Positions 1-64,000 of a stretch of DNA of 64,000 nucleotides are shown piece by piece. The stretch is from Macrostomum lignano. Its lineage: Eukaryota. The DNA is taken from positions 62,001 through 126,000 of the forward strand of contig NIVC01002131.1 in NCBI GenBank assembly GCA_002269645.1, read 5' to 3'. Under the pieces are notes generated by a model. It was not told the origin of the DNA, searched no databases, and saw only the letters and a list, made by a program, of their open reading frames with translations. Position numbers and translations under genes: made by a program. How positions within the stretch are numbered: position 1 is the first letter of the stretch; each line of letters starts with the position of its first letter.

Positions 1-398
1 CCCCTAATTCCACAGCCACCCCTAATTCCACAGACACTCCCAATTCCACAGCCACCCCAAATTCCACAGCCACCCTCAATTCCACAGCTACCCCCAAATC
101 CACAGACACCCCTAATTCCACAGACACCCCCAATTCCACAGACACCCCAATTCCACAGACACCCCTAATTCCACAGACACTCCCAATTCCACAGACACTC
201 CCAATTCCACAGACACCCCCAATTCCACAGCCACCCTCAATTCCACAGCTACCCCCAAATCCACAGACACCCCCAATTCCACAGACACCCCTAATTCCGC
301 AGACACCCCCAATTCCACAGCCACCCCTAATTCCACAGACACCCCCAATTCCGCAGACACCCCCAATTCCGCAGACACCCCAATTCCACAGCCACCTC
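1..398. repeat. 18-bp minisatellite (CCACAGACACCCCCAATT)n, runs off the window start
   Basis: Direct tandem units; explains the VELGVS repeat ORF 112..378. Confidence 0.95.
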
Positions 399-586
399 TC
401 TCGCTGGCCCTTCAACACTTCAATTCTACAGCCGCCTCCCTCCCTGGACCTCCGACCCTCTCGAGCTACAACTCAAGTTTGCAGCTGCTTGAATGAACAA
501 CGGTAGTTGGCTCAGTAGAAAACCGTTCTCAATCTTCACGTATCACGTAGGAAACCCTCGACGTAGTCTCACCAGTGCGAGTTTTA

Positions 587-2837
<2,251 letters not shown>

Positions 2838-3052
2838 TGAGAACTGTTTTTGTACGAGAGCATAAAGACGCCACAGTTACGATTCGCGCAAAGATTTCGC
2901 TTTTGTATTACGTTAAAGGGGTTTTACCATAGATAAACGGAAGGAGGTAAACTCTTTTAAAAATAGTACACAATTTCCAAATGCCTCTAAATCTCCTGAC
3001 GACATTAAGTGTGATTAAAACTAAGCCTGTGTTTTTGACAGAAAATTAGCTA

Positions 3053-3328
3053 CCATAGACAGTAGCAGTAGAATGACTCGGCTTTCTTGGAAATCAACTG
3101 GAGGCCATGCCGTTGAGGAACGAATGTTTGCTGTTCAATTTAGTATGTTCTCGAGAAATCTGATTCTCTCGACTGAATTTGTCTATGGCAAAACCCCATA
3201 CAGCGCTTATGCGTTCTCCAGAGCATACGAAATGAACTGGTGATACGAACAACATACGTTCCTTACCGGTCTCCAGCTCATTTCTAAGAAAGCCGAGTTT
3301 ACCGTCATTCTACTGCAGCTGTTCATGG
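3053..3328. mobile_element. MITE with ~90-bp imperfect TIRs and probable TA TSD
   Basis: The left end CCATAGACAGTAGCAGTAGAATGAC..TCGGCTTTCTTGGAAAT..CTGGAG..GGAACG matches the reverse complement of the right end (..CTCCAG..ATTTCTAAGAAAGCCGAG..GTCATTCTACTGCAGCTGTTCATGG). TA on both sides. Confidence 0.75.
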
Positions 3329-4019
3329 TAGCTCCTCGCAGTTGAACATTTTTAGCACTTTTACTTGCAGAGAAATATACACGACTTAAAACTATTTTTA
3401 TGACTTTCAGAATCTAAATAAACTTTCAAGTGGCGAAGGTACGAATTTATTAGAGCCGTATCTATTTGTTATGTCTTCTTTCATGAATTAAAGAGTTCCT
3501 CAATTTTTGGACTTCAAAACAAATGGCATTCATGCAGGAATAATAAATAGACATTACTTATATTATTATGACATATTATAGCTATTAATGCAGCTTGCAT
3601 ATCCACTGAATTCCTGTTCCACGGTCAATGACTCTCAACAACATTACAAAAGCTTGATTAGCCTCAAACTCTTGATTGTGCCGTTGCTGAGTCAGTTTGT
3701 TCCGGTACTTTGCTGGCTTTGATTCATTGCGTTGTTGGTAGCAACGGTAAACAAAACTAAAGCCTTAATCCATCAGTTTTGCGGATAATCTAATTATCTG
3801 CTCATTCATTTGTCCTAACAGTGAGGTGGCGCTCTTTATGGCCTGCATTGTGTGCTCAGGGCTTGCATGGTAAAAATGGCTTTATTGTATAAAACGCTTG
3901 TCATGCAATGCATTTTTGACTGAGGGACTGCCAGGCTGCAACCACAATTAACTTCAGTGTTTTGTCAGTTTAGCAAGTACCTGCATACCTGGAAACAGAG
4001 GTAGGTGTTGGTTACTTGT

Positions 4020-4656
4020 CTTGTCCTTGTCAGCATCTCAATAGTCTCCTCATCAGCATCTCAACAGTCTTGTCCTCATCAGCATCTCAACAGTCTTGTC
4101 CTCATCAGCATCTCAACAGTCTTGTCCTCATCAGCATCTCAACAGTCTTGTCCTCATCAGCATCTCAACAGTCTTGTCCTCATCAGCATCTCAACAGTCT
4201 TGTCCTCATCAGCATCTCAACAGTCTTGTCCTCATCAGCATCTCAACAGTCTTGTCCTCATCAGCATCTCAACAGTCTTGTCCTCATCAGCATCTCAACA
4301 GTCTTGTCCTCATCAGCATCTCAACAGTCTTGTCCTCATCAGCATCTCAACAGTCTTGTCCTCATCAGCATCTCAACAGTCTTGTCCTCATCAGCATCTC
4401 AACAGTCTTGTCCTCATCAGCATCTCAACAGTCTTGTCCTCATCAGCATCTCAACAGTCTTGTCCTCATCAGCATCTCAACAGTCTTGTCCTCATCAGCA
4501 TCTCAACAGTCTTGTCCTCATCAGCATCTCAACAGTCTTGTCCTCATCAGCATCTCAACAGTCTTGTCCTCATCAGCATCTCAACAGTCTTGTCCTCATC
4601 AGCATCTCAACAGTCTTGTCCTCATCAGCATCTCAACAGTCTTGTCCTCATCAGCA
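4020..4656. repeat. 26-bp minisatellite (TCTTGTCCTCATCAGCATCTCAACAG)n immediately upstream of the PKD2 start, probably in a 5'UTR intron
   Basis: ~24 identical units; candidate donor GAG|GTAGGT near 4001 and acceptor CAG at 4661-4663. Confidence 0.93.
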
Positions 4657-4663
4657 CCAACAG

Positions 4664-7600
4664 ATGAGCGGCAACGCCTTGAAGTCTGACAGTCAGCAGG
4701 CCATTCGGGATCTGGAGGAGCGCGAGAATGCCTCCATTCCGGATGCAGAAGTGTCACCAGCAGCAGCTGATGCAGAGGCTGATGCTGAATCGCCAACCGG
4801 AAATGGCAAAGGCGTCGGCTGCTACGGCGGCGGCGGCTGGTGGCGCTGCCTGGTGCCAGCAAAGGCAAACGAATCAGACGAAGCGGCAAGTCCTGACGAT
4901 GAAAATCATGTCAAAGCCACTCTGCGAGAGCTCGTGATCTACTGCTGCTTTCTGGTTCTGATGACTGTGGGTGAGTCTGGGACTGAGACTTGAGAATATA
5001 CAATGTAGGACAATGCCAGAGACACCGCTTTGAATTTCAGTGGCCTTCGGTACCAAGAACATCAGCATGTACAACTTCACCCAGTCGATCAGTGGCTTGT
5101 TTCTGAAGGTTCCAATTAGCAATGGCACTAAACTGTTTGCCGAGATCAACTCAATTCAGGAGTGGTGGAGTGTGAGTAGCTATTTTATACCTGTCCACAG
5201 TCATTGAGAACCACATAGGTCTCAACCCCCTAAAAACTCTCCAGTTTGTCAACCGGCCACTCCTAGACGGCCTGTTTAGCAGCAGCGGCAACCTCTCGGC
5301 GGCGAACGCCACTGCGCGCTCGACAATCTACTACGAGACTGTCCTGCTGGGCGTGGCGCAGATTCGTCAGGTGCGCGTCGGCAATCGCACCTGCAAGGTG
5401 GCCAAGCCGTTCCGCGGCGTCATCGGCTGGTGCCACGGGCCGTACTCGGCTGACAACGCGCACAGGGGAGCTTTCCAGGGCAGAGGCGGCGGAAGCGGCA
5501 TGGCGTGGGTCTATCAGAATGAGGCACACTTGGACGGTGAGGGGCTTTCATGCTGTCTCTCAGTGCCTGTCTTAGTGTCTGTCTTAGTGTCTGTCTTAGT
5601 GTCTGTCTTAGTGTCTGTCTCAGTGCCTGTCTTAGTGTCTGTCTTAGTGCCTGTCTTAGTGTCTGTCTTAGTGTCTGCCTTAGTGTCTGTCTTAGTGTCT
5701 GTCTTAGTGTCTGCCTTAGTGTCTGTCTTAGTGTCTGTCTTAGTGTCTGTCTTAGTGTCTGTCTTAGTGTCTGTCTTAGTGTCTGCCTTAGTGTCTGTCT
5801 TAGTGTCTGTCTTAGTGTCTGTCTTAGTGTCTGCCTTAGTGTCTGTCTTAGTGTCTGTCTTAGTGTCTGTCTTAGTGTCTGTCTTAGTGTCTGTCTTAGT
5901 GTCTGCCTTAGTGTCTGTCTTAGTGTCTGTCTTAGTGTCTGTCTTAGTGTCTGTCTTAGTGTCTGTCTTAGTGTCTGTCTTAGTGTCTGTCTTAGTGTCT
6001 GTCTTAGTGTCTCTCTTAGTGTCTGCCTTAGTGTCTGTCTTAGTGTCTGTCTTAGTGCCTGTCTTAGTAGCTGCCTTAGTGTCTGTCTTAGTAGCTGCCT
6101 TAGTGTCTGTCTCAGTGTCTGTCTTAGTGTCTCTCAGTGCCTGTCTTAGTGCCTGTCTTAGTGTCTGTCTTAGTGTCTGTCTTAGTGTCTGTCTTAGTGT
6201 CTGCCTTAGTGTCTGTCTTAGTGTCTGTCTTAGTGTCTGCCTTAGTGTCTGTCTTAGTGCCTGTCTTAGTGTCTGTCTTAGTGTCTGTCTTAGTGTCTGC
6301 CTTAGTGTCTGTCTTAGTGTCTGTCTTAGTGTCTGTCTTAGTGTCTGTCTTAGTGTCTGTCTTAGTGCCTGTCTTAGTGTCTGTCTTAGTGTCTGTCTTA
6401 GTGTCTGTCTTAGTGTCTGTCTTAGTGTCTGTCTTAGTGTCTGCCTTAGTGTCTGTCTTAGTGTCTGTCTTAGTGTCTGTCTTAGTGTCTCTCTTAGTGT
6501 CTGCCTTAGTGTCTGTCTTAGTGTCTGTCTTAGTGCCTGTCTTAGTAGCTGCCTTAGTGTCTGTCTTAGTAGCTGCCTTAGTGTCTGTCTCAGTGTCTGT
6601 CTTAGTGTCTCTCAGTGCCTGTCTTAGTGCCTGTCTTAGTGTCTGTCTTAGTGTCTGCCTTAGTGTCTGTCTTAGTGTCTGTCTTAGTGTCTGTCTTAGT
6701 GTCTGCCTTAGTGTCTGTCTTAGTGTCTGTCTTAGTGTCTGTCTTAGTGTCTGTCTTAGTGTCTGTCTTAGTGTCTGCCTTAGTGTCTGTCTTAGTGCCT
6801 GTCTTAGTGTCTGTCTTAGTGTCTGTCTTAGTGCCTGTCTTAGTGTCTGTCTTAGTGTCTGCCTTAGTGTCTGTCTTAGTGTCTGTCTCAGTGTCTGCCT
6901 TAGTGTCTGTCTTAGTGTCTGTCTTAGTGCCTGTCTTAGTAGCTGCCTTAGTGTCTGTCTTAGTAGCTGCCTTAGTGTCTGTCTTAGTGTCTGTCTTAGT
7001 GTCTGTCTTAGTGTCTGTCTTAGTGTCTGTCTTAGTGTCTGTCTCAGTGTCTGTCTCAGTGTCTGTATTAGTGTCTGTCTTAGTGTCTGTCTTAGTGTCT
7101 GCCTTAGTGTCTGTCTTAGTGTCTGCCTTAGTGTCTGTCTTAGTGTCTGCCTTAGTGTCTGTCTTAGTGTCTGTCTTAGTGTCTGCCTTAGTGTCTGTCT
7201 TAGTGTCTGTCTTAGTGCCTGTCTTAGTGTCTGTCTTAGTGTCTGCCTTAGTGTCTGTCTTAGTGCCTGTCTTAGTGTCTGCCTTAGTGTCTGCCTTAGT
7301 GCCTGTCTTAGTGTCTGCCTTAGTGCCTGTCTTAGTGTCTGTCTTAGTGCCTGTCTTAGTGTCTGTCTTAGTGTCTGTTTTAGTGTCTGCCTTAGTGCCT
7401 GTCTTAGTGCCTGTCTTAGTGTCTGTCTTAGTGCCTGTCTTAGTGTCTGTCTTAGTGTCTGTCTTAGTGCCTGTCTTAGTGTCTGTCTTAGTGTCTGCCT
7501 TAGTGTCTGTCTTAGTGTCTGTCTCAGTGTCTGCCTTAGTGTCTGTCTTAGTGTCTGTCTTAGTGCCTGTCTTAGTGTCTGTCTTAGTGTCTGTCTTAGT

Positions 7601-10600
7601 GTCTGCCTTAGTGTCTGTCTTAGTGTCTGTCTCAGTGCCTGTCTTAGTGTCTGTCTTAGTGTCTGTCTTAGTGTCTGTCTTAGTGTCTGTCTTAGTGTCT
7701 GCCTTAGTGTCTGCCTTAGTGTCTGTCTTAGTGTCTGTCTTAGTGTCTGTCTTAGTGTCTGTCTTAGTGTCTGCCTTAGTGTCTGCCTTAGTGTCTGTCT
7801 TAGTGTCTGTCTTAGTGTCTGTCTTAGTGTCTGTCTTAGTGTCTGCCTTAGTGTCTGTCTTAGTGCCTGTCTTAGTGTCTGTCTTAGTGCCTGTCTTAGT
7901 GTCTGTCTTAGTGTCTGTCTTAGTGTCTGTCTTAGTGTCTGTCTTAGTGTCTGCCTTAGTGTCTGTCTTAGTGTCTGTCTCAGTGTCTGCCTTAGTGTCT
8001 GTCTTAGTGTCTGTCTTAGTGCCTGTCTTAGTGTCTGTCTTAGTGTCTGTCTTAGTGTCTGTCTTAGTGTCTGTCTTAGTGTCTGTCTTAGTGTCTGCCT
8101 TAGTGTCTGTCTTAGTGCCTGTCTTAGTGTCTGTCTTAGTGTCTGTCTTAGTGTCTGCCTTAGTGTCTGTCTTAGTGTCTGTCTCAGTGTCTGCCTTAGT
8201 GTCTGTCTTAGTGTCTGTCTTAGTGCCTGTCTTAGTGTCTGTCTTAGTGTCTGCCTTAGTGTCTGCCTTAGTGTCTGTCTTAGTGTCTGTCTTAGTGTCT
8301 GTCTTAGTGTCTGCCTTAGTGTCTGTCTTAGTGTCTGTCTTAGTGTCTGTCTTAGTGTCTGCCTTAGTGTCTGTCTTAGTGTCTGTCTTAGTGTCTGTCT
8401 TAGTGTCTGCCTTAGTGTCTGTCTTAGTGTCTTTCTTAGTGTCTGTCTTAGTGTCTGTCTTAGTGTCTGCCTTAGTGTCTGTCTTAGTGTCTGTCTTAGT
8501 GTCTGTCTTAGTGTCTGCCTTAGTGTCTGTCTTAGTGTCTGTCTTAGTGTCTGTCTTAGTGTCTGTCTTAGTGTCTGTCTTAGTGTCTGCCTTAGTGTCT
8601 GTCTTAGTGCCTGTCTTAGTGTCTGTCTTAGTGTCTGTCTTAGTGCCTGTCTTAGTGTCTGTCTTAGTGCCTGTCTTAGTGTCTGTCTTAGTGTCTGTCT
8701 TAGTGCCTGTCTTAGTGTCTGTCTTAGTGTCTGTCTTAGTGCCTGTCTTAGTAGCTGCCTTAGTGTCTGTCTTAGTAGCTGCCTTAGTGTCTGTCTTAGT
8801 GTCTGTCTTAGTGTCTGTCTTAGTGTCTGTCTTAGTGTCTGTCTTAGTGTCTGTCTCAGTGTCTGTCTCAGTGTCTGTATTAGTGTCTGTCTTAGTGTCT
8901 GTCTTAGTGTCTGCCTTAGTGTCTGTCTTAGTGTCTGCCTTAGTGTCTGTCTTAGTGTCTGTCTTAGTGTCTGTCTTAGTGTCTGTCTTAGTGTCTGCCT
9001 TAGTGTCTGTCTTAGTGTCTGTCTTAGTGTCTGTCTTAGTGCCTGTCTTAGTGTCTGCCTTAGTGTCTGTCTTAGTGTCTGTCTTAGTGTCTGCCTTAGT
9101 GTCTGTCTTAGTGTCTGTCTTAGTGTCTGTCTTAGTGTCTGCCTTAGTGTCTGTCTTAGTGTCTTTCTTAGTGTCTGTCTTAGTGTCTGTCTTAGTGCCT
9201 GCCTTAGTGTCTGTCTTAGTGTCTTTCTTAGTGTCTGTTTTAGTGTCTGTCTTAGTGTCTGCCTTAGTGTCTGTCTTAGTGTCTGTCTTAGTGTCTGCCT
9301 TAGTGTCTGTCTTAGTGTCTGTCTTAGTGCCTGTCTTAGTAGCTGCCTTAGTGTCTGTCTTAGTAGCTGCCTTAGTGTCTGTCTCAGTGTCTGTCTTAGT
9401 GTCTCTCAGTGCCTGTCTTAGTGCCTGTCTTAGTGTCTGTCTTAGTGTCTGTCTTAGTGTCTGTCTTAGTGTCTGCCTTCGTGTCTGTCTTAGTGTCTGT
9501 CTTAGTGTCTGTCTTAGTGTCTGTCTCAGTGTCTGTCTTAGTGTCTGTCTTAGTGTCTGTCTTAGTGTCTGTCTTAGTGTCTGTCTTAGTGTCTGTCTTA
9601 GTGTCTGCCTTAGTGTCTGTCTTAGTAGCTGCCTTAGTGTCTGTCTTAGTAGCTGCCTTAGTGTCTGTCTCAGTGTCTGTCTTAGTGTCTCTCAGTGCCT
9701 GTCTTAGTGTCTGTCTTAGTGTCTGCCTTAGTGTCTGCCTTAGTGCCTGTCTTAGTGTCTGTCTTAGTGTCTGTCTTAGTGTCTGTCTTAGTGTCTGTCT
9801 TAGTGTCTGTCTTAGTGTCTGCCTTAGTGTCTGTCTTAGTGCCTGTCTTAGTGTCTGTCTTAGTGTCTGCCTTAGTGTCTGTCTTAGTGTCTGTCTCAGT
9901 GTCTGCCTTAGTGTCTGTCTTAGTGTCTGTCTTAGTGCCTGTCTTAGTGTCTGTCTTAGTGTCTGCCTTAGTGTCTGCCTTAGTGTCTGTCTTAGTGTCT
10001 GTCTTAGTGTCTGTCTTAGTGTCTGCCTTAGTGTCTGTCTTAGTGTCTGTCTTAGTGTCTGTCTTAGTGTCTGCCTTAGTGTCTGTCTTAGTGTCTGTCT
10101 TAGTGTCTGTCTTAGTGTCTGCCATAGTGTCTGTCTTAGTGTCTTTCTTAGTGTCTGTCTTAGTGTCTGTCTTAGTGCCTGCCTTAGTGTCTGTCTTAGT
10201 GTCTGTCTTAGTGTCTGTTTTAGTGTCTGTCTTAGTGTCTGCCTTAGTGTCTGTCTTAGTGTCTGTCTTAGTGTCTGCCTTAGTGTCTGTCTTAGTGTCT
10301 GTCTTAGTGTCTGCCTTAGTGTCTGTCTTAGTGCCCGCCTTAGTGTCTGTCTTAGTGTCTGTCTTAGTGTCTGTCTTAGTGTCTGCCTTAGTGTCTGTCT
10401 TAGTGTCTGTCTTAGTGTCTGCCTTAGTGTCTGTCTTAGTGTCTGTCTTAGTGTCTGCCTTAGTGTCTGTCTTAGTGCCTGCCTTAGTGTCTGTCTTAGT
10501 GTCTGTCTTAGTGCCTGCCTTAGTGTCTGTCTTAGTGTCTGTCTTAGTGCCTGCCTTAGTGTCTGTCTTAGTGTCTGTCTTAGTGTCTGTTTTAGTGTCT

Positions 10601-13600
10601 GTCTTAGTGTCTGCCTTAGTGTCTGTCTTAGTGTCTGTCTTAGTGTCTGTTTTAGTGTCTGTCTTAGTGTCTGCCTTAGTGTCTGTCTTAGTGTCTGTCT
10701 TAGTGTCTGCCTTAGTGTCTGTCTTAGTGTCTGTCTTAGTGTCTGCCTTAGTGTCTGTCTTAGTGCCTGCCTTAGTGTCTGTCTTAGTGTCTTTCTTAGT
10801 GTCTGTCTTAGTGTCTGCCTTAGTGTCTGTCTTAGTGTCTGTCTTAGTGTCTGCCTTAGTGTCTGTCTTTGTGTCTGTCTTAGTGTCTGCCTTAGTGTCT
10901 GTCTTAGTGCCTGCCTTAGTGTCTGTCTTAGTGTCTGTCTTAGTGTCTGTCTTAGTGTCTGCCTTAGTGTCTGTCTTAGTGTCTGTCTTAGTGTCTGTCT
11001 TAGTGTCTGTCTTAGTGTCTGTCTTAGTGTCTCTCTTAGTGTCTGCCTTAGTGTCTGTCTTAGTGTCTGTCTTAGTGTCTGTCTTAGTGTCTGCCTTAGT
11101 GTCTGTCTTAGTGTCTGCCTTCGTGTCTGTCTTAGTGTCTGCCTTAGTGTCTGCCTTAGTGTCTGTCTTAGTGTCTGCCTTAGTGTCTTTCTTAGTGTCT
11201 GTTTTAGTGTCTGCCTTAGTGTCTGTCTTAGTGTCTGTTTTAGTGTCTGTCTTAGTGTCTGTCTTTGTGTCTGTCTGTCTGTCTGTCGGTCTCCCAACAT
11301 CGGTATGTTTGTTTGTCAGAAAAGCAAACTATCCTACTACAAGTAGGCAGCTAAGAAAAGATGCTAAAATGAAATCATCAGCAGGGAAAAAAACTCCGCA
11401 ATCCGCACCCGCCGCAGGCAGCGGGAGCTACTCGGGCGCGGTGGCCACCTACGAGGGCGGCGGCTACAGAGCCTTGCTGCAGCCGACCTGGGCGGCCTCG
11501 GAGCAGACTCTGCGAAATCTGTTTGACTCGCTGTGGCTCGACCGCAGCACCAGGGCTGTCTTCATTGACTTCACAATGTACAACCCCAATGTGAATCTGT
11601 TCTGCGTGGCTCGCCTGGTAGCTGAGCTTCCGGCAACCGGTGTGTCCTGGGATGAACCAGAATTTTTGGCAATTCCGTTTAGATAGAAAAACGCTACTAT
11701 AGTGAGGAGAGAATCGAAAATGACTAGAATCTTTGAATACGCACTCGGAGCACGCCTCTGATCAAGCAGTGTACACGCTCTGCTGCGCTTTGGTGAATGG
11801 CTCCCATGAGCATGATATTAGCCTTTGGCGAACCAAATATTCTGTCACGCGGTAGAGAATCGAACCCGGGACTTAGGTGGGAGAGTCGGACGAGTTTTAA
11901 TTTAAATTTTGTTTATGCTTGGATCGCGTTTAGGTCAGGTTTAGTTAATTTTAGTTTATCCCTGGGTTACTTTCATGCATTCTTCCTAAAGGGGACAGGG
12001 CAGCTCAGCGGTAAACGCACCTGACTCTCGCTCCACGACCCCTGGTTCAATTCTGTGTTTCGTCAGAGTGCCGATTTTCATCCTTCCTACTACATGCATA
12101 CTCGCAGATGCGATGTAGGATCAACGATTAGACGTCTAAAATCATCCCAACAGTTGCCTCACACCCACCCGCAGGCGGCGTGGTCCCCTCCTGGGAGTTC
12201 CGCTCTCTCAAGCTGCTGCGCTACGTTGAACCATTCGATTACTTTGTTGCCGCCTGCGAGTGCGGCCTGCTGCTGATGTGCATCTACTACACTGTGCTGG
12301 AGGTGCTGGAGATACGACGACAACGCATGGCCTACCTGAAGGTGCTCTCCAATTACCTGGACGTTGCACTGTTGATAGTGTGCTACGTGTGTGCCGGGTT
12401 CAACATCTACCGCATCGCCGCCGTGTCCAACAAGCTGCACCAGCTGCTCGTTGACTCGCTGGACTGCCCGAACTTCTATTCGCTGTCCTACTGGCAGACC
12501 TGCTTCAACCACGCCGTGGCTATTGCCGTTTTCCTGGCCTGGATCAAGGTGTTCAAGTACGTCCGGTTCAGCCGGACACTCACCATGCTCAGCGCTACGC
12601 TAGGCTCATGCGCCAAGGATCTGGTAGCCTTCTGCATCATATTCTTCATCATTTTCTTCGCCTTCGCTCTGCTGGGCACTTTGGTGTTCGGCACCCAGGT
12701 GGACGACTTTCAAAACTTTCAACAGGCGGTATTCACGCTGTTCCGCATCATCCTTGGCGACGTGAATTTCTACAAGATCCAGCAGGCTAACAGGCTGATT
12801 GGACCCGTGTACTTTTTGCTGTACGTGTTCTTTGTATTCTTCATACTGCTCAACATGTTTCTGGCCATTATCAATGAGAAATTTGGCGAAGTCAAGGCTG
12901 ACAACGAATTTGGCGGCGGACACGCTAGAATCGACGTCGCCAGATTTCTGCGCAGGGTGAGTACAGAAGTCATGTTGCCTTGAGACGCGGTGGTGGAAGC
13001 TCAGTGCTAGTATTCAAAATACTCACCGCAGAGAGCCGACAGACTGATGGATAAGCTGGCCGTGAGGCGCCAGAAAGTGCTGGATATTCAGCGAGCTGTG
13101 CTGCAGTGCGGCGACGAAGCGACCGTGAACTTTGAAGGCTGGCGTAATCAACTGAGGCAGTGAGTTGCGATCGTGCAAGCTTTTGAATGCGCGTAGCTAT
13201 CGGAGACTAGCTGTCCTGTCTCCCTATAATACTAATAGTAATGATTGCAAGGGGGCTGTGGGCACCCTGGCGCAACGGTTCGGCGATGTTGTTTTACAAC
13301 CATGATTATCAGTTCACTTTTGTTAGTTACAGCAAGGATCCTCAGAGTATCCGATTTTCTTCTAAAAGAAGCGCCAAATGCTCCAAAACGCACACGCACG
13401 CAGACGCGGCTTTGCCGATGCCGAGATCGAGGCCCTGTTCGCCAAATACGACGCCGACGGAGACCAAGTGTTAAGCGCGGCCGAGCGAATGCAAATGCGA
13501 CGCGACTTGGAGGGTGAAAAGGTGAGCTCTTTCTATCGCAGGGATTCTATCTGTCTGGCAGCGATATGAGGGCCAAGAGAGTCTCAATTTTGAAATCCCG

Positions 13601-14035
13601 CAGATGAAACTGGACCGCGAAATCACCGGAGCGGCGCCGGCACCCGACCAGGTTGAAACGTCGTTCGAAGTCGGCTCGGACGCCGCCTGCTCCGTTTTAG
13701 ACGAGGACGCCGGAGCTCCGGGATTGCGGTCCGGCTTTCGTGGCGAACCGGCTTCGCGCGACGAGCTGGCGTTCCTAACGCGGCGCGTCGACCGTCTGGA
13801 AGGCCGGGTCGGCGGCGCGCTCAACAGCATCGATCGAGTGCTGATGACGCTCGAGAGGCTGGAACGGCTCCGACTCGAGCACCGCACGTCGCTATACCGA
13901 ATGCTGAAGCTTGTGAGGGCTCCTTTGTCTGGGTCGCCTGAGGTATCTAGACTCAATCTGATGGAGCAGCTTCAGCAGGAACTTCGTCAATGGGATTCGC
14001 CAGCGGCCGGTGTTGGGAAACCTGAGCAGCAGTGA
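4664..14035 (+). CDS. PKD2: Polycystin-2 (TRPP) channel, 8 coding exons (4664-4970, 5041-5171, 5245-5536, 11418-11639, 12175-12956, 13032-13159, 13404-13521, 13604-14035), ~803 aa
   Basis: Polycystin domain ([17 protein letters not shown]; [24 protein letters not shown]), S1-S6, pore [24 protein letters not shown]-hand [12 protein letters not shown], coiled coil [13 protein letters not shown]. All junctions are GT-AG and phases sum in frame. PKD2 vs PKD2L-type not resolved. Confidence 0.95.
5562..11285. repeat. 5.7-kb 12-bp minisatellite (GTGTCTGTCTTA)n with variant units, in PKD2 intron 3
   Basis: Continuous array; source of the 600-1100 aa VSVL/CLSV ORFs. Confidence 0.98.
11720..11895 (-). 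mobile_element. Decayed tRNA-related SINE-like fragment (B box only)
   Basis: Minus strand reads GACTCTCCCACCTAAGTCCCGGGTTCGATTCTC (B box at 11857-11866); no recognisable A box. Confidence 0.4.
11991..12150 (+). mobile_element. tRNA-derived SINE-like element in PKD2 intron 4
   Basis: A box CAGCTCAGCGG (12001-12011) and B box GGTTCAATTC (12044-12053) at tRNA spacing, without a full cloverleaf. Confidence 0.55.
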
Positions 14036-14139
14036 CTGCCTGGCTGGCTCGAATTTGATTGGGATCCGCTGCCACCAGCCACGATGTAGCCTTATCAATA
14101 CAAGCTGCATATGACACTTGATAACTTAAAATGAACTAT

Positions 14140-18348
<4,209 letters not shown>

Positions 18349-19974
18349 TCACTTTCCTAATAAATAATGATACATTCTTTTTATCTTATAGACAGCGTCA
18401 CAAGTATAATTCTCTGCACAGAGAACTCAGATCTAATACTACGCTCGTATTATCTAACCCTCTTCTGTGCACCATAAAATCGCATAAATGAAATCTACAG
18501 TTTAAGATCTCAGAACTTACTTTCTTACCGAAGCTTTATGTGAGAAGAGTCTCTAAGATTATCGATACTCTTATATCTTTTATGGCTTCAGTGCTATTAT
18601 ATCGCTTACCTATCGCGCATGATTAAACGTGCTGCTAAATATGCAGCTTCTGACGCACAGAAACAAGCGAAAAGTACATCCAGTACTATTTACCCGCTCT
18701 TCTCACCAATTCTTGTTGTTTTCGCTCTCGTTAACTTGGCTAGAGGAAAACGCTAGCTCTAATATTTATCCACGGACAGTTTCTGCTTACCTCAACCAGC
18801 CAGTGAAACTTAATCTGATTCAAACGGTCTTGTTTTTGCTTCGTTTGAACGATAATTAGCAAGAAATTGCTGGCTTCTTAAAAATTGTATCATACTTCAA
18901 GGGGGTCTGCTGTTTTGTCCATGCATCGCTTGGTTCACTTTTAGTCTGGCCTGGGCCACAGGAGACACCCACCGGATTTCTTTCTCCCCTGTGTCTCTTC
19001 CCCCAAAAACGCGGCTTCATAAAGACGCAGGGAAATGAGATGAGTATTAAAACCCGACGCAGGAAGGGAAGCTGAGGCAGAGCAGGGAGACTCTATCTAT
19101 TACAGACGGGATTTAATTATCCAACGAACGAGCACAAAGCATAAAGAAGATGCAGTACAAGGACACAGGGTGGATCCGTAGCCGAGGTCACACTCGCTGC
19201 AAGCCATGGATAATGATGCACGCCGATTTGAGAGATCGAATTGCTAGAATTTGCTCACCTGAGCATAGAGATTGTTCGCTGTGCAACCGGCCGCGAAATT
19301 CTCTCTCGATCTGGGACTCTCGATCTGCTCTCGGCTGCCCAAATCTTTCGAGTTCGGCAAGAGTTATTCTCTGTACGAGTATGTCTATCCTGACCTCTGC
19401 ACTGTCACAGGTCAAAGTCCCAGCTCGAACAGAAAGTGAAGTCGAATTCTGATTAGCGGTAGCTACTCGTGAGCTTTGCACAGACAGTGTTTTGCATTCA
19501 ATGGATTTTTATTGGCTTCCAATCAATAGTGAAATCCGGAAAAATGCACAGCTTCATCAGTAGAAAAATAAACAATAGAAATGAGAGCACAATTAAGTAT
19601 ACACAACGCTCAGTGGAAAGACCAGCGGCTTTTGCACGTGGATGATTCGATGCAGCAAATTATAGGAAGATTCCGTCTGTACTCGAGAGGGAAATAAACG
19701 TGCCGATAGCTGCTCTATACACTCAATTTTTCGCGTGCCGTCCTGCGCTTTTCGATTGTCTGTCTGGAATTAATTTGAAAAGGATAAGCATTTATGGGAT
19801 TAATAAGCAAATATGCAGTCTCATTGATTAATTACCCCCTTTGTCAACTCTAACAGAAGCCCCGCATGATACCAAAATTCGCTCACAAAAGTGCTATTCA
19901 AAGCATCATTTCTGCATTTTTACACCCTACTCATACTCTGGCTTTAAAACTCCCAATTTCCACCTTTAACTGTA

Positions 19975-20280
19975 GCCCCGAAACCCCTCATTTCCACACC
20001 CACCTCACACCATAGCCACCGAAACCCCTCATTTCCACACCCACCTCACACCCTATCCCCGAAACCCCTCATTTCCACACCCACCTCACACCCTAGCCCC
20101 GAAACCCCTCATTTCCACACCCACCTCACACCCTAGCCCCGAAACCCCTCATTTCCACACCCACCTCACACCATAGCCACCGAAACCCCTCATTTCCACA
20201 CCCACCTCCAGTCCCCGAACCCCCCACCTTTGCATCTCACATCATACACTAGCCCCCGAAACCCCCTATTTCCACACCTT
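19975..20280. repeat. ~40-bp C-rich minisatellite (CCCCGAAACCCCTCATTTCCACACCCACCTCACACCCTAG)n
   Basis: About 6-7 tandem units. Confidence 0.9.
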
Positions 20281-20754
20281 CCACATGTGGAAATCTTTGC
20301 ATTCAATTTCCAGAGATTGCGCTTCGCCGCACTCTCAAGATTTTCAAGATACTCTGGCACTTTCAATTTTCACAACTGCACGTACAGCTTCACGGCCGGG
20401 CGGCACTCGCTGCAAATGATTTCCATTATAGAAATTGAAAATTAAACACCACCAATAGCAGTGTTCGTTTAATTTGCTTTGTTTACGATGAATTATGACC
20501 AAGTTTAGATGGTCAAGTTCAAGTTGAAAATCGACGCTCCTATTTGTTCTGTCATCTACATGTAAACTGTTATTTCTTAGCACCGGGCTGGTAAATCCAC
20601 TAGCGCGAGGTGAAATGTGCCTGTTTCAGCTTGTGCAACATCAGATACGGAGAGGGACAGGGCGGATGTGGAGAGAGAGAGAGAGACTGGACGGATGGGC
20701 GAAGAGGGACAGGACGGATGGCGAGAGAGTGGAGGGAGGGTAGAAAAGAAGAGA

Positions 20755-20865
20755 GGGAGAGAGGGAGAGGGAGAGGGAGAGGGAGAGAGGGAGAGGGAGA
20801 GGGAGAGAGGGAGAGGGAGAGAGGGAGAGGGAGAGAGGGAGAGAGAGAGGGAGAGGGAGAGAGGA
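20755..20865. repeat. (GAGAGG)n polypurine tract
   Basis: Pure G/A run just 3' of the Cys-rich gene stop. Confidence 0.9.
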
Positions 20866-20918
20866 GAGGCAGCAGGAGCCAGTGTGATGCGCAGAACAGG
20901 CCCGAGGCGCTCACCCCA

Positions 20919-22720
20919 TCACAGACCGGAGTACACCGGCCCGCCATCTCCGCCTTTAATCAGCGGCATCCGCTCATTGCCGGCCGTTGCCGACGCCGCC
21001 GCCGCAGTCATTGAGTCGGAAAAATCGGCGGCACCCGCGCCGCTAGCATCGACAAGACCGGCTCTACGGCGCCGGCGCCGGCGCCAAGCGCGCACGTAGC
21101 CAGCAACGGCGAGGCCGACAATGACGGAGACGATAGCGGAGGCGGACAGCACCGCGTACAGACTGGCGGTCGCCTGGCAGGCGTTGCTGGACTTGTCAGC
21201 GGCCAGGAAAGGACCGCGGCACTGGATTGGCTCGTAGCTGCCTGCCGGACACACGGACAGGGCCGGACAGGACTCGGGGTCCACCCAGGGCCGGGGACAG
21301 TAGTAGCCGGCCGGGCAGGCCAGGCAGCCCAGGGAGCCCTCGGCCCGATTGTAATAGCCGGGCTGGCACAGCTTGCAGTCGTCTACAGCCGGGTAGGCTT
21401 TGTAGAAGCCGCGCCTGCAGGCCTGGCAGTCAAGGCCGCCTTCGTGTTTCTGATCCCGCCCGGCTGGGCAGACCACACAGGCGCTGGCGCCGGTCCAGTT
21501 AGCGAAGGTGCCCGCCGGACAGGGCTGGCAGGCCGACTGACCCGCCGTGTGGCTGAACTGGCCTGGCGGGCAGAGCTGTGGAAGTTTTCCAAGAGCGCTA
21601 ATTAGACGACGAGGCATGAGACTACCTATGTTACAGTTAGTTGCTCCTGCCTTATACCCAATATGAACTATTGCAATCGCTTGTAAGGAAGGTAATCTGA
21701 ATGTAGGACAAGCGTACCCCTGCCCGATATAGCCAGCCCCATTAAAGCACCTATAGTTTTCCCTTCATTCCATGTATCTTATGTATCAGTATCTTCCCAA
21801 CGGTTCCCCTTCTCCCCCACTGTTTGTTCCCCATTCTCCCCTACGGTTCGACACTTCCCTACGGTTCCCATTCTCCCCCTACTGTTCCCCATTCTCCCCT
21901 CTACGGTTCGACATTCTCCCCTACGGTTCCCATTCTCCCCTACGGTTCCCATTCTCCCCCTACGGTTCCCCATTCTCCCCCCTACGGTTCGACATTCTCC
22001 CCTACGGTTCCCATTCTCCCCCTACGGTTCCCCATTCTCCCCCCTACGGTTCCCCATTCTCCCCCTACGGTTCCCCATTCTCCTCCTACGGTTCCCCATT
22101 CTCCCCCTACGGTTCCCCATTCTCCCCCTACGGTTCCCCATTCTCCTCCTACGGTTCCCCATTCTCCTCCTACGGTTCCCCATTCTCCTCCTACGGTTCC
22201 CCATTCTCCTCCTGCGGTTCCCCATTCTCCCCTATACGATTCTTCTTCCACCAGTCCTCAATTTTACTTGGCACTCTAAACTGGCCAACTCGTCCGAGTA
22301 GCTCCCGGCCGGACAGGCGCCGCACAGCTGTGCGCCTGACTCGGATTTGTTGAAACCCGGCCGGCATTCGGTACAGTTAATGGCGCCTCTGCTGGGCGCC
22401 TCCTCGCCTGCTGGACAGGCTGTGCAGCCGGCCTGGCCGGACGCAGGCTGGTGCATGCCCACCGGACAGGGCTGACAGTCCCGCTGTCCAGGCTTGGCCT
22501 GGCTAGTGCCAGGCGGACACCGGGCGCACTGGCCGACATCTGTGCAACGACCCTGGGGACATTTGGTGCAGCCAGGTTCGTTAAGATTCCACACTCGGCC
22601 AGCCGGGCACTCAACGCAAGTCGCGGCGTCGCTGGCAGACATCAAAGAGGCCGTCGATATTAATAATTGCGCAATTAGTGCCGCCGCCAGTCTAACTAAA
22701 TTGATTTGGCGTTTTATCAT
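20919..22720 (-). CDS. Type I membrane protein with ~13 CxxCPxG (GCC2/GCC3, ephrin-receptor-like/TNFR-like) repeats, 2 exons (22720-22268, 21575-20919), ~369 aa
   Basis: Signal-peptide-like N-terminus MIKRQINLVRLAAALIAQLLISTASLMSA; repeated C..CP.G units; TM LYAVLSASAIVSVIVGLAVAGYV followed by poly-Arg; phase-0 GT-AG intron. Confidence 0.85.
21800..22235. repeat. ~21-bp minisatellite (CCCCCTACGGTTCCCCATTCT)n in the intron of the Cys-rich gene
   Basis: Tandem units; PPTVPHS/PYGSPFS ORFs. Confidence 0.93.
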
Positions 22721-23178
22721 ACTGTTGATTATTGCTTTTTTCAGCTTGATTGCCTGTAATTAAAGATGAACGCATAAGCACCACTTAGTTTTATTACAGT
22801 GCACACAGCTTTGACGGGAGTGCGCTGCGCTTATCTTAGTCTTAAGACTGCGGGCTGGTGAAGGGCAATGAAATAAGCCGAAAACCGAGTCCTCGACCCT
22901 CTGTCCTTATCTCTTTCAGGCTTCGTCCTTCTCTCCTATTTGGTTAGGAAGGGTGTACATTTGGACAGACCCCTCCCCCACACCCATAGAGTTCGTAACA
23001 AACCGTACATTGCCGTCCTTTGCCGTGAATGTACATTGACGATAAGGGAATGGGGGCTAGAGAAAAGTTCTATTTTCTGCCAAGCGAAAAAATAACCGCT
23101 TCTGATACGAATACATGTAATAAGCCTAAGGAGATTAAGTAAGACGATAAAACTAATTTTTGGTTAAGGTCAATGGTT

Positions 23179-23288
23179 GGTTATTCGTAAGTGAGACTTT
23201 AGGATAATAGTCCGGCTCATGAGTGCGCGCAGCCGGACGCACGAGTGAGCATAGGACTATTATCCTAAAGTCTCACTTACGAATAACC
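23179..23288. other. Perfect 35-bp inverted repeat with 40-nt partly self-complementary spacer
   Basis: GGTTATTCGTAAGTGAGACTTTAGGATAATAGTCC (23179-23213) and its exact reverse complement (23254-23288). Confidence 0.95.
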
Positions 23289-23639
23289 GCATTGTCGAAT
23301 TTCAGTGGGGCCATAGACAAAAAGGGCATCGAAAGGAGAGAGGGGTTACCGAGGAGAGAGAGACATAAAGACTGAGGTGGTTTACTGGAGTTTGGGCCAT
23401 AGACAACGAAGTTGCAAACAGGCTTGGGGTTAAGAGGGTGGAAAGGAAGGAGATGTGGAGAGAAAGAGAGAATAAAACGTAAATAGCTACATTCGCTTGG
23501 CCATGGAGAACCAGACGTCATATCCGATCAACTGGGGCAATCTGCCTGTCGAAAGTTTAGCCAACGTATCTAGCAGCGAACTCAATTGGATCTCAAGACT
23601 TTCCACATCTCAGAAGGACATGAAGGATAACGAAGACTT

Positions 23640-23978
23640 TTTGAACTTCTTGCACTTTCTTGAGACCTGGAATCGGCTGGGCATTCGATGAGCGAGATCA
23701 TGGCTATCACGGGTCAAAAGTCCGAGAGCACGGTCCGGCGCTACCTGGCATGTTAAACGGGACAAGTCCCTGCAACAATGCAGCGATGCAGTGTCGCGTC
23801 GCGTGCGTTGAACATGGGACAAAGCGCCGCGACCCACGGTCAAGTAACAATGCCTGCTGACATCAGCATCCAAAGTTCCATCGTGCAAGAAGCAGTGAGC
23901 GTGTCTGATGGTCGTCAGATGAACGGTCGGAATATCTTTATTATGAACAACTGCACTTTCAACAATTGCAATCTGTAA
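23640..23978 (+). pseudogene. Relic of a Crypton/DUF3504-like tyrosine recombinase C-terminus
   Basis: Frame 23688-23756 reads MSEIMAITGQKSESTVRRYL, matching the YR motif EIM..TGHKS.SS...Y. A tail IFIMNNCTFNNCNL follows. Disrupted by stops and a frameshift; upstream HxxR motif absent. Confidence 0.55.
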
Positions 23979-24320
23979 TGGTCTTCGGCACTATGACAAT
24001 TGCGCCATATTGATACTGCACAATTAACTTTCCATAGCGCTAATCTTTTGTTGTTGGTGTTTGCTGTTTTGTTCTAAAAATAGGCGTCCATTATCCCGAG
24101 TTTGAAATCATTATCCTGAAGTTTAAGTGAAAAAATAAATAAATGTGCTCATGGTTTAACCATAGACGATTGCATTATCCTAAAGGCTGATTTTTGACAA
24201 TGACTATAGGGTATCAGTACTTTGAAAATGCACAATTTTAATGCTTTCTCGAAAGCAAAACCTTGATCGTATAGATAGTGGAATTTAAATTCAGCTAAAT
24301 GAGTTTAAGTGAGCCAGAAC

Positions 24321-24812
24321 TAGGGATTGCAATCCCGGGATCCCGAAATCCCGGGATTGGGCCTAAATCCCGGGATTTCCAGTCCCAGGATCCGGGACCC
24401 CAAATCCCGGGACTAATTTTTGTTAATATTTTTTACAAAAAGTGCTGTAATATAAACATAATTAGGCCCACAACTAGTTTATTATACTGCGCTAATTTCC
24501 GTTAATTGCCTCACGTCGTGTGGCACCTTTTTAAACCCCGCATCACAGATTTAAATGTCAAATTAATTCCAATTTAAATTTTAATATGATTTGCTTCTTT
24601 ACTACTAATTAGTACATTTATACTACTTACTTCAATAGGTCACAAGATAATGCTGTTATCATCTACAAATAGATCATTATCTCTATAACAATAAAAAAGT
24701 AAGCAAAAAAGCGTTTAGCGCATATTTTGCCTTAAAATTTCAACCTAGAAGCATAAAAATCTGTATTATTCTGATCCCGGGATCACAAAAATCCGGGATT
24801 TTGCAATCCCTA
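24321..24812. mobile_element. hAT-type MITE, 492 bp
   Basis: 8-bp TSD GCCAGAAC (24313-24320, 24813-24820); TIR TAGGGATTGCAA/TTGCAATCCCTA; subterminal ATCCCGGGA repeats; AT-rich core. Confidence 0.9.
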
Positions 24813-24834
24813 GCCAGAACTCTGGAAAAAAGAG

Positions 24835-25535
24835 CGCCGGCTGTAGGGAAGGGGCGCCGGCTGTAGGAAAGGGGCGCCGGCTGTAGGGAAGGGGCGCCGG
24901 CTGTAGGAAAGGGGCGCCGGCTGTAGGTAAGGGGCGCCGGCTGTAGGTAAGGGGCGCCGGCTGTAGGGAAGGGGCGCCGGCTGTAGGGAAGGGGCGCCGG
25001 CTGTAGGAAAGGGGCGCCGGCTGTAGGTAAGGGGCGCCGGCTGTAGGTAAGGGGCGCCGGCTGTAGGGAAGGGGCGCCGGCTGTAGGAAAGGGGCGCTGC
25101 AAGGAGGAGAGCGCCGTAGAGAAGAGGGCGCCGTAGAGAAGGGGCGTCGTTAAGGAGCGCCGTAGGGAAGGGAACACCGTAGGGGAGAGAACACCGTAGG
25201 GAAGGGGGCGCCGTAGGGAATGGAGCGCCGTAGGGAATGGAGCGCCGTAGGGAAGAGAGCGCCGTAGGGAATGGAGCGCCGTAGGGAAGAGAGCGCCGTA
25301 GGGAATGGAGCGCCGTAGGGAATGGAGCGCCGTAGGGAATGGAGCGCTGTAGGGAATGGAGCGCCGTAGTGAAGAGAGCGCCGTAGGGAAGAGAGCGCCG
25401 TAGGGAATGGAGCGCCGTAGGGGAGGGGGCACCGTAGGGAAGAGAGCGCCGTAGGGAAGGGGGCGCCGTAGGGAATGGACTGCCATAAGGGCGCTGTAGG
25501 GAAGGGAGCGCTATAGGTAAGGGGCGCTGTAGGGA
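24835..25535. repeat. Two adjacent related GC-rich minisatellites (~20-bp GGGGCGCCGGCTGTAGGGAA and ~17-bp GAGCGCCGTAGGGAATG)
   Basis: Tandem units sharing a GCGCC..TAGGG core. Confidence 0.92.
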
Positions 25536-26544
25536 AGGGAGAGAGGGAGAAATCGGGATTCTGTGAACAGTTTGCCGGTGTATTAAATTGGCTAGCCAGC
25601 AATAACAGATTTGAGAGACAAAATTGCTACGAATGCATCGCCAACACTTCAACACTAAGCAGAAACAAAAATGCTTTTAGAAGGGCACCTGTGCACCTGG
25701 GCTAAGCTGCTTCATCAACGAAATACATGGACGGACTTATCATTGGGCCGCGGGGGATTATTCAGGTTTTGACACACGAGACGACAGGGCGCTGCAAAAG
25801 AGACGGGCTTCAGTCAGGCTCAGAGAAATCCTGCTTTCTTCTATAGTATCTTTTATTATCTTCCCATAATCCCCTAGGAAAGAAGAGACAGGTACAAATC
25901 GGGATGCTGGGATTAGACGCTAAGCTCTTATCCTCTTCCCCTACAAGCGATTGGTCGGCGCCAATGTCCAGTGCTCTCTCATGTCAATCCCCTCCCAAAA
26001 ATTCTATAAGCTGATGCCCACCGCCCTCGCAATCCTTCTCGATTCTATCGCAGGGCGAGTAGGTGCAGAAAGAAATCTTTTCTTTTCATTGCAAGATTTC
26101 TGCTTCTGTGCTGCCTGCCCCGGCTCGAGTGTCAGGCTAGACGAACAGGCAGGTAAGAGTGATTGCTTTGCCACTCAGTCAGGGTCTTGAAGAAGTCTTG
26201 TAGTCTGCTGATTAAAAAGTACATAGGCGGATTTAGCAGGACCCTGAAGCCCTTCTGCTGAGGAAAATGAAAGCGTTATTAAAAAGAACACCGAATTGAG
26301 TTTCCTGTGTCAGTTTCATTTCCTGCTGCGATATCTCCGACATGAAGCAAGAAAGCTGACAGCAATACGCGAACTTATTTGCTACTAAAAATGTGATGTC
26401 TAAAGATGTGATGTCTAGAGAAAAAAAACGGCTTAATATTTGCTATTTTCTTTCATACGAGTACTTTGATAAAAAATTTTGACACACCCAGTACAGCAAA
26501 TAAAGTACCCAATAGTACAGCAATCAGGATATCCGGTACAACTA

Positions 26545-26755
26545 TGAGATACCCAGTACAGCAACCGGGATGCCCAGTACAGCAACCGGGATCCAGTACA
26601 GCAACCGGGATGCACAGTACAGCAACCAGGATGCCCAGTACAGCAACCGGGATGCACAGTACAGCAATCAGGATGCACAGTACAGCAACCGGGATGCCCA
26701 GTACAGCAACCGGGATGCACAGTACAGCAACCGGGATGCACAGTACAGCAACCGG
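26545..26755. repeat. 21-bp minisatellite (CAGTACAGCAACCGGGATGCA)n upstream of the adaptor gene
   Basis: About 10 units. Confidence 0.92.
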
Positions 26756-26796
26756 CATACTATACCAGCCCGCAGGGATTTCCTACCGCTAATCTG

Positions 26797-30677
<3,881 letters not shown>

Positions 30678-30944
30678 GCCGATTTAACAACAAGGAGGAC
30701 AAAAAAGACAACGATTTGGCTGAGATTAAAGCTGGCGAAAAAATGGTCAGAAAATTTTTGTTTAAAACTTTGTTTTTGAAATTTTCTGTGTGTTCATTAA
30801 ATACTTTGATTGTTGCCAAGCCGCGCACAGTTTAGCTGACAATCTGTCTGACAATCTGACCCTATCCCTGACATTCTTTCTGATCATCAAGAATACAATC
30901 TAATACTTTGGTGTCAAATTCTTTGATTTTTTAAAATTGGATTT

Positions 30945-31385
30945 GAGTTCTAGCTCTAATTCTAGTGCTAATTCGAGTTCTAGTAGCGCTAATTCGAGTT
31001 CTAGTAGCGCTAATTCGAGTTCTAGTAGCGCTAATTCGAGTTCTAGTAGCGCTAATTCGAGTTCTAGTAGCGCCAATTCGAGTTCTAGTAGCGCTAATTC
31101 GAGTTCTAGTAGCGCTAATTCGAGTTCTAGTAGCGCTAATTCGAGTTCTAGTAGCGCTAATTCGAGTTCTAGTAGCGCCAATTCGAGTTCTAGTAGCGCT
31201 AATTCGAGTTCTAGTAGCGCTAATTCGAGTTCTAGTAGCGCTAATTCGAGTTCTAGTAGCGCTAATTCGAGTTCTGGTAGCGCAACTACGAGTTCTAGTA
31301 GCGCTAATTCGAGTTCTGGTAGCGCAACTACGAGTTCTAGTAGCGCAACTACGAGTTCTAGTAGCGCCAATTCGAGCTCTAGTAG
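30945..31385. repeat. 21-bp minisatellite (CTAGTAGCGCTAATTCGAGTT)n
   Basis: About 20 units; SSSSANS/LLELELA ORFs are artefacts. Confidence 0.95.
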
Positions 31386-31789
31386 GGTCGATTTCAGCTC
31401 AAGTGGCGTCAAGATGAGTCAGGGTAATTGCTGTCGAAAGAAGAGCTGTTGTGCAGTTATCGAACAGAGTGCTCAAAACGAATTCCAGACTCGATACTAA
31501 GCTGCATGCGGCAGCTTTCCGACAGAAGCAAAGCAGAGCAGAGGGACAGGGAAAGGGGATAGAAGAGAGAAGCGCTGGATACATGCCGTCTTCTATTTAG
31601 TAGAAGAAGTAGATACCTATCTGCTTGCACGTAAATGTACGAAGACATAAAATAAACAGATATTGCCGATATGTAGCGTACATCTAGTTATCTAATTTTA
31701 CACTACCCAGAGCAAGGACCATCTTTCGATGCGTAGAGGTAGCTCGTACGAGTGAAAATATATTTCTACATTAGCAGATTCAGTCCATT

Positions 31790-32416
31790 GCCGATATGTA
31801 GCGTAGTTATCTAATTCTTATGTACCAGGATTGGTGGATTGCCGATATGTAGCGTAGCTATCTAATTCGTATGTACCAGGATTGGTGGATTGCCGATATG
31901 TAGCGTAGTTATCTAATTCTTATGTACTAGGATTGGTGGATTGCCGATATGTAGCGTAGCTATCTAATTCGTATGTACCAGGATTGGTGGATTGCCGATA
32001 TGTAGCGTAGTTATCTAATTCTTATGTACCAGGATTGGTGGATTGCCGATATGTAGCGTAGTTATCTAATTCTTATGTACCAGGATTGGTGGATTGCCGA
32101 TATGTAGCGTAGTTATCTAATTCTTATGTACCAGGATTGGTGGATTGCCGATATGTAGCGTAGTTATCTAATTCTTATGTACCAGGATTGGTGGATTGCC
32201 GATATGTAGCGTAGTTATCTAATTCTTATGTACCAGGATTGGTGGATTGCCGATATGTAGCGTAGCTATCTAATTCGTATGTACCAGGATTGGTGGATTG
32301 CCGATATGTAGCGTTGTTATCTAATTATTATGTACCAGGATTGGTGGATTGCCGATATGTAGCGTAGTTATCTAATTCTTATGTACCAGGATTGGTGGAT
32401 TGCCGATATGTAGCGT
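31790..32416. repeat. 51-bp tandem repeat (TTGCCGATATGTAGCGTAGTTATCTAATTCTTATGTACCAGGATTGGTGGA)n
   Basis: About 12 near-identical units between the convergent adaptor and SMG6 3' ends. Confidence 0.95.
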
Positions 32417-32860
32417 AAATATCGGTCTACATTAAAAGCAAAACAAAGGTCAATGGTGCTGCTTCTAGAAGGCGGCCAGTGAAGTAAGGAAGGCAGCAAG
32501 AGCAAAAGGACCAGAGCATTTATTTAATTACTCGTAGGAATTGAAGAGAGTGCAGGAATCGCGAAACGAATGCTTCATAAACATCGCAAGCAGTTTATTT
32601 TATATTATATTTTCAGTATATTATACACAAAATGCACTGCAATGCATTAGGGCAGTATAAATAATATCGCGTTGGAGGGAAATTTGAAAAATTAAGGCAA
32701 AAAGAAAATTAAAACTCGTATACATAGATTAATTTACAATGAGAGAGAGAGAAAGTAATTATATAGGCAGGTGTGACATCAGATATTAGCATACTAAGTA
32801 CACTTTGTACTTTCAAAGATTACGCGACTAGCCTGCGCTCGGCTGAGGGACAGCTGAAGG

Positions 32861-35800
32861 TCAATTCCGGCACATGGGCAGGCCGGACCACTTGAAGAAG
32901 GCCGGCACTGTCTTTGCGGGAATGTTCGACCCGATGGCCTTCAGCCGGAGGTTCCTGTCGCTGGTCAGCAGCACAATGTCCCTGTGCAGCCTGACGGGCT
33001 GGTCTGTGGGCACGAGTAGGTGGGCTAATACTATTTATATAAGCTTGCTGCATTCGTCTGGAGGCCCTTTATCTCCCAGCCTCATCAAAGCCTGTATCTC
33101 CTAGGCTCATCCAAGTCTTCATCTCCCAGCCTCATCCAAACATTTATCTTCCAGCCTCATCCAACTCTTTTATCTCCCAGCCTCATCCAACCCTCCATCT
33201 CCCAGCCTCATTCAAACCTTCATCTCTCAGCCTCATCCAACCCTCCATCTCCCAGCCTCATCCAACCCTCCATCTCCCAGCCTCATTCAAACCTTCATCT
33301 CTCAGCCTCATCCAACCCTCCATCTCCCAGCCTCATCCAACCCTTCATCTCCCAGCCGACTGGAACCCCAGGTCCGTGACACGTGACGGTCAGCCTTCAG
33401 CAGACGGGACGCACTCACCCTTATCCTTAGGCATAAAGGCGCTAGCCTTGTCCTGGCAGTGGTTCATGCAGCAGGACAGAATGAGGTCGTCGTTCTTAGC
33501 CGGCCGGCCGATCACCTCGGACCGGAAAGCGATGGTGTCCAACGTGCTGCCCTTGGCCGTGACCGCTTTGACCCGGCGCCTGGCTGCTCCGCCTGCCTTG
33601 GACTCGAATGCCTCCTCCAGCATGGCAACCGCGGCTCGAGCCTGGCTGGCAACGTAGCCAGCGTGCTCGCTCGAGTCGCCGTGCTTAGCCAGGTGATCCA
33701 ATTCGTTGAGCACTACAATTGGCAGAATCAGATTGTGCTTGCCCATGGCTAGTAGGCTGCGTATCTCGCCCAGGTAGTGAATGTAGCAATTGGTGTCCGG
33801 CAGCAGGTTGATCGGCACAATCTCCAGCTCCATGTAGCGCTGGCCGGACGACTCCAGGGCGGACTGAAGGCGGGGGGAGGCGGGGTTGATTTGAGGGGGT
33901 GACAAGTCACGTGACATCTACTGAGACTGGTCACGTGACGATTACTGAGACTGGTCACGTGACGGCTACTGAGACTGGTCACGTGACGGCTACTGAGACT
34001 GGTCACGTGACGATTACTGAGAGTCACGTGACGGCTACTGAGACTTGTCACGTGACGGCTATTAAGACTAGTCACGTGACGGCTACTGAGACTGGTCACG
34101 TGACGGCTATTAAGACTAGTCACGTGACGGCTACTGAGACTGGTCACGTGACGGCTACTGAGACTGTCACGTGACGGCTACTGAGACTGGCCACGTGACG
34201 ATTACTAACACAAATGATCACGTGACAGTGTCTAGCCAGATGGCAAATCACGTGACAGACAGTCCAATTACCTTATAAGCCCGCTGGCGCTCCTGCTGCT
34301 CGTCCAGGGCCCGTCGCAGTTCCTGCTTGCGCAGACGCAGCTCCCGAATGCCGTCAGCAGCCGCCGACGCGGCCAGCTCGTCGTCGGCCGAAGCGGCACC
34401 GGATTCATCCGGCTCATCCTGGATGCCGGCCTCCGCAAACTCCAGCGACGGCGGTTGCGGCTGCGGCTGTTGGCAATCTTCCATCCGCTCGGAGGCCAGC
34501 TTGTCGAGCTGCTGGCTGAAGTAGGCACCGCCGGCCTCCATGCTGTAGCCGAGCAGGGGCGGCTCCAGGCCGCACAGATAGTCGGCGAACACGGCGCAGG
34601 CGTCCAGCCTGATCGAGTCCTCCAGCAGGCGTTCGCGCACCGACCAGGCTTCGGGCGCGTCCGTCACCGCCGACAGCTCCGCCGGCGCCTGCTTGGCGAC
34701 GTAGAAAATCGGGGTCCGGTTGAGCATGGGGGTGAAGCCGTTGGCGAAGACGTCCTCCTGAAGGATCACGTGCAGCCGGCAGCTGCCCGGCGGCGAGATC
34801 GGCGGCTTCTTGGACTCCTCAAAGTCCAACAGCTGGCGGCGAACCTCCGGCCGGTTGGAGAATCGAGCGCAGTCGGTGAACAGGCTGGCCAGGTCCTCCC
34901 AGACGTCCAGCTGAGGCTGCAGGTGCGGGTCACGCTGCAAGGGTGGCGGGTTCCACGCCTCCGGGGACACCTCCATCCAGTCTAGCAGCAGCTTCAGCGA
35001 GGACAGGAGCGCCCGGGTGGGCTCCGGCAGGGGAAGGCAGCCGCCGTTCTTGACGTGTTCCTGCCGGTTGGGGGGAAGGGCGGCGGTGGGTAACGTATTT
35101 AACAACAGATGCGCGCATAGATGCCTACTCATAGTATCCTGATTGGGCTGCGATGCCAGTCCGATTCGATTCTAATTTGCTGAATTATTGGCTTAATTAG
35201 AATGTCCGCCAGGCATGCCGTGTGACGGGCTGTGTGACAGGGCGTGTGACAGGCTGTGTGATAGATTGCAGTAATCTGTGTGACAGGCTGTGTAATAGAT
35301 TGCAGTAATCTGTGTGACAGGCTGTGTGATAGATTGCAGTAATCCGTGTGACAGGCTGTGTGATAGATTGCAGTAATCTGTGTGACAGGCTGTGTGATAG
35401 ATTGGAGTAATCTGTGTGACAGGCTGTGTGATAGATTGGAGTAATCTGTGTGACAGGCTGTGTGATAGATTGGAGTAATCTGTGTGACAGGCTGTGTGAT
35501 AGATTGGAGTAATCTGTGTGAAGGCTGTGTGATAGATTGCAGTAATCTGTGTGAAGGCTGTGTGATAGATTGCAGTAATCTGTGTGACAGGCTGTGTAAT
35601 AGATTGGAGTAATCTGTGTGACAGGCTGTGTGACAGGCCGTGAACCCGGTGCAAACTCACAGCCAGCAGGTGCCGGCAGTGCCTAGCCAGCACGGCGGCA
35701 AAGTCCAGCGCCAGCCGAACGGCGCTCTCCAACTGCACAGATCTGTACTGGGCCGCTCCTGGCGGTCCCTGGCGGGCGGCCCAGCTGGCGGAGAACACGC

Positions 35801-38608
35801 AGCCGGCCGCCAGTTGAAGTAGCCGCTCAGCCGGCGGCTCGTGGCGCAGCCAGGCTGCCAGCTCAAGCAGAGTCTGCGAGCAGGCCTCCTGGAAGCTCTC
35901 CATGCCGATGCGGGTGAACAGCTTGCCGTGGCAGTGCAGGTAGCTGGCCGTGAATGCCGTGTTGATCTCAATGAAGGACAGCTGGTCCAGGTCCTCCTCT
36001 TGTTCGACGTCCTCTTCGTCAGAGTTGAGCAGGCCGGAGCTGAGCTGGCGGCCGGCGCCGGACACCGGCACCCAGACTTCGACGCGGCAGCGCCGGTTCG
36101 GCTGTTGAAGCGCCCGGAGGCCGCCGCTGCTGAGCGACGGCCCGGAAGAGCCGGCGTTCTTCGCCCGCTGACGCTTGCTGCGCTCCGCTTCTCTCTGCCG
36201 CCAGGCCGCCTCGGCGCGGCGTCTGGCCTCTTCAAATAGCTGGGCCAGGTACTGGCGGGACAGGTCCACCGGGTGGCTGGCGGCCAGCGACCGCATGTAG
36301 TAGTACACCGCGTCTAGCCGGCGCTTCTGCCGGGGCGGCGGCGGGGGGTTCTTCAGGTGGGGCGGTGCTTCAGGTGGGGCGGTGCTTCAGGTGGGGCGGT
36401 TCTTCAGGTGGGGCGGTGCTTCAGGTGGGGCGGTGCTTCAGGTGGGGCGGTGCTTCAGGTGGGGCGGTTCTTCAGGTGGGGCGGTGCTTCAGGTGGGGCG
36501 GTTCTTCAGGTGGGGCGGTTCTTCAGGTAGGGGCGGTTCTTCAGGTGGGGCGGTTCTTCAGGTGGGGCGGTTCTTCAGGTGGGGCGGTTCTTCAGGTGGG
36601 GCGGTGCTTCAGGTGGGGCGGTTCTTCAGGTGGGGCGGTTCTTCAGGTGGGGTGGTGCTTCAGGTGGAGCGGTTCTTCAGGTGGGGCGGTTCTTCGGGTA
36701 GGGGAGGGAGTTCTTTAGGTAGGGCGGTGCTTCAGATGAGGCGGTGCTTCAGTTGGGGCGGTTCTTCAGGTGGGGCGGTTCTTCAGGTGGGGCGGTTCTT
36801 TAGGTGGGGCAGTTCTTCAGGTGGAGCGGTTCTTCAGGTGGGGCGGCTCTTCAGGTAGGGGTGGTTCTTCAGGTGGGCGATTCTTCAGGTAGGGGAGGGA
36901 GTTCTTCAGGTAGGGCGGTGCTTCAGGTGGGGCGATTTTTCAGGTGAGGTGATAGTTCAGGCATGAAAATTCTTAAGATGAAAACTTAATTCCTCTCAGG
37001 GACAGGGCAGTTCCGCTACTCTTTCAAGCGAAGCGATTATTGATTAGCGGATGAAAATTCTTAACATAAAGAAGATTCAAAGTCGGATTGATTGATCTCA
37101 TGGAAAGTCATCTAATTGGAACTCAAAAAGAGTCAATGAATTAAAGAAAACTCACTGTTGCATTAGCCAGCACAGCCAGCTGATGGTAGGTCCGACCATT
37201 CTTGGGCTCCAGCGCCACAGCCTTCAAGTACCAGCTGGGTAAGTTGAAGAGGGTTGAAGAGGGAAGAGAAATAATCATTTCTAGAATCAATTCTTAGTAT
37301 ATGGGATTAGTATATGGGATTACCTTGAATCATTCACCTGAGTGTTGCCAAGGGACACTCACAAAATTGGCTTAGAAACATTTCTAAGATTTTTTAATAC
37401 TTTTTAAAAACATTCCTACGATAATAAATATTTTGTAGAAACATTTCCATACCATATTTCTTAGAAACATTTCCATTCGATATTTCTTAGAAACATTTCC
37501 ATTCGATATTTCTTAGAAACATTTCCATGCCATATTTCTTAGAAACATTTCCATTCGATATTTCTTAGAAACATTTCCAGACGATATTTCTTAGAAACAT
37601 TTCCAGACGATATTTCTTAGAAACATTTCCATACCATATTTCTTAGAAACATTTCCATACGATATTTCTTAGAAACATTTCCATACGATATTTCTTAGAA
37701 ACATTTCCATACGATATTTCTTAGAAACATTTCCAGACGATATTTCTTAGAAACATTCTCATGATAACAATTCATTGCTTAGAAACACTCGTACGATAAT
37801 TCATTCTAAGAATCTTTTACACTAACACTCAAAAAACTGAAAAAGAAATCTTAGAAAAATGAACTCAACGATTTTACTTTCAAACTAAAATACATCTATT
37901 TCGTAGAATAATTCACAGGAGCACCCAGCTCACCTTCTAGCTTCGCTATAGTCGGCGCCACCGGAGAAGACCTCTCTGTAGCGGAGCAAATCACCAATGT
38001 TGAGGTAGAGCCGCTGGATGAGCAGCAGGCCGAGCCGCTGCCAGCGGGTGCACCTCACCGCAGGCGGCAGGAAGCCGATGCGGAGCGGCAGCTCAACCGG
38101 CAGTTCGTGCTCGGCGGCCAACTGGTCAGCAAGTTGTTGCAGAAATTGCCAGCCAGACTCGATCATGTCCAGCGCCAGTTCCCGGCCACGCTCGGCCAGT
38201 CGCTCCGGCTGATCCGGCCCGGACATCTGGCGTAGCTGTTCAACAATTGCGTGAAACCCTGAGCGCCACATTCTCTGGTCTAGGGCCGGCTGCGGGCCTG
38301 AGTTCGATTCCTGCCAGCCGGCACCTGCCCGCAGGGCGTCGGCGCACCTGTGCAGCAGGTCGAGCCGGGGGCGTTGGACCAGGCCCCACCACACCTGCGG
38401 GTCCATGCTGGGAGCCCACTGCTGGACCAGCCTATCCAGCTCGGAGTCCAGCTGGCAAACCTGCTCAATGTGCTCGGCTGCGGCTTGGGACTCCTCTGAC
38501 TGCATGGCCGGCTGCGGCTGCGCGTGATGCGACTGTGGCCGCACTACCACTATGGGGACCTGGGCGTGTGCGGAAGGGGTGGCCGATAGCAATGACAGAC
38601 AGACAGAC

Positions 38609-38653
<45 letters not shown>

Positions 38654-41600
38654 CGAAAAGAACTTTAGTCAGCATAATTAGTATAGGAAAATATGACACA
38701 ACCCGATTTCCTTATGGTGAAATACATAGCAAGTACAGGCCCAGAAAAATGGCAAAGTCTGAAATTCCATGTGCACGCAGACTTAGTTTTACGAAATGAA
38801 TAGTGGCTTAATTAGACACACCACTTCAGACATATAAACCTGATATTTGCGTATAACTTTACGCATTCAAATTAACTTCTTTTAAAGCAGTATTATATTT
38901 CAATTCGATACAAACACGATTTTTACACAAGTTAATAAAATTAGCCAGTTTACAAATATTTTGGCAGCTCTTTTAAAACAAAATTGCGTAATTTAACATC
39001 CAAGCATTGAAATGTCCAAGTATCCAAGTATCGAATCCGATCCGGTCCAATCCGATTAACAAGACAAGGGTGCAAACTAGTCTCCGGTGTGTCCGATCCG
39101 GTCCAATCCGATTAACAAGACAAGGGTGCAAACTAGTCTCCGGTGTGTCCGATCCGGTCCAATCCGATTAACAAGACAAGGGTGCAAACTAGTCTCCGGT
39201 GTGTCCGATCCGGTCCAATCCGATTAACAAGACAAGGGTGCAAACTAGTCTCCGGTGTGTCCGATCCGGTCCAATCCGATTAACAAGACAAGGGTGCAAA
39301 CTAGTCTCCGGTGTGTCCGATCCGGTCCAATCCGATTAACAAGACAAGGGTGCAAACTAGTCTCCGGTGTCCGATCCGGTCCAATCCGATTAACAAGACA
39401 AGGGTGCAAACTAGTCTCCGGTGTGTCCGATCCGGTCCAATCCGATTAACAAGACAAGGGTGCAAACTAGTCTCCGGTGTGTCCGATCCGGTCCAATCCG
39501 ATTAACAAGACAAGGGTGCAAACTAGTATCCGGTGTGTCCGATCCGGTCCAATCCGATTAACAAGACAAGGGTGCAAACTAGTCTCCGGTGTGTCCGATC
39601 CGGTCCAATCCGATTAACAAGACAAGGGTGCAAACTAGTCTCCGGTGTCCGATCCGGTCCAATCCGATTAACAAGACAAGGGTGCAAACTAGTCTCCGGT
39701 GTGTCCGATCCGGTCCAATCCGATTAACAAGACAAGGGTGCAAACTAGTCTCCGGTGTGTCCGATCCGGTCCAATCTGATTAACAAGACAAGGGTGCAAA
39801 CTAGTCTCCGGTGTGTCCGATCCGGTCCAATCCGATTAACAAGACAAGGGTGCAAACTAGTCTCCGGTGTGTCCGATCCGGTCCAATCCGATTAACAAGA
39901 CAAGGGTGCAAACTAGTCTCCGGTGTGTCCGATCCGGTCCAATCCGATTAACAAGACAAGGGTGCAAACTAGTCTCCGGTGTGTCCGATCCGGTCCAATC
40001 CGATTAACAAGACAAGGGTGCAAACTAGTCTCCGGTGTGTCCGATCCGGTCCAATCCGATTAACAAGACAAGGGTGCAAACTAGTCTCCGGTGTGTCCGA
40101 TCCGGTCCAATCCGATTAACAAGACAAGGGTGCAAACTAGTCTCCGGTGTTTCCGATCCGGTCCAATCCGATTAACAAGACAAGGGTGCAAGCAGTTTTA
40201 TTTACTTGATTTTATTTTAGAGTTCTAAACCAGCGACAACTTGTGTTTTCGCGCATGCAGTGCATTCGTTCTCGAAAGCAGAAAGTATTTTTGATGAGCT
40301 TTTGTATGAGCTTTTTTTATAATAAGCGTTCCTGGACAACTCCAACAGATTCGTTGCCTTTTTACATTGGCGTTTGGATGATTAACAATACTATGCAAAA
40401 AATGCTCTCTCTCTCTTGTATAAAGCAACCTATTTACTTATTTTTTATGGTGTGTAATGCTAGTAGGATGATTTTTCTTGTCGATTTCATTCATACATTT
40501 GGTGTACATTCATTTAAATTGTATGTAATTTTAGTACCTTTTTGTGTTCAATTTTTGAGAGTGTAAGTTTTATAGCTATATTGGTATTCTTTCTCAAAAT
40601 GCAAAAAAACTTGTGTTTGTAGACGTAGATGATGTAGTTGCTGACGTTCATGTTCTAGGAAAAACTTTTGCTTTTTTAAATCACTTTCAGCTACAAGAAT
40701 TGGTGACATGGATCAAGTGCAACATCTACCGATTAGTCAGAGACAGAGCAGTCTACGACATTTGATCGAAAACTTTGATCGAGCTTGTGCTTGGTTTGGG
40801 GATGATTCCAATCCGTCAAACTGTCGGATCAACTGGGTATGATTTGTCTTCGGCTACAGAGGGCATCATACCAGCCTACGAATCCCGCTGGTATTCGAAC
40901 GGGCATCTTAAAGTTCGAATACCAGCGGGTACATACGGGAGGATAGCAGGCCGATCTAGCCTAGCTCTACGCGGCATCTTTATCGGTGGAGGTGTTTTTG
41001 ATCCGGACTATACTGGCAAGATATGCATAGTTTTGTTCAATTACAATTCCGAAGATTTTCCTACTATGCCGATCTTCGGATTGCGTAGTTGATCTTGGCG
41101 CAAGTGTATGTGATGGAGGACGCTTTTGAAGTCACACATGGCCACCTTCTTACCATGTGAATATTATTCGTTAACCTTCATTGTGGCACAATGGTATGCA
41201 GACTCAGACTTTATAGCAAGCGATTGTTGTGGTACATGCTCGAGGACGTAGTAACATGCGGTAGTAAAAACCGGATTCGTGTCCGAGCATCTCTGAGAGC
41301 TCCGAACATTTTCGGATCTTGTATTTATAGCAAGCATTGCATGTTGTTTGTGTCAGTAAAACATTTTAATTGTTGCTTGTTGATTAAGGCATAGTTGAAA
41401 ATTTTATAATTCTTCAGGTCAGGTTAATTAAGTCTCATTTAACGCTTATGGTTGATATTTTACACAGCTAAATCACTGTTGAGGCAATGAAAAATCAGTT
41501 ATTACTAGATCGATGAGAGTTGGAGATATGTTCCCTATGGTGGAACATTTTCCGCACATCCAACAAACGCACTTTCTGTAATTCGATGTTATAACTGATT

Positions 41601-42989
41601 AACTTTCGTGCTCAACATCCTCAACTACATTGTGCTTAGGATTTGTGAGGGCATTGTGGGGTTGTAGCCTAGTGGTTAGAGAATCGGACTCACGACCGAA
41701 AGGTCGGGGGTTCGAATCCTGATCCCACTAGGTACTTAAGAATGGACAAATTATATTTTCTTTAAAGAAGGTGATAATGATCAAAATGTTTTTAAGCAAA
41801 TTTAACTTGAATAGATGTACTATTTTCCTATAGTACAAGCATTAACTCACCTGGCGCCCATCTTTGGGCCCTCGGTGCATGGCGTCGCGCCGCAGAGTCT
41901 CGGGCAAACGAATGAGACCGCCAGTGTGCGGCTGCTGCTGCTGCTGTTGAAGCTGACCACCGGCACCGGATTCCGCATCCGGCTGTTGATGAAGATGCTG
42001 CGGGCCCATCGGGTCCTGGCCTGGATTCAACACAGACTGCGGCGGCTGCTGCTGCTGCTGAGGCATGCGAGGCGACGGCAGGGCAACCACGGGATCCTTG
42101 GCCGGGTCGTACAGACGAGCGTCCGGTCGGAGCACCTCACCCCGGTCGAACTCGGCCTCGGAGAAGCTGTCCGAGAAGCCGCCGCGACCGCCGCCGCCGC
42201 GCGAGGACTCGGAGCAGCGCTTCTCCCGCCTGCCTGAACCGCCGCCGGCGCCTCCGCCCCTGGGCCGGTAATTGTAACTGGGCTGCGGCTGCGGCAGCGG
42301 AGGCGGAGGCGGAGGCGGCGGCTGATGAGGCAGTGGCGGATGCTGGTCAGCCTCCTGCGGTTCCCACATCTCGTCGTCGGCAAAAAATTCGACAACCGCA
42401 TCGGCATCGCCAACTGTTTGAAACTGCTTCTTCTGATGCGGCTGTTGCTGTTGCTGCTTTTGCAGCTTATTTCCGCTGCGCCGGTTTCTTCTCCGACCTC
42501 CGCCCCCGCTTCCGCCCCTGCCTCCGCCCCGCCTTCGCCAGCAGTATTGCCAGCCTGAAGCTGCGGATCTTGCGGCGATGGCTGCTTTTTTACTGCCTGT
42601 TGCTGCTGCTGCTGCTTCGGTTGTTGCTGCGCTTGAGGATTGGGCTGTTTCTGCTGCTTTTTCTGTTGCGGCGGTTGTTGCTGTTGCTGCTGCTGCTGCT
42701 GAGACTGGCCAGCGCTGTGCCCGCCCTTGCGACGGCTTTTGTTATAAAAAGTGCGCCCGCCACCAGCTGACAGCGCGGCAGCCTTGCCGACAGCGTCCGC
42801 GTCTGCCGCACTTGCGGCGGCGCCTTCCGTCCTGCCACTGCCTCCTCCGCCGCCTCCTCTGCCTCCACCGCCGCCGCCGCCGCCGCCGCCGCCGCTGCCG
42901 CTACCAACACGGTCGCTGCGACTGATTGGCGGCGGTCGATAGATCTGCTGATCTGGATGTCGCTGCTGCCTGCTGCCAGTGCCTTCCAT
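32861..42989 (-). CDS. SMG6: SMG6/EST1A NMD endonuclease, 7 exons (42989-41851, 38559-37934, 37234-37156, 36326-35661, 35060-34272, 33863-33419, 33003-32861), ~1295 aa; one apparent 1-nt deletion near 42468
   Basis: EBM-like RHPDQQIYRP; EST1/14-3-3-like IGDLLRYRE, WYLKAVALEPKNGRTYHQLAVLA, RRLDAVYYYMRSLAAS; PIN domain LLPDTN, VVLNELD, NDDLILSCC, VLLTSDRNLRLKA. Phases close after adding 1 nt to exon 1. Confidence 0.95.
33070..33355. repeat. ~25-bp minisatellite (CCATCTCCCAGCCTCATCCAACCCT)n in SMG6 intron 6
   Basis: Tandem degenerate units. Confidence 0.9.
33904..34258. repeat. 24-bp minisatellite (GTCACGTGACGGCTACTGAGACTG)n in SMG6 intron 5
   Basis: About 15 units, each with a palindromic CACGTG core. 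Confidence 0.93.
35220..35640. repeat. 34-bp minisatellite (GTGTGACAGGCTGTGTGATAGATTGCAGTAATCT)n in SMG6 intron 4
   Basis: About 11-12 units. Confidence 0.93.
36352..36955. repeat. 17-bp G-rich minisatellite (CAGGTGGGGCGGTTCTT)n in SMG6 intron 3
   Basis: Tandem units decaying toward 36955. Confidence 0.93.
37430..37760. repeat. 26-bp AT-rich minisatellite (TTTCTTAGAAACATTTCCATACGATA)n in SMG6 intron 2
   Basis: About 12 units. Confidence 0.93.
39040..40190. repeat. 56-bp highly homogeneous tandem array (GATCCGGTCCAATCCGATTAACAAGACAAGGGTGCAAACTAGTCTCCGGTGTGTCC)n in SMG6 intron 1
   Basis: About 20 units, almost all identical; two 54-bp variants. Confidence 0.97.
40801..41140 (+). pseudogene. 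dUTPase pseudogene in an AT-rich island, antisense within SMG6 intron 1
   Basis: Motifs TGYDL (I), GRIAGRSSLA (II), GGVFDPDYTG (III). After a frameshift, RIA*LIL (IV, Gln codon to TAG). Motif V not seen. Confidence 0.85.
41656..41729 (+). pseudogene. tRNA pseudogene or tRNA-derived SINE head (Val-CAC-like)
   Basis: 7-bp acceptor stem GTGGGGT/ATCCCAC, A box TAGCCTAGTGG, B box GGTTCGAATCC, CTCACGA loop; anticodon, D and T stems imperfect. Confidence 0.65.
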
Positions 42990-43061
42990 TGACACTCTTG
43001 GTGGCTGACTGGAAGGGCGGATCAGCTTAATTAATGCAAACAGACTGCGCGTTTATCAAAA

Positions 43062-43490
43062 CCACTGATTCCATGGTCTATCCCACTGATTCCACAGTCT
43101 ATCCCACTGATTCCACAGTCTATCCCACTGATTCCATGGTCTATCCCACTGATTCCACAGTCTATCCCACTGATTCCACAGTCTATCCCACTGATTCCAT
43201 GGTCTATCCCACTGATTCCACAGTCTATCCCACTGATTCCACAGTCTATCCCACTGATTCCACAGTCTATCCCACTGATTCCATGGTCTATCCCACTGAT
43301 TGCATGGTCTATCCCACTGATTCCACAGTCTATCCCACTGATTCCATGGTCTATCCCACTGATTGCATGGTCTATCCCACTGATTCCACAGTCTATCCCA
43401 CTGATTCCACAGTCTATCCCACTGATTCCACAGTCTATCCCACTGATTCCACAGTCTATCCCACTGATTCCACAGTCTATCCCACTGATT
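43062..43490. repeat. 21-bp minisatellite (CCCACTGATTCCACAGTCTAT)n just upstream of the SMG6 start
   Basis: About 20 units; YPTDSTV ORF. Confidence 0.95.
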
Positions 43491-44129
43491 TCGACAACCT
43501 ACAAGCGGCGAATAAAGAAAGATTTAAGAGAAGTCGCTAGGTACACACTATAAACGCGACAATCAACCGACAAACAAATAATCGCGAAGCTCCAAAACTG
43601 AACTGGTATTGAATAATTGTGTTCCAAAATTAACTCTTTAAAAAAACGCAGGTCTGTTAACAAAAAAGCTCTTTAAAAACACAGTTTAGGGGGATAAAGT
43701 ATAAGCCAGGGGCTTGCAGCTGAGCTTCACACATATATTACAGACAACAGACACTCTCTAGTACATACAAGGACAGAATACCGAAATTGCAATAGGAAAA
43801 ATTGCACTTACACAGAACGCCACCGCCGACTATACATCGAACGCGATTTGAGTTTTTTTGTAATTTATTCTGAAGCAACAACGTAGAAAAAGAGAAAAAG
43901 ACAAAAAACTGCCGACAAAGAATGAACAAAGAGCTGATAAAAGTGGAGCGCTGCACTGACACGGGCTGTGCGGTGGGCGCGAGGCAAGGACTAGACAGGG
44001 GGGCCGCAAATCGGGCTGGGATCACAGAGTACCGATACAAAACTCTCGTGAGATTGCCATTTGCTGCTAACAGCTGTGTACAAGTGTTCAGAGAGCGACT
44101 ACAAAACTGATGCGAAACAAACGGGTCCA

Positions 44130-44182
44130 CAGTCTGACACAGACAGACAGACACACACACAGACAGACACACAGACAGACAC

Positions 44183-44225
<43 letters not shown>

Positions 44226-44226
44226 C

Positions 44227-44257
<31 letters not shown>

Positions 44258-44258
44258 C

Positions 44259-44305
<47 letters not shown>

Positions 44306-44502
44306 CACAGACAGACAGACACACACACAGACAGACAGACAGACAGACACACAGACAGACAGACACACAGACAGACACACAGACAGACAGACACACAGAC
44401 AGACAGACAGACAGACAGACACACAGACAGACACACAGACAGACAGACAGACACACAGACAGACAGACAGACAGACGGACAGACAGACAGACACACACAC
44501 AC

Positions 44503-44533
<31 letters not shown>

Positions 44534-44650
44534 CATAGACAGACAGACACATAGACAGACAGACACACAGACAGACAGACACACAGACAGACAGACACAC
44601 ACACAGACAGACAGACAGACAGACAGACACACAGACAGACAGACAGACAC

Positions 44651-44701
<51 letters not shown>

Positions 44702-44770
44702 CACAGACAGACAGACAGACACACAGACAGACAGACAGACAGACGGACAGACAGACAGACACACACACAC

Positions 44771-44801
<31 letters not shown>

Positions 44802-44918
44802 CATAGACAGACAGACACATAGACAGACAGACACACAGACAGACAGACACACAGACAGACAGACACACACACAGACAGACAGACAGACAGACAGACACAC
44901 AGACAGACAGACAGACAC

Positions 44919-44965
<47 letters not shown>

Positions 44966-45000
44966 CACAGACAGACAGACAGACACACAGACAGACAGAA
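44130..45000. repeat. Compound (CAGA)/(CA) microsatellite downstream of NF1
   Basis: Mixed ACAG and AC units over ~870 bp. Confidence 0.97.
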
Positions 45001-45665
45001 AAACACAGGCAGTATAGCTGCTTGATGAAGCCAGTTCAGTGACAGAAACGCAGCATTGCACTCAGGGCCACAAGGTGAATGCAGCAAAGAAATTGAGGCA
45101 ACAGTCAATTAGGAAAAATCAATAACAAACAAAACAATAAAAAATGCAGAAAACTTTTCTGGGTTAAAGCAAACAACAAAACGGCAAAAAAACATGTCAC
45201 AGTCAATGAAATGAGGGCAAAAAATTGTGCGAATAAAAATGATAAACTTGACGATTTTAATACCTCATTATCAACAGCAGATTAATATCTAGATAATCGA
45301 CAGAAGCTCAATAAATAAAAATAGGTTAAAAACGAAAAGCCGCATTTCAGACACAACACTGGCATTGGCGCAGGCAAGAAACACAACAAAATAATTTGAA
45401 ACACTGGGGTGAAACACACAATTAATTGGCGCTGCGCATTCAAGCTACTTAAAGTAGTGTGCAGATTAGCACGATTTTGACGCTGTCAGTATAGCAAAAA
45501 TATCGAAAAACGCTAATCAGACTACTGAGATGAAATTTTCGCTCTCGATATTAAAAAAAGCCAATCGAACTATTCTACTTAGGCAGTAGCTTGAGTGCTT
45601 TTTATTATTATAATTGTTTTTTTTACCAATAAATTGTGCGCAAATTTCTCCAAAAAAACAAAATT

Positions 45666-46410
45666 TCAACCGCACGATTCGTTTTCAACAGGATCTGGCG
45701 CGTCGGCAGCCTCGTCATCTCGGCTGATCTGCACTAGCGGTGGTGGCAAAGGTCGAGACTGCGACTGCTGCTGTTGCAACGCTCCGGTACGTGGTCGGGA
45801 AAAATTCGACGCCTGGCCTACACTGGGACCGTCTGAGTTCAAAGCGCTGTCAGCTGCAGCAGCTGAAATATCGATGGTTTACGGAAGTATACATAAATAT
45901 CGTCAATATGATTATTTTCGATTCATATCGGCAAGCCGTACTTTTTCATATAGTAATGCAGTATATTTTGTAGAATACTTTCGATACATATCGGCAAGCT
46001 GTACTTTTTCATTTAATAATGTAGGCTATATTTTAGTATACTTTCGATACATATCGGCAAGTTGTACTTTGCAATATAACAATGCAAGTACTACCTGCTC
46101 GCTGGTTGGTTCTATCTGTTGGACTCTGCAAGCTGCCTACGCTGGGGCTGGACAGGGAGCTCGACAGGTTGCAGCCGCCGCTGCCTCCGCTGGCCGCCAG
46201 GCTCAGCACGCCGGGAAAAGTCGGATTGCCGCCGCCGCTGCGCCCGGATTCTGAGTCGTCTGAAGGCAGGCAGGTCTCGACCATGGCCTCCAGCAGGTTG
46301 ACGAAATGCTCAGCATGGCCCTTGTTCTGGTTAGCCTGACAGTTTTGTAGCGGGTTACGAATAGTGCGGCCCACATAGGACTGAATACTGGATTCAGTGA
46401 AACTCGCCTA

Positions 46411-46453
<43 letters not shown>

Positions 46454-46478
46454 GCCTGCCTGCCTGTCTGTCTTAGTT

Positions 46479-46545
<67 letters not shown>

Positions 46546-46548
46546 GCC

Positions 46549-46601
<53 letters not shown>

Positions 46602-46604
46602 TGG

Positions 46605-46667
<63 letters not shown>

Positions 46668-46676
46668 ATGTCTGTC

Positions 46677-46738
<62 letters not shown>

Positions 46739-49700
46739 GGTCTGTCTCTGTCTGTCTGTCTGTAGCCACACCCACAGAAACAAGCCAACTCTGCTCAACC
46801 CCTCACCTTAGTAAACTGGCCGGAAAAGCGCCACAGACCGCCAAATCCGATGCTCTGCAAGTAACTGAGCTGCTGCTGCGACGGCTCCTCAGTGCAGAGC
46901 ATGTTCTGAATAATACTGTGCACTGCATTTAGTATTACATAATCGTGACAATTAGACAGAACATTGTTGATCTTGGCGTCAATCAGTGAATAACTAAAAA
47001 ATTGAAAAGAAAGAAACGCATTCGAAGATCCTGCAAACTGAAACAATTCAATCATAGCTCACGACTCACATGACGGGGAACACCTTGGAAAATACGACGC
47101 TTGCCTCGGCCAGATATTCGTATAGAATTTGAGACTCGTTCTCGTCAGTTGTGTTGCGCACCAGGGTCACCTGCGAGTTTTAGGTATTTTAAGGCGGATT
47201 AATGAGGCTTGCAAGATTAGGCTGGCCACGAACAACTTTTACCCCTCTGCCTAGGGAGTGTACATTGGCCACAAGCATCTCTTACCCCTCTGTCTAGGGA
47301 GTGTACATTGGCCACAAGCACCCTCTGTCTAGGGAGTGTACATTGGCCACAAGCACCCTCTGTCTAGGGAGTGTACATTGGCCACAAGCATCTCTTACCC
47401 CTCTGTCTAGGGAGTGTACATTGGCCACAAGCATCTCTTACCCCTCTGTCTAGGGAGTGTACATTGGCCACAAGCATCTCTTACCCCTCTGTCTAGGGAG
47501 TGTACAATGGCCACAAGCACCCTCTGTCTAGGGAGTGTACATTGGCCACAAGCATCTCTTACCCCTCTGTCTAGGGAGTGTACAATGGTCACAAGCATCT
47601 CTTGTCCCTCTGCCCAGGAAGTGTACACTGAAAGCCCCAACTAACCAGCACAGCCAGCATCAAAGCCTGGGTTCGCTCGTCTCTGATAACCTCCGCATTT
47701 AACAGCACGTTGTCGTCGTGACTGGCAGCAGTTGCAGACGCCGCTGGCGCACCGGCGCGGTCACCCATTCCCGACACCGCCGACTGGCCATTGTTGTTGC
47801 CAACGAAGCCGCTGGCACCAGCAGACGACGTCGACGTCGGCGGAGGCGGCGGGGCGGCGGCGGGGGCGGCTGAACGGGGGCTGGCGGCGGCTGCTGAGGC
47901 GAATTTCGAGCATCAACGCTGCGCGTCCTTGGCGGAAGGCCGCCGCAGCCGCTGCCGCTACCGGCACCGAGGCTGCCAGAGGCTCCGCCGGCGCCAACAG
48001 TGGCGCGCTGCGATTTCAACACGGCGCGCTGAGTCTGAATGTCAATCTCAAAGCTTTTCCACAATTTCATATTGGACGCGGTTGCCATGCCGACTGGGAG
48101 CACTGGGGATAGGAAATTAGCCTACACAGCCAGGGGAATGAAGGTGAAGAAGAGTGAGAGTGAGTGAGTGTACGACATTCGGCTATGCATAGCACAGCTA
48201 TTGTTGCGAAACACAAAATGGCTACTATATATAAATAAACACATTGGCTACACGTAAACAGGATTTAAGCGGGGACTATGTATCCACATGTATCTAGTAT
48301 ATCCATTCACAGGTTTACTAATTCTATTAAATTTATACCATCTTTTACATTCTGTTTTCCGTCTTGTGTTTCATACAGAAAGTCAGAATAACATGCTTAA
48401 GCCACACAGCACTACAGATACTAAAATAACTAGATATGCAACTTTTAACTTAAGGATGAAGAGCATCTACTCTTTTCAGTAGTTTGTTTGCACAGTATCG
48501 CTTATAAGTTCAATGTGGCAGACAAAAAGTTCCTTTCCTTCCTCCGGGTTAACAGCCTCAGGACCACATGGGGTTAAGAATGAACAACAAGCATTGAACC
48601 TCAATGTACACAAGTGAAGGCAAGACGGACAAAACTCAGCCTAGTGGGCAGGCCCAATCTAGCTCAGCCAATGAGAGACAGTGAGGAGACAGCTAGTGGG
48701 CAGGCCTAATCTAGCTCAGCCAATGAGAGAGTAGTAAGGAGACAGCCTAGTGGGCAGGCCTAATCTAGCTCAGCCAATGAGAGAGCAGTAAGGAGACAGC
48801 CTAGTGGGCAGGCCCAATCTAGCTCAGCCAATGAGAGACAGTAAGGAGACAGCTAGTGGGCAGGCCTAATCTAGCTCAGCCAATGAGAGACAGTAAGGAG
48901 ACAGCCTAGTGGGCAGGCCCAATCTAGCTCAGCCAATGAGAGAGCACTGGATTTGGGTGCAGTGCAGCTTCAAACAGATGCGAATTTTATGGGTCTGCTT
49001 GTAGAAAGCAAAAGTATGACTTTTGTCTACGGTTGTATCCACCACAAAACCCAAGCTCACTATGTTCACGTGATTCAGACTTTCCGCTAAGACACCTGCT
49101 TTAAGTAAACAAAAAAAACGGTCTAAATAGAATGCAATGGTATAAAATATCTATTAAAATTCCTGTTACCTAACACTAGAATTATTACATAAGCTTACAA
49201 AGCTCATAGTTCGACTGGTTATCACTAATGAGTGCAATACACCTATAACAATGGGATGCCAATGGGATAGGACACACAGTTTCGGAGCATACAGCACGTG
49301 AGAGACAATATTGTAAACACAAATGACTAAAAGCATTATAAGAACGAAAGGGCTGATCACACGTCGAAATATAGAATCGCACAGCAATTTCTAAATAAAA
49401 ACATAAAACGATAAAATATACTACTTAAACCAATATCCACCAGTAGTATTATCTATGCTAGATAATTTTAATTAGCCAAGAAGTGACTCGGAAGCGCGCT
49501 GGTTTCACGGTTTCTGCCGCATCCAAAAAACTTTTGATTTTGCGGCAGAAACTTAAATACTGCAGCCAAGCACTACTTATAGTAACAAGATGCAAAATAG
49601 GCATAAAGTGTGGTAAATTAGCAAGACAGACACGTTTTAAATTTGTGCCTAATTTAAATAACTATCCCAGCTCTTAAGCGAGCGTTTATTTGATTATTTA

Positions 49701-52700
49701 ATTTTTGTTTTTGTTATTCTGACAAAAAACTACTTAACAAAAATTAAAAGTTCTTCAAAATAATTATAGATTCTAAAATAATTTTTAAACTACTTCCATC
49801 ATTACTAGGGTTAAGCTAAAGTAGAGAAATTAAAATAGAAGTATTACTCTCTACATCGCTCTTCACTCCTCTCTAGATCGCTCATCCCCTCCTTCTAGAT
49901 CGCTGATCCCCTCTCTCTAGATCGCTGATCCCCTCTCTCTAGATCGCTGATCCCCTCTCTCTAGATCGCTGATTCCCTCTCTCTAGATCGCTGATCCCCT
50001 CTCTAGATCGCTGATCCCCTCACTCTAGATCACTGATCCCCTCTCTCTAGATTGCTGATCCCCTCTCTTTAGATCGCTGATCCCCTCTCTCTAGATCGCT
50101 GATCCACTCTCTCAAGATCGCTGATCCCCTCTCTCTAGATCGCTGATCCCCTCTCTAGATCGCTGATCCACTCTCTCTAGATCGCTGATCCCCTCTCTCT
50201 AGATCGCTGATCCCCTCTCTCTAGATCGCTGATCCCCTCTCTCTAGATCGCTGATCCCCTCTCTAGATCGCTGATCCACTCTCTCTAGATCGCTGATCCC
50301 CTCTCTCTAGATCGCTGATCCCCTCTCTCTAGATCGCTGATCCACTCTCTCTAGATCGCTGATCCCCTCTCTCTAGATCGCTGATCCCCTCTCTCTAGAT
50401 CGCTGATCCCCTCTCTCTAGATCGCTGATCCCCTCTCTAGATCGCTGATCCCCTCTCTCTAGATCGCTGATCCACTCTCTCTAGATCGCTGATCCCCTCT
50501 CTCTAGATCGCTGATCCACTCTCTCTAGATACTGATGAAGTGTCGTTTGAGTCGTGACAGTCACAGGGTACGTGGCCTGGATCTGGCATATACACGAACA
50601 TATAATTGTGTTAAAAATGTGTTAGGGCTAGAACAGGTGCTGATAGGGCTGGAACTCGGGCGGCACGGGTTTTCGCTCCAGCACCTTAGCGATGGGATAT
50701 TCCTCATCAATGTCGGGCTGGTAGGACACTGACGTGCCCGCAGACGGTCGCCAGGGCAGGTCAAGGGTCCGATTGTACAGCCGGTCGAAGTCGATGCCGC
50801 TGAACCAGGCGTAGAACCTGGCGGTGCGGCGGTCCGGCCGGCAGCCCGGCTCGCACAGCAGGCAGTCTTCGACGAAGTCGCGCGCCTCAGGCGACGGCAC
50901 CGGCCGCTTCACCGGCGGCGGCGCGGCGGCGGCGGCCATTTTGGCGGCGGACGTTGACGGAGCCTGTCCGCTGATCGCTTGGGCGTCTGATCGATGGGGG
51001 CGGAGAAAGCTAAATGATATCCTATGTAGGGATTACAGAGTTGTCCATATAGATATCTTTTAGATATCCATATATAGACCACATGCAGATCCTTTACAGA
51101 TATCCCATAGATATCGCTTATACGTAGAGATTCAATATACCGGTAGAGATCCTATACAGAGATCCCATATAGATATCCCACATAGAGATCCCACATAAAG
51201 ATCCCATTTAGAGATCCCATATATAGATATCCCACAAAAAGATCCCATATAGAGATCCCATATAAATACCCACATAAAGATCCCATATAGATATCCCATA
51301 AAGATCCCATATAGAGATGCCATATAGAGATCCCACATATAGATCTCATACAGATTCCATATAAAGATGCCATATAGAGATTCTATATAGAGATCCCATA
51401 CAGATATTAAGTAAAAAAATAGCATAGATATCCCAAAGAATTCCATAGGCTATCCTCATACAGAAATCCCACATCCCAAAACCGCAGATGTTTCAACTGA
51501 TGCAGTCTGATCCTCACCCAGCAGCCGCTGAGTGAGCCGGCGCCGATGCTCCTCAGCGGCCAGCGCCTCGGGCAGCAGGCCCCAGTCCACGCGGCCGTCG
51601 GCATCAAAAACGTCCTCCTGTTCGCAGAAGCACTCCTGCCTGAGCAGTTCGTACAGCACCAGGCCGAGTGCGTAAAAATCTACGGGACAGCCGTAGCCTG
51701 CAATTGAATGCATGTACAGTGTGCACACACAGTGCTTCAAGACCAATAGGAGGCTGCTACACTCTGACTCTCTACTGGAAACACTGTCTTCAGGTGTAAG
51801 TCTTATTTCACAATTAGGTCAAAGCTCTTCATAATTGAATCTAATTTATGTCCAACGTCTACTGTCTATCGAATTAGGTCTACTCTCGGTCTAATTAGGT
51901 TTATTCTGTCTAATTAGCTCTGCTCTCTGTCTAATTAGGTCTACTCTTTCTAATTACATGTAGGTCTACTCTTTCTAATTACATGTAGGTCTACTTTGTC
52001 TAATTACATGTAGGTCTACTTTGTCTAATTACATGCAGGTCTACTCTTTCTAATTACATGTAGGTCTACTTTTTCTAATTACATGTAGGTCTACTCTGTC
52101 TAATTACATGTAGGTCTACTTTTTCTAATTACATGTAGGTCTACTCTATCTAATTACATGTAGGTCTACTCTGTCTAATTACATGTAGGTCTACTCTGTC
52201 TAATTACATGTAGGTCTACTCTGTCTAATTACATGTAGGTCTACTCTGTCTAATTACATGTAGGTCTACTCTTTCTAATTACATGTAGGTCTACTCTTTC
52301 TAATTACATGTAGGTCTACTCTTTCTAATTACATGTAGGTCTACTCTTTCTAATTACATGTAGGTCTACTCTTTCTAATTAGGTCTGCTCTTTCTAATTA
52401 GGTATGCCCTTTCTAATTAGGGCTGCTCTTTCTAATTAGGTCTGCCCTTTCTAATTAGGTCTGCTCTTTCTAATTAGGTTTACACAGTCTAATTAGGTCT
52501 GGTTTTTGGCTAATTAGGTCTTCTCTTTCTAATTAGGTCTACTCTGTCTAACTAGGTTTACTCTGCCTTATTGGATCTACCTTTTCTATTTAGGTCTACT
52601 TTGTCGATTCAAGTCTATTTTCTGCATATTTAGGTCCACTCTTCTGCCCTAAGCTTCAACTAAAAGGCATTTCAAGCGAGTCAGCAGGACCCCAGCCGCG

Positions 52701-55700
52701 CACCTTTGCCATTAAAGTACTCAGGCGCCGCGTAGTACCGAAAACACGTGACATCGCGCAACGGCTGCCCATCCTCCGGCAGCACAGCCGTGATGGCAAA
52801 GTCGGTGAGCTTCACGTAGCCCCTGGCGTCGACAAGCAGATTAGCGGATTGAACGTCGCGATGCACACAGCCAACGCAGTGCAGGTACTCCAGGGCCAGC
52901 ACCGTCTGGGCAGCGATCGCTCTGATGGCGTCCTCCTGCGGGACGCAAATGTTGGGGGGGGGGCGTTGAAGCTCCTTCTTGATCAGATTGTCACTAAACA
53001 TCCCGGCTTAATCCCCATCGGATTAGTGTGATTTATTTTAACCTAGATGATTTCATATTAGAGTTTGTTATCATCTTCGGCTTAGGTTAGTCCATAGCGG
53101 CTTAGTTTCATCCATATCAGCTTAGCTTAATCCATATCGGCTTAGCTTAATCCATATCAGCTTAGCTTAATCCATATCAGCTTAGCTTAATCCATATCAG
53201 CTTAGCTTAATCCATATCAGCTTAGCTTAATCCATATCAGCTTAGCTTAATCCATATCAGCTTAGCTTAATCCATATCAGCTTAGCTTAATCCATATCAG
53301 CTTAGCTTAATCCATATCAGCTTAGCTTAATCCATATCGGCTTAGCTTAATCCATATCAGCTTAGCTTAATCCATATCAGCTTAGCTTAATCCATATCGG
53401 CTTAGCTTAATCCATATCAGCTTAGCTTAATCCATATCGGCTTAGCTTAATTCATATCAGCTTAGCTTAATCCATATCAGCTTAGCTTAATCCATATCGG
53501 CTTAGCTTAATCCATATCAGCTTAGCTTAATCCATATCAGCTTAGCTTAATCCATATCGGCTTAGCTTAATCCATATCGGCTTAGCTTAATCCATATCAG
53601 CTTAGCTTAATCCATATCAGCTTAGCTTAATCCATATCGGCTTAGCTTAATCCATATCAGCTTAGCTTAATCCATATCGGCTTAGCTTAATCCATATCAG
53701 CTTAGCTTAATCCATATCGGCTTAGCTTAATCCATATCAGCTTAGCTTAATCCATATCGGCTTAGCTTAATCCATATCAGCTTAGCTTAATCCATATCAG
53801 CTTAGCTTAATCCATATCGGCTTAGCTTAATCCATATCAGCTTAGCTTAATCCATATCAGCTTAGCTTAATCCATATCAGCTTAGCTTAATCCATATCAG
53901 CTTAGCTTAATCCATATCAGCTTAGCTTAATCCATATCAGCTTAGCTTAATCCATATCAGCTTAGCTTAATCCATATCAGCTTAGCTTAATCCATATCAG
54001 CTTAGCTTAATCCATATCAGCTTAGCTTAATCCATATCAGCTTAGCTTAATCCATATCAGCTTAGCTTAATCCATATCAGCTTAGCTTAATCCATATCAG
54101 CTTAGCTTAATCCATATCAGCCTAGCTTAATCCATATCGGCTTAGCTTAATCCATATCAGCTTAGCTTAATCCATATCGGCTTAGCTTAATCCATATCAG
54201 CTTAGCTTAATCCATATCAGCTTAGCTTAATCCATATCGGCTTAGCTTAATCCATATCAGCTTAGCTTAATCCATATCAGCTTAGCTTAATCCATATCAG
54301 CTTAGCTTAATCCATATCGGCTTAGCTTAATCCATATCGGGCTGGCTTAATCCATATCGGCTTAGCTTAATCCATATCAGCTTAGCTTAATCCATATCAG
54401 CCTAGCTTAATCCATATCGGCTTAGCTTAATCCATATCAGCTTAGCTTAATCCATATCGGGCTGGCTTAATCCATATCGGCTTAGCTTAATCCATATCGA
54501 CTTAGTTGAATAAACTCACCTTAAAATTGCTAACAATCCTATTGTCCTCATTTTTTTCATAATAATCCAACAGAGTTCCGTGCGGAAACTCCTCGAGAAA
54601 GACGCCAAAGTTGCAGTAGGCGTCAGTAAAGAAGCCCAGCCCGCTGCGCACAAACGGATGGTCGAAGGCGAACAGCAGCTGCCGCTCTGTCAGGCAGGCT
54701 CGAATCTGGCGCTCAAACTCGCCAGCCTTGAAGCCCAGAGCGGTGAGGTTAAAGTGCACCCGGCTGCAGGTGACTATCTTGCACCGGTAGAGGGTGCCGG
54801 TCTTGCGGCTGCGGAATAGAGGACAAACCGCGTGGTGGCCTGTGGAAGGTTGATGAGATAGTTCCTCATGGTTATAGCAAATTAAAAAAGAAGTAACCCA
54901 CAGATAACACAGAAAATTCCAATTAATCCCTGGCTCAGAGTACCAATTAAATCCTGGCTCAGAGTGCCAATTAAATCATGGCTCAGAGTACCAATTAAAT
55001 CCTGGCTCAGAGTACCAATTAAATCATGGCTCAGAGTACCAATTAAATCATGGCTCAGAGTACCAATTAAATCATGGCTCAGAGTACCAATTAAATCATG
55101 GCTCAGAGTACCAATTAAATCCTGGCTCAGAGTGCCAATTAAATCATGGCTCAGAGTGCCAATTAAATCATGGCTCAGAATGCCAATTAAACCCTGGCTC
55201 AGAGTGCCAATTAAATCATGGCTCAGAGTACCAATTAAATCCTGGCTCAGAGTGCCAATTAAACCCTGGCTCAGAGTACCAATTAAATCCTGGCTCAGAG
55301 TGCCAATTAAATCATGGCTCAGAGTACCAATTAAATCCTGGCTCAGAGTGCCAAATAAACCCTGGCTCAGAGTGCCAATTAAACCCTGGCTCAGAATGCC
55401 AATTAAATCCTGGCTCAGAGTGCCAATTAACCCTGGCTCAGAATGCCAATTAAATCATGGCTCAGGGTGCCAATTAAATCCTGGCTCAGAGTGCCAAATA
55501 AACCCTGGCTCAGAGTGCCAATTAAATCCTGGCTCAGAATGCCAATTAAATCCTGGCTCAGGGTGCCAATTAAATCCTGGCTCAGAGTGCCAATTAAATC
55601 CTGGCTCAGAGTGCCAATTAAATCCTGGCTCAGAGTGCCAATTAAATCCTGGCTCAGAGTGCCAATTAAATCATGGCTCAGAGTACCAATTAAATCTCGA

Positions 55701-58700
55701 TACAGTTAAAGCCGCTCACCTTTTCGAATAGTGTCCTCACGTTCAGCCAGCGCCCATTCGGACCAATTGATGCGGCCGAGCGGGCAGTGCTCAGCGTACT
55801 CAGCATAGGGAATCGCCATCCGCTGGCGGAACGCCCCCGGCCAGACCGAGTCTTCAAGCTGGCGATAGCTGGCCGGCTTGGCGCCCACCAGCTGGGCGGC
55901 CGGGACACGCAGATTCGGCTGAGGCCGGCTGGGCTCTTCGCCATCGTCCTCGTCATGGCAACTGGCTACGGCTGGTTGGCTTTTGATTACTGTACATTCT
56001 GCGGGGGTGGATTACAGATGCTCAAACCTGAAGACCGCTCTTCACCTCTATCTAGACCGCTCTTCTCCTCTATCTAGACCGCTCTTCTCCTCTATCTAGA
56101 CCGCTCTTCTCCTCTATCTAGACCGCTCTTCTCCTCTATCTAGACCGCTCTTCTCCTCTATCTAGATCGCTCTTCCCCTCTCTCTCTCTAGATCACTCTT
56201 CCCCTCTCTCTCTAGATCGCTCTTCACCTCTATCTAGACCGCTCTTCTCCTCTATCTAGACCGCTCTTCTCCTCTATCTAGACCGCTCTTCTCCTCTCTC
56301 TCTCTAGATCGCTCTTCCCCTCTCTCTCTCTAGATCACTCTTCCCCTCTCTCTCTAGATCGCTCTTCACCTCTATCTAGACCGCTCTTTACCTCTATCTA
56401 GACCGCTCTTCACCTCTATCTAGATCGCAATAAAAGCAGCAAATTACCATTCTCTACGCCCGAGTCTCCGTGGCAGTTGGCAGCAGTAGCAGAAGCAGTC
56501 GACAATTTTGACGTCTCATCCAGAAGGCTATCCTGGTTGTCGCTGGCGCTCAATCCGCTCATTTTATCACTTAAAGTTCTTTGATCAGTTTATTGTATTT
56601 GCTAAGCAGAGTAGAAGCACAGATTCTATATACTCCTAGATGGACCACTCCAGCAGCCTGGCCGCAGAGCGAAAACCCAGGGGTTCAGACCATAGACTAT
56701 AGCTTCTGCTGTGCTGCTCTCAAGCCTTAGCACTCGGAGGAAACCACTTGAAAAGCATTCGAATCTGACTGACATGGTCGCAGCCAATGTCTGTGGCCCT
56801 AACCTCGGGGTTTTTCGGGGCCTCAGAGACGGCCGCTAAATATGTATGACTGCAAATAAGCTATCCAGGCTATAAATAGTTGTTAGCTGCGCTTCAGCGA
56901 GGCTTGCGAGTCACCATGGCAACTACAGTGTATGATAAACATGAGCACATACAAGCGGGCAAATACAGTACTCAGGCACGCACTTGTACACACGCTCACA
57001 CAGGGTGTACAGCAGCCCTTTGACTTTCCAATCGTCAGACATGTACACTTTCTGTGCCTTGGGGCTTGGCTCTGATGGCTGTGCATCGCACGACAACTCC
57101 CCCCGGCCAATTTTTGAGCACAAAAGCCCCAAATGAATGCGGTCGCGAGGGGAACCGAACCAGGAACCAGGGGGGGGGGGGGGAGTCAGATGCGTTCACC
57201 GCTGCAGAGCCGCTCTTACCCTCACCATGACAACTAATTAACAAAACAAATTTCAACAAACTTGAAACAATAATTGCTACTCATAAATAGTTAGAAAAAA
57301 TGAGCAAACAGAACCGATTAAGAGTCCAAGTGAAAAGTGCAGCTGGGTTACTATGCAGGGAACATGGAACGGAAAGCACAAACTAACACAAGTGCGCGAA
57401 CAATTAAAAGGTAAAATCGGTGATTCAATTAGTTAAAATAAACACAAATTGCAATGTAGGAAAATGGGAACAAAAAACACAAAGCTAAAGCAGACAACAA
57501 AATGTAATTTAAAAAACACACACACACAAGTACACACAGATACCAACAGATAGTGGAGGCTTTGATGTTTTGACCAATTTAATGCTTGCTTCGAATTAAC
57601 AAGGCTGTTCGGACAAGTTGGTCATGAAAAATCTACTACAGAATGAAATTCAGGCAATTATTTTTTAATCGCCAATCGAGTAATTGCGGGGACTTCCGCA
57701 TGGCAACCGGTCGCAGCTCGCGCAATAACAGAGAAAATTAAACAGGTAAAATTAGTTGACAAAAAGGTGTAAAAAATAAGTTAAACTAGTCCATCCTTAT
57801 TTCATTCGATTTCAGTTTTATTTCAATATCTAATCTACAAGCCTTCTAATTTGATTTGATAGGTAGACAGAGGGATGAGATGGGTTGGGTAGGGAGCGGA
57901 CAGGTGGGTAGACTACAGACATAAGTGGGTAGATTGTGTAGATATGGGTAGGTAGCGGAGGTTGGTAGATAAATGGCGGACAGAGGTGGTTAGATAGTGG
58001 GCAGAGGTGGGCGGGCAAAGGTGGGTAGATAGCGGAGAGGTGGGTAGATAGCGAACAAAGGTGGGTAGATAGCGAACAGAGGCGGATAGATAGCGAACAG
58101 AGGCGGATAGATAGCGGACAGAGGCGGGTAGGTAGCGGGCCGAGGCGGGTAGATAGCGGAGAGGTGGGTAGATAGCGGACAGAGGCGGATAGATAGCAAA
58201 CAGAGGCGGATAGATAGCGGACAGAGGCGGATAGATAGCGAACAGAGGCGGATAGATAGCGGACAGAGGCGGATAGATAGCGAACAGAGGCGGATAGATA
58301 GCGAACAGAGGCGGATAGATAGCGAACAGAGGCGGATAGATAGCGGACAGAGGCGGATAGATAGCGAACAGAGGCGGATAGATAGCGGACAGAGGCGGAT
58401 AGATAGCGAACAGAGGCGGATAGATAGCGGATAGAGGTGTGTAGATAGCGGATAGAGGCGGGTAAATAGCGGACAGAGGTGGGTAGATAGCGGGCAGAGG
58501 TGGGTAGGTAGCGAACAGAGGCGGGTAGGTAGCGGACGGAGGTGGGTAGATAGCGAACAGAGGCGGATAGATAGCGAACAGAGGCGGATAGATAGCGGAC
58601 AGAGGCGGATAGATAGCGAACAGAGGCGGATAGATAGCGAACAGAGGCGGATAGATAGCGAACAGAGGCGGATAGATAGCGGACAGAGGCGGGTAGGTAG

Positions 58701-61700
58701 CGGGCCGAGGCGGGTAGATAGCGGAGAGGTGGGTAGATAGCGGACAGAGGCGGGTAGATAGCAGAAAAGGTGGGTAGATAGCTGCTTTTGATAGCTTTTA
58801 TCACCTGCAATAACTAATTATTTCATAATTAAATTGCTGACACAACAAAACTGGTCCAGAAGAGAAAACCTAATTGAATTAATTGAGCTAAAGAACTTAA
58901 TAGCCTAATTGTATGCGAAATTTACTGCTTAAATCTGATAGATCAATTTTAAGTCATTGTAGGCAGTGTCTATAGTGCGCTATATTATAATAAAAAGATT
59001 TGTTTAAACAGTAAACGCGGAAAGCGCCATTAACGTAGATGAAATTATTTTGTAAAAAATATTAAACAACTAAAACTTTGCAAACCGTAAACTAATTATA
59101 AAAGAAGACGCACCTGAGACAGCTGATAGGCCTGTTGCTTCTGGGCGACAGTCGGTCTGCCAGATGTGCCAGCAGCATCAGCTGGAGCTCCGCCGGCTGC
59201 TGCAGCTGCGGCGGCGTCGCAGCACTTCTGACGCACAACAACTGGACCAGCGGCAGAGTTAGAGAATGGTGAAGCTTGCGACGGCTGCTGTTGAAGCAGA
59301 GGCGGAGAAGAACTGTTGCCAAGGCCAGGCGAAACGGCTTGCAAATGCTGCTGCTGCTGCTGTTGCAGTTCGCTCACACTCTCCGTTGAATTGCTTTCAA
59401 CAACCATTGCTCCCATCATCTGGCAGGCTGGATTGTGCAGCGGCGGGATGGGATGCAAATTGGCAATGCATGACTCGAAGATTTAGTATATGTTGACTAG
59501 CCACTTTCGCACCCCCTTCGAGTGGTCTAAATAACCCGATCAAAACGATTGACCAATCTGATCTATTTTTGCTTTTAGCCCTTGAACAGTATTTTTAGTG
59601 GAAAAGAATCGCCAGTGGGGGGTAAAGTTAAGCAAAACGGGCGCGGTTAGTACGCAACTGAATAGGGCTCATATTATCAGTTATTACAGTACTGTAGTAC
59701 GTCTACTAGTACGAATTCAAGATATTAGTACATACAATACAATGTATAGCGCTTACGCTTGACATGAAATCGAAGATGGCAGCGGCTGCGGACTTCCTCG
59801 GAGACGGCGACCAGGGCGGTTAGGTAAGCCACGCTGTTTGGCGTCACCTCGTATTTGTCTCTATTATTGGGCGATTCAGAATTAGAATAGAAAAGTATTA
59901 AGATAATAACAATTTACTTATCGCACTACTTAATCCAGATGAGCAGTAGTGCAATACGCGCATTATTCTGTTATTAACTAACCGCTTCTCCGGCTTGGCC
60001 ACGATAGACAGTAGCATGGATAGAACTCGAATTGTGCGCGACAGAGTTTTAGGACTGGGATGGCGGAAACCCTTCAACAGGTGGCCAACTAGGGCGAAGT
60101 GAAAATTCTCGCGGAATGACAGGCCGACACAGTTGTCCAGCTGTTTGTAAGAGATGTGCAGGATTAGCGGCTGCCGGTATTCCATCATTATGCTCTCCAA
60201 TGAGCGATCGGTGAACATGCCTGGAAAATTTGTATTGGCAGACAGGGGAGCGGAGCTTTGTAACATGCTGTTTTATGGAGATCTAAGAATGCAGCTAGTG
60301 AGGTATGACCCTAGTTGCTATGACACCAGTTGTTATGACTAAAGTTGCTATGACACCAGTTGTTATGGCTAAAGTTGCTATGACACCAGTTGTTATGGCT
60401 AAAGTTGCTATGACACCAGTTGTTATGGCTAAAGTTGCTATGACACCAGTTGTTATGACTAAAGTTGCTATGACACCAGCTGTTATGACTAAAGTTGCTA
60501 TGATACCAGTTGTTATGACTAAAGTTGCTATGACACCAGTTGTTATGACTAAAGTTGCTATGACACCAGTTGTTATGACTAAAGTTGCTATGACACCAGC
60601 TGTTATGACCAAAGTTGCTATGATACCAGCTGTCATGACCAAATTTGCTATAACACCAGCTGCTATGACCTCACTTGCGATTCTATGACCATGATCACTA
60701 ACAGCAATGAGTACTGGGCCCAGTTTTGATAATTGAAATAACTAAAAAACACGCAGGTAAGCAAATTCTCACCCTGATTATCGAGATTGTCCAAGCTCTG
60801 CTCTAGCAGGGCCAGTCCGGCAGCGTACAGGCTGACCTCGTCCAACTGCAGCACGCACAGGGCAATCCAGAAGATGTGCTTATGTATTGGCGAGTTCGGG
60901 TTCAACAGCGGCAGCAGGCGAGTCACCGACATTATAGTAGCTTCGATTAGCGTCAGGTCGGAGTTCCACTGCGACTCGACGCCCCTGTGCATGCGGACGT
61001 CCTTGTCGATGACTTCGAGGTCGCGCGCGTAGCTCTCTAGCGATTTGACCATGATTCGCAGCAGATGCTTGATCTCGTTCTCCGATACGGACTTGGAGAT
61101 GCAGCCGAGTACAATGATTGCGCGGTACTGCAGCGCCGGATTGTGCTGGAAAGCGAATCTCTTGGCTAGCTGGGTCCACTGCTCCAGCCAGTTGCAGTTC
61201 GGGATGTCCTTCATCACGGCTGCGAGAGGACGGGGCGATGATTAGCCAGTATGCTGAGCAGTGTGGGATTTGCGACACTGAGCAGTGTGGGATTCGGACA
61301 GTGAGCAGTGTGGGATTTGGGACACTGAGCAGTGTGGGATTTGCGACACTGAGCAGTGTGGGATTTGCGACACTGAGCAGTGTGGGATTCGGGACAGTGA
61401 GCAGTGTGGGATTTGGGACACTGAGCAGTGTGGGATTTGCGACACTGAGCAGTGTGGGATTTGCGACACTGAGCAGTGTGGGATTTGGAACAGTGATTAG
61501 TGTGGGATTTGGGACACTGAGCAGTGTGGGATTTGGGACACTGAGCAGTGTGGGATTTGGGACAGTAAGCAGTGTGGGATTCGGGACAGTGAGCAGTGTG
61601 GGATTTGGGACACTGAGCAGTGTGGGATTTGGGACACTGAGCAGTGTGGGATTTGGGACAGTGATTAGTGTGGGATTTGGGACACTGAGCAGTGTGGGAT

Positions 61701-62852
61701 TTGGCACACTAAGCAGTGTGGGATTTGGGACAGTAAGCAGTGTGGGATTCGGGACAGTGAGCAGTGTGGGATTTGCGACACTGAGCAGTGTGGGATTTGG
61801 GAAAATGAGCAGTGTGGGATTTGGGACAATGAGCAGTGTGGGATTTGGCACACTAAGCAGTGTGGGATTTGGGACAGTAAGCAGTGTGGGATTCGGGACA
61901 GTGAGCAGTGTGGGATTTGCGACACTGAGCAGTGTGGGATTTGCGACACTGAGCAGTGTGGGATTTGGGACAATGAGCAGTGTGGGATTCGAGACAGTGA
62001 GCAGTGTGGGATTTGGACACTGAGCAGTGTGGGATTTGGGACAGTAAGCAGTGTAGGATTCGGGGCAGTGAGCAGTGTGGGATTTGGGAAAATGAGCAGT
62101 GTGGGATTTGGGACAATGAGCAGTGTGGGATTCGAGACAGTGATTAGTGTGGGATTTGGGACACTGAGCAGTGTGGGATTTGCGACAGTGAGCAGTGTGG
62201 GATTTGGGACAGTGATTAGTGTGGGATTGGGACACTGAGCAGTGTGGGATTCGGGACAGTGAGCAGTGTGGGATTCGGGACAGTGAGCAGTGTGGGATTT
62301 GGGAAAATGAGCAGTGTGGGATTTGGGACAATGAGCAGTGTGGGGATTTGGGACACTGATCAGTGTGGGGATTTGGGACACTGAGCAGTGTGGGGATTTG
62401 TGACAATGAGCAGTGTGGGATTTGGGACAATGAGCAGTGTGGGATTGGGACAATGAGTGTGAACTTTGGGTGAAAATGATAACACTGACAAGTGTGGGAT
62501 TTCTGGTCTTTACCATTGCAATTATTAAAGACAAATATCAAATCATTCTCACCCGACAGAACTTCCAGCAGGGTGTCAGTGAGCAGTTCCAGACTGCTCA
62601 ATGGCAGCCGTTCGGCACTATGCACCGAAGAAGAAGTGTTGCCGGAGGCGGCGGCAGCAGCAGCGGCAGCGGCAGCGGCGGCAGCTGCAGCTGCAGATGC
62701 GGTCTCGCCGGCGCTGGAGACGGTCCGCTCGCCTGACTTGGTACGGAAAGCGCTCACTGCGGCGCTTTTAATAGAAGAGATGCCGAATACCTGGTAGTAC
62801 TCGGTCAGGGTGAACTCGGTCAGGTAATGCTTTAGGTGGTGCAAGGTGCTCT
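45666..62852 (-). CDS. NF1: Neurofibromin, C-terminal half (5' part lies beyond the window). Exons 62852-62553, 61219-60773, 60220-59983, 59860-59757, 59427-59114, ~48100-47646, 47170-47070, 46993-46807, ~46380-46096, 45862-45666
   Basis: [27 protein letters not shown]; [21 protein letters not shown]; [25 protein letters not shown]; [18 protein letters not shown]; [17 protein letters not shown]; [18 protein letters not shown]; [15 protein letters not shown]; [10 protein letters not shown]. All match the NF1 C-terminal region. Acceptors near 48100 and 46380 are uncertain; apparent 1-nt deletion near 47852. Confidence 0.95.
46410..46762. repeat. (GTCT)n microsatellite in an NF1 intron
   Basis: Nearly pure run. 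Confidence 0.97.
47240..47630. repeat. 43/35-bp minisatellite (CCTCTGTCTAGGGAGTGTACATTGGCCACAAGCATCTCTTACC)n in an NF1 intron
   Basis: About 9-10 units in two length classes. Confidence 0.93.
48639..48945. repeat. ~53-bp tandem repeat carrying CAGCCAATGAGAG motifs
   Basis: 6 units AGCCTAGTGGGCAGGCCYAATCTAGCTCAGCCAATGAGAG... Confidence 0.92.
49850..50530. repeat. ~22-bp minisatellite (CTAGATCGCTGATCCCCTCTCT)n just 3' of the nested kinase
   Basis: About 30 units. Confidence 0.95.
50628..56562 (-). CDS. Divergent AGC-family (PKA/PRKX-like) kinase or pseudokinase nested in an NF1 intron, 6 exons (56562-56448, 55998-55720, 54839-54520, 52935-52704, 51697-51518, 50986-50628), ~494 aa
   Basis: YRCK (beta3 Lys), [69 protein letters not shown] tail [21 protein letters not shown]. 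All five introns are GT-AG with compatible phases and no internal stop. Confidence 0.85.
51050..51440. repeat. Degenerate GATCCCATATA-based repeat in kinase intron 5
   Basis: Short imperfect units. Confidence 0.8.
51890..52560. repeat. 25-bp minisatellite (AGGTCTACTCTTTCTAATTACATGT)n in kinase intron 4, flanked by 20-bp variants
   Basis: Tandem units with and without the ACATG insert. Confidence 0.92.
53105..54505. repeat. 1.4-kb 20-bp minisatellite (CTTAGCTTAATCCATATCAG)n in kinase intron 3
   Basis: About 70 units with A/G dimorphism. Confidence 0.98.
54925..55695. repeat. 24-bp minisatellite (CCAATTAAATCCTGGCTCAGAGTG)n in kinase intron 2
   Basis: About 32 units; [11 protein letters not shown]. 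Confidence 0.96.
56035..56425. repeat. ~22-bp minisatellite (CTAGACCGCTCTTCTCCTCTAT)n in kinase intron 1
   Basis: About 17 units. Confidence 0.93.
57990..58780. repeat. 21-bp minisatellite (GATAGCGGACAGAGGCGGATA)n in the large NF1 intron
   Basis: RYLSASV-periodic ORF. Confidence 0.95.
60305..60670. repeat. 30-bp minisatellite (TATGACACCAGTTGTTATGACTAAAGTTGC)n in an NF1 intron
   Basis: About 12 units. Confidence 0.95.
61250..62460. repeat. 24-bp minisatellite (GAGCAGTGTGGGATTTGGGACACT)n in an NF1 intron
   Basis: About 50 units. Confidence 0.96.
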
Positions 62853-63024
62853 CTGTGTTGGGACATAGCGGAGGCGAAATGTTGTTAAAGAGTAGTTAGG
62901 TAAACGGCTTTTTATTGTGTTTGTATATTCTTAACGAGATTGTAACGGATTATTCAACCTAATGGTTCTAAAAGGGTTTCCAAGCTGCTTTGAAAGATCG
63001 GGCGTTTGATTCTTTAGCGAATCA

Positions 63025-64000
63025 GGGCCGGCTAGATGGGGGATCAGGGTCGGCTAGATGGGGGATCAGGGTCGACTAGATGGGGGGATCAGGATCGACT
63101 AGATGGGGGGGGCGGATCAGGATTGACTAGATGGGGGATCAGGATTGACTAGATGGGAGCGGATCAGGATTGACTAGATGGGGTGATCAGGATTGACTAG
63201 ATGGGGGCGGATCAGGATTGACTAGATGGGGGGATCAGGATTGACTAGATGGGGGGCGGATCAGGATCAACTAGATGGGGGGATCAGGATCGACTAGAGA
63301 GGGGGGCGGATCAGGATCGACTAGATGGGGGGCGGATCAGGATCAACTAGATGGGGGATCAGGATCGACTAGATGGGGGCGGATCAGGATCAACTAGATG
63401 GGGGGATCAGGATCGACTAGAGAGGGGGCGGATCAGGATCGACTAGATGGGGGCGGATCAGGATCAACTAGATGGGGGGATCAGGATCGACTAGAATGGG
63501 GCGGATCAGGATCAACTAGATGGGGGGATCAGGATCGACTAGATGGGGGGGCGGATCAAGATCGACTGGATGGGGGATCAGGATCGACTAGATGGGGGCG
63601 GATCAAGATCGACTGGATGGGGGGATCAGGATCGACTAGATGGGGGGCGGATCAGGATCAACTAGATGGGGGCGGATCAGGATCAACTAGATGGGGGCGG
63701 ATCAAGATCGACTGGATGGGGGATCAGGATCGACTAGATGGGGGGCGGATCAGGATCAACTAGATGGGGGCGGATCAGGATCAACTAGATGGGGGGCGGA
63801 TCAAGATCGACTGGATGGGGGGATCAGGATCGACTAGATGGGGGGCGGATCAGGATCAACTAGATGGGGGCGGATCAGGATCAACTAGATGGGGTGGGGC
63901 GGATCAAGATCGACTGGATGGGGGGATCAGGATCGACTAGATGGGGGGTGGATCAGGATCAACTAGATGGGGGCGGATCAGGATCAACTAGATGGGGTGG
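63025..64000. repeat. ~22-27-bp G-rich minisatellite (GATCAGGATCGACTAGATGGGGG[GCG])n in an NF1 intron, runs off the window end
   Basis: Tandem units with variable G-runs. Confidence 0.95.

What the first reader, a model, noticed from the sequence alone, without database searches (positions are those of the whole stretch)
40195..41650. Intronless AT-rich dUTPase relic inside SMG6 intron 1: candidate endogenous viral or TE cargo
Seen: dUTPase motifs I-IV, no introns, AT-rich codons unlike the GC-rich host exons, a TAG in motif IV and a frameshift. It lies in a ~1.4-kb AT-rich island flanked by a tandem array and a tRNA-like sequence. Known: dUTPases are common cargo of large DNA viruses and some retroviruses/retroelements. 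Inference: footprint of an uncharacterised flatworm DNA virus or large transposon.
Basis: partly seen in the sequence, partly recalled or inferred. Interest (0 to 1): 0.7.

Follow-up and report, generated by a model that had tools for sequence, protein, structure and literature searches.

The report
Decayed virus-like dUTPase fragment in intron
A broken dUTPase gene in an intron of an SMG6-like gene is real, and together with the tail end of a viral-type DNA polymerase gene just upstream it is a dead, roughly 0.9-kb leftover of a polinton/adintovirus-like DNA element, which is an ordinary kind of genomic fossil.

Summary
Window 40766-41089 (+) matches Pfam dUTPase (E 2.7e-19). The gene is intronless and broken by one frameshift and one in-frame stop, and its C-terminal motif is lost. 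It lies in a 38% GC stretch between a 56-bp tandem array and a sub-threshold tRNA-like sequence, on the strand opposite an SMG6-like gene (EST1, EST1_DNA_bind and PIN domains).

[quoted passage not shown] In the only relatives found the gene order is pPolB, dUTPase, parvovirus-type PLA2, P-loop ATPase. These relatives are two near-identical Macrostomum lignano loci and a divergent contig seen in two sequencing runs. So the island is a truncated fragment of a polinton/Maverick/adintovirus-like element. It is not a processed pseudogene of a cellular dUTPase and not retroelement cargo.

Caveats:
- The dUTPase tree alone is unresolved.
- The host species was not identified.
- No integrase or capsid gene was found, so a bidnavirus-like origin stays open.
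- The "AT-rich island" is ordinary intron composition.

It is a new member of a known kind, of modest interest.

The parts
40213..40389 (+). [quoted passage not shown] The rest of the gene is missing (5' truncation at the edge of the tandem array).
   Evidence: tblastn with the L002 ORF 9061-9651 gave 42% identity over 62 aa, E 2e-8. The L003 homologue gave 41%, E 4e-10. A profile of both gave E 1.5e-10. In L003 this segment is the C-terminus of the same ORF that carries PF03175 DNA_pol_B_2.
40390..40765 (+). Spacer between the polymerase tail and the dUTPase domain. It has no recognisable coding content and 33% GC.
   Evidence: No Pfam or profile hit. The distance from the end of the polymerase match to the dUTPase domain is 410 nt here, against about 470 nt in L002 and about 660 nt in L003.
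40766..41145 (+). Broken dUTPase gene (trimeric dUTPase family). It has one frameshift, one in-frame stop, a lost or unrecognisable C-terminal motif-V region, and no recognisable start or N-terminal extension.
   Evidence: Pfam PF00692 E 2.7e-19. PDB sequence hits down to 1.3e-18. 48% identity to the M. lignano element dUTPase P0015 and 51% to P0018. The collinear second piece lies in another frame.
41146..41657 (.). Unassigned AT-rich sequence (37% GC). It may be further decayed element DNA or plain intron.
   Evidence: No similarity to the PLA2-like or ATPase-like genes that follow the dUTPase in the relatives, and no Pfam hit.
39036..40191 (.). Neighbour: a 56-bp tandem array with 20.7 copies. 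It abuts the truncated polymerase relic within about 20 bp.
   Evidence: Tandem Repeats Finder, 98% matches, score 2263.
41658..41727 (+). Neighbour: a degenerate tRNA-like sequence, single copy in the window. Its membership of the relic is unknown.
   Evidence: Rfam tRNA 21.3 bits, below the 29-bit threshold. Not called by ARAGORN. No other copy found.
33393..38652 (-). Host SMG6-like gene body (PIN_4, EST1_DNA_bind and EST1 exons) downstream of the intron that holds the relic.
   Evidence: Pfam: PIN_4 7.4e-14, EST1_DNA_bind 1.2e-11, and EST1 0.0031 (weak). GC3 is 69-84%.
41842..42995 (-). GC-rich, low-complexity open frames on the host strand. This is the likely upstream exon block bounding the intron; the exon number is not verified.
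   Evidence: ORF list. 69% GC. No informative Pfam hit.

Best explanation
Window 40213-41145 (+) is a dead, truncated fragment of an integrated, protein-primed-polymerase DNA element of the polinton/Maverick/adintovirus kind. What survives is the last ~60 codons of the polymerase gene, a spacer, and the accessory dUTPase gene that follows the polymerase in this lineage.

Inferred history: a linear dsDNA virus-like element, or a piece of one, entered an intron of the SMG6-like gene in the antisense orientation. Deletions and the adjacent tandem array then removed everything but about 0.9 kb. The remainder drifted to intron-like base composition and picked up frame breaks.

In the living element the dUTPase would have hydrolysed dUTP to dUMP and pyrophosphate. 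That keeps uracil out of DNA copied by the element's own polymerase. This follows from established knowledge of the dUTPase family and was not tested here.

Shown: the dUTPase identity, the breaks, the homology to the polymerase tail, and the conserved gene order. Inferred: the mode of integration, the family assignment beyond 'pPolB-bearing element', and the present lack of function.
For: - dUTPase identity: Pfam E 2.7e-19.
- Among 1.84 billion representative proteins, the best single-domain match is P0015 of Macrostomum lignano, and P0018 is second or third.
- Both of these are intronless genes directly downstream of a PF03175 protein-primed PolB.
- The polymerase C-terminal segment of those elements hits the window directly upstream of the dUTPase relic, on the same strand, in the same order and at similar spacing: tblastn E 2e-8 and 4e-10, profile E 1.5e-10.
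- The relatives share the gene order pPolB, dUTPase, parvovirus-type PLA2 (PF08398, 30.7 bits against a cut-off of 23.9), P-loop ATPase with N-terminal Walker A. They are 47-64% identical to each other.
- Parvovirus-like PLA2 genes are a described feature of polintons and Alpha adintoviruses (PMC8502044).
- Retroviral dUTPases match the relic far worse than cellular or large-virus ones, 1e-8 to 1e-9 against 1e-18.
Against: - The dUTPase domain by itself does not group with P0015 or P0018. It falls in the small sister group in 1 and 10 of 200 NJ bootstraps, shares no rare residues with them, and the score margins are small.
- The window contains no integrase, capsid, protease, ATPase or PLA2 relic and no terminal repeats at the island's edges.
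- In the relatives no capsid or protease gene was identified. The ATPase match to Pox_A32 is below Pfam's cut-off (E 2.7e-4). The only rve match (E 5.9e-4, partial) lies outside the inverted repeat.
- The host species was not identified, so it is unknown whether the M. lignano loci belong to the window's own genome.
Confidence: 0.78

Rival explanations
1. The fragment comes from a bidnavirus-like ('bidna-class parvovirus') endogenous element. Such viruses combine an adintovirus-type pPolB with parvovirus genes, and some segments carry kinase-like and dUTPase-like genes.
For: - The relatives carry a parvovirus-type PLA2 domain (PF08398) and a deoxynucleoside-kinase-like gene next to the pPolB and dUTPase.
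- Buck et al. describe bidnavirus segments with thymidine-kinase-like and dUTPase-like genes and an Alpha-class adintovirus PolB (10.1101/2024.03.25.586562).
- L002 has long inverted repeats.
Against: - No parvovirus NS1 helicase or VP jelly-roll capsid was found in L001-L003 by Pfam.
- The P-loop protein is short (232-268 aa) with Walker A at its N-terminus and a weak A32-type match. That fits a packaging ATPase better than an NS1.
- PLA2 genes are also described in polintons and adintoviruses.
Confidence: 0.12
2. It is a processed pseudogene or decayed duplicate of the host's own cellular dUTPase.
For: - The relic is intronless and broken.
- The top protein hit is annotated as a Macrostomum lignano hypothetical protein.
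- The dUTPase tree is unresolved, so cellular ancestry cannot be excluded from that domain alone.
Against: - The top hit is itself an intronless gene inside a pPolB gene row, not a typical cellular locus.
- The relic is preceded by a polymerase-gene tail in the same arrangement.
- No poly(A) tract or flanking direct repeats are present.
- P0015's best 120 relatives include no metazoan dUTPase.
Confidence: 0.03
3. It is dUTPase cargo of an LTR retrotransposon or endogenous retrovirus, such as the giant Gypsy-like elements of planarians, which carry a dUTPase between protease and reverse transcriptase.
For: - dUTPase domains between PR and RT are described in planarian, fungal and rotifer LTR elements (PMC6431247).
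- The window holds a reverse-transcriptase ORF at 14283-16724.
Against: - No protease, RT or integrase similarity lies next to the relic on either strand.
- The RT ORF is 24 kb away, on the other strand, and carries RVT_1 plus RNase H without LTR context.
- Retroviral dUTPases match 9-10 orders of magnitude worse than cellular or large-virus ones.
- The upstream neighbour is a pPolB tail.
Confidence: 0.03
4. It is a fragment of a large nucleocytoplasmic DNA virus (giant-virus-like insertion).
For: The relic and P0015 match chlorella-virus dUTPases well (relic E 2.3e-17; P0015 56-61% identity).
Against: - The linked polymerase matches the protein-primed PolB family PF03175. That giant viruses use a different family-B polymerase family is my own knowledge and was not tested here.
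- The gene rows in the relatives are small.
- dUTPase affinities are not resolved by the tree.
Confidence: 0.03

Closest known systems
Polintons/Mavericks and adintoviruses (midsize eukaryotic linear dsDNA viruses of animals), especially the Alpha class with a PLA2X gene
   Same: - A protein-primed family-B polymerase gene (PF03175) in the relatives, and its 3' end in the window.
- A dense row of intronless genes on one strand.
- A parvovirus-type PLA2 gene.
- A short P-loop ATPase with a weak A32-type match.
- Integration in an animal genome and decay to fragments.
   Different: - No rve integrase, double-jelly-roll capsid, penton or adenain-like protease was found in the window, nor in the roughly 10 kb available from the relatives.
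- The dUTPase and deoxynucleoside-kinase-like genes next to the polymerase are not part of the described core set.
- No related sequence was found in IMG/VR or JGI metagenomes.
Bidnaviridae / bidna-class parvoviruses
   Same: - pPolB of adintovirus type.
- Parvovirus-type PLA2 domain.
- Kinase-like and dUTPase-like accessory genes reported on some segments.
- Inverted terminal repeats.
   Different: No NS1 superfamily-3 helicase or parvovirus VP capsid was detected. The P-loop protein looks like a packaging ATPase instead.
Cellular and large-DNA-virus trimeric dUTPases (Pfam PF00692)
   Same: The domain matches with 45-53% identity to many cellular, chlorella-virus and metagenomic dUTPases. 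Motifs I-III are in frame.
   Different: The gene is broken (one frameshift, one stop, C-terminal motif lost). It has no close relative (none above 54% identity among 1.84 billion representatives) and lies next to a polymerase gene tail.
dUTPase domains of retroviruses and giant Gypsy-like LTR retrotransposons of planarians
   Same: dUTPase carried by a mobile element in a flatworm genome (PMC6431247).
   Different: There the domain is part of a pol polyprotein between protease and reverse transcriptase. Here it is a separate gene after a DNA polymerase, and retroviral dUTPases match poorly.

Membership tests
Trimeric dUTPase (Pfam PF00692) | Match to the family profile above the curated cut-off | tested here: met
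   69.6 bits against a cut-off of 22, E 2.7e-19, profile positions 5-88 of 129.
Trimeric dUTPase (Pfam PF00692) | All five conserved motifs in one open reading frame (needed for an active enzyme) | tested here: not met
   The first three motifs are in one frame. The fourth lies in another frame with an in-frame stop. The fifth was found in no frame.
Polinton/Maverick/adintovirus | [quoted passage not shown] | tested here: met
   The window keeps only the last ~60 codons (profile E 1.5e-10). The homologous full genes in L002 and L003 match PF03175 (2.3e-19 and 1.8e-25).
Polinton/Maverick/adintovirus | Retrovirus-like (rve) integrase | tested here: inconclusive
   None in the window near the relic. 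In L002 there is only a partial, sub-threshold rve match (E 5.9e-4) about 1.3-2.1 kb beyond the outermost inverted match.
Polinton/Maverick/adintovirus | Double-jelly-roll major capsid protein, penton protein, adenain-like protease | tested here: inconclusive
   No Pfam or PHROGs match in any ORF of L001-L003 or L007. The available contigs end or are rearranged just after the ATPase gene, and structure prediction of those ORFs was not possible with the tools allowed.
Polinton/Maverick/adintovirus | FtsK/HerA (A32-like) packaging ATPase | tested here: inconclusive
   The L003 protein of 232 aa matches Pox_A32 at E 2.7e-4, 21.0 bits against a cut-off of 22.8. Walker A is at the N-terminus and a Walker B-like stretch lies about 100 aa in. 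The single-sequence AlphaFold model was too poor to use (pLDDT 45). There is no relic of it in the window.
Polinton/Maverick/adintovirus | Terminal inverted repeats bounding the element | tested here: not met
   The window island has no convincing terminal inverted repeat (best 18 nt at 78%). L002 has a 1.7-kb inverted repeat at 99.9%, but its right arm cuts into the ATPase-like gene. It therefore looks like a rearrangement rather than native termini.
Alpha adintovirus accessory set | Parvovirus-type PLA2 gene (PLA2X) | tested here: met
   The L002 ORF 10661-11101 matches PF08398 at E 3.9e-7, 30.7 bits against a cut-off of 23.9. It has a homologue in L003. It is absent from the window. The C-terminal pX-like part named in PMC8502044 was not testable.
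Bidnaviridae | Parvovirus NS1 superfamily-3 helicase and VP capsid together with pPolB | tested here: not met
   No NS1 or VP match in the ORFs of L001-L003. Only the PLA2-like domain is shared. The contigs are incomplete, so absence is not proven.
Processed pseudogene of a cellular gene | Derivation from a spliced host mRNA, with a poly(A) remnant, flanking direct repeats and no foreign neighbours | tested here: not met
   No poly(A) tract or flanking direct repeats. The upstream neighbour is a polymerase gene tail in the element's gene order.
Retroviral / LTR-retrotransposon dUTPase | dUTPase embedded in a pol polyprotein next to protease and reverse transcriptase | tested here: not met
   No PR, RT or IN similarity adjoins the relic. 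EIAV, FIV and MPMV dUTPases match at 1e-8 to 1e-9, against 1e-18 for cellular-type ones.
tRNA gene (flanking tRNA-like sequence) | Score at or above Rfam's gathering threshold, or a call by a tRNA finder | tested here: not met
   21.3 bits against 29, with mispaired stems. No ARAGORN call.

The most novel reading that the evidence does not exclude
The relic and its relatives (two Macrostomum lignano loci and a divergent contig seen in two sequencing runs) represent an undescribed lineage of animal pPolB viruses or elements. This lineage carries its own nucleotide-metabolism genes (deoxynucleoside-kinase-like and dUTPase) beside a parvovirus-type PLA2 and a packaging-type ATPase. Its gene content would sit between adintoviruses and bidnaviruses. 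It has three members that differ by about 50% in the dUTPase, which implies an old and diverse group that has invaded these genomes repeatedly.
Probability: 0.3. Interest if true: 0.5.

Novelty: new member of a known kind. Interest (0 to 1): 0.35.

Why it matters
Fragments of polinton/adintovirus-like elements are common fossils in animal genomes, so the relic changes little by itself. It has no sign of function and sits harmlessly in an intron.

Its value is as a pointer. It led to a small, so far unnamed group of pPolB gene rows with the order pPolB, dUTPase, PLA2, ATPase, plus a kinase-like gene. No counterpart was found in IMG/VR, JGI metagenomes or solved structures. If fuller copies exist, they would add a flatworm-associated branch to the midsize linear dsDNA viruses of animals. 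They would also bear on how adintovirus-type polymerases and parvovirus-type PLA2 genes came to be combined.

It is also a practical caution. A short dUTPase domain cannot be placed by phylogeny alone. The neighbouring gene fragment settled the question.

Tried and rejected
- The word-indexed protein search with the relic found nothing. The exhaustive HMMER search was needed.
- The last homologue search, spent on an SMG6 exon to identify the host, returned nothing. The ORF contains a 34-bp tandem array that probably swamped the word index. Exact look-ups of two window ORFs also failed. The host species therefore stays unidentified.
- dUTPase distances, rare shared residues and an NJ bootstrap tree did not tie the relic to any group.
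- Pattern scans of IMG/VR and JGI metagenomes, with the relatives' polymerase (alone and as a two-sequence alignment) and with its C-terminal segment, found no relatives.
- PDB sequence searches with the polymerase, its tail and the ATPase found nothing meaningful.
- PHROGs recognised only polymerase and endonuclease VII parts.
- A single-sequence AlphaFold model of the ATPase-like protein was too poor to search with.
- The contexts of other high-scoring dUTPases (P0021, P0023, P0024) were unrelated.
- No second copy of the island and no other element gene was found in the window.
- The island's minus-strand ORFs and remaining plus-strand ORFs have no Pfam match.
- I considered and rejected AT-richness as evidence of foreign origin.


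Full report
Yes. Translation of window 40766-41089 (+) gives a 108-residue open frame. It matches Pfam dUTPase (PF00692) at E 2.7e-19, 69.6 bits against a cut-off of 22, over profile positions 5-88 of 129. It also matches 36 solved dUTPases by sequence, the best at 1.3e-18. The match is collinear with intronless homologues. The remaining part of the domain continues in a different frame and carries one in-frame stop. Nothing resembling the C-terminal motif V is left in any frame. The count for this gene is one frameshift, one stop, loss of the C-terminal end, and no recognisable start or N-terminal extension. No second copy exists in the window.

**2. Surroundings.**
- The minus strand carries an SMG6-like gene: PIN_4 at 33393-33917 (7.4e-14), EST1_DNA_bind at 34251-36308 (1.2e-11) and a weak EST1 match at 37933-38652.
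- The relic lies on the opposite strand in the non-coding gap 38653-41841. A GC-rich low-complexity block of open frames at 41842-42995 bounds that gap upstream. Calling it 'intron 1' is plausible but was not verified.
- To the left is a 56-bp tandem array, 39036-40191, with 20.7 copies.
- To the right is a degenerate tRNA-like sequence, 41658-41727. It scores 21.3 bits against Rfam's 29 and ARAGORN does not call it.
- The island has 38% GC. Other intronic gaps of this gene have 30-41%, and the host exons have GC3 of 69-84%. The 'AT-rich island' is therefore ordinary intron composition between a tandem array and an exon. It is not a compositional signature of foreign DNA.

**3. Relatives of the dUTPase.**
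The word-indexed search found nothing. The exhaustive search of 1.84 billion representative proteins gave 6627 hits, but none above 54% identity. Among single-domain proteins the best is P0015 (48% over 87 residues, 90.9 bits) and the next is P0018 (51% over 86 residues, 87.4 bits). The margins over the following hits (87.0, 87.0, 86.7 bits) are small. P0015 is PAA48955.1, a 'hypothetical protein' of Macrostomum lignano. Its own best named relatives are chlorella-virus, plant and protist dUTPases, with no metazoan among the best 120.

**4. The decisive evidence is gene order.**
- P0015 and its twin P0151 lie on two M. lignano contigs (L001 and L002, 99.9% identical including flanks, so probably one locus assembled twice or duplicated).
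- In L002 the intronless dUTPase ORF (9863-10531) sits in a dense same-strand row:
  - a deoxynucleoside-kinase-like ORF (4253-4933, Pfam dNK 9.4e-19);
  - two unannotated ORFs;
  - an 837-residue protein with DNA_pol_B_2 (PF03175, 2.3e-19) and an endonuclease VII domain;
  - a 196-residue ORF (9061-9651);
  - the dUTPase;
  - a parvovirus-type PLA2 ORF (PF08398, 3.9e-7, above cut-off);
  - a P-loop ORF.
- P0018 lies on a 5-kb contig from run SRR22198361 (L003). That contig has the same order: polymerase, dUTPase, PLA2-like, P-loop protein. It is 47-64% identical to L002. L007, from a second run, is the same element at 99.9%.
- In L003 the counterpart of the 196-residue ORF is the C-terminal part of the polymerase reading frame itself.
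- That C-terminal segment hits the window at 40213-40389. The hit is on the same strand as the dUTPase relic and directly upstream of it. tblastn gave E 2e-8 (L002) and 4e-10 (L003), and a two-sequence profile gave E 1.5e-10.
- The spacing to the dUTPase domain is 410 nt in the window, against about 470 and 660 nt in the relatives.
- A processed copy of a cellular dUTPase mRNA, or a retroelement pol gene, would not have this neighbour.
- No other gene of the row is detectable in the window: not the rest of the polymerase, nor PLA2, ATPase or kinase. The recognisable fragment is about 0.93 kb (40213-41145). The region 41146-41657 is unassigned.

**5. What the dUTPase alone cannot show.**
Over 87 aligned columns the relic is no closer to P0015 or P0018 than to dozens of other sequences. 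It shares no rare residues with them beyond chance. In an NJ tree of 55 sequences it falls with them in 1 and 10 of 200 bootstraps. Its most frequent partner (31%) is a plant protein. The L002 and L003 dUTPases are themselves only 47% identical, while their polymerases are 64% identical. So the gene evolves quickly in this lineage, and the relic is about as far from each as they are from one another. The link to the elements rests on the polymerase tail and the gene order, not on dUTPase phylogeny.

**6. What kind of element?**
- *Pointing to polintons/Mavericks and adintoviruses:* a protein-primed PolB; a parvovirus-type PLA2, described as PLA2X in polintons and Alpha adintoviruses (PMC8502044); and a short P-loop protein with N-terminal Walker A and a near-threshold Pox_A32 match (2.7e-4).
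- *Defining features not met or not found:* no capsid, penton or protease gene was recognised. The only rve match is partial, sub-threshold and outside the inverted repeat. The 1.7-kb inverted repeat of L002 cuts off the 3' end of the ATPase-like gene, so that copy is itself rearranged.
- *State of the relatives:* they are fragments or broken copies too. In L002 the polymerase frame is split once and the ATPase-like gene is truncated once. In L003 the PLA2-like gene is split over two frames once.
- *Bidnavirus alternative:* bidnavirus-like viruses combine an adintovirus-type PolB with parvovirus genes and can carry kinase-like and dUTPase-like genes (10.1101/2024.03.25.586562). They remain a live alternative, although no NS1 or VP was seen.
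- *Other searches:* pattern scans of IMG/VR and JGI metagenomes and sequence searches of the PDB found no further relatives.

**7. Most likely history and mechanism.**
An element of this lineage, or part of one, became inserted in the SMG6-like intron, antisense to the host gene. Deletion, together with the insertion or expansion of the adjoining 56-bp array, removed all but the polymerase tail and the dUTPase. The remainder drifted towards intron composition: GC3 is 42% against 50-59% in the relatives. It also accumulated the breaks counted above.

In the living element the dUTPase would have lowered dUTP so that the element's own polymerase did not build uracil into its DNA. That follows from established knowledge of dUTPases and was not tested here. 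The relic shows no sign of present function.

**8. Novelty.**
This is a new member of a known kind, a decayed fragment of a pPolB virus-like element. No paper in the searchable library links Macrostomum or flatworms with polintons or adintoviruses. The gene row pPolB, dUTPase, PLA2, ATPase with a kinase-like gene seems undescribed. The evidence for a distinct lineage is thin: two loci and one short contig.

**9. Limits.**
- The host species was not identified by any tool.
- 'Flatworm' rests only on where the relatives were found.
- The organism behind runs SRR22198361 and SRR23617216 is unknown to me.
- No repaired, joined or consensus sequence was made or used.

Noticed in passing
window 40884-40900 and 40913-40929: A perfect 17-bp inverted repeat with a 12-nt loop lies inside the dUTPase relic. 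Roughly 5e-6 such repeats would be expected by chance in the island (my own estimate, not a tool result). The right arm encodes a stretch conserved in homologues. The left arm encodes a stretch with no similarity to them. This looks like a template-switch (inverted copy) mutation after the gene died.
   Followed up: partly
L002 1553-3292 and 11689-13427 (plus 1-267 / 13433-13701); also L001: The Macrostomum lignano pPolB gene row is bracketed by a 1.7-kb inverted duplication at 99.9% identity that extends to the edge of the fetched locus. Its right arm replaces the 3' end of the ATPase-like gene, so this copy is rearranged rather than complete. L001 and L002 are 99.9% identical including flanks.
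   Followed up: partly
L003 (Logan SRR22198361, 5023 bp) and L007 (SRR23617216, 1700 bp): A divergent member of the same gene row (polymerase 64%, dUTPase 47% identical to L002) occurs in two unlabelled sequencing runs. A further unannotated gene starts after the ATPase-like gene. The organism is unknown.
   Followed up: partly
window 14283-16724 (-), with ORFs 16622-17293 and 17527-18330 upstream: An open 813-residue ORF carries reverse transcriptase (RVT_1, 1.1e-30) and RNase H (7.1e-13). It looks like a young non-LTR-type retrotransposon copy, unrelated to the relic.
   Followed up: no
window 5558-11287: A 5.7-kb array of a 12-bp unit (478 copies, 92% matches) produces very long spurious ORFs in several frames and a strong AT skew. 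The window as a whole is unusually dense in tandem arrays (for example 27078-28408, 4018-4663, 31787-32417, 43062-43490, 44139-44999).
   Followed up: no
window 35244-35633: A 34-bp tandem array (11.5 copies) lies inside the long open frame that also holds the EST1_DNA_bind match. Part of that 'exon' ORF is probably repeat or intron. This likely explains why the homologue search with it returned nothing.
   Followed up: no
window 24329-24415 (-): ARAGORN calls a tRNA-Ser (GGA) of 87 nt, but the Rfam scan at gathering thresholds reports no tRNA anywhere in the window.
   Followed up: no
window 12180-12983 (+); 20922-21617 and 22235-22720 (-); 60883-62844 (-): Other host coding pieces are present: a polycystin cation-channel exon (PKD_channel, 2.2e-62), ephrin-receptor-like cysteine-rich repeats, and a cornifin-like proline-rich repeat ORF.
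   Followed up: no
L004 (Logan ERR13763433, 18.7 kb): Another high-scoring dUTPase (P0024) sits in a dense gene row with dNK, thymidine kinase, a hydrolase and a BRO1-domain protein. This may be a large DNA virus or a compact eukaryote. It shows no polymerase-tail synteny with the relic.
   Followed up: no

What the first reader, a model, noticed from the sequence alone, without database searches (positions are those of the whole stretch)
50628..56562. Complete six-exon kinase gene nested on the SAME strand inside an ~11-kb NF1 intron
Seen: NF1 exons flank it (59114 and ~48100). The kinase has its own ATG, five in-phase introns and a stop. Known: nested genes are usually antisense, and human NF1 hosts OMG/EVI2A/EVI2B antisense in a large intron. 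Inference: an independent nesting event in NF1. Same-strand nesting needs the NF1 spliceosome to skip six good exons and a poly(A) site, or else yields NF1-kinase chimeric or truncated isoforms. The link is intriguing because NF1 acts on the cAMP/PKA axis in Drosophila.
Basis: partly seen in the sequence, partly recalled or inferred. Interest (0 to 1): 0.75.

Follow-up and report, generated by a model that had tools for sequence, protein, structure and literature searches.

The report
Kinase gene nested inside NF1 intron
In the flatworm Macrostomum lignano, a complete PKA-like (probably catalytically impaired) kinase gene lies on the coding strand inside an 11-kb intron of the neurofibromin (NF1) gene, and an anciently duplicated second NF1 locus has the same layout; this is a real but fairly ordinary case of gene nesting that current annotations miss.

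Summary
The window is identical to GenBank contig NIVC01002131.1 of Macrostomum lignano.

**The kinase.** On the minus strand, 56562-50628 holds a six-exon, GT-AG, 494-codon gene. It is already annotated as hypothetical protein BOX15_Mlig009949g1.

**The host.** The flanking exons are consecutive parts of neurofibromin. The upstream side aligns to human residues 2350-2457 and the downstream side to 2599-2786. The kinase therefore sits, same strand, in a 10,992-nt NF1 intron (59113-48122).

**Not a mis-join.** Three near-identical contigs show the same layout. So does a paralogous NF1 locus with saturated synonymous divergence, carrying a 57%-identical kinase with the same intron positions. The nesting is old.

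**The protein.** It is a Macrostomum-restricted relative of the PKA catalytic subunit. Its glycine loop is degenerate, and it has HRDvQ and DFA in place of HRDLK and DFG. It is under purifying selection.

**What is not shown.** No transcript evidence could be reached for the 59114→48121 NF1 splice, for chimeric isoforms, or for the kinase 5' end.

**Context.** Same-orientation nesting is common in mammals. M. lignano also has spliced-leader trans-splicing and operons, which offer an alternative route. This is a new member of a known kind, of modest interest, and useful mainly for correcting the NF1 annotation.

The parts
56448..56562 (-). Kinase exon 1 (ATG at 56562; donor AATG|GTAATT, phase 1)
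   Evidence: The span matches the annotated 494-aa gene. An in-frame TAA lies 27 nt upstream of the ATG.
55720..55998 (-). Kinase exon 2 (N-terminal extension, including a helix modelled like the PKA A-helix)
54520..54839 (-). Kinase exon 3 (degenerate G-loop RKGHHAVCP, beta3 Lys in YRCKIV, alphaC Glu); donor AAG|GTGAGT, phase 0
52704..52935 (-). Kinase exon 4 (HRDVQSAN catalytic loop, DFA, APE); acceptor CCCGCAG|GAG
   Evidence: The boundary is fixed by P0001, P0003 and P0004.
51518..51697 (-). Kinase exon 5
50628..50986 (-). Kinase exon 6, with the AGC-type C-terminal tail ending ...HLF and the stop codon (TAG, 50630-50628)
48122..59113 (-). Host NF1 intron (10,992 nt). It contains the kinase gene and several minisatellite arrays.
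59114..59427 (-). NF1 exon E (low-complexity linker). Proposed acceptor TCCAG|CC (phase 1); donor CAG|GTGCGT (phase 0).
   Evidence: A weakly similar ORF lies upstream of the paralogous kinase in L005.
59757..59868 (-). NF1 exon D (…[16 protein letters not shown])
59982..60221 (-). NF1 exon C (approximate, from the tblastn match)
60771..61226 (-). NF1 exon B (approximate, from the tblastn match)
62716..62853 (-). NF1 exon A (approximate, from the tblastn match)
47646..48121 (-). NF1 exon F (…[15 protein letters not shown] … [22 protein letters not shown]). It has a 1-nt deletion in a poly-C run near 47855 in this contig.
47070..47170 (-). NF1 exon G ([26 protein letters not shown]…)
46807..46993 (-). 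NF1 exon H
46095..46335 (-). NF1 exon I
45666..45862 (-). NF1 terminal coding exon J, with its stop codon
   Evidence: Homology is weak; it is supported by the paralog and by old M. lignano models.
56626..56632 (-). TATATAG about 65 nt upstream of the kinase ATG: a candidate core promoter (a lead only)
   Evidence: A similar TATATAG preceded by ATAGTCTATG lies upstream of the paralog in L005. This is not statistically significant.
49685..49690 (-). First canonical AATAAA downstream of the kinase stop (about 940 nt away, beyond a 22-nt repeat array): a candidate poly(A) signal

Best explanation
This is a genuine, evolutionarily old, same-strand nested gene.

Origin. A Macrostomum-restricted, divergent relative of the PKA catalytic subunit took up residence in the NF1 intron that interrupts the poorly conserved C-terminal linker of neurofibromin. 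This happened before an ancient duplication of the NF1 locus.

The protein. It keeps the catalytic Asp, the Mg-binding Asn and Asp, the beta3 Lys and the alphaC Glu. It has lost the GxGxxG loop and the catalytic-loop Lys, so it is probably catalytically impaired or atypical.

Proposed mechanism (inferred, not shown). The kinase is made as its own monocistronic mRNA from a start site inside the intron, and it ends at its own poly(A) site. Full-length NF1 mRNA arises when polymerase reads through and the 59114 donor is joined to the 48121 acceptor, removing the whole 11-kb intron. Mis-splicing of the NF1 donor into kinase exons would mostly be out of frame, or would stop at once, and so would be unproductive.
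For: - Gene structure and identity to a transcriptome-derived GenBank model. That annotation was built from RNA-seq assemblies (PMC5730564).
- NF1 exons on both sides are collinear and consecutive relative to human neurofibromin.
- Three contigs have the same layout.
- The paralogous locus L005 has an E-like ORF, then kinase-B, then NF1-B exons F-J on one strand.
- NF1 exons G+H between the two loci: dN 0.039, dS about 2.8. The exons downstream of the kinase are therefore translated and constrained in both loci.
- Kinase: omega about 0.12 between the recent copies. Between the old paralogs, exon 3 has dN 0.21 with saturated dS and the exon boundaries fall at the same aligned positions.
- The start codon, the stop codon and a PKA-like free C-terminus are conserved in all three family members.
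- The relative P0004 is represented by spliced RNA contigs with a 5' UTR of at least 176 nt that holds neither NF1 sequence nor the SL.
- Any cis-splice from 59114 into the two AGs just upstream of the kinase ATG meets a stop codon at once or within three codons.
- PKA-like fold and sequence.
Against: - No transcript joining 59114 to 48121 could be retrieved.
- The GenBank NF1 model stops upstream of this region, truncated by a frameshift in contig L002. Full-length NF1 is therefore inferred from homology and selection only.
- The 5' and 3' ends of the kinase mRNA are unknown. No poly(A) signal lies within about 900 nt of the stop.
- The promoter lead is not statistically significant.
- The paralog's locus tag is '...g2', meaning the second gene of a transcriptional unit. 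This hints at co-transcription with an upstream gene.
- In-frame cryptic junctions between NF1 and the kinase do exist.
Confidence: 0.6

Rival explanations
1. Operon-like processing. The kinase has no promoter of its own. Its mRNA is cut out of the NF1 primary transcript by spliced-leader trans-splicing at its 5' end and by polyadenylation at its 3' end. Each NF1 pre-mRNA then yields either NF1 or the kinase.
For: [quoted passage not shown] About 7% of assembled transcripts are multi-gene precursors that were cut into genes g1, g2 and so on (PMC5730564). The paralogous kinase is tagged Mlig014081g2. The orientation is the same and the arrangement is conserved.
Against: The window copy and its two homeologs are tagged g1 of their own units. 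No CAG, and so no [T/C]TNCAG acceptor motif, lies in the last ~95 nt before the ATG. The gaps to the NF1 exons (about 2.5 kb) exceed the 1-kb operon criterion, though repeats inflate them. RNA contigs of the relative P0004 carry at least 176 nt of non-SL 5' UTR.
Confidence: 0.2
2. Gene fission. NF1 is no longer one gene here. An N-terminal NF1 gene ends at exon E, the kinase follows, and the C-terminal ~330 residues are expressed separately. Their start would be the Met in exon F (MK[L/G]WKSF, conserved in both paralogs) or the AUG that ends the SL, trans-spliced at the phase-0 acceptor at 48121.
For: All existing annotations break NF1 at this point. The Met in exon F is conserved in both paralogs, whereas the other NF1 sequences retrieved have Q at that position. 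The SL ends in ATG, and the 48121 acceptor is phase 0. The break lies in a linker with no detectable similarity to human NF1.
Against: The annotation breaks are explained by frameshifts and assembly errors. Compatible donor/acceptor phases exist across the intron in both paralogs. In the metazoan NF1 sequences retrieved here, the regions on either side of the break sit in one polypeptide. There are no transcript data either way.
Confidence: 0.08
3. Chimeric protein. The kinase exons act as alternative terminal exons, or as an in-frame cassette of NF1, giving neurofibromin-kinase fusion proteins.
For: The 59114 donor is phase 0. An in-frame AG exists after kinase codon 10 (exon part starting at 56532), and an in-frame GT after codon 481 (donor after 50667) can join the 48121 acceptor. 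The UniProt models P0244 and P0005 use exactly these junctions. Kinase exon 3 (phase-0 donor) to NF1 exon F, and NF1 exon E to kinase exon 4 (phase-0 acceptor), would also be in frame.
Against: Those models come from an older, error-rich assembly and use weak cryptic sites: a purine-rich tract before the AG, and a GTGCCG donor. The transcriptome-based GenBank model is stand-alone. The kinase's own ATG, stop codon and PKA-like free C-terminal ...HLF/HLL are conserved. The P0004 mRNA is stand-alone. In-frame AG and GT sites are expected by chance.
Confidence: 0.07
4. Artefact. An assembly mis-join, or a dead gene copy, creates the appearance of nesting.
For: The assembly is PacBio-based, repeat-rich and redundant, and it has indel errors.
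Against: The same order and orientation occur in three contigs and in a paralogous locus with saturated synonymous divergence. The kinase ORF is intact with omega about 0.12. The NF1 exons on both sides are under strong constraint.
Confidence: 0.02

Closest known systems
Human NF1 intron 27b with its embedded genes OMG, EVI2A and EVI2B
   Same: The host gene is neurofibromin, and complete protein-coding genes lie inside one large intron.
   Different: Those genes are antisense to NF1, are compact with few exons, and lie in a mid-gene intron. Here the guest is in sense orientation, has six exons, and lies in the intron that splits the C-terminal linker (between human residues about 2457 and 2599). 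The two events are independent.
Same-orientation host/nested gene pairs of mammals (Genome Res 2024, PMC11694760)
   Same: A complete gene lies in a long host intron on the host's strand. Interplay through premature polyadenylation or splicing of the host is expected.
   Different: The organism is a flatworm with SL trans-splicing. No expression data are at hand. The arrangement is retained in two anciently diverged paralogous loci.
cAMP-dependent protein kinase catalytic subunit (PKA-C, AGC group)
   Same: PKA-C is the best sequence match among solved structures (E about 1e-20). It is also the best fold match (all top 50 hits, target-normalised TM 0.72-0.78). The shared features include an N-terminal helix and an AGC C-tail ending in an aromatic residue at the free C-terminus.
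   Different: About 20-30% identity. The G-loop GTGSFG is replaced by RKGHHA. The catalytic loop is HRDVQSAN rather than YRDLKPEN. DFA replaces DFG. There are a ~13-residue insert after beta3, a ~50-residue insert in the C-lobe and a ~130-residue N-terminal extension. No orthologue was found outside Macrostomum.
SL-resolved operons / multi-gene transcriptional units of M. lignano (PMC5730564, PMC8629364)
   Same: Same-strand genes are potentially transcribed as one precursor. The paralogous kinase carries a 'g2' tag.
   Different: Operon genes lie one after another, typically about 100 nt apart. Here one gene lies inside an intron of the other, 2.5 kb from either flanking exon. No SL evidence is available.

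Membership tests
Eukaryotic protein kinase superfamily (Pfam PF00069) | Significant match to the kinase-domain profile above the curated cut-off | tested here: met
   102.2 bits against a cut-off of 31.7, E=4e-29. Note that this scan used my first 519-aa model.
AGC group / PKA-C-like | Closest sequence and fold relatives are AGC kinases, and an AGC C-terminal tail follows the kinase core | tested here: met
   PKA, AKT and PKG are the top PDB sequence hits, and the tail [24 protein letters not shown] aligns to PKA residues 294-319. The Foldseek top 50 are all PKA-C.
AGC group / PKA-C-like | Orthology to PKA-C (reciprocal best hit, conserved regulatory-subunit interface) | not tested
   Only about 20-30% identity. 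No phylogeny was made.
Catalytically competent protein kinase | Glycine-rich loop GxGxxG | tested here: not met
   The loop is RKGHHAVC, with only the middle Gly kept. This is shared by all family members.
Catalytically competent protein kinase | beta3 Lys, alphaC Glu, HRD Asp, catalytic-loop Asn, DFG Asp | tested here: met
   K152, E183, D265, N270 and D283 are invariant, or nearly so, in alignments A2 and A4.
Catalytically competent protein kinase | Catalytic-loop Lys of Ser/Thr kinases (HRDLKxxN) and the DFG Gly | tested here: not met
   HRDVQSAN (Lys replaced by Gln) and DFA, in all three family members.
Nested (intronic) gene | The guest gene lies wholly between two consecutive exons of one host gene | tested here: met
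   The flanks align to consecutive parts of neurofibromin, with compatible phase-0 splice sites. The layout is repeated in the paralogous locus.
Nested (intronic) gene | A host transcript that splices across the guest | not testable with these tools
   No M. lignano transcript-derived protein spans the junction. No read data could be reached.
Neurofibromin (host) | Homology to NF1 across the C-terminal HEAT region, with RasGAP, Sec14 and PH domains upstream | tested here: met
   Human NF1 alignments with E=7e-30 and 3e-47. The annotated upstream part of the gene on homeologous contig L002 carries RasGAP, CRAL_TRIO_2 and PH_NF1. Those domains lie off this contig.
SL trans-spliced operon gene of M. 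lignano | An SL acceptor ([T/C]TNCAG) at the 5' end, and less than 1 kb (repeat-adjusted) to the upstream same-strand gene | tested here: inconclusive
   No CAG lies in the last ~95 nt before the ATG. The distance from the NF1 donor to the ATG is 2,551 nt, of which about 750 nt is a tandem repeat. No SL-read data are available.

The most novel reading that the evidence does not exclude
NF1 and its resident PKA-like pseudokinase form a conserved co-transcribed unit. It could be an 'operon inside an intron' resolved by SL trans-splicing, a split NF1, or in-frame NF1-kinase isoforms. Production of neurofibromin and of a PKA-pathway decoy would then be mechanically coupled. This would explain why the whole known kinase family is found only inside NF1 introns.
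Probability: 0.12. Interest if true: 0.65.

Novelty: new member of a known kind. Interest (0 to 1): 0.35.

Why it matters
**Annotation.** NF1 in the M. lignano reference is truncated at 2131 aa and its last ~700 codons are unannotated. UniProt holds chimeric NF1/kinase models. Recognising the nesting gives a correct full-length neurofibromin model for a regeneration and stem-cell model animal.

**Biology.** This is a clean, anciently conserved sense-strand host/guest pair in an organism with SL trans-splicing and with transgenesis available. It could therefore serve to test how sense-nested genes avoid or exploit interference with the host.

**The PKA-like nature of the guest.** It is suggestive given the NF1-cAMP/PKA genetics in Drosophila (from my own knowledge). 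Co-duplication of a host and its guest is the default outcome, however, so it is not evidence of a functional link.

Tried and rejected
- **My first model of intron 3 was wrong.** I used donor GTGA|GTTTAT with acceptor TTAAG|CC, which gave 519 aa. P0001, P0003 and P0004 show the real junction, AAG|GTGAGT … CCCGCAG|GAG.
- **Protein searches for a transcript-derived NF1 fragment spanning exons E and F.** They found only error-rich M. lignano models from an older assembly.
- **Exact look-up of the window's own 494-aa protein.** I reached the protein through its cluster member P0242 instead.
- **Literature search for the four locus tags.** Nothing was found.
- **BLAST for conserved non-coding blocks upstream of the two paralogous kinases, and against the P0004 5' UTR.** Nothing significant. 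There was only a shared TATATAG and a shared 10-mer, consistent with chance.
- **Rfam scan of 45000-64000.** No hits.
- **Pfam scan of ten other ORFs in and beside the intron.** No hits.
- **Profile search of 1.84 billion representative proteins for family members outside Macrostomum.** None were found.
- **Testing the in-frame cryptic junctions used by P0244 and P0005 against the paralog.** In-frame AGs are frequent, so this is not evidence.


Full report
**Identity of the window.** The window matches, with 0 mismatches over 23,373 compared bases, GenBank contig NIVC01002131.1 of the Macrostomum lignano Mlig_3_7 assembly, GCA_002269645.1. Window position w corresponds to contig position w+62000. 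The contig ends 1,835 nt beyond window position 64000, so the N-terminal bulk of NF1 is not on this contig.

**The kinase gene.** On the minus strand I reconstructed six exons: 56562-56448, 55998-55720, 54839-54520, 52935-52704, 51697-51518 and 50986-50628. All introns are GT..AG, with phases 1,1,0,1,1. The CDS is 1485 nt, 494 aa.
- My first guess for intron 3 was wrong. I corrected it with the homologues.
- The product matches Pfam Pkinase, E=4e-29.
- It differs at 4 residues from P0001 (PAA68955.1/PAA85016.1). The identical contig encodes the annotated 494-aa PAA60631.1 = BOX15_Mlig009949g1 over the same span.
- That annotation derives from a genome-guided RNA-seq transcriptome (PMC5730564). 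The gene is therefore expressed and is already catalogued as a hypothetical protein.

**The host gene.** A tblastn search with an NF1 C-terminal protein (P0122), together with a PDB sequence search, places NF1 exons on the minus strand on both sides of the kinase.
- Upstream exons lie at about 62853-62716, 61226-60771, 60221-59982, 59868-59757 and 59427-59114.
- Downstream exons lie at 48121-47646, 47170-47070, 46993-46807, 46335-46095 and 45862-45666.
- The upstream side aligns to human neurofibromin residues 2350-2457 (E=7e-30). The downstream side aligns to 2599-2786 (E=3e-47).
- The donor after 59114 (CAG|GTGCGT) and the acceptor before 48121 (GTGTAG|GCT) are both phase 0.
- The kinase therefore lies, in sense orientation, in a 10,992-nt intron. 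This intron interrupts the part of the C-terminal region that shows no detectable similarity to human NF1.
- Nothing else recognisable is in that intron. There were no Rfam hits and no Pfam hits in the other ORFs. There are several minisatellite arrays, including one in every kinase intron.

**Why current annotations miss this.**
- The GenBank NF1 model (2131 aa; RasGAP, CRAL_TRIO_2, PH_NF1) on homeologous contig L002 ends upstream of this region. A frameshift inside an exon truncates it. The same exon is open in L001.
- UniProt models from an older assembly break NF1 at the kinase. P0121 ends in exon E. P0244 joins the 59114 donor to a cryptic AG after kinase codon 10. P0005 joins a cryptic GT after kinase codon 481 to the 48121 acceptor. 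P0241 starts at a Met inside exon F.
- NF1 exon F has a 1-nt deletion in a poly-C run in the window. L002 has a different one, and L001 is intact. These are probably assembly indels.

**It is not a mis-join, and it is old.**
- Contigs NIVC01000352.1 (L001) and NIVC01001361.1 (L002) are collinear with window positions 64000 to about 40500 at about 93-99% identity. Both have the same NF1 / kinase / NF1 / SMG6-like order.
- The 57%-identical paralogous kinase (P0003/P0243, BOX15_Mlig014081g2) on NIVC01004360.1 (L005) is embedded in the same way. An exon-E-like ORF lies upstream of it (weak match, E=0.12). NF1 exons F-J lie 1.6-4 kb downstream on the same strand.
- NF1 exons G+H are 91-92% identical in protein between the two loci, with dN=0.039 and dS about 2.8, which is saturated. 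The duplication is therefore ancient, and the NF1 exons downstream of the kinase are translated and strongly constrained in both loci.
- The two kinases have six exons each, with boundaries at the same aligned positions. For exon 3, dN is 0.21 and dS is saturated. Between the recent copies there are 10 synonymous and 4 non-synonymous codon differences, omega about 0.12.
- The nesting therefore predates the old duplication, and both guests remain functional genes.

**What the kinase is.**
- The closest solved structures by sequence are PKA catalytic subunits (E about 1e-20), then AKT, PKG and STK32A.
- An AlphaFold model (pLDDT 79.9, pTM 0.79; residues 1-57 disordered) finds only PKA-C among the top 50 PDB folds, with target-normalised TM 0.72-0.78.
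- The beta3 Lys, alphaC Glu, HRD Asp, catalytic Asn, DFG Asp and APE are kept. The glycine loop is RKGHHAVC, the catalytic loop is HRDVQSAN (Lys replaced by Gln), and DFG is DFA. All three family members share these changes. I infer an impaired or atypical enzyme; this is not shown.
- A profile search of 1.84 billion representative proteins found the family only as the P0004 cluster plus M. lignano fragments. Everything else was a generic kinase match. As far as current data go, the family is restricted to Macrostomum, and both M. lignano family loci examined lie inside an NF1 intron.
- P0004 comes from two RNA-derived Logan contigs. They are 73-85% identical in DNA to the L005 exons, and the matches break at the L005 exon boundaries. 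This is a spliced mRNA of a related species or a deep paralog. Its 5' UTR of at least 176 nt holds neither NF1 sequence nor the spliced leader.

**How it probably works.**
- *Shown:* the gene structure, the nesting by homology, its conservation, and purifying selection on both partners.
- *Inferred:* the kinase is an independent mRNA with its own start inside the intron. NF1 is produced by read-through and removal of the whole intron.
- *In favour:* the conserved ATG, stop codon and free PKA-like C-terminus; the stand-alone transcriptome-based model, tagged g1; and the stand-alone P0004 mRNA. Also, the two AGs just upstream of the ATG would put a stop codon at once, or within three codons, after NF1 exon E.
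- *Against, or open:* no transcript data for the E→F junction were reachable. The kinase 3' end is undefined; the first AATAAA is about 940 nt past the stop, beyond a repeat array. The TATA-like lead is not significant.
[quoted passage not shown] Multi-gene precursors were cut into g1, g2 and so on using SL and poly(A) evidence (PMC8629364, PMC5730564). The paralogous kinase is a 'g2'. An operon-like origin from NF1 pre-mRNA is therefore a serious rival.
- *Less likely readings that are not excluded:* gene fission of NF1, and in-frame NF1-kinase chimeras.

**Comparison with what is known.**
- Host/nested pairs involve more than a tenth of mouse and human genes, and same and opposite orientations are 'broadly similar' in number. 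Nested-gene activity can cause premature polyadenylation of the host (PMC11694760). Sense nesting is therefore a known kind.
- The vertebrate NF1 case (OMG, EVI2A, EVI2B; antisense, in a different intron) is an independent event. That comparison rests on my own knowledge.
- The NF1-PKA connection is only an association. A duplicated host carries its guest along by default.

**Verdict.** This is a new member of a known kind and of modest interest. Its main immediate value is to correct the NF1 and kinase annotations. It also offers a tractable sense-nested pair in a trans-splicing animal.

Noticed in passing
window 47646-48121 (near 47855); L001:18051-18552; L002:17703-18203: NF1 exon F changes reading frame in a poly-C/proline-coding run in this contig. 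L002 has a different 1-nt deletion and L001 is open throughout. This is probably a homopolymer indel error of the assembly, not a pseudogene.
   Followed up: yes
L002:661-1055 (upstream of the window's range): The GenBank NF1 model (2131 aa) ends at a frameshift inside an exon that is intact in L001. About 700 C-terminal codons of NF1 are therefore unannotated in the reference.
   Followed up: yes
window 59114→56532 and 50667→48121: UniProt models from an older assembly (A0A1I8INE0 = P0244, and P0005) fuse NF1 and the kinase through in-frame cryptic splice sites. Together they would amount to a kinase inserted into neurofibromin. No transcript support is known to me.
   Followed up: partly
L005 (NIVC01004360.1) 650-11274: A second, anciently diverged NF1 locus carries its own nested paralogous kinase (Mlig014081g2). 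M. lignano therefore has two old NF1 paralogs. The NF1 exons at this locus are unannotated.
   Followed up: partly
window 49847-50530, 51144-51404, 51936-52597, 53080-54498, 54919-55696, 56032-56428, 58036-58782: Minisatellite arrays with periods of 13-25 nt fill every kinase intron and both flanks inside the host intron. Their copy number differs among the three homeologous contigs.
   Followed up: partly
window about 40570-43500 (minus strand): The next gene downstream of NF1 on the same strand is an EST1/PIN-domain (SMG6-like) gene. This is taken from the annotation of the homeologous contigs.
   Followed up: no
window 14286-17701 (minus strand): Long ORFs of 819 and 359 aa look like a non-LTR retrotransposon (reverse transcriptase plus endonuclease-like part). 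They were not analysed.
   Followed up: no
window 20922-22759 (minus strand): Cysteine-rich ORFs with repeated CxxC/CPxG motifs look like exons of a gene for an extracellular cysteine-rich repeat protein. They were not analysed.
   Followed up: no
window 5400-11330: A very large tandem array is readable as (TLRQ)n / (TDTK)n over about 6 kb, with strong AT skew.
   Followed up: no
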